Shown: piece after piece, positions 1 to 64,000 of the stretch
How positions within the stretch are numbered: position 1 is the stretch's first letter
Layout: each line of letters begins with the position of its first letter
Source of the DNA: an uncultured Blautia sp.
Lineage (GTDB): Bacteria > Bacillota > Clostridia > Lachnospirales > Lachnospiraceae
DNA length: 64,000 nt
Assembly: GCA_964439395.1 (NCBI GenBank)
Contig: CAYTNV010000014.1
Coordinates: forward strand, 3,980 to 67,979
Direction: 5' to 3'
Notes under the pieces: model-generated
Databases searched by the model: none
Seen by the model: only the letters and a program-made list of their open reading frames with translations
What the model was told of the DNA's origin: nothing
Made by a program: the position numbers and the translations under genes

Positions 1-10
1 AACAAATCAA

Positions 11-2794
11 TTGAGCACACATATCTGTATGGGAATTTTGGCTCACGTAGATGCGGGAAAAACGACTCTCGCCGAGAGTATTTTATATAGAAGTGGAGAG
101 ATTAGAAAACTTGGAAGAGTTGACCATCAGAATGCGTTTTTGGACACATATCAGTTGGAGAGAGAAAGAGGGATTACTATTTTTTCCAAGCAGGCTGAGG
201 TGAAAATTGGGGAGAAGAAGATGACACTTCTTGATACTCCAGGACATGTCGATTTCTCTGCGGAGATGGAGAGAACTCTGATGGTGCTTGACTATGCCAT
301 CTTAGTTATTAGTGGCGCAGACGGCGTGCAGGGGCATGTCGAGACATTGTGGAAACTTCTCAAGCAGTATGAAATTCCAGTTTTTCTTTTTATTAATAAG
401 ATGGATCAAGAAGGAACGGATAGAGAAGCCTTATTGAGCGAGTTGAAGGAGAAATTAGATGAAAATTGTGTCTTATTTGGCTCTGAGGAAGACGAATTTT
501 ATGAAAATATTTCTGTATGTGGAGAGGAAGATTTATTGGAGCAGTACTTAGATACTGGTAAAATTGAGAAAAGTCAGATTGTGAAAATGATTGCGAAAAG
601 AGAGATTTTCCCTTGTTTTTTTGGTTCCGCCTTGAAATTAATCGGTGTGGATGAATTTTTAGAGGGTCTAGAAGACTATACATTGGCTAGAAAATATCCA
701 GAAGAGTTTGGAGCTAAAATATATAAAATATCCAGAGATGAAAAAGGTACAAGACTTACGCATATGAAGATTACAGGAGGAAGCTTAAAGGCAAAAATGC
801 TCCTAAAAGGTGAAGAGAAGGAAAAAACGGAAAATATGGAGTGGGAAGAAAAAGCAGATCAGCTCCGCATTTACTCAGGCTCTAACTTTATACAGGCAAA
901 GGAAGTAAAAGCGGGAGAAATTTGTGCTGTCACAGGTCTCACAAAGACCTATTCAGGAGAGGGAATCGGGATTGAGAAGGCGGCGAGAAAGCCGACTTTA
1001 GATCCAGTTCTCACGTACCGCATTACTTTACCTGATGGCTGTGACGTACATCATACTTTTTTAAAGCTTCGCCAGCTTGAGGAGGAGGAGCCTCAGATGC
1101 ATATTGTTTGGCAGGAAGAGACAAATGAGATTCATGCACAGATTATGGGTGAGGTGCAAATTGAGGTGATGCAGAGTCTTATTTTGGATCGTTTTGGTAT
1201 TGAAGTGAGATTTGATTCCGGAAGTATTGTGTATAAAGAGACGATCGAAAATAGAGTGGAGGGAGTTGGACATTTTGAGCCACTTCGCCATTATGCGGAG
1301 GTACATCTTTTGATGGAGCCGCTGCCAGCGGGAACTGGTCTTATTTTTGGAACAGATTGCAGTGAAGATTTATTAGATAAAAACTGGCAAAGACTTATTT
1401 TAACACATTTATTAGAAAAGAAACATCTGGGAGTGCTGACGGGATCTGAGATTACTGATATGAAAATTACGCTCGTGTCGGGAAGGGCACATCAAAAGCA
1501 TACAGAGGGCGGAGATTTTAGACAGGCAACGTATCGTGCAGTGAGGCAGGGACTTAAGAGTGCAAACAGCGTTTTGCTAGAGCCAGTTTATCGATTCCGT
1601 CTTGAGGTTCCATCCGAAAATGTTGGCCGAGCGATGAATGATATTCAGAAAATGAAGGGAGAATTTTCCCAGCCAGAACTACAAGGGGAAATGTCAATTA
1701 TTACAGGAACGGCGCCAGTTGTCTTAATGCAAGATTATCAAAGAGAAGTTATCTCTTATACGAGAGGGCGCGGAAAAATTTTTTGCAGTCTAGATGGATA
1801 TGAACCTTGTCATAATGCCGAGGAGGTAATTGTACAAAGAGCTTATGATTCTGAGTTAGATATGAATAATCCAACAGGTTCTGTTTTTTGTGCGCATGGA
1901 GCTGGATTTGTTGTTCCTTGGGATGAGGTTCCAAATTATATGCATCTTGAGAGTGTGCTAAAGGAAGAGAAAGAGGAAAATGAGGAACTTACAGTTCTCT
2001 CCTATGAGGAACCAAAAAGAACAAATATTTCGAGATATCAGATGGACAAAGAGTTAGAGGAAATTTTTAATAAAACGTATGCAGGGACGAAAAAAGGTAC
2101 TGAGAAGCAAAATAGGAATATGTGGAGAAGACAAAAGAATACAGACTCTGTCGTGAATAAAGTATCCTCGTCTAGAGCATGGGAAGATATAGGAGAGAGA
2201 ACGTCAAAAAATAGAAGTTTCGATTATAAAAAAACAGATAGGAAAGATATGCAAAAGCGAGAAGAATATTTGCTTGTAGATGGATATAATATTATTTTTG
2301 CGTGGGAGGATTTATCAGACCTTGCGAGAAGCGACCTTGCAGCAGCGAGAGGAAAGTTGATGGACATTTTATCTAATTATCAAGGTTGGAAGCAGATGAA
2401 GCTTATTCTTGTATTTGATGCCTATAAAGTGGAGGAAAATATTGGATCTGTGAGTAAGTATCATAATATTTATGTTGTATATACTAAGGAAGCAGAGACT
2501 GCAGATCAGTATATTGAGAAGACAGTGCATGAAATTGGAAAGAAATATCAGGTTACAGTTGCCACCTCAGATGCTTTAGAGCAGATGATTATTATGGGAG
2601 CAGGTGCAACAAGACTCTCGGCAAGAAATTTGCGAGAAGAGATAGAAAATGCTAATATTGAGATTCGAGCGGAGCTTTCAGAAAATAGAAAAGAAAAAGG
2701 AAATACGAATTATTTATTCGAGGGAGTGTCGAGAGATTTAGCAGAATTGATCGAGGATATTCGATTACAGAGAGAGAAAGTTGTGAAAAAATAA
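11..2794 (+). CDS. Translational GTPase (EF-G/Tet(M)-like) fused to a C-terminal YacP/Rae1-type NYN domain
   Basis: Uninterrupted 927-codon ORF (TTG at 11, alternative ATG at 29). GTPase motifs: G1 AHVDAGKT, G2 RGITI, G3 DTPGH, G4 NKMD, followed by an EF-G-like body. A K/E/R-rich linker follows. The C-terminus reads LLVDGYN...LVFDAYK...VATSD, as I recall for B. subtilis YacP/Rae1. Confidence 0.85.
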   Translation: MSTHICMGILAHVDAGKTTLAESILYRSGEIRKLGRVDHQNAFLDTYQLERERGITIFSKQAEVKIGEKKMTLLDTPGHVDFSAEMERTLMVLDYAILVISGADGVQGHVETLWKLLKQYEIPVFLFINKMDQEGTDREALLSELKEKLDENCVLFGSEEDEFYENISVCGEEDLLEQYLDTGKIEKSQIVKMIAKREIFPCFFGSALKLIGVDEFLEGLEDYTLARKYPEEFGAKIYKISRDEKGTRLTHMKITGGSLKAKMLLKGEEKEKTENMEWEEKADQLRIYSGSNFIQAKEVKAGEICAVTGLTKTYSGEGIGIEKAARKPTLDPVLTYRITLPDGCDVHHTFLKLRQLEEEEPQMHIVWQEETNEIHAQIMGEVQIEVMQSLILDRFGIEVRFDSGSIVYKETIENRVEGVGHFEPLRHYAEVHLLMEPLPAGTGLIFGTDCSEDLLDKNWQRLILTHLLEKKHLGVLTGSEITDMKITLVSGRAHQKHTEGGDFRQATYRAVRQGLKSANSVLLEPVYRFRLEVPSENVGRAMNDIQKMKGEFSQPELQGEMSIITGTAPVVLMQDYQREVISYTRGRGKIFCSLDGYEPCHNAEEVIVQRAYDSELDMNNPTGSVFCAHGAGFVVPWDEVPNYMHLESVLKEEKEENEELTVLSYEEPKRTNISRYQMDKELEEIFNKTYAGTKKGTEKQNRNMWRRQKNTDSVVNKVSSSRAWEDIGERTSKNRSFDYKKTDRKDMQKREEYLLVDGYNIIFAWEDLSDLARSDLAAARGKLMDILSNYQGWKQMKLILVFDAYKVEENIGSVSKYHNIYVVYTKEAETADQYIEKTVHEIGKKYQVTVATSDALEQMIIMGAGATRLSARNLREEIENANIEIRAELSENRKEKGNTNYLFEGVSRDLAELIEDIRLQREKVVKK

Positions 2795-2883
2795 TCTAAA
2801 TTATACGAAACTAATACAAATTATGCAAAACTAACAAAAAATATTGATTTAATTGATAAAAATTATCGTAAATTAAAAAAATA

Positions 2884-2912
2884 TTGACGAATTTTACAAT
2901 AATATGTATAAT
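2884..2912 (+). promoter_or_regulatory. SigmaA-type promoter of the small-ORF/ATPase unit
   Basis: TTGACG (2884-2889), 17-nt spacer, TATAAT (2907-2912). Three AAATTATnnnAAAnTAA direct repeats lie upstream at 2798, 2818 and 2860. Confidence 0.6.
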
Positions 2913-2987
2913 ATAATTCATAAGAGTCCAATGTGCTTTAGTCGTTGGGGTGTTAGCATATTATAAAAAGGAGGTTGTCAATAGGAT

Positions 2988-3068
2988 ATGAAACAACATA
3001 GATTTTGGGCATGGGTGATGATTATTGCCGCTTTCATGACAATCTACACAGGTTATAAGCATAAGTAA
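2988..3068 (+). CDS. Candidate 26-aa hydrophobic micro-protein (MKQHRFWAWVMIIAAFMTIYTGYKHK)
   Basis: ATG preceded by AAAGGAGG at good spacing. One predicted transmembrane helix. Too short for the ORF track. No homology evidence. Confidence 0.3.
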   Translation: MKQHRFWAWVMIIAAFMTIYTGYKHK

Positions 3069-3101
3069 AGTAAAACGCAAGAGATGAAGGAGGAATTGAC
3101 T

Positions 3102-3440
3102 ATGTTAGAATGTTTAAAATGTGTAAAAGATGTAGTAGATAAGAAAAATACAGGAATTTTTGCAGCTGGTTTATTAGTGGGAACAGCTGGTTTAAAATTA
3201 CTAAAGAGCCAAGATGCTAAAAATGTATACACAAACTGTACAGCAGCAGTTTTACGTGTGAAAGATTGCGTAATGAATGTTGTGACAAATGTACAGGCAG
3301 AGGCAGAAGATATTTATGCAGCGGCTCAGGAAATTAACGAAGAGAGAGCAGCAAAGGCAGCTGAGAAGGAGGAAGCCGAGATTATTGATGAAATTATCGA
3401 GGAAGTGGAAGAGGCTGTTGAGGAAACTGTAGAAGAGTAA
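3102..3440 (+). CDS. Small single-helix protein with a poly-acidic C-terminal tail (DUF6110-like by recollection)
   Basis: ORF 3084-3440. The internal ATG at 3102 has GGAGG 8 nt upstream. Hydrophobic segment GIFAAGLLVGTAGLKLL, then an E/A-rich tail. Sits directly upstream of a P-type ATPase. Confidence 0.65.
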   Translation: MLECLKCVKDVVDKKNTGIFAAGLLVGTAGLKLLKSQDAKNVYTNCTAAVLRVKDCVMNVVTNVQAEAEDIYAAAQEINEERAAKAAEKEEAEIIDEIIEEVEEAVEETVEE

Positions 3441-3503
3441 ATTTCCAAAAAGCTTCGATATTATACGAGAAGAGCGACACGGAGTCATTTAAAACGAAGA
3501 ATA

Positions 3504-3548
3504 AAACGGAGCTTACACATAATTATGTGAGAGGGTTCCGTTTTTCTT
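3504..3548 (+). terminator. Imperfect hairpin plus U-run between the small protein gene and the ATPase gene
   Basis: AAACGGA...TCCGTTT outer stem with a CACAT/ATGTG inner stem, followed by TTTTTCTTAT. Confidence 0.45.
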
Positions 3549-3573
3549 ATGACAAAAGGAAAGAGAGAAAATC

Positions 3574-5661
3574 ATGAAGTTTATCATTAAGCATGAAATA
3601 AAAAATCGTATGCGTGTGCGTCCAGTGCAGGGCAAAATGACAAACGAGCAAGCTGATATTTTACAGTATTATATAAGTAATCTGCCGTCTGTAGAGATGG
3701 TAAAAGTAAATGAGAGATCCAAGGATGTTGTAATTCGCTATACGGGAGAGAGAGAACAGCTGATTGACGCACTTAGAAAATTTAGCTATGAGAAAGCAAA
3801 GGAGGATGTTCCTAAAAATTTTTTGCAAAACTCGGGCAGAGAGTTAAACGCAAAGTATTGGGAAAAGTTAGTAAATCAGGTTGTAAAAAGAGCTGGAGCG
3901 AATATATTTCTGCCAGTGCAGCTAAGAGCCGCACTTACCTTCGTGAAATCATGGAAATATATGAAAAACGGAGTAAAGACTCTAGCGCAAAGAAAGATTG
4001 AGGTTCCAGTGTTGGATGCCACAGCCATCGGTGTATCAATACTGCGAGAAGATTATACAACGGCAAGCTCTATTATGTTCTTGCTTGGAATTGGAGAAAC
4101 ATTAGAAGAATGGACACATAAGAAATCTGTCGATGATTTAGCTAGAAGTATGTCGTTAAATATCCAAAAGGTTTGGATGAAAGTAGATGGACAGGAAGTT
4201 TTAGTACCTGCGACAGAAGTAAAACAGGGAGATGAGGTTGTCGTTCATGTGAGCAATATTATTCCATTTGATGGAGAGATTGTGGAGGGTGAGGCGATGA
4301 TTAATCAGGCATCTCTCACAGGGGAATCCATTCCAGTTAGAAAGACAGTTGGGAATTATGTTTACGCTGGAACAGTTATCGATGAGGGTGAGATTACTCT
4401 CAGCGTAAAACAAACTTCAGATGGAAGCAGATTTGAGAAAATTGTGACGATGATTGAGGAATCTGAAAAATTAAAGTCTTCGGTAGAGAGCAAGGCAGAG
4501 CATTTGGCAGATAGATTAGTTCCATATTCTCTTGGAGGAACAGCACTCACTTATTTGCTAACTAGAAACGCCACGAAGGCGCTGTCCATTCTTATGGTTG
4601 ATTTTTCTTGTGCATTAAAACTTGCAATGCCAGTATCGGTATTATCTGCGATTCGCGAGGCGAGCACTTACCAGATAACAGTAAAGGGTGGCAAATATTT
4701 GGAAGCAATCTCAGAAGCAGATACGATTGTATTTGATAAAACTGGCACACTTACGAAGGCAAATCCTACTGTAGTTGATGTCATTTCTTTTGACGAAGAA
4801 AAAGATTCAGATGAGTTGCTTCGTATTGCGGCTTGTCTTGAGGAGCATTTTCCACATTCTATGGCAAAGGCAGTTGTGGATGCGGCGCTCTCCAAAAATT
4901 TAGCTCACGATGAGATGCATTCTAAGGTAGAGTATATTGTTGCTCACGGAATTTCAAGCAAGATTGATGATAAGAAAGTTCTTATCGGAAGTGCCCATTT
5001 TGTATTTGAAGATGAGCAATGTATTATTCCAGAAAGTAAGCAGGATTTATTTGATTCTCTTCCAGAAGAATATTCCCATCTTTATCTTGCAATTGACGGT
5101 AAACTAGCAGCAGTTATCTGTATTGAGGATCCTCTAAGACCAGAGGCAGCTGATGTATTAAAACAGCTTAAGGAGGCTGGTATTAGCAATATTGTTATGA
5201 TGACAGGGGATAGTGACAGAACAGCAAAAGCCATTGCAAAGAAGGTTGGTGTGGATAAGTATTTTTCGGAAGTACTTCCAGAGGATAAGGCAAATTTTGT
5301 TGCCAGGGAAAAAGATGCAGGAAGAAAAGTAATCATGATTGGCGATGGAATCAATGATTCTCCAGCCCTCTCTGCGGCGGATGTTGGAATGGCAATTAGC
5401 GACGGTGCGGAAATCGCAAGAGAAATCGCAGATGTCATTATTGGCGCAGATAATTTATATGAGATTGTAACGATTAAAAAAATTAGTAATGCCCTTATGA
5501 AGAGAATCAATAATAATTATAGAACAATTGTTGGATTTAATGGAGCGTTAATTGCGGGTGGTGTGCTTGGATTTTTACAGCCGACGACTTCTGCACTTTT
5601 ACACAATACTTCCACTCTACTGATTGGATTAAAGAGTATGACGAATTTGATTACGGATTGA
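3574..5661 (+). CDS. Heavy-metal (P1B-type) P-type ATPase, atypical SCA transmembrane motif
   Basis: Motifs SLTGES, FDKTGTLT, MMTGD and GDGINDSPAL. The N-terminal ferredoxin-like domain has no CxxC. The TM motif reads DFSCALKLAMP instead of CPC/SPC. Confidence 0.9.
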   Translation: MKFIIKHEIKNRMRVRPVQGKMTNEQADILQYYISNLPSVEMVKVNERSKDVVIRYTGEREQLIDALRKFSYEKAKEDVPKNFLQNSGRELNAKYWEKLVNQVVKRAGANIFLPVQLRAALTFVKSWKYMKNGVKTLAQRKIEVPVLDATAIGVSILREDYTTASSIMFLLGIGETLEEWTHKKSVDDLARSMSLNIQKVWMKVDGQEVLVPATEVKQGDEVVVHVSNIIPFDGEIVEGEAMINQASLTGESIPVRKTVGNYVYAGTVIDEGEITLSVKQTSDGSRFEKIVTMIEESEKLKSSVESKAEHLADRLVPYSLGGTALTYLLTRNATKALSILMVDFSCALKLAMPVSVLSAIREASTYQITVKGGKYLEAISEADTIVFDKTGTLTKANPTVVDVISFDEEKDSDELLRIAACLEEHFPHSMAKAVVDAALSKNLAHDEMHSKVEYIVAHGISSKIDDKKVLIGSAHFVFEDEQCIIPESKQDLFDSLPEEYSHLYLAIDGKLAAVICIEDPLRPEAADVLKQLKEAGISNIVMMTGDSDRTAKAIAKKVGVDKYFSEVLPEDKANFVAREKDAGRKVIMIGDGINDSPALSAADVGMAISDGAEIAREIADVIIGADNLYEIVTIKKISNALMKRINNNYRTIVGFNGALIAGGVLGFLQPTTSALLHNTSTLLIGLKSMTNLITD

Positions 5662-5780
5662 TTTTATTAAAATGAATGAAGGAAGTCCTCTGTCTCATGC
5701 TGATGCATTGAAGGGAGCGACTTCCTTTAGTTGTTTATATCATTATTATAAATTCTTTTTAGACTAGTGATTGAAAGGAT

Positions 5781-6941
5781 TTAATACCAGCGGTTGAAAG
5801 GAAGTTCGTTATTAATATCATTGGTAAATAGAATTTGGTGTAAATCAATAATTCCATTCATAAATGTTGCCGCGCAGGAACATAAATATAATTCCCACAT
5901 GCGGGCAAATTTTTCATCGAATATTTCAATTACTTTCGCTCGATGCTTTTGGAAATTTTCATTCCAAAGAAGAAGCGTTTTATTATAATGTCTGCGAAGA
6001 CTTTCTATATCAATTGTATAAAAACGCATATCACCAGCAATTTGCATTATTTCACGTAGACTTGGAACGACACCACCTGGAAAGATATATTTTTTTACCC
6101 ATGCATCTCCTGGATATTCTCTGAGAGAGCTAATATAGTGAAGAAGGAAAAGCCCTCCTGGCTTTAATGATTTTTTTACACAAGATAGAAATTCTTCGTA
6201 GTTTCCTCGTCCTACATGTTCAAGCATTCCGACGCTGACGATGCGGTCAAATTGTTGATTTAATTTTGGTAAATCTCGATAATCCAATAGTTCAACTCTA
6301 AGATAATCTTCAAGATGCTCCTCGTGAATACGTTCTTCAAATTTCTTCTTTTGTTCTTTACTTAATGTAATGCCTATACCGTGAATCTGATATTTTTTAG
6401 CTGCCTGTATTAGGAGAAAACCCCATCCACAGCCTATATCACATAGGCTCATTCCCTCTTGAAGATAGAGCTTTTTCAAAATACGGTCAACCTTATTATA
6501 CTGCGCCTCATACAGTGAGTCAGAAGTTTTTTCAAAATAGCCACAAGAATAACTAAGTGTCTCATCAAGCCAAAGCTTATAAAAATCATTTCCAATATCA
6601 TAATGGGAAGAAACCTCTTTCTTTTGATTTCTCTTTGTTTTGGATGAAAAAATTAGACTTTTTAGCTTCTTTTCATTTGTTGAAAATTTTTCCATTTGCC
6701 CTAAAAACATATTTAGTGCATGGTATAAATCTCCCTCAATTTCAATATCACCATTCATATATGCTTCTCCTAATGCGATTGACGTACTAGTTAATAGCTC
6801 GGATATATGGGGAGTTTTATGAAATATTACGGTAAAGGTTGGCACCCCATGACCAATTTTATAATCTTTACCATCCAGCTTCATAATAAATGGGCTGGCA
6901 TCAAAAGTTTCCATAAATTTAATGAATTCTTTTTTTAACAT
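5781..6941 (-). CDS. cfa: Cyclopropane-fatty-acyl-phospholipid synthase family SAM methyltransferase
   Basis: SAM motif DIGCGWG and Cfa-like length and order. Start moved to the ATG at 6941 (MLKKEF...), which has GGAGG 8 nt upstream. The ORF-track start at 6971 lacks an RBS. Confidence 0.9.
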   Translation of the reverse strand: MLKKEFIKFMETFDASPFIMKLDGKDYKIGHGVPTFTVIFHKTPHISELLTSTSIALGEAYMNGDIEIEGDLYHALNMFLGQMEKFSTNEKKLKSLIFSSKTKRNQKKEVSSHYDIGNDFYKLWLDETLSYSCGYFEKTSDSLYEAQYNKVDRILKKLYLQEGMSLCDIGCGWGFLLIQAAKKYQIHGIGITLSKEQKKKFEERIHEEHLEDYLRVELLDYRDLPKLNQQFDRIVSVGMLEHVGRGNYEEFLSCVKKSLKPGGLFLLHYISSLREYPGDAWVKKYIFPGGVVPSLREIMQIAGDMRFYTIDIESLRRHYNKTLLLWNENFQKHRAKVIEIFDEKFARMWELYLCSCAATFMNGIIDLHQILFTNDINNELPFNRWY

Positions 6942-6968
6942 TGTGATAAATCCTCCTATCTGCATTTG

Positions 6969-7000
6969 CAAAAAAAATACATACCAAACAGATGGTATGT
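6969..7000 (-). terminator. Intrinsic terminator inside the cfa leader (attenuator candidate)
   Basis: On the minus strand ACATACCA-tctgtt-TGGTATGT (8-bp stem) is followed by ATTTTTTTTG. It lies about 28 nt upstream of the cfa start. Confidence 0.6.
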
Positions 7001-7034
7001 ACTAATGAAAGAAAGACGATACATACGATTGCTT

Positions 7035-7087
7035 GATATGTTGTATCGTATCGGAGTATCCTCATAATGGATATCTTGTATCGTATC
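7035..7087. repeat. Two 18-nt direct repeats GATAT(G/C)TTGTATCGTATC, 35-nt period, in the cfa leader
   Basis: Copies at 7035-7052 and 7070-7087 differ at one base. An inverted partial copy (GATACATACGAT) lies at about 7017-7028. Confidence 0.8.
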
Positions 7088-7106
7088 ACAAATGGTTTAC
7101 TTTTGT

Positions 7107-7136
7107 ATTTTAGCATTATAATTGACTCATTGTCAA
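7107..7136 (-). promoter_or_regulatory. Candidate sigmaA promoter for cfa
   Basis: Minus strand: TTGACA (7136-7131), 18-nt spacer, TAAAAT (7112-7107). Confidence 0.5.
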
Positions 7137-7392
7137 ATAGTTTTATGTTTTTTCGTTGAGATAATAAATAATCAAATTTATATTTCAAAGAGAGTGGAAT
7201 AATATATTTACTATTCGAAATAGCTAGAGAATAATATGATAAAGAAAAGAAGTCACCTGGAAATAATAGACATTTTCTTTTGAGTATAAACAAATAGTAT
7301 TTTCTGGATATAAAATAGGAAAAGATATATGGGCATAAGGAAAAGAAATTTTCCATAATATTATGATGAAGATAGAATGTAGAGGGAAAAGT

Positions 7393-7860
7393 ATGGAACA
7401 GATAAAATGGAAAGAGTTATTATTTAGTCTGTTTATAAGTGTTGGAAGTGGAATGTTGTCATGGATTTTGGCAGGAGATAGCATGAAAAAATATGAAGTT
7501 CTGCCAAAGCCTCCGCTCTCTCCACCTGGATGGGTATTTCCAGTTGTCTGGACAATTCTTTTTATTCTTATGGGTTATGCGGCGTACTTAGTGTATAATA
7601 CCGAAAGTGCAGAAAAAGGGAAGGCATTGATTTTATATGGAATCCAGTTAATTGTCAATATCGGTTGGTCTATTATTTTCTTTCGGTTTGAATTATATTT
7701 TTTTGCGTTTGTATGGCTTATATTTTTATGGTATCTTATTATACTATTGATACAGGAGTTTGGAAAGTTACAAAAAAGGGCGGGAGTTTTATTGTATCCC
7801 TATCTTTTTTGGGTGACATTTGCGGGATATTTAAATTTGGCAATTGTATTAATGAAATAG
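7393..7860 (+). CDS. tspO: TspO/MBR tryptophan-rich sensory protein
   Basis: Five hydrophobic Trp-rich segments (PPGWVFPVVWTILF..., NIGWSIIFF). The ATG at 7393 has GAGGG 6 nt upstream. Confidence 0.85.
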   Translation: MEQIKWKELLFSLFISVGSGMLSWILAGDSMKKYEVLPKPPLSPPGWVFPVVWTILFILMGYAAYLVYNTESAEKGKALILYGIQLIVNIGWSIIFFRFELYFFAFVWLIFLWYLIILLIQEFGKLQKRAGVLLYPYLFWVTFAGYLNLAIVLMK

Positions 7861-7888
7861 GAAAAAGGAGTCAGCATAATAATGAAAA

Positions 7889-7917
7889 GACAAGAAGAGA
7901 AATGATAGTTTCTTGTC
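7889..7917 (-). terminator. Hairpin downstream of the PH-domain gene
   Basis: GACAAGAA/TTCTTGTC 8-bp stem. A U-run (TTTTCATT) follows only on the minus strand. Confidence 0.45.
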
Positions 7918-7946
7918 GGAAAATTATTATGCTTGACTCCTATTTT

Positions 7947-8324
7947 TTATTTTAGAATATATTCTCCGATTGCCACACAAAGCTCAGCGACATTACTGCT
8001 TCCGCTAAGTTCAAAGCAAACCATACCGATAGAGTTAATATATAAATGTAAATGTGCATCGAGGTCTAAAACTCCAGCTGTCTCTATAGAAAATGTCTGA
8101 ATACAGGAATATGGGATAAAGCTAAAATCCTTTTTCTTTCCTGTAATTCCTTCCACATTTACAGCTATAATTCGTTTGTTTGTGAAAATAAGGTGATCTC
8201 TAATACTTACATAGCTGTCGATAACTTCTTCTCCAGGTACCATATAAGGACTAATTAATTTTTCACCTTTGGATAAATCTTCTGCTACTAATTTAAAAAG
8301 TTTTTTATTTTCAAAATCAATCAT
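7947..8324 (-). CDS. Bacterial PH-domain (YokE-like) protein
   Basis: 125 aa with the pattern ...DHLIFTNKRIIAV....KKKDFSFIPYSCIQTFSIETAG, typical of bacterial PH domains as I recall them. GGGAG RBS. Confidence 0.65.
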   Translation of the reverse strand: MIDFENKKLFKLVAEDLSKGEKLISPYMVPGEEVIDSYVSIRDHLIFTNKRIIAVNVEGITGKKKDFSFIPYSCIQTFSIETAGVLDLDAHLHLYINSIGMVCFELSGSSNVAELCVAIGEYILK

Positions 8325-8635
8325 GTGAAAACTCCCTTCTCAAATAAAAAATGAATTGCTTTCTGAAAAAATCGTAATGATATTTCTATTATATAAATGA
8401 AGATGAATATCGTCAATAATGAAAATTTACTCTTTATTACGCTAATAAAGCATATTGTTTTTATGTCCTTGTTAAGTGGATAATAAGAGGCAAAGATGGT
8501 TGTATAGTACATTTGCAAAGAGCAAATAGGGTATTTATATAAACGATAGTGAAGGAGAAAATACCTTATTCGCTCTTTATCGTGTCTATTATTTCATTTA
8601 TTTCAAAAATATTTTAAAATTTATGATTATAACTT

Positions 8636-9250
8636 TTAATCCTCCCATGGACGAATACGATATGTTACCCCTAAATCATCACAAATTTTTTGACATTGCT
8701 GTTCTTCTTCAGCAGTAATTGTAGTAGAGACTGTAGATAATACAACATTTGGTACATATTTTTTTGCCTCTTTTGCGAATGCAAGCATTGCATCAAAAGA
8801 TTGCTCACCAAATTTGCTGCGGACGATTTTATGATACTCCTCGGCGTTTGGAGTGTTTAAACTAATAGAAATAGTATCGATAAGTCCCTCAAGCTCAGGT
8901 GTGATATCTCTTCCGTTTACGAGATTTCCAAGACCATTTGTGTTGATACGGGTTGGATTTTTGAAGTTTTCTTTTATATATTTAGCAACTTGTATAAGAA
9001 CAGGGAAAGCTTCTGTTGGCTCGCCAAATCCACAAAATACAATTTCTTTGTACTGGCTCATATCAAATTTTTTAAATTCTTCCACTATTTCCTCAAAACT
9101 AGGTTCATGTTCGAGCCAGAGTACACCAGAATCATCCATATGGTCTCTTGTCTGTCTAAGACAGAATGTACAGGCACATGGACATTTATTTGTTAAATTG
9201 ACATATAGATTATTATGGACTTTATATAAAAGTGTTTGCATTTTTTTCAT
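8636..9250 (-). CDS. Small radical SAM protein (TatD-associated type by recollection)
   Basis: CPCACTFC contains CX3CX2C. About 200 aa. The FCGFGEP motif is present. Confidence 0.8.
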   Translation of the reverse strand: MKKMQTLLYKVHNNLYVNLTNKCPCACTFCLRQTRDHMDDSGVLWLEHEPSFEEIVEEFKKFDMSQYKEIVFCGFGEPTEAFPVLIQVAKYIKENFKNPTRINTNGLGNLVNGRDITPELEGLIDTISISLNTPNAEEYHKIVRSKFGEQSFDAMLAFAKEAKKYVPNVVLSTVSTTITAEEEQQCQKICDDLGVTYRIRPWED

Positions 9251-9283
9251 TTTTCAGTTTTCCTTTCTATCATTTAGTTTTAT

Positions 9284-10117
9284 TTATTTTAATTTTCCTA
9301 AAACTTCTTCAAAACATACTCCGTCTGTTAATGGAATGTCAAGCTCAGTTGATTTTAAAATACATTTCTTTATGAAATTAGAAGCTTTTTTCACAGACTT
9401 GTCAAATGGAACTCCATTTACTGCATCTGCAGCGATAATAGAAGAAAAAATATCTCCTGTGCCAGAACGCTGCGTTCCAACCTTATGCGTGCGAAGAATT
9501 TTTTCTTTTTTTCCTTCCTCATAGCAGTAGTTAGCGATAAAGCTTTGCTGTACAATACCTGTGACTACAATCTTTTTTGGACCTTTTTTGGCTAGACTTT
9601 TTGCCATCTTTCTAATATCAGCAATTTTCCATTTTTCTTTATATGGCGTATCAGTAAGAATACAAAGCTCTGTCAAATTTGGTGTGATAATATCTGCGTA
9701 CTTGACAAGTTGCTTCATCTCCTGACACATTTCCTCTGTATAAGTGGAATAAGGTTTGCCGTAATCTCCCATGACAGGGTCTACGATAATTAAGGTTTCC
9801 TTTGTCTTAAATTCCTTGAAAAAATTTTCCACAATCTTAATCTGCTTTTTAGATCCCAAAAATCCTGTGCAAATTCCGTGAAAACGTAAATCTAATTTTT
9901 TCCATTCTTCTATATAGGGATTCATTTTATCTGTATAGTCGTCAAAAAAGAAGCTAGAAAATCCAGTATGATTCGATAAAATCGAAGTTGGCACTGGACA
10001 GCACTGCACTTTTAAGACAGAAATAATTGGAAGTGCCACTGCTAGGGAGCAGCGACCAAACCCTGTAAAATCATTGATGACGGCAATTTTTTTCTGATGA
10101 TTATGTGCTGTTACCAT
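9284..10117 (-). CDS. pdxK: Pyridoxal/pyridoxamine kinase
   Basis: Ribokinase-fold PdxK pattern, with the C-terminal GTGDIFSS anion-hole motif. Confidence 0.85.
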   Translation of the reverse strand: MVTAHNHQKKIAVINDFTGFGRCSLAVALPIISVLKVQCCPVPTSILSNHTGFSSFFFDDYTDKMNPYIEEWKKLDLRFHGICTGFLGSKKQIKIVENFFKEFKTKETLIIVDPVMGDYGKPYSTYTEEMCQEMKQLVKYADIITPNLTELCILTDTPYKEKWKIADIRKMAKSLAKKGPKKIVVTGIVQQSFIANYCYEEGKKEKILRTHKVGTQRSGTGDIFSSIIAADAVNGVPFDKSVKKASNFIKKCILKSTELDIPLTDGVCFEEVLGKLK

Positions 10118-10419
10118 AGTAATAATCCTCTCTATTTATTTTAATGAAAGCGATCAAAAAATGTTTCTTTTATTACTCCATGCTATCATAAGCGAAAACT
10201 GTCCTAAATAAAACATCCAGTTTTCAGTAAATTAATAGTGCCAGTAAATATACCCAACATTTGGACAAAAAACTCCAACATTATATTATGGAAAATAAAT
10301 CTTATTTCGCTATACTAAAGCATATAAAAGATAGATTTAGTTTTGCAAAGACAAAGAAAGTATGAGTGAATATTTATTTTTTAAATCGCAATTTTAGAAA
10401 GTTAGGGAGGTAATCTATA

Positions 10420-12657
10420 ATGAGCATTTTATTTCACGAAAAAAGCCAGACTTTTCATTTAACAAACGGTCAGATTAGTTATATTTTTAAAGTAGTAAGA
10501 AGTGGAGAATTAGGTCAGTTATATTTTGGAAAAGCTTTAAGAGATAGAGAAAATTTTGATACCCTTTTAGAATTTGCCTCAAGATCTATGACGGTATGTC
10601 CTTACGATGAGGATATGTCATATTCAAAAGATTATATTAAGCAGGAGTATCCTTGTTACGGAACAGGAGATATGCAGTATCCAGCTTTTGAAATCAAACA
10701 GGAAAACGGAAGTCATATTACGGAGTTTGTGTACAAAGAACATAAAATTTATGCAGGTAAGCCAAGCTTAGAGGGACTTCCGGCAACTTATGTGGAGGAT
10801 AACAGTGAGGCAACTACAATTGAGATAAGATTAGTAGATGAAGTAATCGATACAGAAATTATTTTGACTTATACAATTTATGAGAGCTTACCAGTTATTA
10901 CAAGAAATACAAAATTTATCCATAACGGGGAGGAGGCAATTGTTTTAGACCGTGCAATGAGTATGAGCCTTGATTTGCCAGATATGGAATATGAGATGAT
11001 TGAGCTTACAGGCGCTTGGGCTAGAGAGCGTCATATCAAAACAAGAAAATTAGAACATGGTATAACTTCGATTTATAGTCTAAGAGGATGCAGCAGCCAT
11101 AATTATAATCCATTTCTTGCCTTAAAGAGAAAAAATACAACAGAATTTTCTGGTGAGGTTATGGGCATGAGTCTTGTATATAGTGGAAATTTCTTGGCGC
11201 AGGTAGATGTCGACACTTACGATGTGACAAGATGGATGATTGGAATTCATCCAGATGGATTTTCATGGAAATTGAACCAGGGAGAATCTTTTCAGACACC
11301 AGAGGCTGTACTAGTTTACTCTAATGAGGGATTAAATGGTATGAGTCAAACATTCCATACATTATACCGCTCTCGCCTCGCAAGAGGAGAATGGAGAGAT
11401 AAAGTACGTCCAATTCTAATTAATAACTGGGAGGGAACGTATTTTGATTTCACTGAGGAGAAAATTTTAGAGATGGCAAGACAATCAAAAGAGCTTGGAA
11501 TTGAGCTCTTCGTTTTGGACGATGGATGGTTTGGAAAGAGAACGAATGATCATAAGAGTCTTGGAGATTGGTATCCCAATATGGAAAAACTTCCAGATGG
11601 AATTACTGGACTTGCCCAAAAAGTAGAGGCGATTGGCTTGAAATTTGGTCTTTGGTTTGAACCAGAGATGGTAAATGAGGACAGTGATTTATACCGTGCA
11701 CATCCAGATTATGTTTTAAAAACTCCAAATCGAAAAATGTCTTACGGTCGTCATCAGTTTGTGCTTGATTTTTCAAGAGAAGAGGTTGTAGATTGTATTT
11801 ATAAGATGATGGAAAAAGTATTAGAAGAGGCTCCGATTTCCTATGTGAAGTGGGATATGAATCGTTGCATGTCAGAAGTATACTCTGCAGCACTTAAAGC
11901 GGATGAGCAGGGCAAAGTATTCCATAAATATATATTAGGAGTATATCGTTTATATGATAAGTTAACGACAAAATTCCCATATATTTTATTTGAATCCTGT
12001 GCGAGTGGTGGAGCGAGATTTGACCCAGGTCTACTTTATTATGCTCCACAGTGTTGGACTTCTGATGATTCCGACGCAGTGGAGCGTATGAAGATTCAGT
12101 ACGGTACTTCTCTTGTTTATCCAGTGAGCAGTATGGGAGCTCACGTGTCCGCAGTGCCAAATCATCAAGTTTTCCGTAATACACCAATCAGTACGAGGGC
12201 AAATATGGCGTATTTTGGAACATTTGGATATGAGCTTGATGTGACAAAAATGCCAGAGAAAGAAAAAGAAATTGTAAAAGAGCAGGTTGCTTTTATGAAG
12301 GAATATAGACAGCTCTTTCAGTTTGGAACGCTTTACCGTCTAAAGAGTCCATTTGAGGGAAATGTGATGGCATGGATGGTTGTGTCTGAAGATAAAAAGG
12401 AGGCAATTGTCGGATATTACCGTGTACTTCAGACAGTGAATGCTCCATTTGAGAGAATTAAGTTAGAAGGACTTGATGCAAATCTTTCTTACCATGTATC
12501 TGTTCTTGAAAAAGATATGTACGGTGATGAATTAATGCTCGCAGGAATGAAGACATCGGATGAACTTGATCCAAACTTTGAATTTATGGGAACGAACGAA
12601 ATTGAACTTGGAGATTATCATTCAAGAATTTATGTATTAAGGGCAAATAAAAATTAG
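10420..12657 (+). CDS. Alpha-galactosidase, GH36
   Basis: 745 aa. Motifs YVKWDMNR and CASGGARFD, as in the AgaA/MelA-type GH36 family. Confidence 0.9.
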   Translation: MSILFHEKSQTFHLTNGQISYIFKVVRSGELGQLYFGKALRDRENFDTLLEFASRSMTVCPYDEDMSYSKDYIKQEYPCYGTGDMQYPAFEIKQENGSHITEFVYKEHKIYAGKPSLEGLPATYVEDNSEATTIEIRLVDEVIDTEIILTYTIYESLPVITRNTKFIHNGEEAIVLDRAMSMSLDLPDMEYEMIELTGAWARERHIKTRKLEHGITSIYSLRGCSSHNYNPFLALKRKNTTEFSGEVMGMSLVYSGNFLAQVDVDTYDVTRWMIGIHPDGFSWKLNQGESFQTPEAVLVYSNEGLNGMSQTFHTLYRSRLARGEWRDKVRPILINNWEGTYFDFTEEKILEMARQSKELGIELFVLDDGWFGKRTNDHKSLGDWYPNMEKLPDGITGLAQKVEAIGLKFGLWFEPEMVNEDSDLYRAHPDYVLKTPNRKMSYGRHQFVLDFSREEVVDCIYKMMEKVLEEAPISYVKWDMNRCMSEVYSAALKADEQGKVFHKYILGVYRLYDKLTTKFPYILFESCASGGARFDPGLLYYAPQCWTSDDSDAVERMKIQYGTSLVYPVSSMGAHVSAVPNHQVFRNTPISTRANMAYFGTFGYELDVTKMPEKEKEIVKEQVAFMKEYRQLFQFGTLYRLKSPFEGNVMAWMVVSEDKKEAIVGYYRVLQTVNAPFERIKLEGLDANLSYHVSVLEKDMYGDELMLAGMKTSDELDPNFEFMGTNEIELGDYHSRIYVLRANKN

Positions 12658-12698
12658 ACCATCTGATTTTAAAAAGTAGGAGATGCCAATATAGGGCT

Positions 12699-12792
12699 AT
12701 TGCAAAATGAATTTTTCATATAAGGTATTGATGGTACGAAAAGTATTTCGACGGATATCTTTAGAGTTTTCATTTTGCAATGGTCTTTTTTA
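12699..12792 (+). terminator. Long-range hairpin plus U6 between alpha-galactosidase and the AraC gene
   Basis: Perfect 13-bp arms ATTGCAAAATGAA (12699-12711) and TTCATTTTGCAAT (12769-12781) enclose a 57-nt structured loop, followed by GGTCTTTTTT. Confidence 0.5.
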
Positions 12793-12825
12793 TGTTATAC
12801 TAAATGATAGAAGGGAGGGATATTA

Positions 12826-13683
12826 ATGAAGTTTTATTCTACAGATGATTTTTTTATGCATTCAGAAATGGCTCTTACTAATAATTTATTCACTGATATT
12901 TATCCTCTCTCTTATGGCAAGCAGCAATGTGAACCGCTCTACTCTTTTGGACCAGCGGTGAGAGAATATTATCTTTTACATTATTGTGTGAGAGGAAAAG
13001 GAGTATTTTTTGCGAATGATTATAAATATGAAATTGAGCAGGGACAGGGATTTTTAATCTGTCCAGGTGACTTGACATTCTATCAAGCAGATGAGGAAAA
13101 TCCTTGGCTCTATATATGGATTGCAGTCGGTGGAAATGCAGTGGAAAAATATTTAAAACTGATGGAGTTATCAAGAGAAAATCCGATTTTTTCTTATTCA
13201 AACCCTAAAATTTTACTATCTTATATAGATGATATGCTTTTACATCATACTTTAAGCTATACTAATGAAATGTATGCAGAAGGTGTGTTGATGAAGATGC
13301 TATCTTGTCTAATTGACGAGGCGAGTGATTCACTGGGAAGAAGTAAGCAGTTTCACGACGTTTATGTTTCAAAGGCAATTTCATATATCGAAACACATTA
13401 TCAGGAGTCAATTTCTGTGCAAGATATCGCCGATTATTTATCGTTAAATCGAAGTTATTTGACAGAATTATTTTTAAAAACAGTACATTTATCTCCGCAG
13501 CAATTTCTTGTAAAATTTCGTATTACAAAGGCGGAGACATTGCTTCTCACTACTGATTTACCAATTAAGACAATAGCGTATTCGTGTGGATATTCAAACG
13601 AGTTTTCCTTTTCAAAGGCGTTTAAGAAGGTAATGAATGACAGCCCAGGACATTTTCGCAAAATGCAACAGGAGGAAAAATAA
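12826..13683 (+). CDS. AraC-family transcriptional regulator
   Basis: N-terminal cupin-like sugar-binding part and a C-terminal double HTH (SVQDIADYLSLNRSYL, IAYSCGYSNEFSFSKAFKK). Confidence 0.85.
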   Translation: MKFYSTDDFFMHSEMALTNNLFTDIYPLSYGKQQCEPLYSFGPAVREYYLLHYCVRGKGVFFANDYKYEIEQGQGFLICPGDLTFYQADEENPWLYIWIAVGGNAVEKYLKLMELSRENPIFSYSNPKILLSYIDDMLLHHTLSYTNEMYAEGVLMKMLSCLIDEASDSLGRSKQFHDVYVSKAISYIETHYQESISVQDIADYLSLNRSYLTELFLKTVHLSPQQFLVKFRITKAETLLLTTDLPIKTIAYSCGYSNEFSFSKAFKKVMNDSPGHFRKMQQEEK

Positions 13684-14226
13684 ATGAACAGTTTAAAACA
13701 ACTAATATTATATTTTTTACTAGCAGGAGTTTTATGTTTTAGTGGATGTAATAACGGTAAGAGGGATTTAATAAATCAGGTACAAGATTTGGAAAATAGA
13801 GTGAATGAGTTGGATGAACGAAAAAAACAAGATGAGGCAGAACAAAAGGCCATTAAGGAGGCGGAAGAACAAAAAGCGCGTGAGGAGGAAGCGAAGAAAA
13901 AAGCTGAGTCGGAAAAAAAGAATGATTTGGCAGGTTTGAGTTCGCTTAGAACGAAGCTAAAGAAGTTAGAGGAAAAAGTTGATAAGATTGATGATTCAGA
14001 TATACTTACAAATGATTTGGATGATTATTATAAGTTAGATGATGAGGTTGCATCTTTGAGAGAAGAACTTGATAATGCGAAAGATAAGTTAGATGAGCTT
14101 GATAATAATGCGGAGCATGAATCGTATAAAGAAAAAATAAAAGAACAGCAAGATGAATATGAAAAATTAAAGGAAAGATTAAATACTGCGAAAAAGGAAT
14201 TAGACGATAAATTCGAGATGAATTAA
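13684..14226 (+). CDS. Coiled-coil lipoprotein, unknown function
   Basis: Signal peptide with lipobox LCFSGC, then a K/E-rich heptad-like sequence. The start abuts the AraC stop codon. Confidence 0.7.
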   Translation: MNSLKQLILYFLLAGVLCFSGCNNGKRDLINQVQDLENRVNELDERKKQDEAEQKAIKEAEEQKAREEEAKKKAESEKKNDLAGLSSLRTKLKKLEEKVDKIDDSDILTNDLDDYYKLDDEVASLREELDNAKDKLDELDNNAEHESYKEKIKEQQDEYEKLKERLNTAKKELDDKFEMN

Positions 14227-14315
14227 ATAAAAATTTTAACATCAATTGCCATTTTAATAGTTGCATACTCATAATAGAATAGGTATAATGAAGGAAGAAA
14301 ATAATAGGATTTAGC

Positions 14316-14344
14316 TTGACAAAGAAAATGACCTGATATATACT
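14316..14344 (+). promoter_or_regulatory. SigmaA promoter of the fab operon
   Basis: TTGACA (14316-14321), 17-nt spacer, TATACT (14339-14344). Confidence 0.65.
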
Positions 14345-14358
14345 TTGATTGTCAAACT
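14342..14358. promoter_or_regulatory. FabT-like palindromic operator ACTTTGATTGTCAAACT
   Basis: TTTGA-N5-TCAAA palindrome overlapping the -10 element and start site. It resembles the streptococcal FabT box (ANTTTGATTATCAAATT) as I recall it. Confidence 0.45.
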
Positions 14359-14407
14359 AATCCGAAATAATACAAATTAACTATAATATATAAAGGAGAA
14401 TAAAATT

Positions 14408-14641
14408 ATGTTAGAAAAAATGAAAGAAATTATCGCAGAGCAGTTAAACGTGGATGAGAGTGAAATCGAATTAGAAACTTCTTTCAAAGATGACTTAGGA
14501 GCTGACTCTTTAGATTTATTTGAGTTAGTTATGTCTTTAGAGGAAGAGTATGATATTGAGATTCCTTCTGATGATTTAAATGACTTAAATACAGTGGAGG
14601 ATGTTATTAATTATTTAAAAGATAAGGGTATCGAGGCGTAA
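14408..14641 (+). CDS. acpP: Acyl carrier protein
   Basis: 77 aa with the DLGADSLD phosphopantetheine-attachment motif. Confidence 0.95.
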
Positions 14642-14645
14642 TTAG

Positions 14646-15578
14646 ATGGAGACAAGAGTAAGTAAGTTGCTTGGAACTGTATATCCAGTGATACAGGGCG
14701 GTATGGCATGGGTGGCAGAGCATCACTTGGCAGCCGCAGTTTCAAATGCTGGCGGATTAGGAATTATTGCAGCTGGTGGTGCACCAACTGAGGTCGTAAG
14801 ACAGGAAATTAGAGAGTTAAAAAAATTGACAGATAAGCCATTTGGAGTCAATATTATGTTGATGAATCCGAATGCTGAGGAGCTTGCGAAAATGCTCGTG
14901 GAGGAAAAGGTTCCAATCGTGACGACAGGAGCGGGAAGTCCAGAGCCATTTATGAAAATGTGGAAGGAAGCAGGCATGAAAGTAATTCCAGTAGTTGCCT
15001 CCGTGGCATTGGCAAGACGTATGGAGAAATACGGTGCAGATGCAGTCGTGGCAGAGGGTGCAGAGGCAGGAGGACATATTGGAGAATTGACAACGATGGT
15101 ACTTGTACCTCAAGTTGTAGATGCAGTGAGTATTCCAGTTATCGCAGCCGGAGGAGTGGCAGATGGAAGAGGAATGGCAGCAGCTATGATGCTTGGAGCA
15201 GAGGGGGTTCAGGTTGGAACAAGATTTGTTACATCGAAGGAATGTATTTGCCATGACAATTTTAAGAAGAAAATAATGAAGGCAAAGGATATTGACACTG
15301 TAGTGACAGGAAGGTCAACTGGACATCCAATTCGTGTGCTTCGTAATCAAATGTCAAGAGAATATCTTAAGATGGAGAAAGAAGGAAAAAGCTTGGAGGA
15401 ATTAGAGCTTTTGACACTTGGTTCTCTAAGAAAGGCCGTTGTTGAAGGTGACTTAAAAGGTGGCTCTTTTATGGCAGGACAGTCCGCTGGTCTAATAAAA
15501 GAAGAACAATCCTGTAAGGATATTATCGAGGATATTGTAATAAAAGCAGAATCTTTACTTACATCAAAATTATTTTAA
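14646..15578 (+). CDS. fabK: Enoyl-ACP reductase II (FabK, nitronate monooxygenase fold)
   Basis: FMN TIM-barrel pattern (IQGGMAWV, AAGGVADGRG). Position directly after acpP. Confidence 0.85.
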   Translation: METRVSKLLGTVYPVIQGGMAWVAEHHLAAAVSNAGGLGIIAAGGAPTEVVRQEIRELKKLTDKPFGVNIMLMNPNAEELAKMLVEEKVPIVTTGAGSPEPFMKMWKEAGMKVIPVVASVALARRMEKYGADAVVAEGAEAGGHIGELTTMVLVPQVVDAVSIPVIAAGGVADGRGMAAAMMLGAEGVQVGTRFVTSKECICHDNFKKKIMKAKDIDTVVTGRSTGHPIRVLRNQMSREYLKMEKEGKSLEELELLTLGSLRKAVVEGDLKGGSFMAGQSAGLIKEEQSCKDIIEDIVIKAESLLTSKLF

Positions 15579-15584
15579 AAAATT

Positions 15585-15632
15585 AAGCTTATCTCTCATG
15601 CGAGGAGGAAGAATGAGAGATGAGCTTTTTAG
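15585..15632 (+). terminator. Intrinsic terminator after fabK
   Basis: AAGCTTATCTCTCAT / ATGAGAGATGAGCTT, a 15-bp stem with one G-U pair, then TTTTTAGAAATTTTTT. Confidence 0.7.
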
Positions 15633-15733
15633 AAATTTTTTCAGATAAGGGAAAATAGAACGATTTTGGTGAGTGAGAAAAAGAGATTTCATTAGATAAA
15701 AATAATAAAAAATATAATAAATTTTAAAAAGAG

Positions 15734-15766
15734 TAGAATGTAAAAAACATTCTATATATTTTTTTG
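15734..15766 (+). terminator. Second hairpin plus U-run in the fabK-fabD spacer
   Basis: TAGAATGT-aaaaa-ACATTCTA followed by TATATTTTTTTG. Confidence 0.55.
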
Positions 15767-15829
15767 AAAAAATAGTTTGAAATACAAAATATTTGAAAAC
15801 AAAAATAAAAGTGAGGTATCATAAAAAGT

Positions 15830-16753
15830 ATGGGTAAAATAGCATTTATATTTCCTGGACAGGGAGCACAGTATATTGGAATGGCAAAGGATTTTTATGA
15901 GCAATTTGAAGCTAGTAAAGCTATTTTTGAGCAGGCGAGCAAAGAGTTGAATTTGGATATGGAGTCACTTTGCTTTGAGGAAAATGAATTATTAGATCAG
16001 ACAGAGTATACGCAGGCAGCGATGGTGACAGCAAGCGTTGCTATCTTAGCAGAGATAGAAAAAAGAGGGATTAAGCCAGATGTGACAGCTGGTCTAAGTC
16101 TTGGAGAGTACTGTGCTTTAGTAGCCAGCAAAGCGATGAGCTTTGTAGATGCGGTGAAGGTTGTAAGACAGCGCGGAATTTTGATGCAAAATACGGTACC
16201 TCTTGGACAGGGCGCAATGGCAGCCGTTCTTGGTATGAAGGCAGAAGAAATTGAGGCAGTATGTGAAAAAATAGAAGGAGTGGGAATCGCAAACTATAAT
16301 TGCCCAGGACAGATTGTCATCACTGGAAAAAGTGAACAGATCGAAGAAGCTTCTAAATCTTTAAAGGAGGCTGGCGCAAGAAGAGTTTTACCGTTAAAGG
16401 TAAGCGGTCCATTCCACTCAGAAATGCTAAAGCCGGCTGGAGAAAAATTGGGAGAGATTTTAAAAGAAGTTGAGGTAAATACTCCAGTTATCCCTTATAT
16501 CTCCAACACAACGGCAGGATATGTGACAAAAAAAGAAGATATAAAACCATTATTAGAGAGACAGGTATATAGCTCTGTTCGTTGGCAGCAGGGAGTTGAG
16601 GCGATGTTAGCAGATGGGGTAGATACCTTTATTGAAATTGGACCTGGAAAGACATTGACAGGCTTTATGAGGAAAATAAATCGCAAAGTAAAAGCAATTA
16701 ATATAGAAAAAGTAGAAGATTTGGAAAAACTTGAGGAGGTGGAAAAGTGTTAA
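15830..16753 (+). CDS. fabD: Malonyl-CoA:ACP transacylase
   Basis: GLSLGEY active-site serine motif and FPGQGAQ N-terminus. Confidence 0.95.
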
Positions 16754-17487
16754 ATGAAAAAGTTGCTATCGTAACAGGAGCAAGCCGAGGAATTGGAAGG
16801 CAGATTGCCCTCACGCTTGCCTCTTACGGAGCTAATATAGTAGTAAATTATTATGGTTCTTTGGAAAAAGCAAAAGAGGTAGCAAGTGAAATAGAAGCGA
16901 TGGGAAGAGAGGCTCTTTTATATCAGGGAAATGTGGCAGATATGGATGCGATGAAAGAGATGGTAAAAGAGACGACTAAAAAATTTGGTCGAATTGATAT
17001 TTTAGTAAATAACGCTGGAATTACAAAGGATAATCTTCTTATGGCGATGAAAGAAGAGGAGTTCGAACAAGTTCTCGATATAAATTTAAAGGGAAGTTTT
17101 ATTTGTATGAAGCAGGTAATCCGTACCATGATGAAACAAAGATATGGAAGAATTATTAATTTATCTTCTGTTTCTGGAAGAATGGGAAATGCAGGTCAAG
17201 TAAATTATAGTGCTTCTAAGGCGGGAGTCATTGGAATGACGAAATCTCTTGCGAGAGAGGTTGGAAGCAGAGGAATCACCGTAAATGCAGTGGCACCTGG
17301 ATTTATCGATACAGATATGACGGCGGTACTAAAGGATGAAGTAAAAGAAGCAATTATGGCAGGAATTCCGCTAAAACGAGTTGGAAAACCAGAAGATATT
17401 GCAGAGGCAGTCGCATTTTTAGCGTCAGATAAGGCATCCTATATTACAGGCCAGGTTCTTAGCGTAGACGGTGGAATGTTCATGTAA
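16747..17487 (+). CDS. fabG: 3-oxoacyl-ACP reductase
   Basis: SDR motifs [12 protein letters not shown] and YSASK. GTG start behind GAGGAGG. Overlaps the fabD stop. Confidence 0.95.
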
Positions 17488-17596
17488 TTCAATTGAGCAG
17501 TGCACAGGCAAATTGCATTGTGGATAGAAGGCAAAGGATATTACTGACAGAAGGCAATAAAAACGAGAACAGTATAAGAAAAATTGAGGTAAGGAT

Positions 17597-18826
17597 ATGA
17601 ATAGAGTAGTAGTAACAGGAATGGGAGTTATAAGCCCTATCGGAAATGATGTGGAAACTTATTGGAATAGCCTAAAAGCTGGCAAGGTAGGAATCGATAA
17701 AATTACAAAATTTGACGTGACAGAATATAAAACAAAAGTAGCAGCAGAAGTAAAGGATTTTAATCCAAAAGAGTATATGGATCCAAAATCAGCTAGGAGA
17801 ATGGCGGAGTTTTGTCAGTACGCAGTCGCTGCAACAAAGCAGGCATTAGAGCAGTCTGGTCTTGATTTGGACAAAGAGGATACAACGAGAATTGGAGTTT
17901 GTGTGGGTTCTGGTATCGGTGGTCTTTCCATTATGGAAAAAGAAGAAAAAAAGCTTCTGGAAAAAGGACCAAAGAGAATTGCTCCATTGATGATTCCAAT
18001 GATGATTTCTAATATGGCAGCAGGAAATATTTCTATTCAATTTGGCTTAAAAGGAAAATGTACAAATGTAGTGACAGCATGTGCGACAGGTACTCACTCT
18101 ATCGGGGATGCCTATAGAAGTATTCAATGTGGAGATGCAGATATTATGGTGGCAGGAGGAACAGAGTCTTGTATCACACCTCTTGGAGTTGCAGGCTTTT
18201 CTTCTCTCACAGCACTTAGCACATCTGATGACCCGCTCCGCGCATCTATCCCATTTGATAAGGAGAGAGATGGCTTTGTTATGGGTGAGGGTTCAGGAAT
18301 TGTTATTTTAGAATCTCTTGATCACGCTTTGGCACGAGGCGCTAATATTTTAGCGGAGGTCGTAGGATACGGTGCAACATCTGATGCTTTTCATATTACT
18401 TCTCCAGCGGAGGATGGAGAGGGAGCAGCAAGGGCAATGGAGCTTGCTATTAAGGAAGCAGGAATTTGTCCAAATCAGGTAGAGTATATTAATGCACATG
18501 GAACGAGTACACATCATAATGATATGTTTGAGACTATGGCAATAAAAAAAGTATTTGGTGATGATTCTTATAAGGTAAATATAAATTCTACAAAATCGAT
18601 GATTGGTCATGCACTTGGAGCAGCAGGAGCCTTAGAATTTATCGCATGTGTGAAGTCTGTCATGGAAAATTTCATTCATCAGACAGCTGGATATCAAATT
18701 CCAGATGAGGAATGTGATTTAAACTATACAAAAGAGCCAGTAGAGAGAGAAGTAAATTATGCTCTTAGCAATTCTCTCGGATTTGGTGGACATAATGCCA
18801 GCCTTCTTGTAAAGAAAGTAAACTAG
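17597..18826 (+). CDS. fabF: Beta-ketoacyl-ACP synthase II
   Basis: ACATG active-site Cys, the HGTST and GHALGAAG histidines, and the C-terminal NSLGFGGHN. Confidence 0.95.
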   Translation: MNRVVVTGMGVISPIGNDVETYWNSLKAGKVGIDKITKFDVTEYKTKVAAEVKDFNPKEYMDPKSARRMAEFCQYAVAATKQALEQSGLDLDKEDTTRIGVCVGSGIGGLSIMEKEEKKLLEKGPKRIAPLMIPMMISNMAAGNISIQFGLKGKCTNVVTACATGTHSIGDAYRSIQCGDADIMVAGGTESCITPLGVAGFSSLTALSTSDDPLRASIPFDKERDGFVMGEGSGIVILESLDHALARGANILAEVVGYGATSDAFHITSPAEDGEGAARAMELAIKEAGICPNQVEYINAHGTSTHHNDMFETMAIKKVFGDDSYKVNINSTKSMIGHALGAAGALEFIACVKSVMENFIHQTAGYQIPDEECDLNYTKEPVEREVNYALSNSLGFGGHNASLLVKKVN

Positions 18827-18847
18827 GAATGGAGAGGAGTGGATAAG

Positions 18848-19372
18848 ATGAAGGTGACAATAGATGATGTATTAACCTTAATTGAGAGAGTATCCGACTC
18901 TAACCTGACAAAATTTCAGTTTGAGGATGAAGATTTTGGAATTTCCATGACTTCTTCCAAAAAAGGAAGAAAAATAAAAAAAGTAGGGTTGAATCGAGAC
19001 GAGATAGAAAAGAAGCAGGAGAATAAAAAAGAGCAATCTTCTTCAGATATAAAAAAAGAATTAAAAGAAGAGAAAAAGATTGCGATTGAGGAGCCTTCTA
19101 GTTCTTCTGCTTTAGAAGAGGAAGACTTAGGACTAAAAATGGTGCATTCTCCTCTAGTTGGAACATTTTATGTTGCGAAGGAAGAGGGGGCAGAGCCTTT
19201 TGTAAAAGTTGGAGATACAGTGAAAAAGGGGCAGGTTATCGGAATTGTGGAGGCAATGAAACTAATGAATGAAGTCGAGAGTGACTACGATGGCATTATT
19301 TCAGAAATTTTAGTAGAGAATGAAGAAATGGTAGAGTATAATCAGCCTTTAATTAGTGTTATAGTATCGTAA
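18848..19372 (+). CDS. accB: Biotin carboxyl carrier protein
   Basis: EAMKLMNEV biotinyl-lysine motif. The ATG at 18848 is about 10 nt after GGAGAGGAG. The ORF-track GTG at 18839 abuts the RBS. Confidence 0.9.
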   Translation: MKVTIDDVLTLIERVSDSNLTKFQFEDEDFGISMTSSKKGRKIKKVGLNRDEIEKKQENKKEQSSSDIKKELKEEKKIAIEEPSSSSALEEEDLGLKMVHSPLVGTFYVAKEEGAEPFVKVGDTVKKGQVIGIVEAMKLMNEVESDYDGIISEILVENEEMVEYNQPLISVIVS

Positions 19373-19416
19373 TGACTTAGTAAAATTAGTTTTTATTTGC
19401 CAGGAGGGTAGAAGAG

Positions 19417-19842
19417 ATGGTTTTAGATAGTAAACAGATTCAAGAAATTATTCCTCATCGCAGTCCATTTTTATTAATTGACCGAATCGATGAGTTAGAA
19501 ATAGGGAAAAGGGCAGTCGGAAGAAAATGTGTCAGTTTTAATGAGCCTTATTTTGCAGGACATTTTCCGGGAGAGCCAGTGATGCCGGGAGTACTTATTA
19601 TTGAGGCATTAGCGCAGGTTGGTGCGGTATGCTGTCTTGCGGACGAGAAGAATAAGGGGAAAATTGCGTTTTTTGGTGGAATTAATAAGGCCAGATTTAA
19701 ACAGAAGGTTGTACCAGGAGATGTGTTAAAGCTCGAAGTAGAGATGATTAAGGTGAAAGGTCCAGTGGGTATTGGAAAAGCGACAGCTTATGTGGAAGAT
19801 AAAGTTGTGGCATCCGCAGAGCTTACCTTTGCGATTAGTTAA
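19417..19842 (+). CDS. fabZ: 3-hydroxyacyl-ACP dehydratase
   Basis: Hot-dog fold signature [19 protein letters not shown]. Confidence 0.95.
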
Positions 19843-19866
19843 TAGAAGGAATTGCGAGGTAGAGAG

Positions 19867-21204
19867 ATGTTTAAGAAAATACTCATTGCAAATCGCGGAG
19901 AGATTGCTGTTCGCATTATCCGTGCTTGCAGAGAAATGGGAATTGAGACAGTGGCAGTTTACTCAACAATTGATAAAGATGCCATTCATACAAAGCTTGC
20001 AGATGAGGCGGTCTGCATTGGTCCTGCTCCAAGTAAGGACAGCTATTTAAACATGGAGCAAATTATTAGTGCGACTTTAGCGACGGGAGCCGAGGCGATT
20101 CATCCAGGATTTGGATTTTTATCTGAAAATAGTAAATTTGTAAAAATGTGTGAAAAATGCAATATTAATTTTATCGGACCAAGCGCTAAGTTGATTGATA
20201 AGATGGGAAACAAATCTGAAGCTAGAGTGACGATGATGAAGGCTGGGGTTCCAGTTACACCAGGAAGTAAGGAAGCAATTTATGATGCCGATAGAGGACT
20301 TGAATTGGCTAGGGAGATTGGATATCCAATTATGATTAAGGCTTCAGCTGGCGGCGGCGGAAAAGGAATGCGCGTTGCGAGAACAGAAGAAGAGTTTCTC
20401 TCTCAGTTTAATACAGCGAAAAAGGAGGCAGAGAACGCATTTTCAGATGGAACAATGTATATTGAAAAATATATGGAAAATCCAAGGCATATTGAGGTAC
20501 AGATTTTGGCTGATAAATATGGAAATGTCATTCATCTGGGGGAGCGTGATTGTTCGATTCAAAGACGACATCAAAAATTAATTGAGGAGTCTCCATGTAT
20601 CGCAATCAGCGAGGAACTCCGAAAAAAAATGGGCGAGACTGCTGTGAGAGCGGCAAAAGAAGTCGGCTATTATAATGCTGGAACAATTGAATTTTTGTTG
20701 GATGAAAATAAAAATTTCTATTTTATGGAGATGAATACAAGAATTCAGGTTGAGCATCCCGTGACAGAGATGGTAACAGGGATTGATTTGATTAAGGAGC
20801 AGATTAAAATTGCAGCAGGATACCCATTATCTTATAAACAAGAGGATATTAAAATAAATGGTCATGCGATTGAATGTCGAATTAATGCAGAGGATCCACA
20901 ACATCATTTTATGCCGTCTCCAGGTATGATAAAAACATTACATTTTCCAGGTGGGAAAGGTGTGAGAATCGAGTCAGCGCTTTACTCAAATTATGAGATT
21001 CCACCGCAGTATGATTCGATGATTCTGAAGTTGATTGTGCATGATGATACGAGAGAACTTGCTATTAGTAAGCTTAGAAGTGCACTCGGAGAAGTCATTA
21101 TAGAAGGAGTAAAAACAAATCTTGATTTTCAGTATGAGTTAATTAATCATCCAGAGTTTGAAAATGGAGAGATTGATACTGGATTTGTAGAGAGAATTCT
21201 ATAA
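19867..21204 (+). CDS. accC: Biotin carboxylase
   Basis: N-terminus [23 protein letters not shown]-grasp GGGGKGM, and the [14 protein letters not shown] motif. Confidence 0.95.
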
Positions 21205-21244
21205 AGAATATAGGGAATAAAAGAGATGGGGAAGGAGGAAATTT

Positions 21245-22111
21245 ATGTTTGAGGGAATGTTTAAAAAAACATATATAAAGCCAGATAGAAAACAACGTCC
21301 TAAAAAAGTAAAAAAGGTTGTAAGAGAGATTCCTCAAGTTCCAGAGGGACTTTTTCAAAAATGTGATGCATGTGGGCATACGATTTACTCGGAAGATATC
21401 GCAGAAAATTATTATATTTGTCCAAAATGTGGGGAATATTTTAGAATCCGTCCTAGGACAAGAATTAGTATGATACTTGATCAGGATAGTTTTGTCGAGT
21501 GGGATGCTGGACTTGAGACAAGTGATCCATTGGAGTTTCCGGATTATAAGAAAAAACTTGCCCATCTTCGGGAAGTGACAAACTTAGAAGAAGCTGTTAT
21601 TACAGGTGAGGGAAGTATCGGTGGAGAGCATGTGGCGATCGCCGTTATGGGTACCGATTTCATGATGGGAAGTATGGGCGAGGTTGTTGGAGAAAAAATT
21701 ACAAGGGCGATTGAGAGAGCAACTTCTTACGCAATTCCAATCTTGATTTTTTGTTGTTCAGGTGGAGCGAGGATGCAAGAGGGGATGATTTCTCTGATGC
21801 AGATGGCAAAGACTTCCGCGGCTCTTAAGAGACATGACGAGGCTGGACTTTTATATATTTCCGTTCTCACAGATCCGACAACAGGTGGCGTGACGGCAAG
21901 TTTTGCGATGCTAGGAGATATTATTTTAGCAGAGCCGAAAGCTTTAATTGGATTTGCAGGTCCTCGAGTGATTGAGCAGACGATTGGACAAAAGCTTCCA
22001 GAGGGATTTCAAAGAGCAGAATTTTTGTTAGAGCATGGCTTCGTAGATAAAATTGTGGAGCGGAAAAATTTGCGCTATACACTTGCCGCATTGCTAAATG
22101 GACATGTCTGA
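21245..22111 (+). CDS. accD: Acetyl-CoA carboxylase carboxyltransferase beta
   Basis: N-terminal zinc ribbon CDACGH...CPKCG, then the carboxyltransferase core SGGARMQEG. Confidence 0.95.
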
Positions 22112-22180
22112 TGACAAAGATATTATTATTGGATAGGACTTTTGCAAAAAAAGGGAAATGTATTGAGAAAAGAGGATGTT

Positions 22181-23002
22181 ATGGAAGAAAAAAATTTTGA
22201 GATAGAGGTAGAAACTCCACAGCTTACTGCTTGGGATAGAGTGCAAATTGCGAGAAATGCCGATAGACCGACAGCTCTTGATTATATTAGTGTTTTATTC
22301 AATCGTTTTATGGAATTACATGGAGACCGTCTAGAGGGAGATGACCCTGCTATAGTGGGGGGACTTGCTCGAATTTATGACATAAATATTACTGTAATCG
22401 GTCAGCAAAAGGGACGAAATACAAAGGAAAATATTAAGAGAAATTTTGGAATGCCATCTCCAAGTGGTTATCGAAAGGCACTCCGACTTATGAGACAGGC
22501 TGAAAAATTCAATCGCCCAATTATCTGTTTTGTAGATACGCCAGGAGCTTTTTGTGGAATTGAGGCCGAAGAAAAGGGAGAAGGAGAGGCAATTGCCAGA
22601 AATCTCTTTGAGATGTCGGCTCTTAAAGTTCCAATTTTATCGATTGTGATTGGGGAAGGAGGAAGTGGCGGAGCTCTTGCTCTTGCAGTTGCGAATGAGG
22701 TTTGGATGCTAGAAAATTCTATGTATTCTATTTTATCTCCAGAGGGATTTTCGAGTATATTATGGAAAGATAAAAAGCGCGCTGCGGAGGCTGCAAGTAT
22801 TATGAAATGTACCGCTGCTGATTTAAAGGAGCTTGGAATTATCGAAAAAGTGATTGAAGAGAGAGAACCAGTAAAAACAGAAGACATGAGTGAAGTGGCA
22901 GAGAAAATGAAAGAGGGAATTTTTGAATTTCTTGAAAAGTATAAAAAAATGCAGGGCGAGCAGATAGTGCAGGAGCGCTATGAGAGATTTCGCAAATTTT
23001 AG
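22181..23002 (+). CDS. accA: Acetyl-CoA carboxylase carboxyltransferase alpha
   Basis: Motifs FVDTPGA and GEGGSGGALA. Start placed at the ATG at 22181 (AGAGGA RBS). The TTG at 22142 is also possible. Confidence 0.9.
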   Translation: MEEKNFEIEVETPQLTAWDRVQIARNADRPTALDYISVLFNRFMELHGDRLEGDDPAIVGGLARIYDINITVIGQQKGRNTKENIKRNFGMPSPSGYRKALRLMRQAEKFNRPIICFVDTPGAFCGIEAEEKGEGEAIARNLFEMSALKVPILSIVIGEGGSGGALALAVANEVWMLENSMYSILSPEGFSSILWKDKKRAAEAASIMKCTAADLKELGIIEKVIEEREPVKTEDMSEVAEKMKEGIFEFLEKYKKMQGEQIVQERYERFRKF

Positions 23003-23012
23003 GAGGAAAAAT

Positions 23013-24062
23013 ATGTCACTAAAAATAGGAGACTTGACAGCTAAAATACCGATTATTCAAGGTGGTATGGGAGTTGGAATTAGTCTGGGAGGATTAGCTG
23101 GTGCGGTGGCAAAAGAAGGGGCTATCGGCATTATTAGTACAGCGCAAATTGGATTTCGGGAAAAAGATTTTTATGAAAATCCGCTTATTGCTAATCTAAG
23201 AGCACTTGGAAAAGAATTGGAAAAAGCTAGAAAAATTGCTCCAAAAGGAATTATTGGATTTAATATTATGGTGGCGACAAATAAGTATGAGGAATATGTA
23301 AGGGCGGCAGTGAAGGCAGGTGCAGATTTAATTATCTCAGGTGCAGGACTTCCGATGGATTTGCCAGCTTTTGTAGGAAAATGTAAGACAAAGCTTCTTC
23401 CAATTGTTTCATCAAAAAGAGCAGCTAATCTTATTTTAAAACGCTGGGATAAAAAATATAATACGACGGCGGATGCCATTGTTGTGGAAGGACCAATGGC
23501 AGGTGGACATTTAGGGTTTAAAGCCGAAGAGTTAGAAGAGTTAGAAGACTTAAATGCAAATTACGACAAAGAAATTCGAGCAATTATTGAGATAACGTCA
23601 AAGTACGAACAAAAATATGGGAGAGAGATTCCTGTTATTATGGCAGGAGGAATTCGAACAAAAGAAAATATGGAGCATTGTTTTTCACTCGGAGCAAAAG
23701 GCGTGCAAGTAGCGACTAAATTTGTTACTACGAAAGAATGCGATGCGGATATTCAGTATAAAAATACTTATATTAATTGTAATAAAAAACAAATTAAAAT
23801 TGTAAAAAGCCCAGTTGGGATGCCTGCAAGAGCAATTCAAAATAAGTTTTTGGAAAAAGTAGAAAAAGAGCGTCTCGCACCAAAACATTGTTATCAATGT
23901 CTCGCAAAATGCGATAGAGCTAATATACCGTACTGTATTACAGAAGCTCTTATTCATGCGGCAGAAGGCAATATAGAGAATGCACTTCTATTTTGCGGAG
24001 CTGATGCCTATAAGGAGACGAAGATTCGAACCGTGAAAGAGGTATTGGGAGATTTTTTATAA
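23013..24062 (+). CDS. Second nitronate-monooxygenase/FabK-like flavoprotein
   Basis: IIQGGMGVG, a later GG-rich FMN motif and a C-terminal Cys pair. The ATG at 23013 follows AGGAGG. Confidence 0.8.
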   Translation: MSLKIGDLTAKIPIIQGGMGVGISLGGLAGAVAKEGAIGIISTAQIGFREKDFYENPLIANLRALGKELEKARKIAPKGIIGFNIMVATNKYEEYVRAAVKAGADLIISGAGLPMDLPAFVGKCKTKLLPIVSSKRAANLILKRWDKKYNTTADAIVVEGPMAGGHLGFKAEELEELEDLNANYDKEIRAIIEITSKYEQKYGREIPVIMAGGIRTKENMEHCFSLGAKGVQVATKFVTTKECDADIQYKNTYINCNKKQIKIVKSPVGMPARAIQNKFLEKVEKERLAPKHCYQCLAKCDRANIPYCITEALIHAAEGNIENALLFCGADAYKETKIRTVKEVLGDFL

Positions 24063-24073
24063 ATTTAATATAA

Positions 24074-24124
24074 AAAGAGAGAAAAATTTAAGAGTTGATC
24101 TCATAAATTTTTCTCTCTTTTTTT
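24074..24124. terminator. Bidirectional terminator between the fab block and the Cys-rich gene
   Basis: About 20-bp stem AAAGAGAGAAAAATTTAAGAG / CTCATAAATTTTTCTCTCTTT, flanked by A-runs and T-runs. Confidence 0.7.
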
Positions 24125-24152
24125 GTACTGGAAATAGATAAAATACTAAAAA

Positions 24153-24356
24153 CTATTTTTGGATAGATTCAGCGATTCCATCATATAAGTCTAAATCACA
24201 GTACTCTTCCGCTGTAAAATGAGCACATGTCAAACAGCTTGGAGTCTGACACTCGCAATTCGCAGAAGAATTACAAGCAGCATAAATATCCTTAGTTGGA
24301 GTATAACTGCTACAAGCTTGTGCTACCTCATGGTACATTTCTTTTGAGCTTCTCAT
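24153..24356 (-). CDS. 67-aa Cys-rich protein, unknown function
   Basis: AAAGGAG RBS 8 nt upstream. Seven Cys residues (15, 28, 34, 36, 41, 44, 53). Candidate promoter TTGAAT-18-CATAAT on the minus strand. Confidence 0.6.
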   Translation of the reverse strand: MRSSKEMYHEVAQACSSYTPTKDIYAACNSSANCECQTPSCLTCAHFTAEEYCDLDLYDGIAESIQK

Positions 24357-24484
24357 AATGTTTTCTCCTTTCTATTGACATGAATGAAATGACTCTGTTA
24401 TTATGTGTAAAGGGAAAAAATATATTCAAACAAAATGAAAATATATTAGAAAAAGACCTATTTATAAAACTTCTATGTGTAGAT

Positions 24485-24510
24485 AGCAGGCTTATAAGGC
24501 TTGCTTTTTC
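24485..24510 (+). terminator. Hairpin plus U-run inside the trpS leader
   Basis: AGCAGGCTT-ata-AAGGCTTGCT (9 bp including two G-U pairs) followed by TTTTCC. It lies about 95 nt upstream of the trpS start and downstream of TTGACA(24375)-18-TATTAT. Confidence 0.5.
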
Positions 24511-24602
24511 CTTTGCATATAGTAAAGCCCATGAGGTGAATACATCATTAAAAACATGTTTTTAGGCAAGATAGGTCGGTTTATAAAAGGAGTGAAATTA
24601 TT

Positions 24603-25610
24603 ATGTTAGATGGAAAAAAGACTTTATTTAGTGGTATGCAAGCAACAGGAACGATTACTCTTGGAAACTATCTTGGAGCTTTAAAAAACTGGATAAAATT
24701 AGACGAGGAAGGATATAAATGTTTTTATAGCGTTGTAGACATGCATTCTATCACAGTTAGACAAAATCCAGCAGAGCTTAGAAAAAGAGCGAGAAATTTA
24801 TTGATGCTTTATATTGCAGCAGGTTTGGATCCAGAGAAGAATTGTATTTATTATCAGTCTCATGTATCTGGTCATGCAGAGTTAGCTTGGATTTTAAATT
24901 GTTACACATATATGGGTGAGATGAACAGAATGACACAATTTAAGGATAAATCGGCGAAACATGCAGATAATATTAATGTAGGATTATTTGCATATCCTGT
25001 CCTAATGGCGGCAGATATTTTGCTATTCCAATCTGATGTGGTACCAGTAGGTGTTGACCAAAAGCAGCATCTTGAGATTACAAGAGATATTGCTAGCCGT
25101 TTTAATAATATTTACGGTGATGTATTTACAATTCCAGAAGCATATATGGGAAAAGTAGGTGCTAAAATTATGAGTTTACAAGAGCCTACAAAGAAAATGT
25201 CTAAATCCGATGAAAATCCAAATGCTCATATTTTATTATTAGATGAGCCAGATGTTATTATGCGCAAGTTTAAAAAAGCCGTGACAGATTCTGATGGCTT
25301 TATCGCTTACAGTGATGATAAACCAGGAATTAAAAACTTAATTGACATTTACTGTGCATCAACAGGAGCTACAGTAGAGTCTGCGTTAAAGGAATTTGAT
25401 GGGCTTGGATATGGTGTTTTAAAACAGAGAGTAGCTGAGGCAGTTATCGCAGAATTAAAGCCTCTGCAGGATAAATTCTATGACTTAAGTAAGAATAAAG
25501 ATTACATCAATTCTATTATTAAAAATAATGCTGAGCAGGCTAATTATTATGCGACAAAGACATTGAGAAAGGTACAAAGAAAAATAGGATTTCCGGATAG
25601 AATTCGCTAA
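24603..25610 (+). CDS. trpS: Tryptophan--tRNA ligase
   Basis: Class I signatures TLGNYLG (HIGH-like) and KMSKS. 335 aa. Confidence 0.95.
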   Translation: MLDGKKTLFSGMQATGTITLGNYLGALKNWIKLDEEGYKCFYSVVDMHSITVRQNPAELRKRARNLLMLYIAAGLDPEKNCIYYQSHVSGHAELAWILNCYTYMGEMNRMTQFKDKSAKHADNINVGLFAYPVLMAADILLFQSDVVPVGVDQKQHLEITRDIASRFNNIYGDVFTIPEAYMGKVGAKIMSLQEPTKKMSKSDENPNAHILLLDEPDVIMRKFKKAVTDSDGFIAYSDDKPGIKNLIDIYCASTGATVESALKEFDGLGYGVLKQRVAEAVIAELKPLQDKFYDLSKNKDYINSIIKNNAEQANYYATKTLRKVQRKIGFPDRIR

Positions 25611-25796
25611 AGATTGTTTAAAAATATTTGGAAAATTGTAAGAAATAATTCACCGAAAGTTAAGAAATATAATATATACTAAGGAAAGATTGTATAAAAG
25701 CAAAGAGAGAAAGAAAAAGATAATTTCTTTTTCCATAAGAAGTAGTTAGGAATATTTTTAGAAATAATAATAACGATAGGTGATGAGAAGATAGGA

Positions 25797-26483
25797 ATGG
25801 ATAGAGAAAAGATTATATTAGAACAGCAAAAAAGGATAGAATACTTAAAACATCCAGATCCAAATGATAAAAGAGTTAAATTTTTGCGTCTGTTTTTTAA
25901 GATACTAGGTATTATTATTTTACTTTTACTTATCATATTGCTGTTTCTTGGATATCGCAACCATATTTTTGATTCTGCGGAAAATTTTAATAAGTTTATC
26001 AAGGGATTAGGAATGTGGGGACCAGTTGCTTTTATTTCGATACAGGCAGTGCAGATTATTATTCCTGTCCTTCCTGCTCCAGTTTGTTGTATCGCTGGGG
26101 TAGTATCCTATGGTCCATGGATTGGATTTTTATATAATTATATTGGTATTACTCTTGGCTCATTTTTAGCTTTTGGTATTTCAAGAAAATACGGTTCTAT
26201 ACTCGCAAAGAGTGTAGTTTCAGATGATACTTATGAAAAATATAAAAAATGGCTAGAACATGGAGAAAAAAAGTTCGATAAACTTTTTGCGATAGCCATT
26301 TTATTACCCGCTGCTCCAGATGATTTTTTATGTTATCTAGCAGGACTCACAAAGATGCCTTTTAAAAAATTTATGTTGATTATTTTAATTGGAAAACCAT
26401 TTTCTCTTTTATCATATAGTTTTGGTCTTGAGATGTTTTCCGTTTTTAAAGTAAAATTATATAATATGTGGAGATATCGTTAG
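25797..26483 (+). CDS. TVP38/TMEM64 (DedA-related) membrane protein
   Basis: Multi-pass membrane protein with a conserved G-rich re-entrant region. Family assignment is by overall pattern. Confidence 0.75.
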   Translation: MDREKIILEQQKRIEYLKHPDPNDKRVKFLRLFFKILGIIILLLLIILLFLGYRNHIFDSAENFNKFIKGLGMWGPVAFISIQAVQIIIPVLPAPVCCIAGVVSYGPWIGFLYNYIGITLGSFLAFGISRKYGSILAKSVVSDDTYEKYKKWLEHGEKKFDKLFAIAILLPAAPDDFLCYLAGLTKMPFKKFMLIILIGKPFSLLSYSFGLEMFSVFKVKLYNMWRYR

Positions 26484-26890
26484 ATATGAAAGCTTAGATA
26501 AAAGTCCCAATATTTTGCTTTTATGACATTCTCATAATCGCCATCATATTCGTACGTTAAGATATAGCTTTATTTGCTCATAGGGCTTGATTTGTCAATA
26601 TGCAGATAAATATAAATAAATTTGTCTTTATTTACCCAGTTGATAGGATTTCAATAGTAAAACTTTGGGTTTATGGACAAATTCTTTTCTTAACATATGC
26701 AATTTGTAGAAAAAATTATTTTTTTATGACAAAAAAATATAAGATTTTAATAATAAAATAACTTTTCATTTTCTAAAAAATTGTGTATTATGTAGAAGGA
26801 TTAAGTCAGTTGCTTTTCATTTTTTAAGGATGTATTGTGGGGACAAGGACGGATATTAAATAATAAGCAGGAAAGTAACTGTGTATACGA

Positions 26891-26930
26891 GCAGTTTAAG
26901 ATAAGAGAAGTCTTAAACTGCTTTTTTTTT
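26891..26930 (+). terminator. Intrinsic terminator in the leader of the peptide-binding protein gene
   Basis: GCAGTTTAAGA / TCTTAAACTGC, a perfect 11-bp stem, followed by T9. It lies about 80 nt upstream of the ATG at 27010 and downstream of an extended -10 (TGTGTATTAT, about 26790). Confidence 0.7.
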
Positions 26931-27009
26931 AAAGGAAAGTATAGTATACTGTAAATGAGTATGTTCACATAACGAACATTGTCATATATGAAGGGAGACA
27001 ATATAAGAT

Positions 27010-28647
27010 ATGATCAAGAAAAAAGGGTATTGTATTGTCAGTATATTTTGTATATTTTTGTTAGTTCTATGTACAAGCTGTGGAGAATTTCAAAATACTG
27101 ATATGGGAGATGGAGCTCCAGAAGAGACAGTAGAAAATACACAGGCGGACGAAGATATTACTTCAAGTGCTGACGGTAAGAAGACATTGAGATATGCAAT
27201 TGTAAAAGAGCCATCCAATATAGATCCACAGCTTACTAGTAGCAGTGTGGAGGCAACAATAGGATTTCATGTATATGAGGGATTAGTAAAAAATAATCGA
27301 GGAACTGTAAAAAATGCAATGGCAAAGTCATATCAAATATCGGAAGATGGACTTACTTATACATTTTATTTAAGAGATGCAAATTGGAGTGATGGAGAGC
27401 CTGTGACGGCGCAACATTTTGTGGATGGAATTAAGCGATTAATGAATCCGAATACGAAAAGCAGTTATTCTTATTTAGCTGACTGTATTGCAGATGTGCA
27501 GGCAACAGATGAAAAGACAGTTGTAATTACTTTAAAGGAAGCAACTACTTATTTTTTGAATTTATTATGTATGGTAAATTTTTCACCAGTGCGAGAGGAT
27601 ATTATAGAGAAAGAGGGAAGCAGCTTTGCAATGCGTCCATCTACCACGGTATATAATGGTCCGTTTATTGTGTCCGCCTGGAAGAAAGGGAGAAAAATTA
27701 TTTTAGAGAAGAATGAGAATTATTATAATAGTGATGGTATTTCTCTTGAGCGAGTGGAGATTATTTCTGTTTCTAGTATAGAAGAGGCATATAAAATGTA
27801 TCAATCGGGTGATATAGATTTTGTGGAAGTGAATCAATCCTCGTATTTGAGTGATGAAAGTAATTATAATGTGGATTATGATGGAGGTGTAGAGTATCTT
27901 ACCTTCAATTTTAATAATCGGTATTTACAAAATAAAAATTTGAGATTAGCAATTGCTTATGCTATCAATAGAACTTCTTTACTGAAAGAGTCTGGTCAAG
28001 AGCTAAATGAGATAGCGACTAGATATATTATGCCAGATATTAATGGAATTACTAGTACGTATGGGGAGGAACAAAAGTATGCACCGTTTAGCGAAGAAGA
28101 AAATAGGACAGAGTCACTTAATTATCTTGCCTCTGCATTAAATGAGTTAGGAATTAGCGATGCCTCTGATATTCAATTAGAATTATTAGTGGAGAATACA
28201 CAGATAAAAAAGCAAGAGGGAGAAGAAATCAAGAAACAGTTAGAGACACTTTTAGGTATTAAAGTTATTTTGAAAAAGAGTTCTAAAGTAAAAAAAGTAA
28301 ATAGTGAGGCGAAGGGGGATTTTGCGATAACTTTGACAACATGGTATCCAGATTATTCGGATGCTCTTGCTTATATAGAAATCTGGGAGAGTAGTTCCAT
28401 TTATAATATAAGTTGTTATAATAATAAATTGGTAGATAATAAGCTAAAGGAAATTAGAGAGACCGATATCTCTAAGACAAGGCAAAGAACGATATCTGAG
28501 GTGGAGAAAATTTTATGTGAGGATGCGGCTGTGATTCCAATTCAGTTTTCAAAGAAGGCAATTTTATATTCCAATAATTTAACAGGCCTAGTTACGTACT
28601 ATATTGGTAATAACTATAATTATATTCATGCGAATAAGACGACATAA
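27010..28647 (+). CDS. Family-5 (OppA/DppA-like) peptide-binding lipoprotein, orphan
   Basis: Lipobox LCTSCG. 545 aa with the SBP family-5 pattern. No permease or ATPase genes are adjacent. Confidence 0.85.
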   Translation: MIKKKGYCIVSIFCIFLLVLCTSCGEFQNTDMGDGAPEETVENTQADEDITSSADGKKTLRYAIVKEPSNIDPQLTSSSVEATIGFHVYEGLVKNNRGTVKNAMAKSYQISEDGLTYTFYLRDANWSDGEPVTAQHFVDGIKRLMNPNTKSSYSYLADCIADVQATDEKTVVITLKEATTYFLNLLCMVNFSPVREDIIEKEGSSFAMRPSTTVYNGPFIVSAWKKGRKIILEKNENYYNSDGISLERVEIISVSSIEEAYKMYQSGDIDFVEVNQSSYLSDESNYNVDYDGGVEYLTFNFNNRYLQNKNLRLAIAYAINRTSLLKESGQELNEIATRYIMPDINGITSTYGEEQKYAPFSEEENRTESLNYLASALNELGISDASDIQLELLVENTQIKKQEGEEIKKQLETLLGIKVILKKSSKVKKVNSEAKGDFAITLTTWYPDYSDALAYIEIWESSSIYNISCYNNKLVDNKLKEIRETDISKTRQRTISEVEKILCEDAAVIPIQFSKKAILYSNNLTGLVTYYIGNNYNYIHANKTT

Positions 28648-28727
28648 TAAGATAAAGGGAGAATCAAAAAAATAATTATATAATGGAGGAAGATTCACTA
28701 CTTAGAGATTTAGAGTAATAAAAAGGA

Positions 28728-29690
28728 ATGAGGGAAATGATAGAGACGATTGTGTCGGTACAGATGCCGATTCACGAGATATTAAAAATTAAGAAAAATA
28801 GGCTGATGCCAGACTGGCTTATAGGAGGGGAAAAAAGAATTTGTATTGTGACGGGAATTCATGGGGATGAGCTTGGAGGACAGTATATATGTTATGAAGT
28901 AATTCGAAGAATTAAGAAGGAATTTGAACATTTAAAGGGAATTGTAGATGTATATCCAGCTTTAAATCCACTTGGGTTAGATTCCCTAATTCGAGGAGTA
29001 CCTCAGTTTGATTTTGATATGAACACTATTTTCCCAGGAAAAAAAGATGGAGATATGGTAGAAAATATTGCTTATCATATTGTAAAAGAGCTAGAAAATG
29101 CAGATATTTGTATTGATATACATTCAAGCAATATTAATTTAAAGGAGATTCCACAAGTTCGTGTGGGAGATAAACTGACAAAAGACACAATGAAATTTGC
29201 GAAAGTAATGAATACAGATTTAGTCTGGATTCATCCGTCCAATACAGTAAAAGAGGGAAGCTTAACTTATGCATTGCAAAAAAAGGGTGTTACAGCTTTT
29301 GTGATCGAATCAGGTGTAGCGCTTCGAATAAATTATGAGTATTGCAATCAGATTATAGAGGGAATTTTTTGTCTGATGAAGGAAGCAGGAATATGGACTG
29401 GTGAGACAATAACTCCTAGAAAACCAATTATCTCACAGGACTGTCAAGTTCAATTTATTAACTGTGAGAGCAGTGGAATTTTTATTCCAAATGTAAGACA
29501 TGCACAGCAGGTAAAAAAGGGAGATTTAATTGGGACAATTGCGAAGCCGATTATGGGAGCAGTGATGGAGGAAATATATGCACCGATTGACGGAATAGTA
29601 TTTACACTTAGAGAGTATCCTGCTGTGCAGGAGGGAGCATTAATTGGAAGGATTTTAGGAGGCAACTATGGTAAAAGAGATTCTATATGA
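28728..29690 (+). CDS. Succinylglutamate desuccinylase/aspartoacylase-family zinc hydrolase (catalytic residues present)
   Basis: GIHGDELGG (H-x-x-E zinc ligands), CIDIHSS (third ligand His) and FVIESG (catalytic Glu). Confidence 0.8.
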   Translation: MREMIETIVSVQMPIHEILKIKKNRLMPDWLIGGEKRICIVTGIHGDELGGQYICYEVIRRIKKEFEHLKGIVDVYPALNPLGLDSLIRGVPQFDFDMNTIFPGKKDGDMVENIAYHIVKELENADICIDIHSSNINLKEIPQVRVGDKLTKDTMKFAKVMNTDLVWIHPSNTVKEGSLTYALQKKGVTAFVIESGVALRINYEYCNQIIEGIFCLMKEAGIWTGETITPRKPIISQDCQVQFINCESSGIFIPNVRHAQQVKKGDLIGTIAKPIMGAVMEEIYAPIDGIVFTLREYPAVQEGALIGRILGGNYGKRDSI

Positions 29691-30612
29691 GATGGATTCG
29701 GGCTTTCGAGAAGAATATAAAATTATAGGATATCGCTTTGGAAAAAGAGATGCGGCTGAGAAGGCGGCTTGTATTGTGGGAGCAATGCGAGGAAATGAAT
29801 ATCAGCAACTCTATATTTGTTCACAGCTAATTGTTGCCCTAGAAAAGCTTGAGAAAGTAAAGGCAATCAAAGGAGAAAATGAGATTTTAGTTATTCCCTC
29901 CTTAAGTAATACTGTGATGAATATAGGAAGGAGATTTTGGGGGAATGACGGTGCGGATTTAAACCGAGAATTTCCAGGAAATCCAAAGGGAGAGACACAA
30001 AGTAGAATTGCAGATGCCCTATTGAGAGAAGTAACAGGATATCAATATGGAATTCAGATACCATCTTTTTATTTGGAGGGGGAATTTATTCCACATATTC
30101 GAATGATGGATACAGGAAGAGAAAGCACAAGTTTGGCCAATTTATTTGGACTTCCTTATGTCGTGACAAGTGGTGTGAGACCTTATGATAAGAGAACATT
30201 AAATTATAATTGGCAGATGAAGGGAACAGACGCATTTTCACTTTACACAAATGCTACAGATACAATCAATGAAAAGGAGGCGATGCAAGCAGTTTCTGCC
30301 ATTTTGAGATTTTTGACGAGAATGGGTATTATTAAGTATCAATGCCATAATGGTTATATTGCCACCGTTTTAAACGAGAATGATTTGGTTAATATAAAAG
30401 CAAATACAGCAGGTTTTTTACGAAAAAGGGTGGAAAATAATCAGGAAGTAAAAAGAGGAGAGACTTTAGCGGAGATTATAGATCCGTATGAAGGCACTGC
30501 TTTATCAAAGTTAAAGGCAAGTACGGACGGAATCATTTTTTATACGAGAAGTAAGCCGGTTATATTCCAAAATTCGATTGCATTTCAGATTATAAAAAGA
30601 TTACATAGTTAG
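29668..30612 (+). CDS. Desuccinylase/aspartoacylase-family paralog with degenerate active site
   Basis: Same fold pattern, but the equivalent positions read GAMRGNEYQ, GIQIPSF and AFSLYTN. ATG behind AGGAGG. 23-nt overlap with the upstream paralog. Confidence 0.75.
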   Translation: MVKEILYEMDSGFREEYKIIGYRFGKRDAAEKAACIVGAMRGNEYQQLYICSQLIVALEKLEKVKAIKGENEILVIPSLSNTVMNIGRRFWGNDGADLNREFPGNPKGETQSRIADALLREVTGYQYGIQIPSFYLEGEFIPHIRMMDTGRESTSLANLFGLPYVVTSGVRPYDKRTLNYNWQMKGTDAFSLYTNATDTINEKEAMQAVSAILRFLTRMGIIKYQCHNGYIATVLNENDLVNIKANTAGFLRKRVENNQEVKRGETLAEIIDPYEGTALSKLKASTDGIIFYTRSKPVIFQNSIAFQIIKRLHS

Positions 30613-30919
30613 GCTTTTAGAAATAAAAACTTAGCTAGTTTTGCTGATAATATGGATGAAATATAAGAGACTATATGCTGTTTTTACTATATATTTTTGA
30701 ATTTAACAGAAGAAAAATATAGAAATGCATAAAGAAAAAAAGGATAAGAAAAAAGAAATCTTGATAAATGGCATAAACGTCATTTTCCGAGAAAATAAAA
30801 TATTAGACAGATTTCAAAAAAAGTTTTGCATTTTCTGACAAATGCGGTATAATGTGACTGAATACCAGATGACTAAAAGGTAAAGGTTAAATCGTAAAAG
30901 ACAGATTATGGAGGAATTT

Positions 30920-33900
30920 ATGAGTCAGGTAAAAAGAGTTTATGTAGAAAAGAAGGCAGACTATGCGGTAAAAGCAAAAGAGCTGTTGGCAGAAATTAAA
31001 GCATATCTTTCTATAGAAAAGATTGATAATGTGAGACAGTTGATTCGCTATGATATAGAAAATGTATCCGAGGATACTTATAATATGGCAAAAGATACTG
31101 TATTTAGCGAGCCGCCAGTCGATCATTTGTATGAAGAAGAATTTCCTTTAAACGAAAAAGAAACTGTATTTAGCGTAGAGTTTTTGCCAGGCCAGTTCGA
31201 CCAAAGAGCAGACTCTGCTGAGCAATGTTTAAAACTTTTAAACGAAAAGGAAGATCCAACAATTCGCTCCGCTGTTACGTATGTATTAGAGGGTGATTTG
31301 AGTGAAGAAGAAATAGAGAAAATTAAATCCTATTGTATTAATCCAGTGGATTCTAGACAGTCTGAAGAAAATAAGCCAGATACCTTGCTTACTGATTTTG
31401 AAGAGCCAGAGGATGTAGCTATTTTTGATGGGTTTTCTAAGATGCCAGAGGAAGAATTAAAGAAATTATATGATTCTTTAGGACTTGCTATGACATTTAA
31501 AGATTTCCTGCATATTCAAAATTATTTTAACAAGGAAGAAGAGCGTGATCCATCCATGACAGAGATTCGTGTATTGGATACGTATTGGTCAGATCATTGT
31601 AGACATACTACTTTTTCCACAGAACTTAAAAATATTGAGTTTGGAGAGGGATATTATAAGGAGATATTAGAAAGTACTTATAAAGAGTATTTAGCAGATA
31701 GAGAAGAACTTTATAAAGGAAGAAAAGATAAATTCGTATGTCTTATGGACTTAGCTCTTATCGCCATGAAAAAAATCAAAGCGGATGGCGGCTTAGAAGA
31801 TATGGAAGAGTCTGATGAGATTAACGCATGTAGCATTGTTGTTCCAGTTACAATCGACGGACAGACAGAGGAATGGTTAATTAGCTTTAAAAATGAGACA
31901 CATAACCATCCAACAGAGATTGAGCCTTTTGGTGGGGCAGCTACTTGCCTTGGTGGAGCAATCCGCGACCCACTCTCGGGACGTTCTTATGTATATCAGG
32001 CTATGCGTGTCACAGGTGCAGCAGACCCAACGCTTCCGCTCGACTGGACATTAAATGGAAAGCTCCCACAGAGAAAATTAACGACGGGTGCGGCAGATGG
32101 TTATAGTTCTTATGGTAACCAGATTGGTTTGGCTACAGGTATGGTAGATGAGGTTTATCATCCAAACTACGTGGCAAAGCGTTTAGAGATTGGTGCCGTT
32201 ATGGGTGCAGCTCCAAGAAAAAATGTTGTTCGTGAGACGTCTGATCCAGGGGATATTATTATTTTATTAGGTGGAAGAACAGGTAGAGATGGTTGTGGTG
32301 GAGCCACAGGTTCCTCTAAAGTACACACAGAACAATCGATTGAGACATGTGGTGCTGAGGTACAAAAAGGTAATCCGCCTACAGAGAGAAAAATTCAGAG
32401 ATTATTTAGACGAGAGGAAGTAAGCCGCTTAATTAAAAAGTGTAATGATTTTGGTGCAGGTGGAGTTTCCGTTGCAATCGGAGAACTTGCGGATGGTTTA
32501 CAAATTCAGCTTGATAAAGTTCCTAAAAAATATGCAGGTCTTGACGGGACAGAGCTCGCTATTTCTGAGTCTCAAGAGCGTATGGCAGTTGTCGTTGATC
32601 CTAAGGATGTAGATACTTTCCTTGCCTATGCGAAAGAAGAGAATTTGGAGGCAGTAGAAGTTGCCGTTGTCACAGAGGAAAAACGTCTTGTTATGTACTG
32701 GAGAGGTAAGACAATTGTAGATTTATCTCGTGCTTTTTTGGATACAAACGGTGCGCATCAAGAAACAGATGTATTCGTGACAATCCCAGAGTATAGAGAC
32801 GGATATGAAGTAAGAGATAGTGCGGCTATAAACTTAGAGGATATGTGGAAAGATTGTATGGAGGATTTAAATGTATGCTCTAAGAAAGGACTTGTGGAAA
32901 TGTTTGACAGCTCTATTGGAGCGGCTACTGTTTTGATGCCATATGGTGGTAAAAATCAGTCCACACCAATCCAGACAATGATAGCTAAGCTTCCAATTTT
33001 GAAGGGAGAGTCTGATACGGTAACGATGATGAGTTATGGATTCGACCCATATATTTCTAGTTGGAGTCCATATCATGGCGCCATTTATTCAGTTATTGAG
33101 TCTATGGCTAAAATTGTGGCAAGCGGTGGAAATTATGAGAAGATTCGCTTCACATTCCAAGAGTACTTCAAGCGTCTCGGTGAGGATAAAGAACGTTGGG
33201 GTGAGCCATTTGCAGCATTGCTCGGTGCTTATAGCATTCAAAAAGCATTTGGACTTCCATCCATCGGTGGAAAAGACAGTATGTCTGGTACATTCAATGA
33301 TATTGATGTTCCGCCAACTTTAGTATCTTTTGCTGTAGATATTGGAGATGCAAATCATATTATTACTCCGGAGTTGAAAAAGAAGGATAACCATCTTGTT
33401 TTAGTGAGAGTTCCTCTAGATAAGTTTAGAGTACCAGATTATAAAGTGGCAGCTATAAACTATCGTCATATTTATAAGATGGCGAGAAAAGGACAAATTG
33501 AGTCTGCATATGCTATCGGAAAAGGTGGTATCATTGGTGCCATCAGTAAGATGGCATTCGGAAACGGACTTGGTGTTCGTCTGGATGGTGATTTAAGTTT
33601 AGAGCAGTTGACTGAGAAATGCTATGGTTCTATTCTTCTTGAGGTAACTTCAAGAAATATCCGCAATATTGGACTTCCTTGTGTATATGTCGGTGAGGTT
33701 ATTGGAGAGCAGGAAATTCAATACAAAAATGAAGAATTTGACTTGGCAAAGATGGAGGAAATTTGGAATAGTCAGCTTGAATCCGTATTCCCTACAAATT
33801 CGGGAATTGAGCCTATGCAGTTGGATACGCCAGTTTATGATGCATATGGTAAGATTTATATTGCAAAGAATAAAGTCGCAGTTCCAAAGGTATTTATCCC

Positions 33901-34678
33901 TGTATTCCCAGGAACAAACTGCGAGTATGATACAGCAAAAGCATTTGAGTTAGCGGGAGCAAAGGTAGAGACAAGAGTATTTAGAAACTTGACAGAGCAA
34001 GACATTAGAGATTCTATTGAGGAGTTTGAGAAGGCAATTTCTGATGCTCAGATTATTATGTTCCCAGGTGGATTTAGTGCCGGTGATGAGCCAGAAGGTT
34101 CTGCAAAATTCTTTGCCACAGTATTTAGAAATGAAAAGATGAAGGAAGCAGTTCATAAATTATTAGATGAGAGAGACGGACTTGCACTTGGTATTTGCAA
34201 TGGATTCCAGGCACTTATTAAGCTTGGACTTTTACCTTACGGTGAGATTACAAAACAGCAGGCAGATTCTCCAACATTGACAATGAATAGCATTGGTCGT
34301 CATATTTCCAAGATGGTTCATACAAAGATTGTTTCTAATAAGTCTCCATGGCTAAAGAATGCAATTTTGAGACAAAGTTATGTAATTCCAGCATCCCATG
34401 GTGAGGGACGCTTTGTTGCAAGTAAAGAGTGGATTGAAAAATTATTTGAGAATGGACAGGTTGCGACACAGTATGTTGACTTAAATGGGCATCCTACGAT
34501 GGATGAGAGATTTAATCCAAATGGTTCTTATGCGGCAATCGAGGGAATTACAAGTCCAGATGGAAGAATTTTAGGTAAGATGGCTCATTCTGAGCGTATT
34601 GGATTAAATGTAGCCAAAAATATTCCTGGAAATCAAAATCAGCATATTTTTGAAGCAGGAGTAGAGTACTTTAAATAG
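30920..34678 (+). CDS. purL: Phosphoribosylformylglycinamidine synthase, single-chain large form
   Basis: About 1250 aa with FGAM synthetase N, AIR-synthase-like repeats and a C-terminal glutaminase (GICNGFQ). The ATG at 30920 has GGAGG 7 nt upstream. Confidence 0.95.
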   Translation: MSQVKRVYVEKKADYAVKAKELLAEIKAYLSIEKIDNVRQLIRYDIENVSEDTYNMAKDTVFSEPPVDHLYEEEFPLNEKETVFSVEFLPGQFDQRADSAEQCLKLLNEKEDPTIRSAVTYVLEGDLSEEEIEKIKSYCINPVDSRQSEENKPDTLLTDFEEPEDVAIFDGFSKMPEEELKKLYDSLGLAMTFKDFLHIQNYFNKEEERDPSMTEIRVLDTYWSDHCRHTTFSTELKNIEFGEGYYKEILESTYKEYLADREELYKGRKDKFVCLMDLALIAMKKIKADGGLEDMEESDEINACSIVVPVTIDGQTEEWLISFKNETHNHPTEIEPFGGAATCLGGAIRDPLSGRSYVYQAMRVTGAADPTLPLDWTLNGKLPQRKLTTGAADGYSSYGNQIGLATGMVDEVYHPNYVAKRLEIGAVMGAAPRKNVVRETSDPGDIIILLGGRTGRDGCGGATGSSKVHTEQSIETCGAEVQKGNPPTERKIQRLFRREEVSRLIKKCNDFGAGGVSVAIGELADGLQIQLDKVPKKYAGLDGTELAISESQERMAVVVDPKDVDTFLAYAKEENLEAVEVAVVTEEKRLVMYWRGKTIVDLSRAFLDTNGAHQETDVFVTIPEYRDGYEVRDSAAINLEDMWKDCMEDLNVCSKKGLVEMFDSSIGAATVLMPYGGKNQSTPIQTMIAKLPILKGESDTVTMMSYGFDPYISSWSPYHGAIYSVIESMAKIVASGGNYEKIRFTFQEYFKRLGEDKERWGEPFAALLGAYSIQKAFGLPSIGGKDSMSGTFNDIDVPPTLVSFAVDIGDANHIITPELKKKDNHLVLVRVPLDKFRVPDYKVAAINYRHIYKMARKGQIESAYAIGKGGIIGAISKMAFGNGLGVRLDGDLSLEQLTEKCYGSILLEVTSRNIRNIGLPCVYVGEVIGEQEIQYKNEEFDLAKMEEIWNSQLESVFPTNSGIEPMQLDTPVYDAYGKIYIAKNKVAVPKVFIPVFPGTNCEYDTAKAFELAGAKVETRVFRNLTEQDIRDSIEEFEKAISDAQIIMFPGGFSAGDEPEGSAKFFATVFRNEKMKEAVHKLLDERDGLALGICNGFQALIKLGLLPYGEITKQQADSPTLTMNSIGRHISKMVHTKIVSNKSPWLKNAILRQSYVIPASHGEGRFVASKEWIEKLFENGQVATQYVDLNGHPTMDERFNPNGSYAAIEGITSPDGRILGKMAHSERIGLNVAKNIPGNQNQHIFEAGVEYFK

Positions 34679-34693
34679 AAGGTAGAACAATTT

Positions 34694-35383
34694 ATGAGAA
34701 AGGCGAGAGCAAAAAAGTCAAATAAGAAGAAAATCATAATTATTTTTATCATTATCTTAATTTTGGCAGCTATAGCAGCTTTTTTTGGATATCAAGCAAA
34801 ACAGTTTCGAGATCAAAAAAGATATCGAAGACATATGGTGAATGCATATCAGCAAGGAGACTATAATATTGCTCTAGAGTACCAGAAAGATATCGATAGA
34901 ACAAAGAATTTATTTAGTATTCTATTAGAGGATGATGTGGATTATTATAAGGCAGATTGTTATGTGAAGTTAGAGCAGTATGATAAAGCCATTGCTATTT
35001 ATGATCAGATGATTGAAAAGAAAGCAGATGATTCCAAAAATTATATGATGAAGGGCAACTGCTATATGAAGCAAAAGCAAATCAAAAAGGCTCTGGAGAC
35101 ATATAAGACAGGATATGAGGCTACACAAGATACAATACTTCTTCCAAATCTCGCATATTGCTATATAAAAAGGGAAAACTATGATAAAGCGATGGAAGTT
35201 GTGAAAAAGGGTTTAGCTTCAGAAGATGAGAGTATTAAACAGGAATTACTTTTTGATGAGATTGTCTTATACGAGAAGAAAATGGACTACGAGACGGCTT
35301 ATGAAAAGGCGAAAGAGTATGTAAATTTATATCCAGATGATGAAAACGGAATAAAGGAATTGACCTTTTTAGAGACAAGATAA
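34694..35383 (+). CDS. Membrane-anchored TPR-repeat protein
   Basis: N-terminal K-rich segment plus a TM helix, then TPR-like repeats (Y/A/L periodicity). Confidence 0.7.
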   Translation: MRKARAKKSNKKKIIIIFIIILILAAIAAFFGYQAKQFRDQKRYRRHMVNAYQQGDYNIALEYQKDIDRTKNLFSILLEDDVDYYKADCYVKLEQYDKAIAIYDQMIEKKADDSKNYMMKGNCYMKQKQIKKALETYKTGYEATQDTILLPNLAYCYIKRENYDKAMEVVKKGLASEDESIKQELLFDEIVLYEKKMDYETAYEKAKEYVNLYPDDENGIKELTFLETR

Positions 35384-35397
35384 TAGAAGAATAAAAT

Positions 35398-35460
35398 AGA
35401 GAGTCATTGCGCAGAATAAAAAAGGATTTAAAATATCGGTGCGATGACTCTTTGTTTATA
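35398..35460 (+). terminator. Terminator after the TPR gene
   Basis: 13-bp stem AGAGTCATTGCGC / GTGCGATGACTCT (two G-U pairs), then TTGTTTATATT. Confidence 0.55.
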
Positions 35461-35573
35461 TTACTTTGAAAGTTTTGTATAGTAGCCATGAAATTAGAGA
35501 ATGCTTATATGGAATGATTCATGGATATTGGACGAGCTAATCTGTAGAAGTACGTATATTACGAGGAGGGTGT

Positions 35574-36806
35574 ATGGAAGAAAAAGAATTTGTTATTTTA
35601 GTAGGAGTACAAGAACCAGATAATGAGGATATCACAGAGTCGATAGACGAGCTTGGTGAGTTGGCGGATACTGCAGGAGCAACTGTAGTAGGTCGTTTAA
35701 TTCAAAAAAGAGAAAAAATACATCCGGGTACTTATATTGGAAAAGGAAAGATAGAAGAACTAAAAGAATTTATTTTTATAACAAATGCGACAGGAATTAT
35801 ATGCGACGATGAACTATCGCCAGCACAAATGAACCAGCTGCAGCAGGAATTGGACTGTAAAGTAATGGACAGGACATTAGTTATTTTAGAGATTTTTGCC
35901 ATGCATGCGAAGAGCAGAGAAGGAAAAATACAAGTAGAACTTGCACAGCTTCGCTATCGACAGGCAAGATTAGTAGGTCTTAGAAATTCATTATCTAGAC
36001 TGGGCGGTGGAATTGGGACGCGAGGTCCTGGAGAGAAAAAACTTGAGATGGATCGAAGATTGATTCGCGAGAGAATTTCTCATCTAAAAAGGGAATTAAA
36101 AGATGTTATTTGTCATAGAGAATTAATCCGTTCTCAAAGACAGAAAACCAATCAAAAAATAGCGGCGTTAGTTGGATATAGTAGTGCGGGGAAATCCGCT
36201 CTTTTAAATGCTTTGACGGGAGCGGAGGTCTTAGAGGAAGATAAATTGTTTTCTACTTTAGATACGACAACGAGAGTTTTATGTCTTCCAGGTAAGCAAA
36301 AGGTTTTACTGACAGATACGGTAGGTTTTATCCGAAAACTTCCACATCATTTAGTAGAGGCATTTAAGAGTACTTTGGAGGAGGCCTGCTATGCAGATAT
36401 ATTAATTCATGTCGTAGACGTTTCAAATCCGCAGATGGAGGCACAGATGAAAGTTGCCTATGAGACGTTAAAAAGTTTAAATATTAAAGAGAAACCAATT
36501 ATTACGGTTTTCCATAAGCAAGATAAATTGGAGGAGAAGAAATATTTTCATGATTTTTCTTCCGATTACTCTCTTATGACGTCAGTAAAAACTGGGCAGG
36601 GATTAGAAGAATTAAAAGAGACTTTGGCAGATATACTAAGAAGCGAGCAGAAATATTTAGAGAAAATATTTCATTATGGTGAAGTAAGTTTGATTCAACA
36701 AATTCGAAAAAAAGGAGAATTACTTGAGGAAGAATATTTACCAGAGGGAATTTTAGTGAAAGCTTATGTGCCAAATGAAATATATCAAAGATTAAATATA
36801 GACTAA
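35574..36806 (+). CDS. hflX: GTPase HflX
   Basis: HflX N-domain, P-loop GYSSAGKS and DTVGF. Confidence 0.9.
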   Translation: MEEKEFVILVGVQEPDNEDITESIDELGELADTAGATVVGRLIQKREKIHPGTYIGKGKIEELKEFIFITNATGIICDDELSPAQMNQLQQELDCKVMDRTLVILEIFAMHAKSREGKIQVELAQLRYRQARLVGLRNSLSRLGGGIGTRGPGEKKLEMDRRLIRERISHLKRELKDVICHRELIRSQRQKTNQKIAALVGYSSAGKSALLNALTGAEVLEEDKLFSTLDTTTRVLCLPGKQKVLLTDTVGFIRKLPHHLVEAFKSTLEEACYADILIHVVDVSNPQMEAQMKVAYETLKSLNIKEKPIITVFHKQDKLEEKKYFHDFSSDYSLMTSVKTGQGLEELKETLADILRSEQKYLEKIFHYGEVSLIQQIRKKGELLEEEYLPEGILVKAYVPNEIYQRLNID

Positions 36807-36950
36807 GAATTTTATCGTATAAAGAGTATTTTGTGTAATACAGCTATAAAAAAGACAATTTTCTCAAATAAAACTATACAAAACGAATAAGAAATAGTTG
36901 ACAACTTCTGGGAAAAATGCTAACATTATAACATAAAGATTCATATGGAA

Positions 36951-36983
36951 GGATTATTGCTTTAGAGAAAGCAAAGCCTAGAT
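36951..36983 (+). promoter_or_regulatory. RAT-like (ribonucleic antiterminator) element
   Basis: GGATTATTGCTTTAGAGAAAGCAAAGCCTAGAT compared with the recalled LicT/SacY RAT consensus GGATTGTTACTG...CAGGCAAAACCTAAA. Its 3' half overlaps the terminator's 5' arm. Confidence 0.5.
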
Positions 36984-37032
36984 TGTATCATATTTTTCAC
37001 CGTACATGACATACATTTTAGGTTCTTTTTTT
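36975..37032 (+). terminator. Leader terminator upstream of ptsH, overlapping the RAT
   Basis: AGCCTAGATTGTATCAT pairs with ATGACATACATTTTAGGTT (one mismatch, one 2-nt bulge), followed by CTTTTTTT. Confidence 0.55.
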
Positions 37033-37163
37033 GCAGATATCTCTAATAGTAAAACGAAAGTTTATTTCTGATCTGACCTATGACAAAAACTGGTGGCACT
37101 TTATATGAGGGCAGACCGAAAGCAAATCTATTATAAATTTTATGAAAAAGGAGAATGATAATT

Positions 37164-37427
37164 ATGGTATCACAAAAAATTGTAATCAAAAATGAGCAAG
37201 GTTTACACATGCGTCCAGCAGGAGTTTTTGCAAAAGCTATGACAAAGTTCCAGAGTGATGTTAATATTGTCTATAACGGAAACAAAACAAATGGAAAGAG
37301 TCTTTTAAATATTATTGGCGCTTGTATTAAATGTGGTTCTGAAATAGAAATCGAATGTAATGGAGCAGATGAGGCAGAGGCTTTAAAGACAGCTATCGAG
37401 TTAATCGAGTCTGGATTAGGTGAATAA
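37164..37427 (+). CDS. ptsH: Phosphocarrier protein HPr
   Basis: GLHMRPA (His15) and GKSLLNI (Ser46). The ATG at 37164 is 10 nt after AAAGGAG. Confidence 0.9.
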   Translation: MVSQKIVIKNEQGLHMRPAGVFAKAMTKFQSDVNIVYNGNKTNGKSLLNIIGACIKCGSEIEIECNGADEAEALKTAIELIESGLGE

Positions 37428-37478
37428 TTCATTAATTTGATATATTTTCGGGCAGGAAAATTTATTAATTGAGTTATA

Positions 37479-37516
37479 AAAATTCAGTGGGAGGTTTCTT
37501 TCACTGAATTTTCTAA
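37479..37516 (+). terminator. Hairpin plus U-run after ptsH
   Basis: AAAATTCAGTG / CACTGAATTTT 11-bp arms, then CTAAATC. Confidence 0.55.
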
Positions 37517-37654
37517 ATCAAAAGATAACAATGAAGATGAGAGTATGTGGGAACTTTAACGAAAGTAGCGGGATTACACTAAATAATAGATTTAAATAGT
37601 TGCTTAGGGAAAGTCAACATACAAAACATATAAAACAAAGATAGGGGTGTAAGT

Positions 37655-39367
37655 ATGTTTAAAGGAATTGGTGCATCAGCTGGTGTGGGAATCGGAAAGG
37701 TCGTTGTAATCAAAGATCAGGAAGTTAGTATAGTAGAAAAAAAGATTGCTGATGTTGCAGCTGAGAAGGCAAGATTTCAGGAAGCTATTGATAAATTCAT
37801 CGCTAAAACTCAAGCTATGGCAGATGATATGAAAGAGAGATTGGGTGCTAAAGAGGCTGAAATTTTAGAGGGACATCTCTTAATCTCTATGGATCCAGAG
37901 TTTTCTGGACAGGTAGAGGGAATTATTGAGGCTGAACTTTTGAATGCAGAGGCAGCATTAAATCGAGTAGGAGATCAGTTTATCGCAATGTTCTCTTCTA
38001 TTCCAGATGAAATGTTCCAGCAAAGAGCAACAGACGTTGCCGATGTTCGTGCAAGAATTTTGAAAAATTTAGCTGGAATAGAGGAAGTTGATATTAGTGC
38101 ACTTCCAGCAGGTACTATTTTAGTGGCAGAAGATTTGACTCCATCTATGACAGCTGGAATCAATAATCAAAATGTTGTAGGTATTATGACAGAGGTTGGT
38201 GGAAAGACTTCTCACTCTGCTATCTTGGCAAGAGCATTGGAGATTCCTGCTGTTCTTAGTATCGAAGGCGGTATCTTAAATAGAGTAAATGACGGTGATT
38301 TAGTAATTGTTGACGGTAGCGATGGTGATGTAATCGTTGGACCAACAGATGATGAGGTTGCGACATATACAAAGAAACGTAATGATTACTTAGAAGCAAA
38401 AGAAGCTTTGAAGAAATTTATTGGAAAGCCTAGCCAGACATCAGATGGTCATGTTGTTGAGCTTGTTTGTAATATTGGTAAACCAGAGGATGTTACAAAA
38501 GTTATCGAGTGCGATGGCGAGGGTGTTGGATTATTTAGAACAGAATTCTTATTTATGGATCATGACAGTGCTCCAAGTGAGGAAGAGCAGTTTGAGGCAT
38601 ATAAGAAGGTGGCAGAGTCCTTAGAGGGAAAACCAGTTATCATCCGTACATTGGATATCGGTGGTGACAAGGCAGTTCCTTATATGGGGCTTGAGCAGGA
38701 AGAGAACCCATTCTTAGGTTATAGAGCTGTTCGTCTTTGTCTTGACAGAGTAGAAGATTTGTATCGCCCACAGCTTCGTGCATTACTTCGTGCAAGTGCA
38801 TACGGTAATATTAAGATTATGGTTCCACTTGTTACATGTGTAGATGAGCTTAGAGCTGTAAAAGCTTTAGTAGAAGAGATTAAAGCTGAGTTAGATGCAG
38901 AGGGAATCGCATACAATAAAGATATTCCTGTAGGTATTATGATGGAAACTGCAGCTGCAAGTGTTATCGCTGATATCTTAGCAGAGGAGGCAGCGTTCTT
39001 CAGTATTGGAACAAACGACTTAATTGGATATACTATGGCAGTAGACCGTGGAAATGCTAAGGTTGCTTATCTTTACAAACCATTCCAGCCAGCAGTTGTT
39101 CGCTCTATTCAGAGAATTATTGCTGCAGCTAAAAAGACTGGTATCATGGTTGGTATGTGTGGAGAGGTTGCAGCAGATCCATTGATGGTTCCTGTATTAT
39201 TAGGATTTGGACTTGATGAGTTTAGTGTAAGTGCAACATCTGTATTAGCTACAAGAAAAGTTATGTCTGATTGGACAAAAGAAGAGGCTGAGGCATTGGC
39301 AGCTAAGGTTGTTGAGATGAAGACTGCGGATGAGATTTATGAATGCTTAAAGGCAGCTCAGAAATAA
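37655..39367 (+). CDS. ptsI: PTS Enzyme I
   Basis: GGKTSHSAILAR phospho-histidine motif and the C-terminal PEP-utilising domain. Confidence 0.95.
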   Translation: MFKGIGASAGVGIGKVVVIKDQEVSIVEKKIADVAAEKARFQEAIDKFIAKTQAMADDMKERLGAKEAEILEGHLLISMDPEFSGQVEGIIEAELLNAEAALNRVGDQFIAMFSSIPDEMFQQRATDVADVRARILKNLAGIEEVDISALPAGTILVAEDLTPSMTAGINNQNVVGIMTEVGGKTSHSAILARALEIPAVLSIEGGILNRVNDGDLVIVDGSDGDVIVGPTDDEVATYTKKRNDYLEAKEALKKFIGKPSQTSDGHVVELVCNIGKPEDVTKVIECDGEGVGLFRTEFLFMDHDSAPSEEEQFEAYKKVAESLEGKPVIIRTLDIGGDKAVPYMGLEQEENPFLGYRAVRLCLDRVEDLYRPQLRALLRASAYGNIKIMVPLVTCVDELRAVKALVEEIKAELDAEGIAYNKDIPVGIMMETAAASVIADILAEEAAFFSIGTNDLIGYTMAVDRGNAKVAYLYKPFQPAVVRSIQRIIAAAKKTGIMVGMCGEVAADPLMVPVLLGFGLDEFSVSATSVLATRKVMSDWTKEEAEALAAKVVEMKTADEIYECLKAAQK

Positions 39368-39386
39368 TTATTTTTTGAATATATAA

Positions 39387-39424
39387 GAGGTAGTGAGTTT
39401 AAAAACACTGCCTCTTTTCTTTTG
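39387..39424 (+). terminator. Terminator after ptsI
   Basis: GAGGTAGTG / CACTGCCTC (9 bp, one G-U pair), then TTTTCTTTT. Confidence 0.65.
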
Positions 39425-39596
39425 GTCTTTCCTTCCCCATTTCTCTCGAAAATTCCCTTCTAATCTGTATTTTTTGTATAATATATGTCATTTAAATTGT
39501 TTCAAAACCTATGCCTTATGAAACAGCGTAAGCTATTTCATATTAAAAAAGAAAGAGAATTATAGTAAAAGTGGAAAAAGCTTTAGAAAAAGGGAC

Positions 39597-39625
39597 TTGC
39601 GTGATAGAAAATTTTATGCTATATT
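39597..39625 (+). promoter_or_regulatory. Candidate promoter for gatCAB
   Basis: TTGCGT-17-TATATT. Confidence 0.5.
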
Positions 39626-39753
39626 CAAAACAATTTATTAGAAGAATTTTGAGGAGGCCACGAAGCAGTGACAATGTTTCGGGGCAATTTTCTTTTTACA
39701 ATGTAAATTTATGTAAATAAAAGAAAAATAATAGACTTAATAAGGAGGAAAAA

Positions 39754-40047
39754 ATGGCAAATATAATTTCAGATGAGACAATAGAGTACGTTGGTATTTT
39801 GGCAAAGCTTGAGCTTTCAGAGGAAGAAAAGGAACAGGCAAAGCAGGATATGGGAAAAATGTTAGATTATATCGATATGTTAAATGAGTTGAATACAGAG
39901 GGCGTAGAGCCAATGTCTCATATCTTTCCTGTTAATAATGTCTTTCGCGAGGATATTGTGACGAATAAAGATGAGAGCGAGTTGACATTGAAGAATGCGC
40001 CTGAGAAAAAAGATGGGGCATTCCAAGTGCCAAAGACGGTAGAGTAG
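39754..40047 (+). CDS. gatC: Glu/Asp-tRNA amidotransferase subunit C
   Basis: 97 aa, GatC pattern, operon position. Confidence 0.9.
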
Positions 40048-40059
40048 GAGGAATAAAAG

Positions 40060-41532
40060 ATGAATATAATGAGTTTGACTGCTGTGGAGCTGGGAAAAAA
40101 AATTAAGGCGGGAGAGATAACAGTAGTTGAGGCGGCTAAGGCTGCTATTGAGGCAATAGAAAAAAAAGAGGAAAAAATAAATAGTTTTGTGACAGTGGAT
40201 AGAGAGGCTGCACTAGAGCAGGCAAAGAAAGTGCAAAAGTTAATTGACGATGGAAACCTTTCTGGTCCATTGGCAGGTGTTCCAGTGGCAATTAAAGATA
40301 ATATGTGCACAGAAGGGATGCTTACAACTTGTAGTTCTAAAATTTTAGGAAATTATAATCCCACTTATACAGCTACAGCAGTAGAAAATTTAAAAAAGGT
40401 AGGAGCTATTATTATTGGAAAGACAAATATGGATGAGTTTGCGATGGGAAGTACGACAGAGACCTCTGCCTACGGTGTAACGAGAAATCCTTGGAATATA
40501 GGACATGTGCCTGGGGGATCATCAGGAGGTTCGGCGGCGGCAGTTGCGGCGGAAGAATGCACGTATGCATTGGGTTCTGATACAGGTGGATCAATTCGTC
40601 AGCCAAGCTCTTTTTGCGGCGTGGTTGGCATGAAGCCGACTTATGGAACGGTTTCTCGCTATGGTTTGATTGCGTATGGCTCTTCCCTAGACCAGATTGG
40701 TCCTATTGCAAAGGATGTGACAGATTGTGCTACAATCTTGGAGATAATTGCTTCCTATGATAAAAAAGATAGTACTTCAATGAAAAGAGAGAGGTATGAT
40801 TTTACTTCAGCATTAAAAAATGATGTGGCAGGAATGAAAATTGGTATTCCGAAAGATTATTTCGGAGATGGATTAGATAGGGAAGTAAAAAAAGCAATTT
40901 TAGATGTTGCAGGGACTTTAGAGGAAAAAGGTGCTGTCGTAGAGGAGTTTACACTCGGCTTAGTTGAGTATGCAATTCCAGCTTATTATGTTATCGCATC
41001 TGCGGAGGCAAGCTCAAATCTTGCAAGGTTTGACGGAGTAAAATATGGATATAGAACAGAGGAGTATCGCGGTCTCCATAATATGTATAAGAAATCTCGT
41101 TCTGAGGGATTTGGGGCAGAAGTAAAGAGAAGGATTATGCTTGGTTCCTTTGTATTAAGCTCTGGATATTACGATGCTTATTACTTAAAAGCACTTCGCA
41201 CAAAGGCATTAATTAAGGCAGAGTTTGATAAAGCGTTTAAAAAATATGATATTATTTTAGGACCAGCTGCACCGACGACAGCTCCTAAGATTGGAGAAAG
41301 TTTAGCGGATCCAATTCAGATGTATCTAGGAGATATTTATACTGTCTCTGTCAACTTAGCTGGACTTCCGGCAATCTCTCTTCCTTGTGGAACTGATAAA
41401 AACGGTCTTCCAATCGGTGTACAGATGATTGGTGATTGTTTTGAGGAGAGAAAAATTATTCAGGCTGCTTATACGTATGAGCAGACAAGAGATTATGCAA
41501 GATGTGAGATTGCAAAAAGGGGGGACGAGTAA
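40060..41532 (+). CDS. gatA: Glu/Asp-tRNA amidotransferase subunit A
   Basis: Amidase signature GGSSGGSAAAVA. Confidence 0.95.
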   Translation: MNIMSLTAVELGKKIKAGEITVVEAAKAAIEAIEKKEEKINSFVTVDREAALEQAKKVQKLIDDGNLSGPLAGVPVAIKDNMCTEGMLTTCSSKILGNYNPTYTATAVENLKKVGAIIIGKTNMDEFAMGSTTETSAYGVTRNPWNIGHVPGGSSGGSAAAVAAEECTYALGSDTGGSIRQPSSFCGVVGMKPTYGTVSRYGLIAYGSSLDQIGPIAKDVTDCATILEIIASYDKKDSTSMKRERYDFTSALKNDVAGMKIGIPKDYFGDGLDREVKKAILDVAGTLEEKGAVVEEFTLGLVEYAIPAYYVIASAEASSNLARFDGVKYGYRTEEYRGLHNMYKKSRSEGFGAEVKRRIMLGSFVLSSGYYDAYYLKALRTKALIKAEFDKAFKKYDIILGPAAPTTAPKIGESLADPIQMYLGDIYTVSVNLAGLPAISLPCGTDKNGLPIGVQMIGDCFEERKIIQAAYTYEQTRDYARCEIAKRGDE

Positions 41533-41533
41533 G

Positions 41534-42970
41534 ATGAGCAGAGAATATGAGACAGTCATTGGTTTAGAGGTGCATGTGGAGTTAGCCACTAAGACGAAAA
41601 TTTTTTGTGGATGTAGCACAGCATTTGGAGGTGCACCAAATACACATACTTGTCCTGTTTGTACAGGTATGCCAGGGTCTCTTCCAGTTTTGAATAAACA
41701 AGTAGTAGAGTATGCGTTAGCGGTTGGTCTTGCGACGAATTGCTCTATTCATCAATACTGTAAATTTGATAGAAAAAATTATTTTTATCCAGATAATCCT
41801 CAAAACTATCAGATTTCACAGCTTTATCTTCCAATCTGTCACGACGGATATGTCGAGATTGAGGTAGGAGGAGTAAAGAAAAATATTGGAATTCACGAAA
41901 TTCATATGGAAGAAGATGCGGGAAAACTAATTCATGATCCTTGGGATGATTGCTCTTTGGTTGATTTTAATCGAAGTGGCGTTCCGCTGATTGAAATTGT
42001 ATCTGAGCCAGATATGCGTTCGGCAGAAGAAGTTATCGCATATTTGGATAAACTCCGCCTTATTATTCAGTATCTTGGAGCATCTGACTGTAAGTTGCAG
42101 GAAGGCTCTATGCGTGCGGACGTTAATCTTTCTGTGAGAGAAGTAGGAGCAAAGGAGTTTGGCACGAGAACGGAGATGAAAAATCTTAATTCTTTTAAGG
42201 CAATTGCTAGAGCAATCGAGGCAGAGAGAGAGAGACAAATTGATTTGATTGAGGATGGGAAAAAGGTTGTCCAAGAGACTAGAAGATGGGATGATGCGAA
42301 AGAATATTCTTATGCGATGCGCTCCAAGGAAGATGCACAAGACTACCGCTATTTCCCAGAGCCTGATTTAGTACCGATTATGATTAGTGATGAGTGGTTA
42401 CAAAAAATTAAAGATACACAGCCAGAGCTTCGAACTGAAAAACAGGAAAGATATAAAGAGGAATATGGACTTCCGGAATATGATATTGATATTATTACGG
42501 CCTCAAAGCATATGGCGGATATTTTTGAGCAGACAATTGCCATCTGTGGAAAGCCAAAGGAAGTGTCTAACTGGCTCATGGGTGAGACAATGAAGTTATT
42601 GAAAGAACAAGAAATGGATGCGGATCAGATTTCTTTCTCTCCAGCTAATTTAGCTGCCATGATTGGATTGATTGAGAAAGGGGAGTTAAATAGAAGTGTG
42701 GCGAAGGACGTATTTAAAGAAATCTTTATTCATGATATAGATCCAGTTTCTTATATTGAGAAGCATAGTTTGAAGAATGTGTCTGATGAGGGTGCTATTA
42801 AAGCTACGATCGAGGAAATTATTGCGAAAAATCCACAGTCTATTGCAGATTATAAGGCTGGAAAGAAAAAAGCTATGGGCTTTTTAGTTGGTCAGACAAT
42901 GAGGGCGACGAAGGGAAAAGCAGATCCAGCTATGGTAAATAAAATTTTGAGAGAGCTATTGGAAGCATAG
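41534..42970 (+). CDS. gatB: Glu/Asp-tRNA amidotransferase subunit B
   Basis: MSREYETVIGLEVHVEL is a typical GatB N-terminus. The ATG at 41534 directly follows the gatA stop. Confidence 0.95.
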   Translation: MSREYETVIGLEVHVELATKTKIFCGCSTAFGGAPNTHTCPVCTGMPGSLPVLNKQVVEYALAVGLATNCSIHQYCKFDRKNYFYPDNPQNYQISQLYLPICHDGYVEIEVGGVKKNIGIHEIHMEEDAGKLIHDPWDDCSLVDFNRSGVPLIEIVSEPDMRSAEEVIAYLDKLRLIIQYLGASDCKLQEGSMRADVNLSVREVGAKEFGTRTEMKNLNSFKAIARAIEAERERQIDLIEDGKKVVQETRRWDDAKEYSYAMRSKEDAQDYRYFPEPDLVPIMISDEWLQKIKDTQPELRTEKQERYKEEYGLPEYDIDIITASKHMADIFEQTIAICGKPKEVSNWLMGETMKLLKEQEMDADQISFSPANLAAMIGLIEKGELNRSVAKDVFKEIFIHDIDPVSYIEKHSLKNVSDEGAIKATIEEIIAKNPQSIADYKAGKKKAMGFLVGQTMRATKGKADPAMVNKILRELLEA

Positions 42971-43411
42971 TTAAATAATTATATAGAATAATAGACGTTA
43001 TAAAAAAGAAAAAGTATATTTTAAAAACATATTGTATTTTTGAAATTTTAACTGCATATTAATTTTTTGCTGTTTTATTCAAGTATTTTCTATAGTGCTA
43101 TAGTATATATGCAGTAAAAGATAGAATAGATGAAATTTTGAAAGTACTGTTATCGTTTTTTTATATACTTTTTTTCTTTTTGACTGTTTCATGATAGATA
43201 TATTTTTTATGTGATAGTCTTTATCTTTTTATAAAAATAGGGTGACAGATGAAAATATTTATGCTATAATAAAAGAAATTTAATACTTTTGTAAAAAACA
43301 CAATAAAAATGACACAAAAAATTAATATATTATTCATTAGGACGAGAAGAGGAAATTTGAAGTGAATAATAAACAAATGATTCAGAAAGGATAAAGAGGA
43401 GGAAAAAGAAA

Positions 43412-45061
43412 ATGAAACAACGGAAAAAGGGAATACAAATTTTCCTATTGATTTTAATGGCAGTTTCGCTTTGCTTTAGTATATCGACAAAAGCAGAGGC
43501 GGCGAGTGTTTCTAAAGTAAAGTTTTCAAAATCCAGTTATACGATATCACAAGGATCAAAGAAAACATTGACAGTGTCAATTTCACCTTCCAGTGAGAAA
43601 AAAAGAAAGGTAAATTTTAAGTCAAGCAATAGCTCTATTGTTACAGTAAAAAGAAAATCAAATAATACAGTAGAAATTACGGCTAAGAAGACTGGAACAG
43701 CCACTATTACGGCGACAGTAAATGGAACGAAAGTTAAGACAACATGTAAGATTAAGGTACAGAAGCCAAAAGTAGCCACGAAAAAAGTGGCGATTTCTCC
43801 AAGTAGTACAGTTGTATATAAGGGACATACAAAGACATTAAAAGCATCCGTAAGTCCGTCTAATGCTACATATAGAAAAGTAACATGGTCATCGAGCAAT
43901 ACAAAAATTGCTACAGTGAATTCAAAAGGAAAAGTTACTGCGAAGAAAGCAGGAACTGTGACAATTACGGCAGAAGTTAAATCAGCAAATAAAAAGGCAA
44001 CTTGTAAAATTACAGTAAAAAATCCTACAATTCGTTTAACTTCTATAAGTAAGACTGTTTACGTGGATGATACATATACATTGAAGGCGACCGTTGCTCC
44101 ATCTAGTGAGACAGTGACGTGGTCATCAAGTAATACAAAAATTGCCGCAGTAAATTCAAAAGGAAAAGTTACTGCAAAAAAAGCAGGAACAGCGACAATT
44201 ACAGCAAAAATTAAGGGAACGAGCATTAAGAAGACATGTAAGATAACAGTGAAAGAAAAGTCACTTAAATTATCCGATGATAAGATATCGATATATGTAG
44301 GTGACACAAAGACATTAAAGGCAACTTCTACTCCATCTAATGAGAAAATTTTGTGGTCATCAAGTAATACAAAAATTGCTACAGTAAATTCAAGTGGTAA
44401 AGTTACAGCGAAAAAAGCGGGTACGGCAACGATTACAGCAAAGATTAAGGATACCAATATAAAGAAAACATGTGAAGTAGCAGTAAAAAATGTGGAGGCA
44501 AAGAAAGTAATATTATCTGCATCAACAGCCTCTATTTATGTTGGAGAAGCGAGAACATTGACAGCAACTGTCTCTCCGACTAATACGACGAATAAGGAAT
44601 TGACTTGGTCTTCGAGTGATACATCTGTTGCCATAGTTAGTACAGCTGGTAAAGTGACGGGTAAAAAAGCAGGTACGGCAACGATTACAGTCAAGGTTTC
44701 AGGAACAAATATTAAGGATACTTGTAAAGTGACTGTGAAAAATAAGACCGCTACGGCCGCAGAAATTGCGGATAAGTTTTATCATACATGGAAAGGTTCT
44801 CAGTATTCCACTGAAATACAAAATAGAATTACAAAAACATATATGTATATTAATGGTGAGAGTGAGGGAAGCAAATACAAAATTACAAATTCTACTGTAA
44901 ATGCAGATGGCTCTATTTGGATTTATGCGACAATTCAAGATCCAACGCAGTATGGACTATTTAAAATTTCAGCAGACGGAAAGACAATGAAAGTATCGTA
45001 TTCCCATGATAACGGAAAAAATTATTCTAATACAGAGTATAGCTTTACTAAAATAAAATAA
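43412..45061 (+). CDS. Secreted protein with about six Big_2 (bacterial Ig-like) repeats
   Basis: Signal peptide, then repeated modules ...TLKA.VSPSN..VTWSSSNTKIATVNSKGKVTAKKAGTATITAK....KTCKITVK. Confidence 0.85.
   Translation: MKQRKKGIQIFLLILMAVSLCFSISTKAEAASVSKVKFSKSSYTISQGSKKTLTVSISPSSEKKRKVNFKSSNSSIVTVKRKSNNTVEITAKKTGTATITATVNGTKVKTTCKIKVQKPKVATKKVAISPSSTVVYKGHTKTLKASVSPSNATYRKVTWSSSNTKIATVNSKGKVTAKKAGTVTITAEVKSANKKATCKITVKNPTIRLTSISKTVYVDDTYTLKATVAPSSETVTWSSSNTKIAAVNSKGKVTAKKAGTATITAKIKGTSIKKTCKITVKEKSLKLSDDKISIYVGDTKTLKATSTPSNEKILWSSSNTKIATVNSSGKVTAKKAGTATITAKIKDTNIKKTCEVAVKNVEAKKVILSASTASIYVGEARTLTATVSPTNTTNKELTWSSSDTSVAIVSTAGKVTGKKAGTATITVKVSGTNIKDTCKVTVKNKTATAAEIADKFYHTWKGSQYSTEIQNRITKTYMYINGESEGSKYKITNSTVNADGSIWIYATIQDPTQYGLFKISADGKTMKVSYSHDNGKNYSNTEYSFTKIK
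43800..44720 (+). repeat. Intragenic near-identical tandem repeats (about 234-nt period) encoding Big_2 modules
   Basis: The anchor string TCATC(A/G)AG(T/C)AATACAAAAATTGC recurs at 43889, 44123 and 44357, with long stretches of nucleotide identity. Confidence 0.85.
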
Positions 45062-45067
45062 TAAAAG

Positions 45068-45134
45068 AGACTATTGTAAGAAAAATAAGACATTAGTAAA
45101 TATGAAAATTTTCTTACAATAGTCTTTCTTTTAT
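45068..45134 (+). terminator. Terminator after the first Big_2 gene
   Basis: Perfect 17-bp arms AGACTATTGTAAGAAAA / TTTTCTTACAATAGTCT, then TTCTTTTATC. Confidence 0.7.
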
Positions 45135-45433
45135 CTAAAAATCGAGAAAAATTGGAAAATTAATTGAAATAGTATATAGAATATGTTATAATTTACTATG
45201 AGAATTTAGAAAACAGGTGGGCAAGAGTCAATCTATTTTTACTTTTGTCTAAAAATATGTTTTTTATTTCTAGTAGTGTCTGTTTTAAAGATACTGGTGG
45301 GAATGAGCTCATTTTTAACTTAGTATAGGGTAATCAAATTCGTAGAGGGCGAATATGTATGTATTTGATTATGAGGGCTAAGTATAACAGAATCATAGTT
45401 GGCATATGTATGTAAAAAGGAGGAAAGAAGACT

Positions 45434-46309
45434 ATGAAGAGAAGATTATTATCATTGTTTTTGTGCTTTGGAATATTAGCAATATGCTTTATAAGTCCAA
45501 CTGTCACAAAAGCAGATACGATTCAGGCAGCAGTGACAGAGGTTAAGCTTAATAAATCAGTGATGACAATAAAAGCTGGACAATCTTCAATATTAAAAGC
45601 TACCATTTATCCTACTAGTTCTAATTATTTAACTGTTTCATTTGTGGCTAGCAATTCTAATATAAGTTTAAAGAGAAAAACGAATAATTCTGTAACTGTA
45701 ACTGGAAAGAAAGCAGGACAGGCAACAATTACTGCAACTGCGAGAGCAACTGGAAGTAAGGTTAAGGTGACTGCAAAATGTAAAGTTATTGTTAGCAGTG
45801 GAGCAGTTGTTGCTCCAAAGAGCGTTACTATCTCATCTAGCTCTAAGACTGGAGCAAAGACGACATATATTGGAAATACATGTACATTAAAGGCTACAGT
45901 ATCACCTTCTAATGCGACAAATAAGAATATTACTTGGAGTTCCAATAATACTACTATCGCTGTTATAGATTCTAAGGGGAAGGTAAGTGGAAAGACTCCT
46001 GGTGTAGCAACAATTACAGCGACTGTTACAGGGACTAATATTAAGTCCACCTATAAAGTAATAGTGAAAAAGAAAAAACTTCAGATTTATCCTTCATCAC
46101 TTAATTTAGCTGTAGGAGAAAAAGAAAGTATAGTAATAACTAAGGTAGAGCCTAGTAGTTCAAAAATAATTTGGAGAACAAGTAATTCATTAGTTGCTAC
46201 TGTAGATTCTAATGGAAATATAAAAGCAATTAAAAAAGGAAAAGCTACTATTACAGCATCTATATACGGAGCGAATGTACAAAAGAAATGTACGGTTATT
46301 GTGAAGTAA
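45434..46309 (+). CDS. Secreted protein with three Big_2 repeats
   Basis: Signal peptide, Big_2 module pattern. Own promoter TTGAAA-17-TATAAT near 45162-45190 and a 5' UTR of about 230 nt. Confidence 0.85.
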   Translation: MKRRLLSLFLCFGILAICFISPTVTKADTIQAAVTEVKLNKSVMTIKAGQSSILKATIYPTSSNYLTVSFVASNSNISLKRKTNNSVTVTGKKAGQATITATARATGSKVKVTAKCKVIVSSGAVVAPKSVTISSSSKTGAKTTYIGNTCTLKATVSPSNATNKNITWSSNNTTIAVIDSKGKVSGKTPGVATITATVTGTNIKSTYKVIVKKKKLQIYPSSLNLAVGEKESIVITKVEPSSSKIIWRTSNSLVATVDSNGNIKAIKKGKATITASIYGANVQKKCTVIVK

Positions 46310-46378
46310 GAGAAATAAATTAAGAAAAAAAGATGGTTAAATAGCCATCTTTTTTTCTTAATTTATTTCTCTTACTTT
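46303..46378. terminator. 34-bp near-perfect AT-rich inverted repeat spanning the Big_2 stop codon
   Basis: Arms 46303-46336 and 46345-46378 are fully complementary apart from a terminal G-U pair. 8-nt loop TTAAATAG. Confidence 0.6.
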
Positions 46379-46392
46379 AGTGTATTAAGTTT

Positions 46393-46535
46393 TTGATATT
46401 CCCTATGCCTAAAGTCAGGGAATTTTTGCCTATACCTCCACTATATCTTGTCCGAAGGATATCATGTCTTATATGAAGTCCATAAGCTAGATTAGTTTGT
46501 ATGGCGTATGGTGTCTATAGCTTATATCTCCCTAG
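46393..46535. repeat. Copy 1 of an unclassified non-coding element of about 145 nt (orphan copy)
   Basis: Colinear identical blocks shared with 56217-56367: TTGATATTCCC, ATGCCT, CCTCCACT, ATGTCTTA, CTAGATTAG, TTTGTAT, TTATATC. Stops in all frames. Confidence 0.7.
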
Positions 46536-46961
46536 ATAAAACTAGGTGACTTATGTTCGTTACGATAAAAATATATAAGAGGAGCCGGTAGTATTAGGGG
46601 GAAGCTACCGGCATATGAAAAAAATGAAAAAAAGTTTTTATAGTAACCTCTCGATTACTATGGTTAATAGTATAAGTGAAAACTGTGATTGAATTATGAT
46701 AGAAATATGAAGAAAATGTGAAATATCCACAAATTATAGGTCAAAAATTGTATAAATTGTAGATTTTTAATATGATTAACTCAGAAAAAGAGGATATTAT
46801 AAAATATATTTCCCATATAAGATATTGATATCACTGAAATGATTCAGCAATGTATCTTGTTAGAATTTTATATTTTATAACATCCTTTTTTCAATCGATA
46901 TATTTTTATTGGAAATGATAAAATATATATGTTCGTAGTCTGATAATTATTTTCTAGTCAC

Positions 46962-48596
46962 TTATTTCATAAGATGTAGTTTTCTATAGACTTTTAATAA
47001 CTTTGTCCCAAGAGGCATATCCATGAGATCTTCTACTGTCACAGCTTTAAAGATAGGTAATGTAATTCCATAGACTAAAACAGCAATTAAAATAGCTGGA
47101 ACAATGGATATGATATTGGAATAAATAATAAAATGGTGAATTCCATGATACACTACATAGGCAACTGCTCCCATAATGAGAGAACAAATAAGAGGGAGAA
47201 TAAATGTTGTTTTTATCTCCTGCTTATAGGATAAATGCTTTCCGACTGCAATCCAGTTTAAAATACATACAACAAGAGGAAATGTAACATTTCCGATTAC
47301 CATGCCATAAACTCCTAAGTGAAAGAGATTTAGTAAAATATATACTAAGATGATATGAATGACTAAGGAGATTGCGGAGTGGATAACAGAAAGTTTCAAT
47401 AAATCCACACCCTGTAATACAGCATTTGTCACAGTGGAGAGTGAGAAAAATACAACTGCACAACATCCGATTATCATTAAGTTTCTTGTAAGTACTGTAT
47501 CGTCATTAAAAATTAACTGCATAATAGGACAGGCCAATGCCCCCATACCAACTGCAGAAGGAATCGCAATTAACATATTAAACTTAATAGTAGAATAAAT
47601 TTTTTGTTGTACTTCCTCGTGTTTTTTTTGAACTCTTGAAGTAACAATACTTGGAATCATAGAAGTTCCAAGAGCAGTGGCTATGGCCACGGGTACATTC
47701 GTCAGTAGGCGATATTTTCCAGAATAAATACCGAGTAGAGAAGCTCTTATACTTTCTCCAAATCCCTGTCTTGCCATTAAAATATTAAATAAGGAATTAT
47801 CGATAATTCCACTGAGCTGATAAATTGTCTGGCTTAAAATAATTGGCACGATTGTAAGAATTAATAGTTTGAAAATCTGTCCGTAGCTTTCTATAGTTTG
47901 GTTTGTCCGATAATACTTTGTATTATCTAGGGATGATTTTTTCATTATATATATAATAAGAAGAAAAATAAAGGCAGCTACAGCACCAGAAAATGTACCA
48001 AAAGTACCGCCAGCGGCACCAAAAGCAGCAGCATTTGGAAGTTCTGCGTACTTTTTAATAAAATAAAAAGAAGCAACTACGCTGACAACAGCGTTTACAA
48101 TCTGCTCAATAACTTGAGAAATAGATGTCGGAATCATCGTATTTTTTCCTTGAAAAAATCCTCTGAATACACCCATGACAGAAAATACTAATATAGTAGG
48201 AACCAACATCATTAATGGTAAAGCACTATTTGGACTTTGAAAAACATGTAGTGCTATAAAATCTGCGCCAAACCAGATAACTAAAGTCATAATAGTACCG
48301 ACACTTGCTGCGAAAAGCATAGCAACATGGAAAATTCGCTGAGAATTTTGGTATTCTTGCAGGACATCTTTTGCAGCAATTAATTTGGAAACGGCGAGAG
48401 GTAAACTGTAGGAGGAAAGAATTAACCCCAGATTATACATTTCGTAGGCTGTGTTATAATAGCCAATACCTTCGTTTCCTAAAATATTGGTCATAGGAAT
48501 TTTATAAATCAGACCAATAATTCGTACGATGATTGATGCAATAGCTAAAATAGAACCTTGCACCAAAAAATTACTTGTGTTCTTTTTTTTACTCAT
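46962..48596 (-). CDS. MOP-superfamily flippase (MurJ/SpoVB/YtgP-like polysaccharide biosynthesis protein)
   Basis: About 14 TM segments and an N-terminus MSKKKNTSNFLVQGSILA... typical of this family. Start set at the ATG at 48596. Confidence 0.8.
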   Translation of the reverse strand: MSKKKNTSNFLVQGSILAIASIIVRIIGLIYKIPMTNILGNEGIGYYNTAYEMYNLGLILSSYSLPLAVSKLIAAKDVLQEYQNSQRIFHVAMLFAASVGTIMTLVIWFGADFIALHVFQSPNSALPLMMLVPTILVFSVMGVFRGFFQGKNTMIPTSISQVIEQIVNAVVSVVASFYFIKKYAELPNAAAFGAAGGTFGTFSGAVAAFIFLLIIYIMKKSSLDNTKYYRTNQTIESYGQIFKLLILTIVPIILSQTIYQLSGIIDNSLFNILMARQGFGESIRASLLGIYSGKYRLLTNVPVAIATALGTSMIPSIVTSRVQKKHEEVQQKIYSTIKFNMLIAIPSAVGMGALACPIMQLIFNDDTVLTRNLMIIGCCAVVFFSLSTVTNAVLQGVDLLKLSVIHSAISLVIHIILVYILLNLFHLGVYGMVIGNVTFPLVVCILNWIAVGKHLSYKQEIKTTFILPLICSLIMGAVAYVVYHGIHHFIIYSNIISIVPAILIAVLVYGITLPIFKAVTVEDLMDMPLGTKLLKVYRKLHLMK

Positions 48597-48997
48597 AATA
48601 CCAACCTTCGCTATTCTATAATGTAGAAGTTTTAGTTCTGGTGTCATATTGATTTTTATAATTCAATATCACTTCTTATAGTATAGCATAGAGATATAAG
48701 ATAAAACAAGAGAAGAAAGGGGGAAAAGTGGAGAAAAGACATTGATTTTATGAAAAAACTTCGATAAGATAACTTATGAGGAGACATGGGGATTCATAAG
48801 GTAATAAAACTAAGAGCTTGCGAAGCAAATATTTAGTTTTATGCTGGCAAATTAGTGAGTAATTATGTTGAGAACCTATTATGCTCCTGGTATAAGCAGA
48901 GGCAGAGCAAAGTTCTACATCGGAGGAGAATTTTCCGATAGTATGATTTATGAAAAGTTTCTGGTAGAGAAGCCAAAAAGTTAGAGAAAAGAAAGAA

Positions 48998-50059
48998 GTG
49001 AATAATTTGAGAGTAAAAAAAAGTATTGTGGGGATAGTTTTTTTGATATTATGCTTAGGACTTATATCATGTAAGCATAATATTTTGACAATGAGATATA
49101 AAGAAAACATGGAAGGGGAAGAAAGTTTAAGTGATAAAGTGGAAAAGAGTAAAAAGGATGCGATTCAGGGAACAGAGATTGTAGAAATTTATATTATAAC
49201 TCCATCCTATGTCAATCCATTTTTTAAGGCGGAAGCAGAGGCGATAACGAAAAAATTGAAGGAATATGGGTATCAAGTACGAGTCGTTTCTCATACAGAT
49301 AATACTAAAGAGCAGGAGGAGCTATTTGAAGAGGCGGTAGAAGGTGGAGCGGCTGCGGTCATTTGCGATAATGCGGATAGTAAACTTTCGGCAGAGATGA
49401 TTGCCAAGGCAAAAGAGGAGGGAATACTTACCGTTTTAGTTGACCGAGGCATTGAAGAACAGGGGATTGCTTTCGCTCAGGTTTTGTCTGATAATTATCA
49501 GGGAGCTGCTCTGGTAGTACAGCAATTTATAAAAGAGATGGATGGAGAGGGAAAATATATTGAACTTCTTGGACTTGAATCAGATGAGAATGCTACTATC
49601 CGAAGTGATACGTTTCACACATATTTGGATATCACAGAGGGGATGGAAATGATTGCAAAAAAGAGAGCTGATTGGGATTTTACGAAGGCGAAGGAAATTG
49701 TCTCTGATTTATTAGAGAAGAATCCAGATGTGAAGGGAATTATATGTGGAAATGATACAATGGCGCTAGGTGCGTTAGATGCTGTGAAAGACGCTGATTT
49801 AGACCACGAGGTAATTATTACAGGAATCGATGGAAGCGATGATGTAATTGATGAAATAAAAAAAGGCAATATAAAAGCTACAGTGCTTCAACCAGTAGAT
49901 AAGATTGCAGATTTTGCAGTGACAGAAATTCATGATTATCTGACAGAAAAAAAGGAGACGCCCGTAGAGGTACAGCTTATTTCATGTGTACTAGTGACAG
50001 AAGAAAATGCAGATAATGTCTCAAATTTTGAGTATCGTGAGTCGGAAGAAAAAGAGTAA
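48998..50059 (+). CDS. Type-I periplasmic sugar-binding lipoprotein (RbsB-like), orphan
   Basis: Lipobox LGLISC and the PBP type-I/LacI-like pattern. No transporter genes adjacent. The GTG start is uncertain. Confidence 0.75.
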   Translation: MNNLRVKKSIVGIVFLILCLGLISCKHNILTMRYKENMEGEESLSDKVEKSKKDAIQGTEIVEIYIITPSYVNPFFKAEAEAITKKLKEYGYQVRVVSHTDNTKEQEELFEEAVEGGAAAVICDNADSKLSAEMIAKAKEEGILTVLVDRGIEEQGIAFAQVLSDNYQGAALVVQQFIKEMDGEGKYIELLGLESDENATIRSDTFHTYLDITEGMEMIAKKRADWDFTKAKEIVSDLLEKNPDVKGIICGNDTMALGALDAVKDADLDHEVIITGIDGSDDVIDEIKKGNIKATVLQPVDKIADFAVTEIHDYLTEKKETPVEVQLISCVLVTEENADNVSNFEYRESEEKE

Positions 50060-50102
50060 GAAGCGACAAACAAAGTTCAGTGAAATAAAACAAAAGTCGC
50101 GC

Positions 50103-50132
50103 TTGACTAAAACTATTTTTGCATAGTAGAAT
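50103..50132 (+). promoter_or_regulatory. Candidate promoter upstream of the riboswitch/CDF unit
   Basis: TTGACT-18-TAGAAT. Confidence 0.5.
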
Positions 50133-50252
50133 GAGAAGACAGACAAAGGTAATAAAAAACGAATCTTAATAAGAAAAAATATCCATAAGACCAGTTGACC
50201 TTGCTATAGAATATGGAAAATCCATATTGTATATAACATCCAATACTGATCA

Positions 50253-50316
50253 GACTGTGAAGTTTTCTTCATGTAAGTCGGGCCTATTTGGCAGCAGATA
50301 ATCTGCGGGACAGTGT
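50253..50316 (+). promoter_or_regulatory. NiCo (czcD-motif) riboswitch aptamer
   Basis: Four-helix layout: P1 ACUGU/ACAGU, P2 UGAAG/CUUCA, P3 GCC/GGC, P4 GCAGA/UCUGC. Junction strings GUCGGGCC, GGCAGCAGAU and UCUGCGGGACAGU closely resemble the recalled czcD consensus (GCCGGGCU, GGCAACAGAU, UCUGUGGGACAGU). It sits upstream of a CDF exporter. Confidence 0.7.
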
Positions 50317-50346
50317 ATGTATATTGTTCTGCGGATTTTTTTATTT
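50300..50346 (+). terminator. Riboswitch expression-platform terminator
   Basis: AATCTGCGGGACA / TGTTCTGCGGATT, 13 bp with three G-U pairs (valid on the plus strand only), then T7. The 5' arm overlaps the aptamer's 3' strand. Confidence 0.7.
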
Positions 50347-50498
50347 TCTAGAAAGTACGATTGTTCTGTTTTTTCGGAACTTTCATAGTAAATAAAAATA
50401 CTCCGCTATTTGGAAACAATAATTTATTTGTTAGTTAAGTGAATTGTCTAAATAATATTGAGACAGATACAATAATAGAAAGAAACGGGGTATGAAAA

Positions 50499-51422
50499 AT
50501 GAAACAAAATCAAGAAAGAATAAATTTAACAGATAAGGAAAAGAAAAAAATAGCGATGCATGTGTCCCATACGAGTATCGGAGTGAATATGATATTATCC
50601 GTTGGAAAATTATTAGCGGGATTGTTGGCTCACTCTAGTGCGATGATTTCTGATGCGATTCATTCCGCTTCAGATGTATTTAGTACATTAATAGTGATTA
50701 TTGGAATCTATATTTCTAGTAAGGAATCTGATAAAGAGCATCAGTACGGACATGAGAGATTTGAATGTGTTGCTTCTATTATTTTAGCGACCGTGCTTGC
50801 GCTTACTGGACTTGCGATAGGATATCAGGGGCTTACTAAGATTATTGGTGGAATGCATGGCGAGGAACTTATTATTCCTGGAAAGTTGGCACTTATAGCT
50901 GCATTCATCTCCATCATAGTAAAAGAGGGAATGTATTGGTATACAAGAAATGCGGCGAAGAAGATTAAGTCTGGTGCGCTTATGGCAGATGCATGGCATC
51001 ATAGAAGTGATGCATTATCTTCCATCGGAAGTTTAGTTGGTATCGGAGCAGCGATTCTTGGATTTCCAATTTTTGATTCGATTGCAAGTGTTGCCATTTG
51101 TTTTTGTATTTTTAAAGTAGCTTACGATATTTATAAAGATGCTGTATCTAAGATGTTAGATACTTCCTGTGACCAAGAGATAAATGAGAAGATGGAGGCA
51201 GTGATTTTAGCACAGGATGGCGTGAAAGACGTAGATTTATTGAAAACGAGATTATTCGGCTCTAAAATCTATGTTGATGTGGAAATTAGTGCAGATGCTT
51301 CTCTGACATTAGAAGCTTCTCATGCAATTGCGGAGAAGGTGCATAATAAAATCGAGGAAGAATTTGAGGATGTAAAGCATTGTATGGTTCATGTAAATCC
51401 TTATACAGAAAAGATAGCATAA
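50499..51422 (+). CDS. Cation diffusion facilitator (CzcD-like) metal exporter
   Basis: Six TM segments, metal-site motifs DAIHSASD and DAWHHRSD, and a C-terminal cytoplasmic domain. Confidence 0.9.
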   Translation: MKQNQERINLTDKEKKKIAMHVSHTSIGVNMILSVGKLLAGLLAHSSAMISDAIHSASDVFSTLIVIIGIYISSKESDKEHQYGHERFECVASIILATVLALTGLAIGYQGLTKIIGGMHGEELIIPGKLALIAAFISIIVKEGMYWYTRNAAKKIKSGALMADAWHHRSDALSSIGSLVGIGAAILGFPIFDSIASVAICFCIFKVAYDIYKDAVSKMLDTSCDQEINEKMEAVILAQDGVKDVDLLKTRLFGSKIYVDVEISADASLTLEASHAIAEKVHNKIEEEFEDVKHCMVHVNPYTEKIA

Positions 51423-51441
51423 AATTATGATTCGACAAAGA

Positions 51442-51480
51442 GGAGAGAGTAGAGAAAATCTATTCTCTTTTCTTTATTTT
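51442..51480 (+). terminator. Terminator after the CDF gene
   Basis: GGAGAGAGTAGA / TCTATTCTCTTT stem with G-U pairs, then a T-rich run. Confidence 0.55.
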
Positions 51481-51839
51481 AATGGAGCATAACTTTCGTT
51501 TTTAAGTATAAGTCAGTATAGGATGTTGAATTATCTTATTGGCATAAAATATATAAAAATGTCCGTGCTGTTAATACAATTGTACTAAAAATATAGCACA
51601 AATTTAGGGGAAGATATTTTATAAAAATAGGAAAAAATGAATGAAAATCTTCTTTTTTATGCAAAAATCAATGACATTAGCTTGTGATTTCAAATGGGTT
51701 ATGCTATACTAAGTGGCGTAATAACAAAGAATATAAAATTTGAGGTCGATTGTGACAAAAACATAGATGAGATTCGTGGTTTTTTCTATATATAAAGCAA
51801 TCTGACTTTTAAGAAATATAAGAAAGGTTTGGTAAAAAA

Positions 51840-53327
51840 ATGAATCTTATGTATAAAAGTACAAGAAATAGTGCTGAGAAGGTAACAGCTTCTGAGGCAA
51901 TTTTAAGAGGTTTGGCAAAGAATGCTGGTCTTTATGTTCCAGAAGAAATTCCAGCACTTGAAAAGACAATGAGAGAGTTAGCTCCTATGAGTTATCAAGA
52001 AACTGCTTACGAGGTAATGAAATTATTTTTGACAGATTTCACAGAGGAAGAATTAAAATACTGTATTGAACATGCTTATGATAAGAAGTTTGACACAGAA
52101 GAGATTGCTCCACTTGTAAAAGCAGACGGGGCATATTATTTAGAGCTATTTCACGGTTCTACTATTGCTTTTAAAGATATGGCACTTTCCATCTTACCTT
52201 ATCTTTTGACAACATCTGCAAAAAAGAATCATATTAAAAATGAAATTGTAATCCTCACAGCTACTTCTGGTGATACAGGTAAGGCTGCATTGGCAGGATT
52301 TGCGGATGTAGAGGGAACAAAGATTATCGTATTTTATCCAAAGTCTGGTGTCAGCCCAATTCAGGAAAAACAGATGGTGACACAAAAAGGAGATAATACA
52401 TACGTAATCGGAATTAAAGGAAACTTTGATGATGCTCAGACAGGTGTAAAGAAAATGTTCTCCGACGCAAAATTAGCGAAAGAGATGGATGAGGCTGGAT
52501 ATCAATTTTCTTCTGCGAACTCTATTAATGTAGGGCGTTTAGTTCCACAGATTGTCTACTATGTATATGCTTACGCAAAAATGCTTGAGAATGGAGAAAT
52601 TACAGATGGCGAAGAAATCAATGTAGTTGTTCCTACAGGAAATTTTGGAAATATTTTAGCTGCATTTTATGCAAAGCAAATGGGCGTGCCTATTGCAAAG
52701 TTAGTTTGTGCATCCAATGAGAATAAAGTATTATTTGATTTCTTTAATACAGGAAGTTACGATAAAAATAGAGAGTTTATTTTGACATCTTCCCCATCTA
52801 TGGATATCTTAATTTCTAGCAACTTAGAGCGCTTAATTTATCGTATCTGCGGACATGATTCTGAGAAAAATGTAGAGTTTATGAGCCAGCTTTCTAAAGA
52901 GGGTGTTTATGAGATTACAGATGAGATGAAAAAAGAATTAGCAGATTTTTATGGTGGATATGCGAGTGAGGAAGAGACAGCGCAGGTTATAAAAGAAATC
53001 TATGATAAGACAGGATATATTATTGACACTCACACTGCGGTGGCAGCAAAAGTGTATAAGAAATATAAAGAAGAGACAAAAGATGGGAAAAAGGCTGTTA
53101 TTGCATCCACAGCCAGTCCATATAAATTCACAAGAAGTGTTATGAATGCAGTTAGTGGTGACATAGAAGGCAAAAGTGATTTCGAGTTAGTTGACGAGTT
53201 AAATCAGATTTCTGGTGTTGCAGTTCCAAATGCAATTGAGGAGATTAGAACAGCACCAGTACTTCATGATATTGTTTGTGAGACAGAAGATATGGAAAAA
53301 GAGGTAAGGAAAATTTTAGGCTGCTAG
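51840..53327 (+). CDS. thrC: Threonine synthase (long form)
   Basis: 495 aa. PLP-lysine motif AFKDMAL. Confidence 0.9.
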   Translation: MNLMYKSTRNSAEKVTASEAILRGLAKNAGLYVPEEIPALEKTMRELAPMSYQETAYEVMKLFLTDFTEEELKYCIEHAYDKKFDTEEIAPLVKADGAYYLELFHGSTIAFKDMALSILPYLLTTSAKKNHIKNEIVILTATSGDTGKAALAGFADVEGTKIIVFYPKSGVSPIQEKQMVTQKGDNTYVIGIKGNFDDAQTGVKKMFSDAKLAKEMDEAGYQFSSANSINVGRLVPQIVYYVYAYAKMLENGEITDGEEINVVVPTGNFGNILAAFYAKQMGVPIAKLVCASNENKVLFDFFNTGSYDKNREFILTSSPSMDILISSNLERLIYRICGHDSEKNVEFMSQLSKEGVYEITDEMKKELADFYGGYASEEETAQVIKEIYDKTGYIIDTHTAVAAKVYKKYKEETKDGKKAVIASTASPYKFTRSVMNAVSGDIEGKSDFELVDELNQISGVAVPNAIEEIRTAPVLHDIVCETEDMEKEVRKILGC

Positions 53328-53414
53328 TATGGACTAGTGAGAAAATAAGCAAGTAGGTCTGCTGGAATATTAGCCAGATAGTTTGGATTTGTACTGTTAG
53401 AAAAGAGGAATAAT

Positions 53415-53666
53415 TTGGTACAATTAGGAGTAATTGAGGTTGATATACATGAGATGAATCAATACGAGGCAAAGACCTATATTGATTCTCAGCTAAAACA
53501 TGCTAAAAAGAATACGTATAGATTGAGAGTTATACATGGGTTTCACGGAGGAACGAAACTACGAGAAATGGTGAGGACGAGATATCGAAATCACCCAAAA
53601 GTGCTTAGAATTGAAATTGGAGCAAATCTAGGAGAGACAGATTTAGTGCTTCGCGAATTATTTTAA
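53415..53666 (+). CDS. Small stand-alone Smr-domain-like protein
   Basis: TTG start 6 nt after AAGAGGA. The pattern IEVDIHEMN...LRVIHGFHGG resembles Smr (DLHG...HG.G). Moderate certainty. Confidence 0.55.
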   Translation: MVQLGVIEVDIHEMNQYEAKTYIDSQLKHAKKNTYRLRVIHGFHGGTKLREMVRTRYRNHPKVLRIEIGANLGETDLVLRELF

Positions 53667-53724
53667 TATATTATATGAAAAATACTCCCACCCCTGAGTG
53701 AAATATAAGGGGCGGGAGTATTTT

Positions 53725-54405
53725 TTACTGCTCTGACTCAACTTTAGCTTCTTTTTCCGCTAAATATTTTTTTAATCCTTTACTTCTTAATTTACAGGCA
53801 GGGCAGTTTCCGCATCCGTCTCCGATAATACCATTATAGCAAGTGAGAGTTTCATTTCTGATAATATCTAGTACGCCGAGCTCATCTGCAAGTGCCCAAG
53901 TTTCTTTCTTATCAATCCACATAAGAGGTGTGACAATATCAAATTGATAATCCATAGCTAAATTAAGAGATACATTTAAGGATTTGATAAACACATCACG
54001 ACAGTCTGGATATCCACTAAAATCACTCTGAGATACGCCAGTAATGATATCTGTAATACCTCTTTGTTTAGCAAAGATAGCTGCAAATGTTAAAAATAGC
54101 ATATTTCTTCCATCGACGAAGGAGTTTGGAGTTCCAACTTCAGGAGCCTCTGTGTCAACTGGAATATTGTCTCTCGTAAGAGAATTTGGAGCTAATTTGC
54201 CAAGAAGAGACATATCTAAGACATGATGCTCAATTCCATAGTTATCGCAGATTTGTCTTGCATATTTTAATTCTAAAATATGTTTTTGATTGTAATCAAA
54301 AGAAATTGCGATTGTATTTTCGTAGTTTTTTCTCGCCCAAAAAAGGCAAGTTGTGCTGTCTTGTCCACCGCTCAATACGACAAGAGCAATTTTGTTCTTT
54401 TTCAT
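53725..54405 (-). CDS. queC: 7-cyano-7-deazaguanine synthase
   Basis: PP-loop SGGQDSTT and C-terminal Zn cysteines CGNCPAC. Confidence 0.95.
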
Positions 54406-54478
54406 ATAAATTTTCTCCTTTTTATTTATTCTTTAAGAATACGTTTACCTTTTTTTGAGATAAGATGAAATGACAGTA

Positions 54479-55069
54479 TTACTGTGCCATCATCATATAT
54501 AATTTATTTTGCAATGCTATATCTGTCTGAAAACGTCCTCTCAATGTAGTGGAGACTGTTGTGCTATGCGGTTTTTTGATACCTCGTGCACTCATACAGC
54601 TATGGCAACCTTTGATGATGACTGCCACATCAGGGGAATCAGATGCCTCTTGCATAATTTCTGCGATATCGCTGCCGATTCTTTCTTGAAGTTGAAGACG
54701 CTTAGAAACCATGTCAGCAATTCGAGCAATCTTGCTCAGACCAAGGACACGGGTTGTCGGGAGATAGGCAATTGCTACTTTCATATCGTACATAAGAGCC
54801 ATATGATGCTCACAGTAGCTGAAAATGTCGATATCTTTTACTAGGACGATATCATTGCTCTGGCTGTCAATACTTAAATCATCCTGAAATGATTTGCAAA
54901 ACATTTCTGCAATTTCATGGTTTGAATAATTCATTCCCTCGAATACCTCGGCATACATATTTGCTACTCGCTTTGGAGTGTCAACTAATCCCTCTCTATC
55001 GGGATTATCGCCAAGAGCAACCAAAATTCCACGGATATGTTCTTCGATTGCTGCTTTGTCAATAGCCAT
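54479..55069 (-). CDS. folE: GTP cyclohydrolase I
   Basis: SYCEHHM motif, 196 aa. Confidence 0.9.
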
Positions 55070-55084
55070 TTTTATTCCTTCTTT

Positions 55085-55750
55085 CTAAACCCCACGCTCA
55101 TCAGGGGACCATATAATTTTGTGAAGCTGTAGCTGTAGATTCACTTTATTTAATCTTTGCTCTATCATAAAATTTACAATATCTTTTGGGTCTATTTTTC
55201 CAAAAACGGGACTAAAATAAATAGAGCAGCGATCTAATAATTGATAGTTATTTATAATATGTTTCGCAACCTCTAAGTCGTTGTGGTCGCCGACAACAAA
55301 CTTGACGGTATCGTCTTTTCTTAAATAAGAAAAATTGGATAAATTCATAAAAGCTTCCATACCGCTTCCAGGAAGCTTATAGTCCATTGTAAAATGTGGA
55401 CCGTTTAAAAGATGAGAAAACGGCTCCAAATTTACACTTCCGTTTGTCTCAATTTCTACGTAAAGATTCTCATCCTTTGACAATTTCTCTAGTAGAGTTA
55501 AAATTTCTGGAACGAGAAGGGGTTCTCCGCCAGTCAGGGTAATATTAGTAACTTTTGTGGAGCGAATATATTCATAAATCTCGTTAGCACTTAAATTTTC
55601 GCATGGAACATCTGTTTTATTTGCCCATGTCGTATCGCAAAAGCTACAGTTAAGATTGCATCCAGCAAAGCGGATGAAAACAGATAATTGTCCACAACGA
55701 GTTCCCTCACCATTAATACTGATAAATTTTTCTACAATAGGGTATGTCAT
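55085..55750 (-). CDS. queE: 7-carboxy-7-deazaguanine synthase (radical SAM)
   Basis: CNLNCSFCDT cluster motif and QueE-like length. Confidence 0.9.
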   Translation of the reverse strand: MTYPIVEKFISINGEGTRCGQLSVFIRFAGCNLNCSFCDTTWANKTDVPCENLSANEIYEYIRSTKVTNITLTGGEPLLVPEILTLLEKLSKDENLYVEIETNGSVNLEPFSHLLNGPHFTMDYKLPGSGMEAFMNLSNFSYLRKDDTVKFVVGDHNDLEVAKHIINNYQLLDRCSIYFSPVFGKIDPKDIVNFMIEQRLNKVNLQLQLHKIIWSPDERGV

Positions 55751-55756
55751 GGTAAC

Positions 55757-56179
55757 CTACCTTTCTCTGTAGGAGGCACAGTTTGTCGGTGTCTCGTAAA
55801 TTGTTGCGCTAGTTACCTGGTAGCCGAGTTTTTTTGTTTTATCGTAGAAATATTTTGCAAAATTTTCTGCAGTAGGACGAAATGGAATCTCAATAATATT
55901 AAATTCTTCCTCGAGCAGAGCTTCCAACGTCTTTGGTTTTAGAGTACCTTCTTCTATAATAAAGGCATGGTCAAAAGAATCGGCGAGTGATTTTACATCT
56001 TTTTTGAGTGAACCAAAATCGACGAGCATTCCACGAGACTGTCTGTCTTGACAAAGCTTTTCGCCCTCCACTTCGATACAAACTCTCCATCTATGACCAT
56101 GAATATTTTTACATTTCCCAGAATAGTCTGCTAAAAAATGGGCAGCGTCAAAAGATGCTTCTGTTTTTAATGTATACAT
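55757..56179 (-). CDS. queD: 6-carboxy-5,6,7,8-tetrahydropterin synthase
   Basis: CKNIHGHRW motif. Start placed at MYTLKTEASFDAAHFL (ATG at 56179, GAAAGG RBS). The 30-codon upstream extension covers the conserved non-coding element. Confidence 0.9.
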   Translation of the reverse strand: MYTLKTEASFDAAHFLADYSGKCKNIHGHRWRVCIEVEGEKLCQDRQSRGMLVDFGSLKKDVKSLADSFDHAFIIEEGTLKPKTLEALLEEEFNIIEIPFRPTAENFAKYFYDKTKKLGYQVTSATIYETPTNCASYRER

Positions 56180-56216
56180 AATTACAAACCTTTCTGTTTT
56201 AATATATAAATAGTAT

Positions 56217-56367
56217 TTGATATTCCCATGCCTGAGATTAGGGGATTCTTGCTTCTTCCTCCACTGCATCTCTCACGAAAAAGACGATGTCTTACGTGAA
56301 GCACATAAACTAGATTAGAGAGTTTTGTATATCCCACGGCGCTCTATTTATGTTTATATCCCCATAG
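56217..56367. repeat. Copy 2 of the unclassified element of about 145 nt, within the que operon upstream region
   Basis: Same colinear blocks and same orientation as 46393-46535. It lies 38-190 nt upstream of the queD start on the opposite strand. Confidence 0.7.
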
Positions 56368-57035
56368 CTCGGTATGATAAACTTTTTGTCTATTTTATAG
56401 TAGACGAAACATTATTATCATAGCTGAGTATATCACGCTCAGAAAATGATGTCTAGTGAAAAAACGAAGAAAAATACAAGAAAGTACCGAGAATAGTCTA
56501 AGATTGTGCAAAGATATTGTTTTATAGTGCAGGCTATTTATTTGTAGAAATAAAGATATTTTGGAGGTATATTTTTATTAAGAAGATTGGCAGTCAGAAT
56601 ATGCCAATTCGATAGAAAATAAAAGAGTGGTAATTTTTTTGATTTTATGCTTGATGGAAATTTTCATAGTAAATACTAATAAAAATTAAAAAAATAAAGT
56701 TTGGATTATGTAGAATGTTTAAATTTTTTAAAAAATGAAATTTTTTTATTTACAAACTGCAAAACATGTAGTATGATAGTGCAAGAGCAATCGAAGAGAA
56801 AAAAATAAGAGAGGATTGTTTCTGTATTTTTACAATTATAATGGGCGTTTTACAATATTATTTAAAAGAAAAAATGAGAAAAAATGCTCATAGATAGAAA
56901 AAAGCTAAGTAAAGCAGATTAGAATAGTGAAACTGTATTCAGTATTTATTGCAAATATATGGGTTTTCTGATGAGAGGTTTATCATATTGGAAAGCCAAC
57001 TACTCTGCTTGTCTGGATTTTTATACTTTAAAGAG

Positions 57036-57171
57036 CATACCGCATCCTATGCCCTACGAGCAAAGGAAACAGCTTTGCTGTTTTATAAGGTATACCCACA
57101 GGGCACACCGTATTTTATGCCCTACGGGCAAAGAAAACAGCTTTGCTGTTTTATAAGGTATAATAAAGGAA
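57036..57171 (+). repeat. 2 x 68-nt tandem direct repeat, each unit carrying a 7-N7-7 palindrome, upstream of gltB
   Basis: Core TATGCCCTACG(A/G)GCAAAG(G/A)AAACAGCTTTGCTGTTTTATAAGGTATA at 57048-57094 and 57116-57162 (45/47 identical). Palindrome AGCAAAG-N7-CTTTGCT followed by GTTTTAT. Confidence 0.85.
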
Positions 57172-57188
57172 GAGAGAAAGGTGATGGA

Positions 57189-60100
57189 ATGATGAATAAG
57201 GAAAAGCAAAATCTTGGATTATATCATTCGAGTTTTGAGCATGATAACTGTGGTATCGGTGCTGTTGTGAATATCAAGGGTAAGAAAAGCCATGAAACGG
57301 TTGTGAATGCATTAAAAATAGTAGAAAACTTAGAACATAGAGCTGGCAAAGATGCCGAAGGAAAAACAGGCGATGGTGTAGGAATTCTGTTGCAGATTTC
57401 TCATAAATTCTTCTCCAAAGCTTGTGAATCCCTCGGCATTTTTTTAGGTGAAGAGAGAGATTACGGAATTGGTATGTTTTTCTTCCCACAAGATGAGTTG
57501 AAGCGAAATCAGGCAAAGAAAATGTTTGAGATTATCGTACAAAAAGAGGGACTTGAATTTTTGGGATGGAGAGAAGTTCCAACGAATCCATCTTTACTTG
57601 GACATAAGGCAGTAAGTTGTATGCCATGTATTATGCAGGGATTTGTAAAGAGACCAGAAGATGTGGAACAGGGACTTGATTTTGATAGAAAACTATTTCT
57701 CGCTAGGAGAGTATTTGAACAAAGTAATGATAATACTTATGTGGTATCCTTATCGAGCAGAACTATTGTGTATAAAGGAATGTTCCTAGTAGGTCAGCTT
57801 CGAGTTTTCTTTGATGATCTTCACAACGTAAACTATGAGTCGGCGATTGCGCTTGTACATTCTAGATTTAGTACAAATACAACTCCTAGCTGGGAGAAAG
57901 CACATCCATATCGTTTCTTAGTTCATAATGGAGAGATTAATACAATTCGCGGTAATGCCGATAAGATGCTTGCCCGCGAGGAAAATATGGAATCTGAGTA
58001 TTTAAAACATGAAATGCATAAAATTATGCCAGTAGTCAATCCAAACGGATCTGACTCAGCAAGACTCGATAATACATTAGAGTTTTTAGTAATGAGTGGT
58101 ATGGAGCTTCCACTTGCTGTTATGATTACCGTTCCAGAACCATGGCAAAATAATGATACATTAGATACAAAGAAGAAGGATTTTTATCAGTACTATGAAA
58201 CAATGATGGAGCCTTGGGATGGACCGGCATCTATTCTCTTTACAGATGGTGATATTATGGGGGCAATCCTTGATAGAAATGGTCTTCGTCCATCTAGATA
58301 CTATATTACATCCGATGACCAGTTGATTTTATCTTCCGAGGTTGGAGTATTAGAAATTGATCCAGCAAAGATTGTGAAAAAAGAGAGATTACATCCAGGA
58401 AAAATGCTTCTTGTCGATACAGTAAAAGGAGAGCTTATTGATGATGAGGAGATTAAAAATAAATATGCAAAACAGCATCCATACGGGGAGTGGTTGGATA
58501 GTAATTTAATTCACTTAAAAGATTTGAAAATTCCAAATCAGAAAGTGGAGGAGTATCCAAAAGAGGAGCGAGCAAAATTATTAAAGGCGTTTGGATACTC
58601 TTATGAGGATTTAAGGACAGCTATTTTGCCGATGGCAAGAGATGGTTCTGAGGCAATCGCAGCAATGGGTACTGATTCTCCGATTGCAGTTATGTCAAAA
58701 AAGAGGCAGCCATTATTTAATTATTTTAAGCAATTATTTGCACAGGTTACAAACCCACCTATTGATGCTATTCGAGAAGAGATTGTTACATCTACAAGTG
58801 TTTATATCGGAAAAGGCGGTAACTTGCTTGAAGCAATTCCAGAAAATTGTCATTTACTAAAAGTAAATAATCCTATTTTAACAAATACAGATATTTTGAA
58901 AATTAGAAATATGAAAGTGGAGGGATTAAAGGCAGCAGATGTGCCAATTACTTACTATAAAAATACACCACTTGAGAGAGCATTAAATCGTTTGTTTGTT
59001 GAGGTTGATCGTGCCCATAGAGATGGAGCGAATATTATTATTTTGACAGACCGCGGTGTGGATGAAAATCACGTTGCAATTCCTTCATTACTTGCGGTAT
59101 CTGCAGTACATCATCATTTAATTGATACAAAGAAGAGTACTTCTGTCGCATTGATTCTAGAAAGTGGTGAGCCAAGAGACGTGCATCATTTTGCTACATT
59201 GCTTGGATACGGTGCATGTGCGATTAATCCGTATTTGGCCCAGCTTAGTATTAAAAAATTAATTGAAGATAATATGCTTCAAAAAGATTATTATGCTGCA
59301 GTAGAAGATTATAATAGTGCGATTTTGCATGGTATTGTAAAAATTGCGTCTAAGATGGGTATTTCTACAATTCAGTCTTATCAGGGCTCTCAGATCTTTG
59401 AGGCGATTGGTATTAGCAGTCAAGTAATTGAGAAATATTTTACAAATACAGTGAGTCGGGTAGAAGGTATTACATTGAAAGATATTGAAAATAATGTGGA
59501 TGCTCTTCATACGAAGGCGTTTGATCCGCTTGGACTGGATAATGATTTGACACTTGAGAGTGTTGGCTCACATAAATTTAGAAGTGGAAAGGAAAAACAT
59601 TTATACAATCCTATGACAATCCACTTATTGCAACAGTCCACAAAAATTGGAGATTATAATTTATTTAAACAATATACAGAGGCTATTGATAAAGAATTAG
59701 AGCCTGGAACACTTCGTGGATTAATGGAATTTAATTATCCAGAAAAAGGAGTTCCAATTGAGGAAGTTGAGAGTGTTGACTCTATCGTGAAGAGATTTAA
59801 GACGGGTGCTATGTCTTACGGATCTATCTCACAGGAGGCACATGAGACATTGGCCATTGCTATGAATATGTTGGGTGGTAAGTCGAATAGTGGTGAGGGT
59901 GGTGAAAGTCTTGAGAGATTGACAATCGGAAAAGATGGACTCAATCGCTGCTCTGCAATTAAGCAAGTTGCATCTGGACGTTTTGGCGTTACATCTAAAT
60001 ATTTAGTAAGCGCAAAAGAGATTCAGATTAAGATGGCGCAGGGAGCAAAACCAGGTGAAGGTGGACATTTGCCGGGGGGAAAAGTATATCCTTGGATTGC

Positions 60101-61724
60101 AAAGACAAGACATTCCACACCAGGTGTAAGTTTAATCTCCCCACCACCTCATCATGATATTTATTCTATCGAGGATTTGGCACAGCTTATTTACGACTGT
60201 AAAAATGCAAATAAAGATGCTAGAATTTCCGTTAAATTAGTATCTGAGGCGGGAGTCGGAACTGTTGCTGCAGGTGTTGCAAAGGCAGGCGCACAAGTTA
60301 TCTTAGTATCAGGATACGATGGAGGAACTGGCGCCGCACCTAGAACATCTATTTATAATGCGGGTCTTCCTTGGGAGCTTGGTCTTGCCGAGACACATCA
60401 GACTTTGATTATGAATGAACTTCGAAATAAAGTTATATTAGAGACAGATGGTAAATTGATGACAGGACGCGATGTGGCAGTCGCTGCTATTCTTGGAGCG
60501 GAGGAGTTTGGATTTGCGACAGCCCCACTTGTAACAATGGGATGTGTCATGATGCGCGTCTGTAATATGGATACTTGTCCAGTCGGTGTTGCCACTCAAA
60601 ATCCAGAGCTTAGAAAGCGTTTTAAAGGAAAACCAGAGTATGTTGTAAACTTTATGAAGTTTATCGCGCAGGAGCTTAGAGAGCATATGGCTAAATTAGG
60701 TGTCCGCACAGTGGATGAGTTAGTTGGGCAGTCTCATTTCTTGAAACCAAATGCTTTGTCCAAAGAATTAAATGTAGATTTGAGCAATATTTTAAATAAT
60801 CCGTTTGAGCAGGTAGGACAAAAGATTGAGTATGCAAAGAAAAATGTATATGATTTCGAGCTAGAAAAAACATTGGATGAGAGAGTTTTAATGAAGAAAT
60901 TCAAGGGAGCTCTTGAGAGAAAACAGAAAAAGACAATTGAGATTGATGTCACAAATATTGACCGTGCATTTGGAACAATTTTTGGTTCCGAGATTACAAA
61001 ACGTTATCATAATACGCTAGATGACGATACATTTACAGTAAAATGCCACGGCGCTGGTGGACAGAGCTTTGGTGCTTTCATTCCAAAGGGACTTACACTT
61101 GAGTTAATTGGAGACAGCAATGATTATTTTGGAAAAGGATTATCTGGCGGTAAATTAATTGTCTATCCAAAACCAGAAAGCAAGTTTAAGGCAGAGGAAA
61201 ATATCATTATTGGTAACGTCGCATTCTACGGTGCGACAAGCGGAAAAGCATTTATCAATGGTATCGCGGGAGAGCGTTTCTGCGTTCGTAACTCTGGTGC
61301 AGTTGCAGTTGTAGAAGGTGTCGGAGAGCATGGATGTGAGTATATGACAGGTGGCTGTGCTGTTATTATCGGACCAGTTGGAAAGAACTTTGCGGCTGGT
61401 ATGAGTGGCGGTATTGCATACGTATTAGATGAAGAGACAGATTTGTATACAAAGGTAAATAAGCAGCTTGTTTCTCTTGAAACTGTGACAGCAAAATACG
61501 ATGTATTAGAGCTTAAGGCATTGATTGAGGAGCATGTGGCTTGCACAAACTCTGAAAAAGGAAAAGAGATTTTAGAGCATTTTGAAAAGTATCTGCCTAA
61601 ATTTAAGAAAATCATTCCTCATGATTATAGACATATGATGCATAGCATTGTTCGTATGGAGGAAAGAGGACTTAGCAACGAGCAGGCGCAAATTGAGGCG
61701 TTCTACGCAAATAAGAGAGGATAG
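57189..61724 (+). CDS. gltB: Glutamate synthase large subunit
   Basis: MMNKEK...HDNCGIGAV (Ntn-amidotransferase Cys), then the FMN and GXGXG domains. The ATG at 57189 follows GAAAGGTG. The upstream part of the 1591-codon ORF is non-coding repeat sequence. Confidence 0.95.
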   Translation: MMNKEKQNLGLYHSSFEHDNCGIGAVVNIKGKKSHETVVNALKIVENLEHRAGKDAEGKTGDGVGILLQISHKFFSKACESLGIFLGEERDYGIGMFFFPQDELKRNQAKKMFEIIVQKEGLEFLGWREVPTNPSLLGHKAVSCMPCIMQGFVKRPEDVEQGLDFDRKLFLARRVFEQSNDNTYVVSLSSRTIVYKGMFLVGQLRVFFDDLHNVNYESAIALVHSRFSTNTTPSWEKAHPYRFLVHNGEINTIRGNADKMLAREENMESEYLKHEMHKIMPVVNPNGSDSARLDNTLEFLVMSGMELPLAVMITVPEPWQNNDTLDTKKKDFYQYYETMMEPWDGPASILFTDGDIMGAILDRNGLRPSRYYITSDDQLILSSEVGVLEIDPAKIVKKERLHPGKMLLVDTVKGELIDDEEIKNKYAKQHPYGEWLDSNLIHLKDLKIPNQKVEEYPKEERAKLLKAFGYSYEDLRTAILPMARDGSEAIAAMGTDSPIAVMSKKRQPLFNYFKQLFAQVTNPPIDAIREEIVTSTSVYIGKGGNLLEAIPENCHLLKVNNPILTNTDILKIRNMKVEGLKAADVPITYYKNTPLERALNRLFVEVDRAHRDGANIIILTDRGVDENHVAIPSLLAVSAVHHHLIDTKKSTSVALILESGEPRDVHHFATLLGYGACAINPYLAQLSIKKLIEDNMLQKDYYAAVEDYNSAILHGIVKIASKMGISTIQSYQGSQIFEAIGISSQVIEKYFTNTVSRVEGITLKDIENNVDALHTKAFDPLGLDNDLTLESVGSHKFRSGKEKHLYNPMTIHLLQQSTKIGDYNLFKQYTEAIDKELEPGTLRGLMEFNYPEKGVPIEEVESVDSIVKRFKTGAMSYGSISQEAHETLAIAMNMLGGKSNSGEGGESLERLTIGKDGLNRCSAIKQVASGRFGVTSKYLVSAKEIQIKMAQGAKPGEGGHLPGGKVYPWIAKTRHSTPGVSLISPPPHHDIYSIEDLAQLIYDCKNANKDARISVKLVSEAGVGTVAAGVAKAGAQVILVSGYDGGTGAAPRTSIYNAGLPWELGLAETHQTLIMNELRNKVILETDGKLMTGRDVAVAAILGAEEFGFATAPLVTMGCVMMRVCNMDTCPVGVATQNPELRKRFKGKPEYVVNFMKFIAQELREHMAKLGVRTVDELVGQSHFLKPNALSKELNVDLSNILNNPFEQVGQKIEYAKKNVYDFELEKTLDERVLMKKFKGALERKQKKTIEIDVTNIDRAFGTIFGSEITKRYHNTLDDDTFTVKCHGAGGQSFGAFIPKGLTLELIGDSNDYFGKGLSGGKLIVYPKPESKFKAEENIIIGNVAFYGATSGKAFINGIAGERFCVRNSGAVAVVEGVGEHGCEYMTGGCAVIIGPVGKNFAAGMSGGIAYVLDEETDLYTKVNKQLVSLETVTAKYDVLELKALIEEHVACTNSEKGKEILEHFEKYLPKFKKIIPHDYRHMMHSIVRMEERGLSNEQAQIEAFYANKRG

Positions 61725-61736
61725 GAGGAGAAGAAG

Positions 61737-63221
61737 ATGGGAAAGCCAACTGGTTTTTTAGATTATGAGAGAAAAAACAATAAGGCAGTCGAGCCGAAAG
61801 ATAGAATCAAACATTTTAATGAATTCCACACTCCGCTATCTGCAAAAGAAAGACAGATACAGGGAGCAAGATGTATGGATTGTGGTGTGCCATTTTGTCA
61901 ATCTGGTATGTTAATTGGCGGTATGGCATCTGGATGTCCATTAAATAACTTAATTCCAGAGTGGAATGATGCGATTTATCACGGAAACTGGACAGAAGCG
62001 TATAAGAGATTAAAAAAGACAAATCCTTTTCCAGAATTTACAGGAAGAGTTTGTCCAAATCCTTGTGAGGTGGCATGTACTTGTGGATTAAACGGTCCTG
62101 CTATCTCAATTAAGGAAAATGAGTACAGTGTGATTGAGTACGCTTATTCTCACGGTTTAGTAAAGGCGAAGCCACCAGAAATTAGAACAGGAAAGAAGGT
62201 AGCCGTTATCGGCTCTGGACCTTCTGGACTTTCCGCAGCGCAGGCATTGAATAGAAGAGGACATTTTGTGACAGTGTATGAACGCTCTGATAGAATCGGT
62301 GGACTTTTAATGTACGGTATTCCAAATATGAAATTAGAAAAGCATATCATTGATAGACGTGTAAATATAATGAAGGAAGAAGGCATTGAATTTATTACAA
62401 ATACAAATGTCGGAGTTGACATAAAGGCGAGTGAATTATTGAAGAAATACGATAGTATTGTCTTGGCTTGTGGTGCTTCTAATCCTAGAGATTTGAAGGT
62501 AAAAGGAAGAAAGTCAAACGGAATTTATTTTGCAGTTGATTTCTTAAAAGCTACCACAAAGAGTTTATTAGATTCTGGCTTAAAAGATAACCAGTATATT
62601 AGCGCAAAAGGTAAAAATGTATTGGTTATCGGTGGTGGTGATACAGGAAATGACTGTGTCGGAACTTCGATTCGTCACGGTGCCAAGAGCGTCACTCAGC
62701 TTGAGATGATGCCAAAACTTCCAGATGAGAGAGCGGACAATAATCCATGGCCACAGTGGCCAAGAGTGTGCAAGACAGACTATGGTCAAGAAGAATCCAT
62801 CGCAGTGTTTGGAAAAGATCCTCGTGTCTACCAGACTACAGTAAAAGAGTTTATTGCCAATGATAAGGGAGATGTGTGCAAGGCAAAATTAGTAAAGCTT
62901 GAGTCACAAAAAGATCCAAAGACAGGGCGTATGAATATGGTAGAGGTTGCAGGTAGTGAGTATGAAATTCCAGTTGATCTAGTATTGATTGCAGCAGGAT
63001 TTTTAGGTAGTCAGTCTTATGTGACAAATGCATTTGGTGTAGAAGTCAATGAGCGCACAAATGTAAAGACAGCAGCAGGTGCTTATAAGACAAATGTGCC
63101 TAAAGTATTCGTGGCAGGAGATATGCATAGAGGACAGTCTTTAGTTGTATGGGCAATCCGCGAGGGAAAGGAAGCTGCGAGAGAAGTGGATCTTTCTATG
63201 ATGGGATATACAAACTTATAA
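61737..63221 (+). CDS. gltD: Glutamate synthase small subunit (NADPH)
   Basis: Fe-S cysteines CMDCGVPFC and GRVCPNPCEVAC, and Rossmann motifs GSGPSGLSAA and GGGDTGNDC. Confidence 0.95.
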   Translation: MGKPTGFLDYERKNNKAVEPKDRIKHFNEFHTPLSAKERQIQGARCMDCGVPFCQSGMLIGGMASGCPLNNLIPEWNDAIYHGNWTEAYKRLKKTNPFPEFTGRVCPNPCEVACTCGLNGPAISIKENEYSVIEYAYSHGLVKAKPPEIRTGKKVAVIGSGPSGLSAAQALNRRGHFVTVYERSDRIGGLLMYGIPNMKLEKHIIDRRVNIMKEEGIEFITNTNVGVDIKASELLKKYDSIVLACGASNPRDLKVKGRKSNGIYFAVDFLKATTKSLLDSGLKDNQYISAKGKNVLVIGGGDTGNDCVGTSIRHGAKSVTQLEMMPKLPDERADNNPWPQWPRVCKTDYGQEESIAVFGKDPRVYQTTVKEFIANDKGDVCKAKLVKLESQKDPKTGRMNMVEVAGSEYEIPVDLVLIAAGFLGSQSYVTNAFGVEVNERTNVKTAAGAYKTNVPKVFVAGDMHRGQSLVVWAIREGKEAAREVDLSMMGYTNL

Positions 63222-63234
63222 TTATGAAAGAGAA

Positions 63235-63277
63235 GAACAGTCTAGTTAGAGAAAAATGGCTAGGCTGTTTTCTTTTG
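63235..63277 (+). terminator. Terminator after gltD
   Basis: GAACAGTCTAG / CTAGGCTGTTT (11 bp, two G-U pairs), then TCTTTTGG. Confidence 0.6.
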
Positions 63278-63377
63278 GAAATATATACTTTATTATATTT
63301 TTGTCTAGTATTTTTTTTGTTTGTCGTCTATAATAAAGAAAAAAGTTTTTAATAGAGGTGAGGAAGGGGCGAGAGTA

Positions 63378-63926
63378 ATGAATCGACTAATTGGACATTT
63401 TAAGACTATTACACAGCATAAAATTTTAGTGGGAAAAACCTGTTTTCGTGTCGGCCTATACAAGCAAGGATTATTACATGACTTATCCAAATATTCTCCT
63501 GTAGAATTTTTAGCTGGTGTGAAATATTACCAGGGATTTCGAAGTCCAATTTACAAAGAGAAGATAGAGAAGGGATATTCACAAGGGTGGCTCCATCATA
63601 AAGGAAGAAATAAACATCACTATGAATATTGGATAGATTTCTCACCAGAGCCAGGAAAAGGACTGGTAGGAATGAAGATGCCTAAAAAATATGTTGTAGA
63701 GATGTTTATTGACCGTGTCTGTGCGGGAAAAATTTATTTAAAAGATAAATTTACGAATAGTAATCCTATTCAATATTACGAGCAGGGAAGAGATTTCTGT
63801 ATTATACATCCAGATACAGAGAGATTGCTTTTACATTTACTCCGTATGTACGAAAAAAAGGGTGAGGAGTACACGTTAAATTATATTAAAAAAGTAGTTT
63901 TGAGAAATAAAAATGCCGATTATTAG
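63378..63926 (+). CDS. Conserved hypothetical protein (DUF5662-like by recollection)
   Basis: MNRLIGHFKTITQHK...HDLSKYSPVEF...WLHHKGRNKHHYEYW pattern. The ATG at 63378 follows GAGGAAGGGG. Confidence 0.65.
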   Translation: MNRLIGHFKTITQHKILVGKTCFRVGLYKQGLLHDLSKYSPVEFLAGVKYYQGFRSPIYKEKIEKGYSQGWLHHKGRNKHHYEYWIDFSPEPGKGLVGMKMPKKYVVEMFIDRVCAGKIYLKDKFTNSNPIQYYEQGRDFCIIHPDTERLLLHLLRMYEKKGEEYTLNYIKKVVLRNKNADY

Positions 63927-64000
63927 AATTTTTTCTTGATATTTGCATATAATTAAGTTATAATTCTATTATAAAAAAGAGCCTGGGGTGTTCGATACGC

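Follow-up and report, generated by a model that had tools for sequence, protein, structure and literature searches.

An EF-G/Tet-like translational GTPase fused to a Rae1/YacP-type ribonuclease domain in gut Clostridia

Why would a translational GTPase carry a ribonuclease domain at its C-terminus? The question is raised by a chromosomal gene of a Lachnospiraceae-like Clostridium that lies at the left edge of the stretch of DNA analysed here (64 kb, hereafter the window) and encodes both enzymes in a single reading frame. Computational analysis established the architecture of the protein, the catalytic residues of both enzymes, a disordered linker between them, a subfamily signature in the GTPase and a wide distribution of the fusion. 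GTPase-guided delivery of a ribosome-associated nuclease emerged as the most plausible answer.

Domain architecture of the fusion protein

The open reading frame (ORF) is listed in the window with a TTG start codon and a 927-aa product (Table 1). The true start codon probably precedes the left edge of the window by about 10 codons, because nucleotides 2-10, read in the frame of the ORF, encode TNQ without a stop codon, leaving the frame open back to nucleotide 2, and because a homologue with 95% identity (P0001) has the N-terminus MGKFSGNREETNQLSTHICMGIL. The window edge thus probably truncates the 5' end of the ORF, and the TTG at nucleotide 11 is an effect of this cut.

Table 1. Features of the fusion gene in the window
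Feature	Position (nt)	Strand	Residues (aa)	Remarks
Whole ORF	11..2794	+		927 codons and stop, as seen in the window
G domain	17..679	+	3-223	Pfam GTP_EFTU, E 1.6e-51
G1, AHVDAGKT	41..64	+	11-18	
G2, RGITI	167..181	+	53-57	
G3, DTPGH	233..247	+	75-79	Contains catalytic His79
G4, NKMD	395..406	+	129-132	
G5, GSAL	623..634	+		In the G domain
Domains II and III	710..1213	+	II, ~234-320; III, 332-401	II, beta barrel (AF2 strands; PF22042 EF-G_D2 in homologues); III, Pfam EFG_III
Domain IV	1223..1567	+	405-519	Pfam EFG_IV
Domain V	1571..1816	+	521-602	Pfam EFG_C, E 9.8e-20
C-terminal extension of the GTPase body	1817..1960	+	~603-650	~50 aa, conserved
Disordered linker	1961..2260	+	~651-750	~100 aa; from composition, conservation and AF2
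Short helix motif KELEEIFNKTYA in the linker	2045..2080	+	679-690	Only conserved stretch of the linker
NYN endoribonuclease domain, Rae1/YacP-type	2270..2761	+	754-917	C-terminal helices included

The GTPase half contains motifs G1-G5 and domains II-V in the EF-G order, which places it in the EF-G/EF2 family of the translational GTPase superfamily; in the alignment of homologues, neither the five motifs nor the catalytic His of DTPGH show any variation. Structure prediction with AF2 for the full-length protein initially produced a poor model from a 29-sequence alignment (pLDDT 54); a second run with 120 sequences, including unfused orthologues and NYN fragments, reached a pLDDT of 74.9. Foldseek recovered the five-domain EF-G fold, with E 6e-52 for the top matches, to EF-G (about 690 columns), and 1e-43 for ribosome-bound Tet(M). 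Taken together, motifs and profile matches identify this half as an EF-G/Tet-like translational GTPase with five domains and intact G motifs. Two loops at the tip of domain IV, EGVGHFEPLRHYAEVH (aa 417-432) and GRAHQKHTEGGDFRQA (aa 491-506), are near-invariant and family-specific. Domain V is followed by the C-terminal extension (pattern ...PCHNAEEV...YD.E.D..NPTGSVFCAHGAGFVVPWDEVPNYMH; AF2 pLDDT ~67-87), which is absent from Tet(M) and present in unfused orthologues from Lactobacillaceae; a Pfam search of the extension and the linker matched no family.

The linker is composed of 15% E, 14% K and 10% R, is predicted to be disordered (AF2 pLDDT below 50) and varies in length from 69 to 189 aa among 137 homologues. 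Its conservation is close to zero except at E681, L682, I685, F686 and Y690. The polarity of the linker, which runs from acidic in its first part to basic and K/R-rich in its last, is nevertheless conserved in the same 137 homologues.

The C-terminal domain matches the Pfam NYN_YacP profile (PF05991) over positions 1-164 of 166 (E 1.3e-50, 172 bits against a cut-off of 24.6 bits), and the YacP structures 5mq8/5mq9 in the PDB (E 2.5e-24). It carries the nuclease motifs LLVDGYN (aa 754-760), VFDAYK (aa 801-806) and VATSD (aa 850-854), aligns end to end with Bacillus subtilis Rae1 at 36% identity, and reaches about 50% identity with a canonical stand-alone clostridial Rae1. In the alignment, D757, D803, D832 and D854 are the equivalents of D7, D53, D81 and D104 of B. 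subtilis Rae1, and none of these four acidic active-site residues varies among 29 fused homologues; in Rae1, the published catalytic double mutant D7N D81N has lost its activity (PMC10351889). The domain is thus a complete Rae1/YacP NYN domain with all four catalytic acidic residues intact.

The initial annotation had described an EF-G-type GTPase with the AHVDAGKT, RGITI, DTPGH and NKMD motifs, joined in one open frame by a low-complexity K/E/R-rich linker of about 100 aa to a YacP/Rae1-type C-terminus. This description holds: all four motifs are present and the Pfam domains match, the composition of the linker is as claimed, the profile search places the C-terminus in NYN_YacP, and none of the NYN aspartates, the possible loss of which had been raised, is lost in the alignment. 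The frame itself is kept in 137 full-length homologues, which speaks against the assembly error in the linker region through which the fusion might have been refuted.

Family, distribution and genomic context

Fusions of a Tet-like GTPase with NYN_YacP were described in Clostridia by Atkinson 2015 (BMC Genomics 16:78, Additional file 8; PMC4342817), who filed the GTPase under 'Tet' and listed the fusion in ten complete genomes that represent nine species (ten by their own count). The fusion was also reported by Matelska 2017 (NAR 45:6995; PMC5499597), with the GTPase termed 'TetM-like'. We found no functional study of the fusion in the literature, and a literature search with the locus tags and accessions of the genomes in the 2015 listing gave no matches. 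The initial annotation was aware of no characterised example of this architecture, and none is known; the architecture as such, however, was already on record in both papers. The window protein is a new species-level member of this catalogued family, of the same architecture and with nothing essential different: the protein of Agathobacter (Eubacterium) rectalis, one of the species listed by Atkinson, aligns with 94% of its length at 50% identity, a Monoglobus protein is 55% identical to it, and it has in common with the proteins of the 2015 listing GHFEPLRHYAEVH, KHTEGGDF and the short helix motif before the NYN domain. In those papers, the fusion was only noted; the unfused orthologues of Lactobacillaceae, the C-terminal extension and the linker motif are not described there.

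The fusion is common in gut Clostridia and is kept in nine named species across several clostridial families. Lactobacillaceae encode unfused orthologues of the GTPase with the same signature motifs and C-terminal extension, and the family is distributed over the Clostridia and Lactobacillaceae in the manner of a core gene. Because such unfused orthologues exist, the GTPase apparently has a function of its own without the nuclease. By its domain IV tip motifs, the GTPase half is identified as a separate subfamily. Many database entries of the family are named TetM/TetW/TetO/TetS family proteins.

Split versions of the gene, in which a close 'stand-alone' NYN protein adjoins a GTPase gene, were examined as possible Rosetta-stone evidence, and every candidate was rejected. 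L005 comes from an error-rich assembly, in L006/L007 and L096/L097 a frameshift at a homopolymer-A run has left the ELEEIF motif in the NYN frame, and L094 and L095 reflect scaffold N-gaps.

The gene is a solitary one in a housekeeping region; neither a mobile element nor a defence setting was found around it, and no gene neighbourhood is conserved among the six fused or unfused loci compared, some orthologues adjoining rsmH, rsgA or rpsN. Canonical Rae1 loci show the gene order cysS-mrnC-rlmB-yacP; in the 64-kb window, cysS, mrnC, rlmB and sigH are absent, as is a second NYN gene. A scan of genome contigs for canonical Rae1, with the Anaerotignum Rae1 as the query, recovered only 80 Anaerotignaceae-like canonical loci, and PLSDB searches with Rae1, CysS and Mini-III yielded no usable chromosomal records of Monoglobus or Agathobacter. 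Rfam, promoter and terminator scans of the 500 nt upstream in a syntenic MAG contig produced nothing credible.

Proposed function and alternative explanations

Rae1 acts in a translation-dependent manner, cutting at the tail of stalled ribosomes and feeding tmRNA after collisions (PMC12407103, PMC13622287). A 2025 paper and a 2026 preprint have linked it to rescue in Gram-positive bacteria when ribosomes stall or collide, and its cut is now reported to fall at the tail of the stalled or collided ribosome, 12 nt upstream of the A-site codon. The initial rationale for the fusion, that Rae1 cuts in the A site, beside the docking site of the GTPase, has therefore lapsed, the A-site model having been withdrawn by its authors.

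We favour, with moderate confidence, a role of the fusion protein as a GTP-gated, ribosome-docked mRNA endonuclease in ribosome rescue; its binding to the ribosome, the state it recognises, its RNA target and the position of the cut are all inferred. In the proposed mechanism, the GTP form would dock at the ribosomal factor-binding site, like EF-G and Tet(M), and the family-specific tip of domain IV would probe the 30S A-site region and read the state of the ribosome: stalled, with the A site accessible, or collided and blocked. The nuclease, tethered by a disordered linker of 70-190 aa with a basic last part and so held at a high local concentration, would cut the mRNA at the edge of the ribosome. 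The truncated message produced by the cut could then be cleared by trans-translation, and GTP hydrolysis would release the factor. Three observations count against this proposal: canonical Rae1 needs no GTPase on ribosomes, the unfused Lactobacillaceae orthologues point to a role of the GTPase that is independent of a nuclease, and the Rae1 cut is made on the side where mRNA exits the stalled ribosome, as opposed to the entry or A-site side on which a bound factor would be located. For the geometry to work, the linker would have to reach round, the cut to lie elsewhere or the factor to bind the trailing ribosome.

A more specific reading, which we put forward as a tentative possibility, is that the GTPase represents an unnamed, non-Tet subfamily that recognises stalled or collided ribosomes. 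In Clostridia, the fused form would license Rae1 cleavage in a GTP-dependent manner; in Lactobacillaceae, the unfused form would cooperate in trans with stand-alone Rae1. The GTPase might, for example, bind the blocked trailing ribosome of a collision, the factor site of which faces the inter-ribosome mRNA.

Alternatively, the nuclease could target rRNA or rRNA/tRNA precursors: the GTPase would inspect ribosomes or late assembly intermediates, the rRNA of which would then be processed or inactivated by the NYN domain, as part of ribosome biogenesis, of quality control or of decommissioning. The earliest prediction for YacP, based on the cysS-mrnC-rlmB-yacP operon (PMC5499597), was an enzyme of rRNA/tRNA processing, a factor-bound nuclease would be close to 16S and 23S rRNA, the basic segment of the linker could bind rRNA, and some of the orthologues, as noted, adjoin rsmH, rsgA or rpsN. 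However, these neighbourhoods are not conserved, and all experimentally mapped substrates of Rae1 are translated mRNAs (PMC10351889, PMC12407103, PMC13622287), so we consider this alternative unlikely.

It also seems improbable that the two halves are largely independent, that is, that the fusion serves only to express an ordinary Rae1 together with the GTPase, or in the same place, and that cleavage is not gated by GTP. Several clostridial families have retained the fusion stably, and the split versions inspected all proved to be the gap, frameshift or assembly-error cases described above. Furthermore, one motif and the charge polarity of the linker are conserved, implying that the tether is under selection. 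Nevertheless, the length, disorder and variable size of the linker suggest no fixed geometry between the halves, the NYN domain retains the C-terminal helices and its ~50% identity to a canonical stand-alone clostridial Rae1, and unfused orthologues have the same signature motifs and C-terminal extension.

The possibility that the protein is a Tet(M)/Tet(O)-like tetracycline ribosomal-protection protein that gained an RNase domain, and hence a variant resistance mechanism, was put forward by Atkinson 2015 (PMC4342817), in line with the Tet class used there and the Tet names in databases. Tet proteins are indeed the best whole-length sequence matches, and the match to Tet(M) in the PDB (E 9e-78) is a single end-to-end stretch. 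The NCBIfam tet_protect score (NF012153/NF033148 families) amounts to 429.7 bits, compared to a cut-off of 775 bits, and that of tet_protect_M_W to 301.7 bits, compared to 1100 bits; with domain IV alone, the Tet score is no better than the EF-G score. A motif of the Y-S-P-V-S type in domain IV loop III of Tet(M)/Tet(O) contacts the tetracycline site and dislodges the drug, as visualised by cryo-EM. The YYSPVSTPADF of Tet(M) loop III is replaced by AHQKHTEGGDF in the window protein, and loop I differs as well. In a rough neighbour-joining tree, Tet(M) falls far outside the clade of fused and unfused proteins. The genomic context is chromosomal and housekeeping, with no transposon or conjugative setting, and the spread in Clostridia and Lactobacillaceae resembles that of a core gene. 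Judged by its sequence, then, the GTPase is very probably not a tetracycline-resistance protein, and a variant resistance mechanism is very unlikely; the label 'Tet(M)-like' of the initial annotation is valid at the level of fold and superfamily but not at that of the Tet family, given the score below the family cut-off and the missing loop III motif. Thousands of entries of this family from gut microbiomes carry the name 'tetracycline resistance ribosomal protection protein' or 'elongation factor G', neither of which is likely to be correct; such labels inflate resistome counts.

Ribosome-targeted nucleases are known in toxin-antitoxin and defence systems, and the fused gene occurs in a 'Bacteriophage sp.' record, which would fit an anti-phage or toxin-like effector that shuts off translation by delivering the nuclease to ribosomes for abortive infection. 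This explanation has a very low probability: PADLOC returned no real match, only TIR-like noise at 15 bits, there is no defence-island, antitoxin or mobile context, and, of the two best 'Bacteriophage sp.' matches, the one examined is a bacterial contig with feoB, rsmH, gltX and glpK. Finally, the chance that the fusion is an assembly or sequencing artefact joining two adjacent genes is negligible even though the A-rich low-complexity linker is error-prone and broken versions occur in public assemblies, because the frame is open throughout in the window, both domain sets are present in all of the best 120 database clusters, the frame persists across linkers of 69-189 aa in the 137 full-length fused homologues retrieved, which come from independent isolates and metagenomes, and finished genomes, for example, those of E. 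rectale ATCC 33656 and C. thermocellum ATCC 27405, encode the fusion as well.

Comparison with known systems

The preferred reading, a ribosome-docked nuclease acting in rescue, can be set against several known systems. The window protein has the five-domain fold and the G motifs of EF-G in common, and in an alignment its H494 falls on the conserved His of domain IV (His573 in Thermus thermophilus); however, the identity is only 24%, the TIGR00484 equivalog score is 288 bits against a cut-off of 659.4 bits, and domain IV loop I is 4 residues shorter. The protein is not expected to act as a housekeeping translocase. Tet(M)/Tet(O) are likewise five-domain EF-G-like GTPases, and the window protein presumably docks at the site on the ribosome that they use, but they lack the C-terminal extension of about 50 aa, the linker and the nuclease, and the window protein is not located on mobile elements.

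The nuclease domain has in common with B. subtilis Rae1 (YacP; PDB 5MQ8/5MQ9) the full NYN_YacP profile, the equivalents of D7/D53/D81/D104 and the C-terminal helices. Rae1, however, is a stand-alone protein of about 170 aa encoded in the cysS-mrnC-rlmB-rae1-sigH operon, whereas the domain in the window is the C-terminus of a 927-aa GTPase outside such an operon. With Rae1 welded by evolution to a factor-site GTPase, the family represents a natural experiment on recruitment.

Functional analogies extend to E. coli SmrB and eukaryotic Cue2/NONU-1, in which a nuclease is sent to stalled or collided ribosomes and the cut in the mRNA triggers rescue, and to Hbs1-Dom34, in which a translational GTPase reads an abnormal A site. 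No homology is implied: the SMR fold of SmrB, Cue2 and NONU-1 is unrelated to NYN, and nuclease and GTPase are separate proteins in those systems. If the GTPase is indeed a subfamily that recognises stalled or collided ribosomes and licenses cleavage, the fusion would represent, in bacteria and within one polypeptide, a counterpart of GTPase-coupled no-go decay and would explain how Rae1 finds its ribosomes.

The fusion gene and its family

In the window, the ORF listing shows a frame of 927 codons without interruption that encodes EF-G-type domains and a C-terminal NYN_YacP domain, and the motifs quoted in the initial annotation are all found where it placed them. The frame described there is indeed open; its start at nt 11 is probably not the true one. 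The frame remains open to the window edge (nt 2-10 read TNQ in frame, nt 2 being the earliest position), and the N-terminus of a 95% identical relative, MGKFSGNREETNQLSTHICMGIL, is 10 residues longer than the window ORF. Judging from these sequences, the gene most likely starts about 10 codons to the left of the window edge, in which case its promoter and ribosome-binding site also lie outside the window; TTG at nt 11 is simply the first start codon visible to the ORF finder.

It is essentially certain that this protein belongs to a known family of fusions between a Tet-like GTPase and Rae1. Atkinson 2015 (Additional file 8) lists the fusion in ten complete genomes of nine species (R. albus, E. 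eligens, E. rectale, B. proteoclasticus, C. cellulolyticum, C. lentocellum, L. phytofermentans, C. thermocellum, and two strains of D. hafniense), and Matelska et al. 2017 (PMC5499597) report a TetM-like/NYN_YacP fusion in some Clostridia, calling its role unclear. A literature search retrieved no paper characterizing the fusion, which also goes unmentioned in two recent papers on Rae1; the window protein is an additional member of a known, experimentally uncharacterized family.

The initial annotation raised the possibility that an error in the frame created the fusion. In a collection of 5.8 billion proteins, EF-G-type domains and PF05991 occur together in all of the best 120 clusters (62-95% identity), which come from isolates (Blautia stercoris, Blautia marasmi) and many metagenomes; among the sequences retrieved, 137 full-length fused homologs keep the frame through a linker that ranges from 69 to 189 aa with a median of 87, and the fusion is present in finished genomes too. 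Each split version inspected in public data traces to a scaffold N-gap, an assembly rich in errors, or a frameshift where the linker has an A-run. The names 'NYN domain-containing protein', 'partial' and 'elongation factor G, partial' are borne in many public entries by fragments of fused genes, interrupted by scaffold N-gaps or A-run frameshifts in the low-complexity linker; some of these frameshifts might conceivably be biological (phase variation or programmed slippage). In the UNVERIFIED 'Bacteriophage sp.' record MT835514.1 (L100), a gene between rsmH and gltX codes for a full-length fusion of 869 aa (51% identity); with feoB, a ZIP transporter, a small alarmone synthetase, glpK, and cls also nearby, the neighbors are bacterial, and the record was rejected as a phage and assigned to a bacterial contig within a phage collection.

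Positions of the fused gene, its domains, and features of the window and of compared loci
Sequence	Feature	Nucleotides	Residues	Evidence or remark
Window	Fused ORF	11-2794 (+)		
Window	GTP_EFTU		3-223	Pfam, E 1.6e-51
Window	EFG_III		332-401	Pfam, E 4e-07
Window	EFG_IV		405-519	Pfam, E 7.5e-17
Window	EFG_C		521-602	Pfam, E 9.8e-20
Window	Cys/His part of extension	1808-1900	600-629	
Window	Linker	~1961-2260	~651-750	composition
Window	NYN_YacP		754-917	Pfam, E 1.3e-50; profile positions 1-164 of 166
Window	Promoter-like site	2884-2912		TTGACG-17-TATAAT, strong
Window	Insert relative to L001	3084-7860		~4.8 kb
Window	fab cluster (fatty-acid synthesis)	within 8636-64000		inferred via synteny with L001
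Window	ptsI, gatA/gatB, Ig-like surface protein, threonine synthase	within 8636-64000		
Window	purL	30908-34678		
Window	Glutamate synthase, large and small subunits	56949-63221		
L098	mrnC, NFACT/RqcH-type gene	4459-6608		
L003	Unfused gene and neighbors	5396-7914		
L091	Unfused gene and RsgA	5001-8309		
L100	Fused gene	6913-9522		
L094	Broken fused gene	3900-4000		
L095	Broken fused gene	2200-2400		
L006	Broken fused gene	5700-6000		
L096	Broken fused gene	3900-4000		
L005	Broken fused gene	3774-6525		

The nuclease domain and the linker

The proposed YacP/NYN identity of the C-terminus is borne out by the Pfam profile match and by similarity to the sequence of the B. subtilis YacP/Rae1 structure (5mq8/5mq9; E 2.5e-24). 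The NYN domain is 36% identical to B. subtilis Rae1 in an alignment spanning the first strand through the C-terminal helices. Rae1 residues D7, D53, D81, and D104 align with D757, D803, D832, and D854, all four of which are invariant across the fusion family, without the loss that would have spoken against a nuclease; D7N D81N is a published Rae1 catalytic mutant (PMC10351889). The domain also shares about 50% identity with P0404 from Anaerotignum, a clostridial Rae1 of the canonical, stand-alone type, the gene of which is located in the classical cysS-mrnC-rlmB-yacP-sigH operon. Among the matches listed, all 80 loci related to P0404 in other genomes show the same operon context, and none of them contains a Tet-like GTPase near the canonical Rae1. 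The alignment and the canonical loci without the GTPase thus indicate that the fused domain is a bona fide Rae1-type nuclease in a non-canonical setting. In the Pusillibacter faecalis record pMM59_01 (L098), in which yacP was not found, mrnC (Mini-RNase III) is directly followed by an NFACT/RqcH-type gene, that is, an rRNA-processing gene adjoins a ribosome quality-control gene.

The linker is rich in E, K, and R and is predicted to be disordered (pLDDT <50 in the better AF2 model). Conservation collapses across it, the one exception being a short helix motif, (D/E)KELEEIFxRTYG, with invariant E681, L682, I685, F686, and Y690; an ELEEIF-like pattern is present in 126 of the 137 homologs. In these homologs, the segment before the motif (~33 aa) is acidic (median net charge -3), and the segment between the motif and the nuclease (~44 aa) is basic (median +6). 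By its sequence, the linker resembles a flexible leash that has a single putative docking element and is RNA-friendly at one end.

Unfused orthologs and genomic context

Lactobacillaceae encode proteins of 640-665 aa that share the loop I motif and the C-terminal extension of the fused family and end there. The gene is carried by the megaplasmid in L. salivarius and is chromosomal in Companilactobacillus, Levilactobacillus, Paucilactobacillus, Pediococcus, and others; the products are 50-55% identical to the GTPase part of the window protein and are inconsistently annotated as 'elongation factor G', 'GTP-binding protein' or 'TetM...'. In a rough neighbor-joining tree, they are nested inside the fused clostridial sequences, with Tet(M) as a distant outgroup. 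Together, the orthologs, the tree, and the shared motifs argue that the GTPase belongs to a separate subfamily that also exists independently of the nuclease; the nuclease is an addition to the GTPase or was lost in Lactobacillaceae. On L. salivarius pMP118 (L003), the unfused gene is divergently adjacent to an rpsN (S14) paralog and a 'putative metal homeostasis protein', and a Levilactobacillus ortholog (L091) adjoins an RsgA GTPase; such neighbors, whose arrangement is not conserved over the loci examined, may hint at a connection with ribosome or zinc biology.

The window is an ordinary stretch of chromosome, with housekeeping genes from nt 8636 to its end. Compared with a syntenic MAG contig (L001), it contains an insert between the fused gene and a bPH gene that encodes DUF6110, a P-type ATPase with an HMA domain, cyclopropane-fatty-acid synthase, and TspO. 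Neither a second NYN gene or translational GTPase nor tRNA genes were found in the 64-kb window, nothing credible was found upstream of the fused gene in L001, and the fused and unfused relatives share no conserved neighborhood at the loci compared. The fused gene looks like a stand-alone housekeeping-type gene, neither mobile-element cargo nor part of a defense island.

Possible mechanism and comparison with Tet(M) and EF-G

The original rationale had the GTPase docking next to the A site and Rae1 cutting there. In this simple form it no longer holds, because the A-site docking model of Rae1 has been revised by its own authors; in a 2026 preprint (PMC13622287), ribosome collisions lead to Rae1-dependent tmRNA tagging. 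As the best-supported reading, we infer that the protein would act in ribosome rescue as a GTP-gated mRNA endonuclease docked at the factor site. A tethered nuclease would still be attractive because, in a collision, a factor on the trailing ribosome, which is blocked, would face the mRNA entry side of that ribosome, which would abut the 5' edge of the stalled ribosome, where Rae1 cuts; alternatively, the ~90-aa disordered leash might extend to the region of entry or of exit on the factor-bound ribosome itself. The family would become more significant if the GTPase subfamily served specifically to sense stalled or collided ribosomes.

Five alternatives can be ranked by descending plausibility, starting with independent action of the two halves, followed by rRNA-directed cleavage. 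Tetracycline resistance comes third: the best full-length sequence matches of the fused protein are Tet proteins, but its scores do not reach the NCBIfam cut-offs for tet_protect (429.7 against 775 bits) or TetM/W/O/S (301.7 against 1100 bits), nor that for EF-G (288 against 659 bits), and domain IV loop III, YYSPVSTPADF in Tet(M), is replaced by AHQKHTEGGDF. This is the loop that, in the Tet(M) and Tet(O) structures, reaches the tetracycline site. Phage defense ranks fourth, given that a PADLOC scan found nothing and that the window offers no defense-island context. An assembly artifact, the least plausible, is at odds with the fused state of the best 120 clusters and the 137 homologs, finished genomes included.

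Across the family, neither the G1-G5 motifs nor the catalytic His of DTPGH varies. A second AF2 model (120-sequence alignment; mean pLDDT 74.9) has a confident five-domain body that Foldseek matched to EF-G (E 6e-52, ~690 columns) and to ribosome-bound Tet(M) (E 1e-43). Unlike Tet(M), the fused family carries a near-invariant C-terminal extension of ~50 aa (PCHN...NPTGSVFCAHGAGFxVPW...YMH) without a match to any Pfam family. Its C600/H601 and C627/H629 are invariant in close relatives, a divergent relative (P0176) keeps the two Cys and has lost the His, and these residues could make up a site for metal binding or redox chemistry. The tip of domain IV bears two near-invariant family signatures, EGVGHFEPLRHYAEVH and GRAHxKHTEGGDFRQA, and its loop I differs from that of Tet(M). 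Domain IV alone scores marginally higher against EF-G than against Tet(O) or Tet(M). Relative to EF-G, it has a loop I that is 4 residues shorter, and its H494 lines up with the histidine conserved in EF-G.
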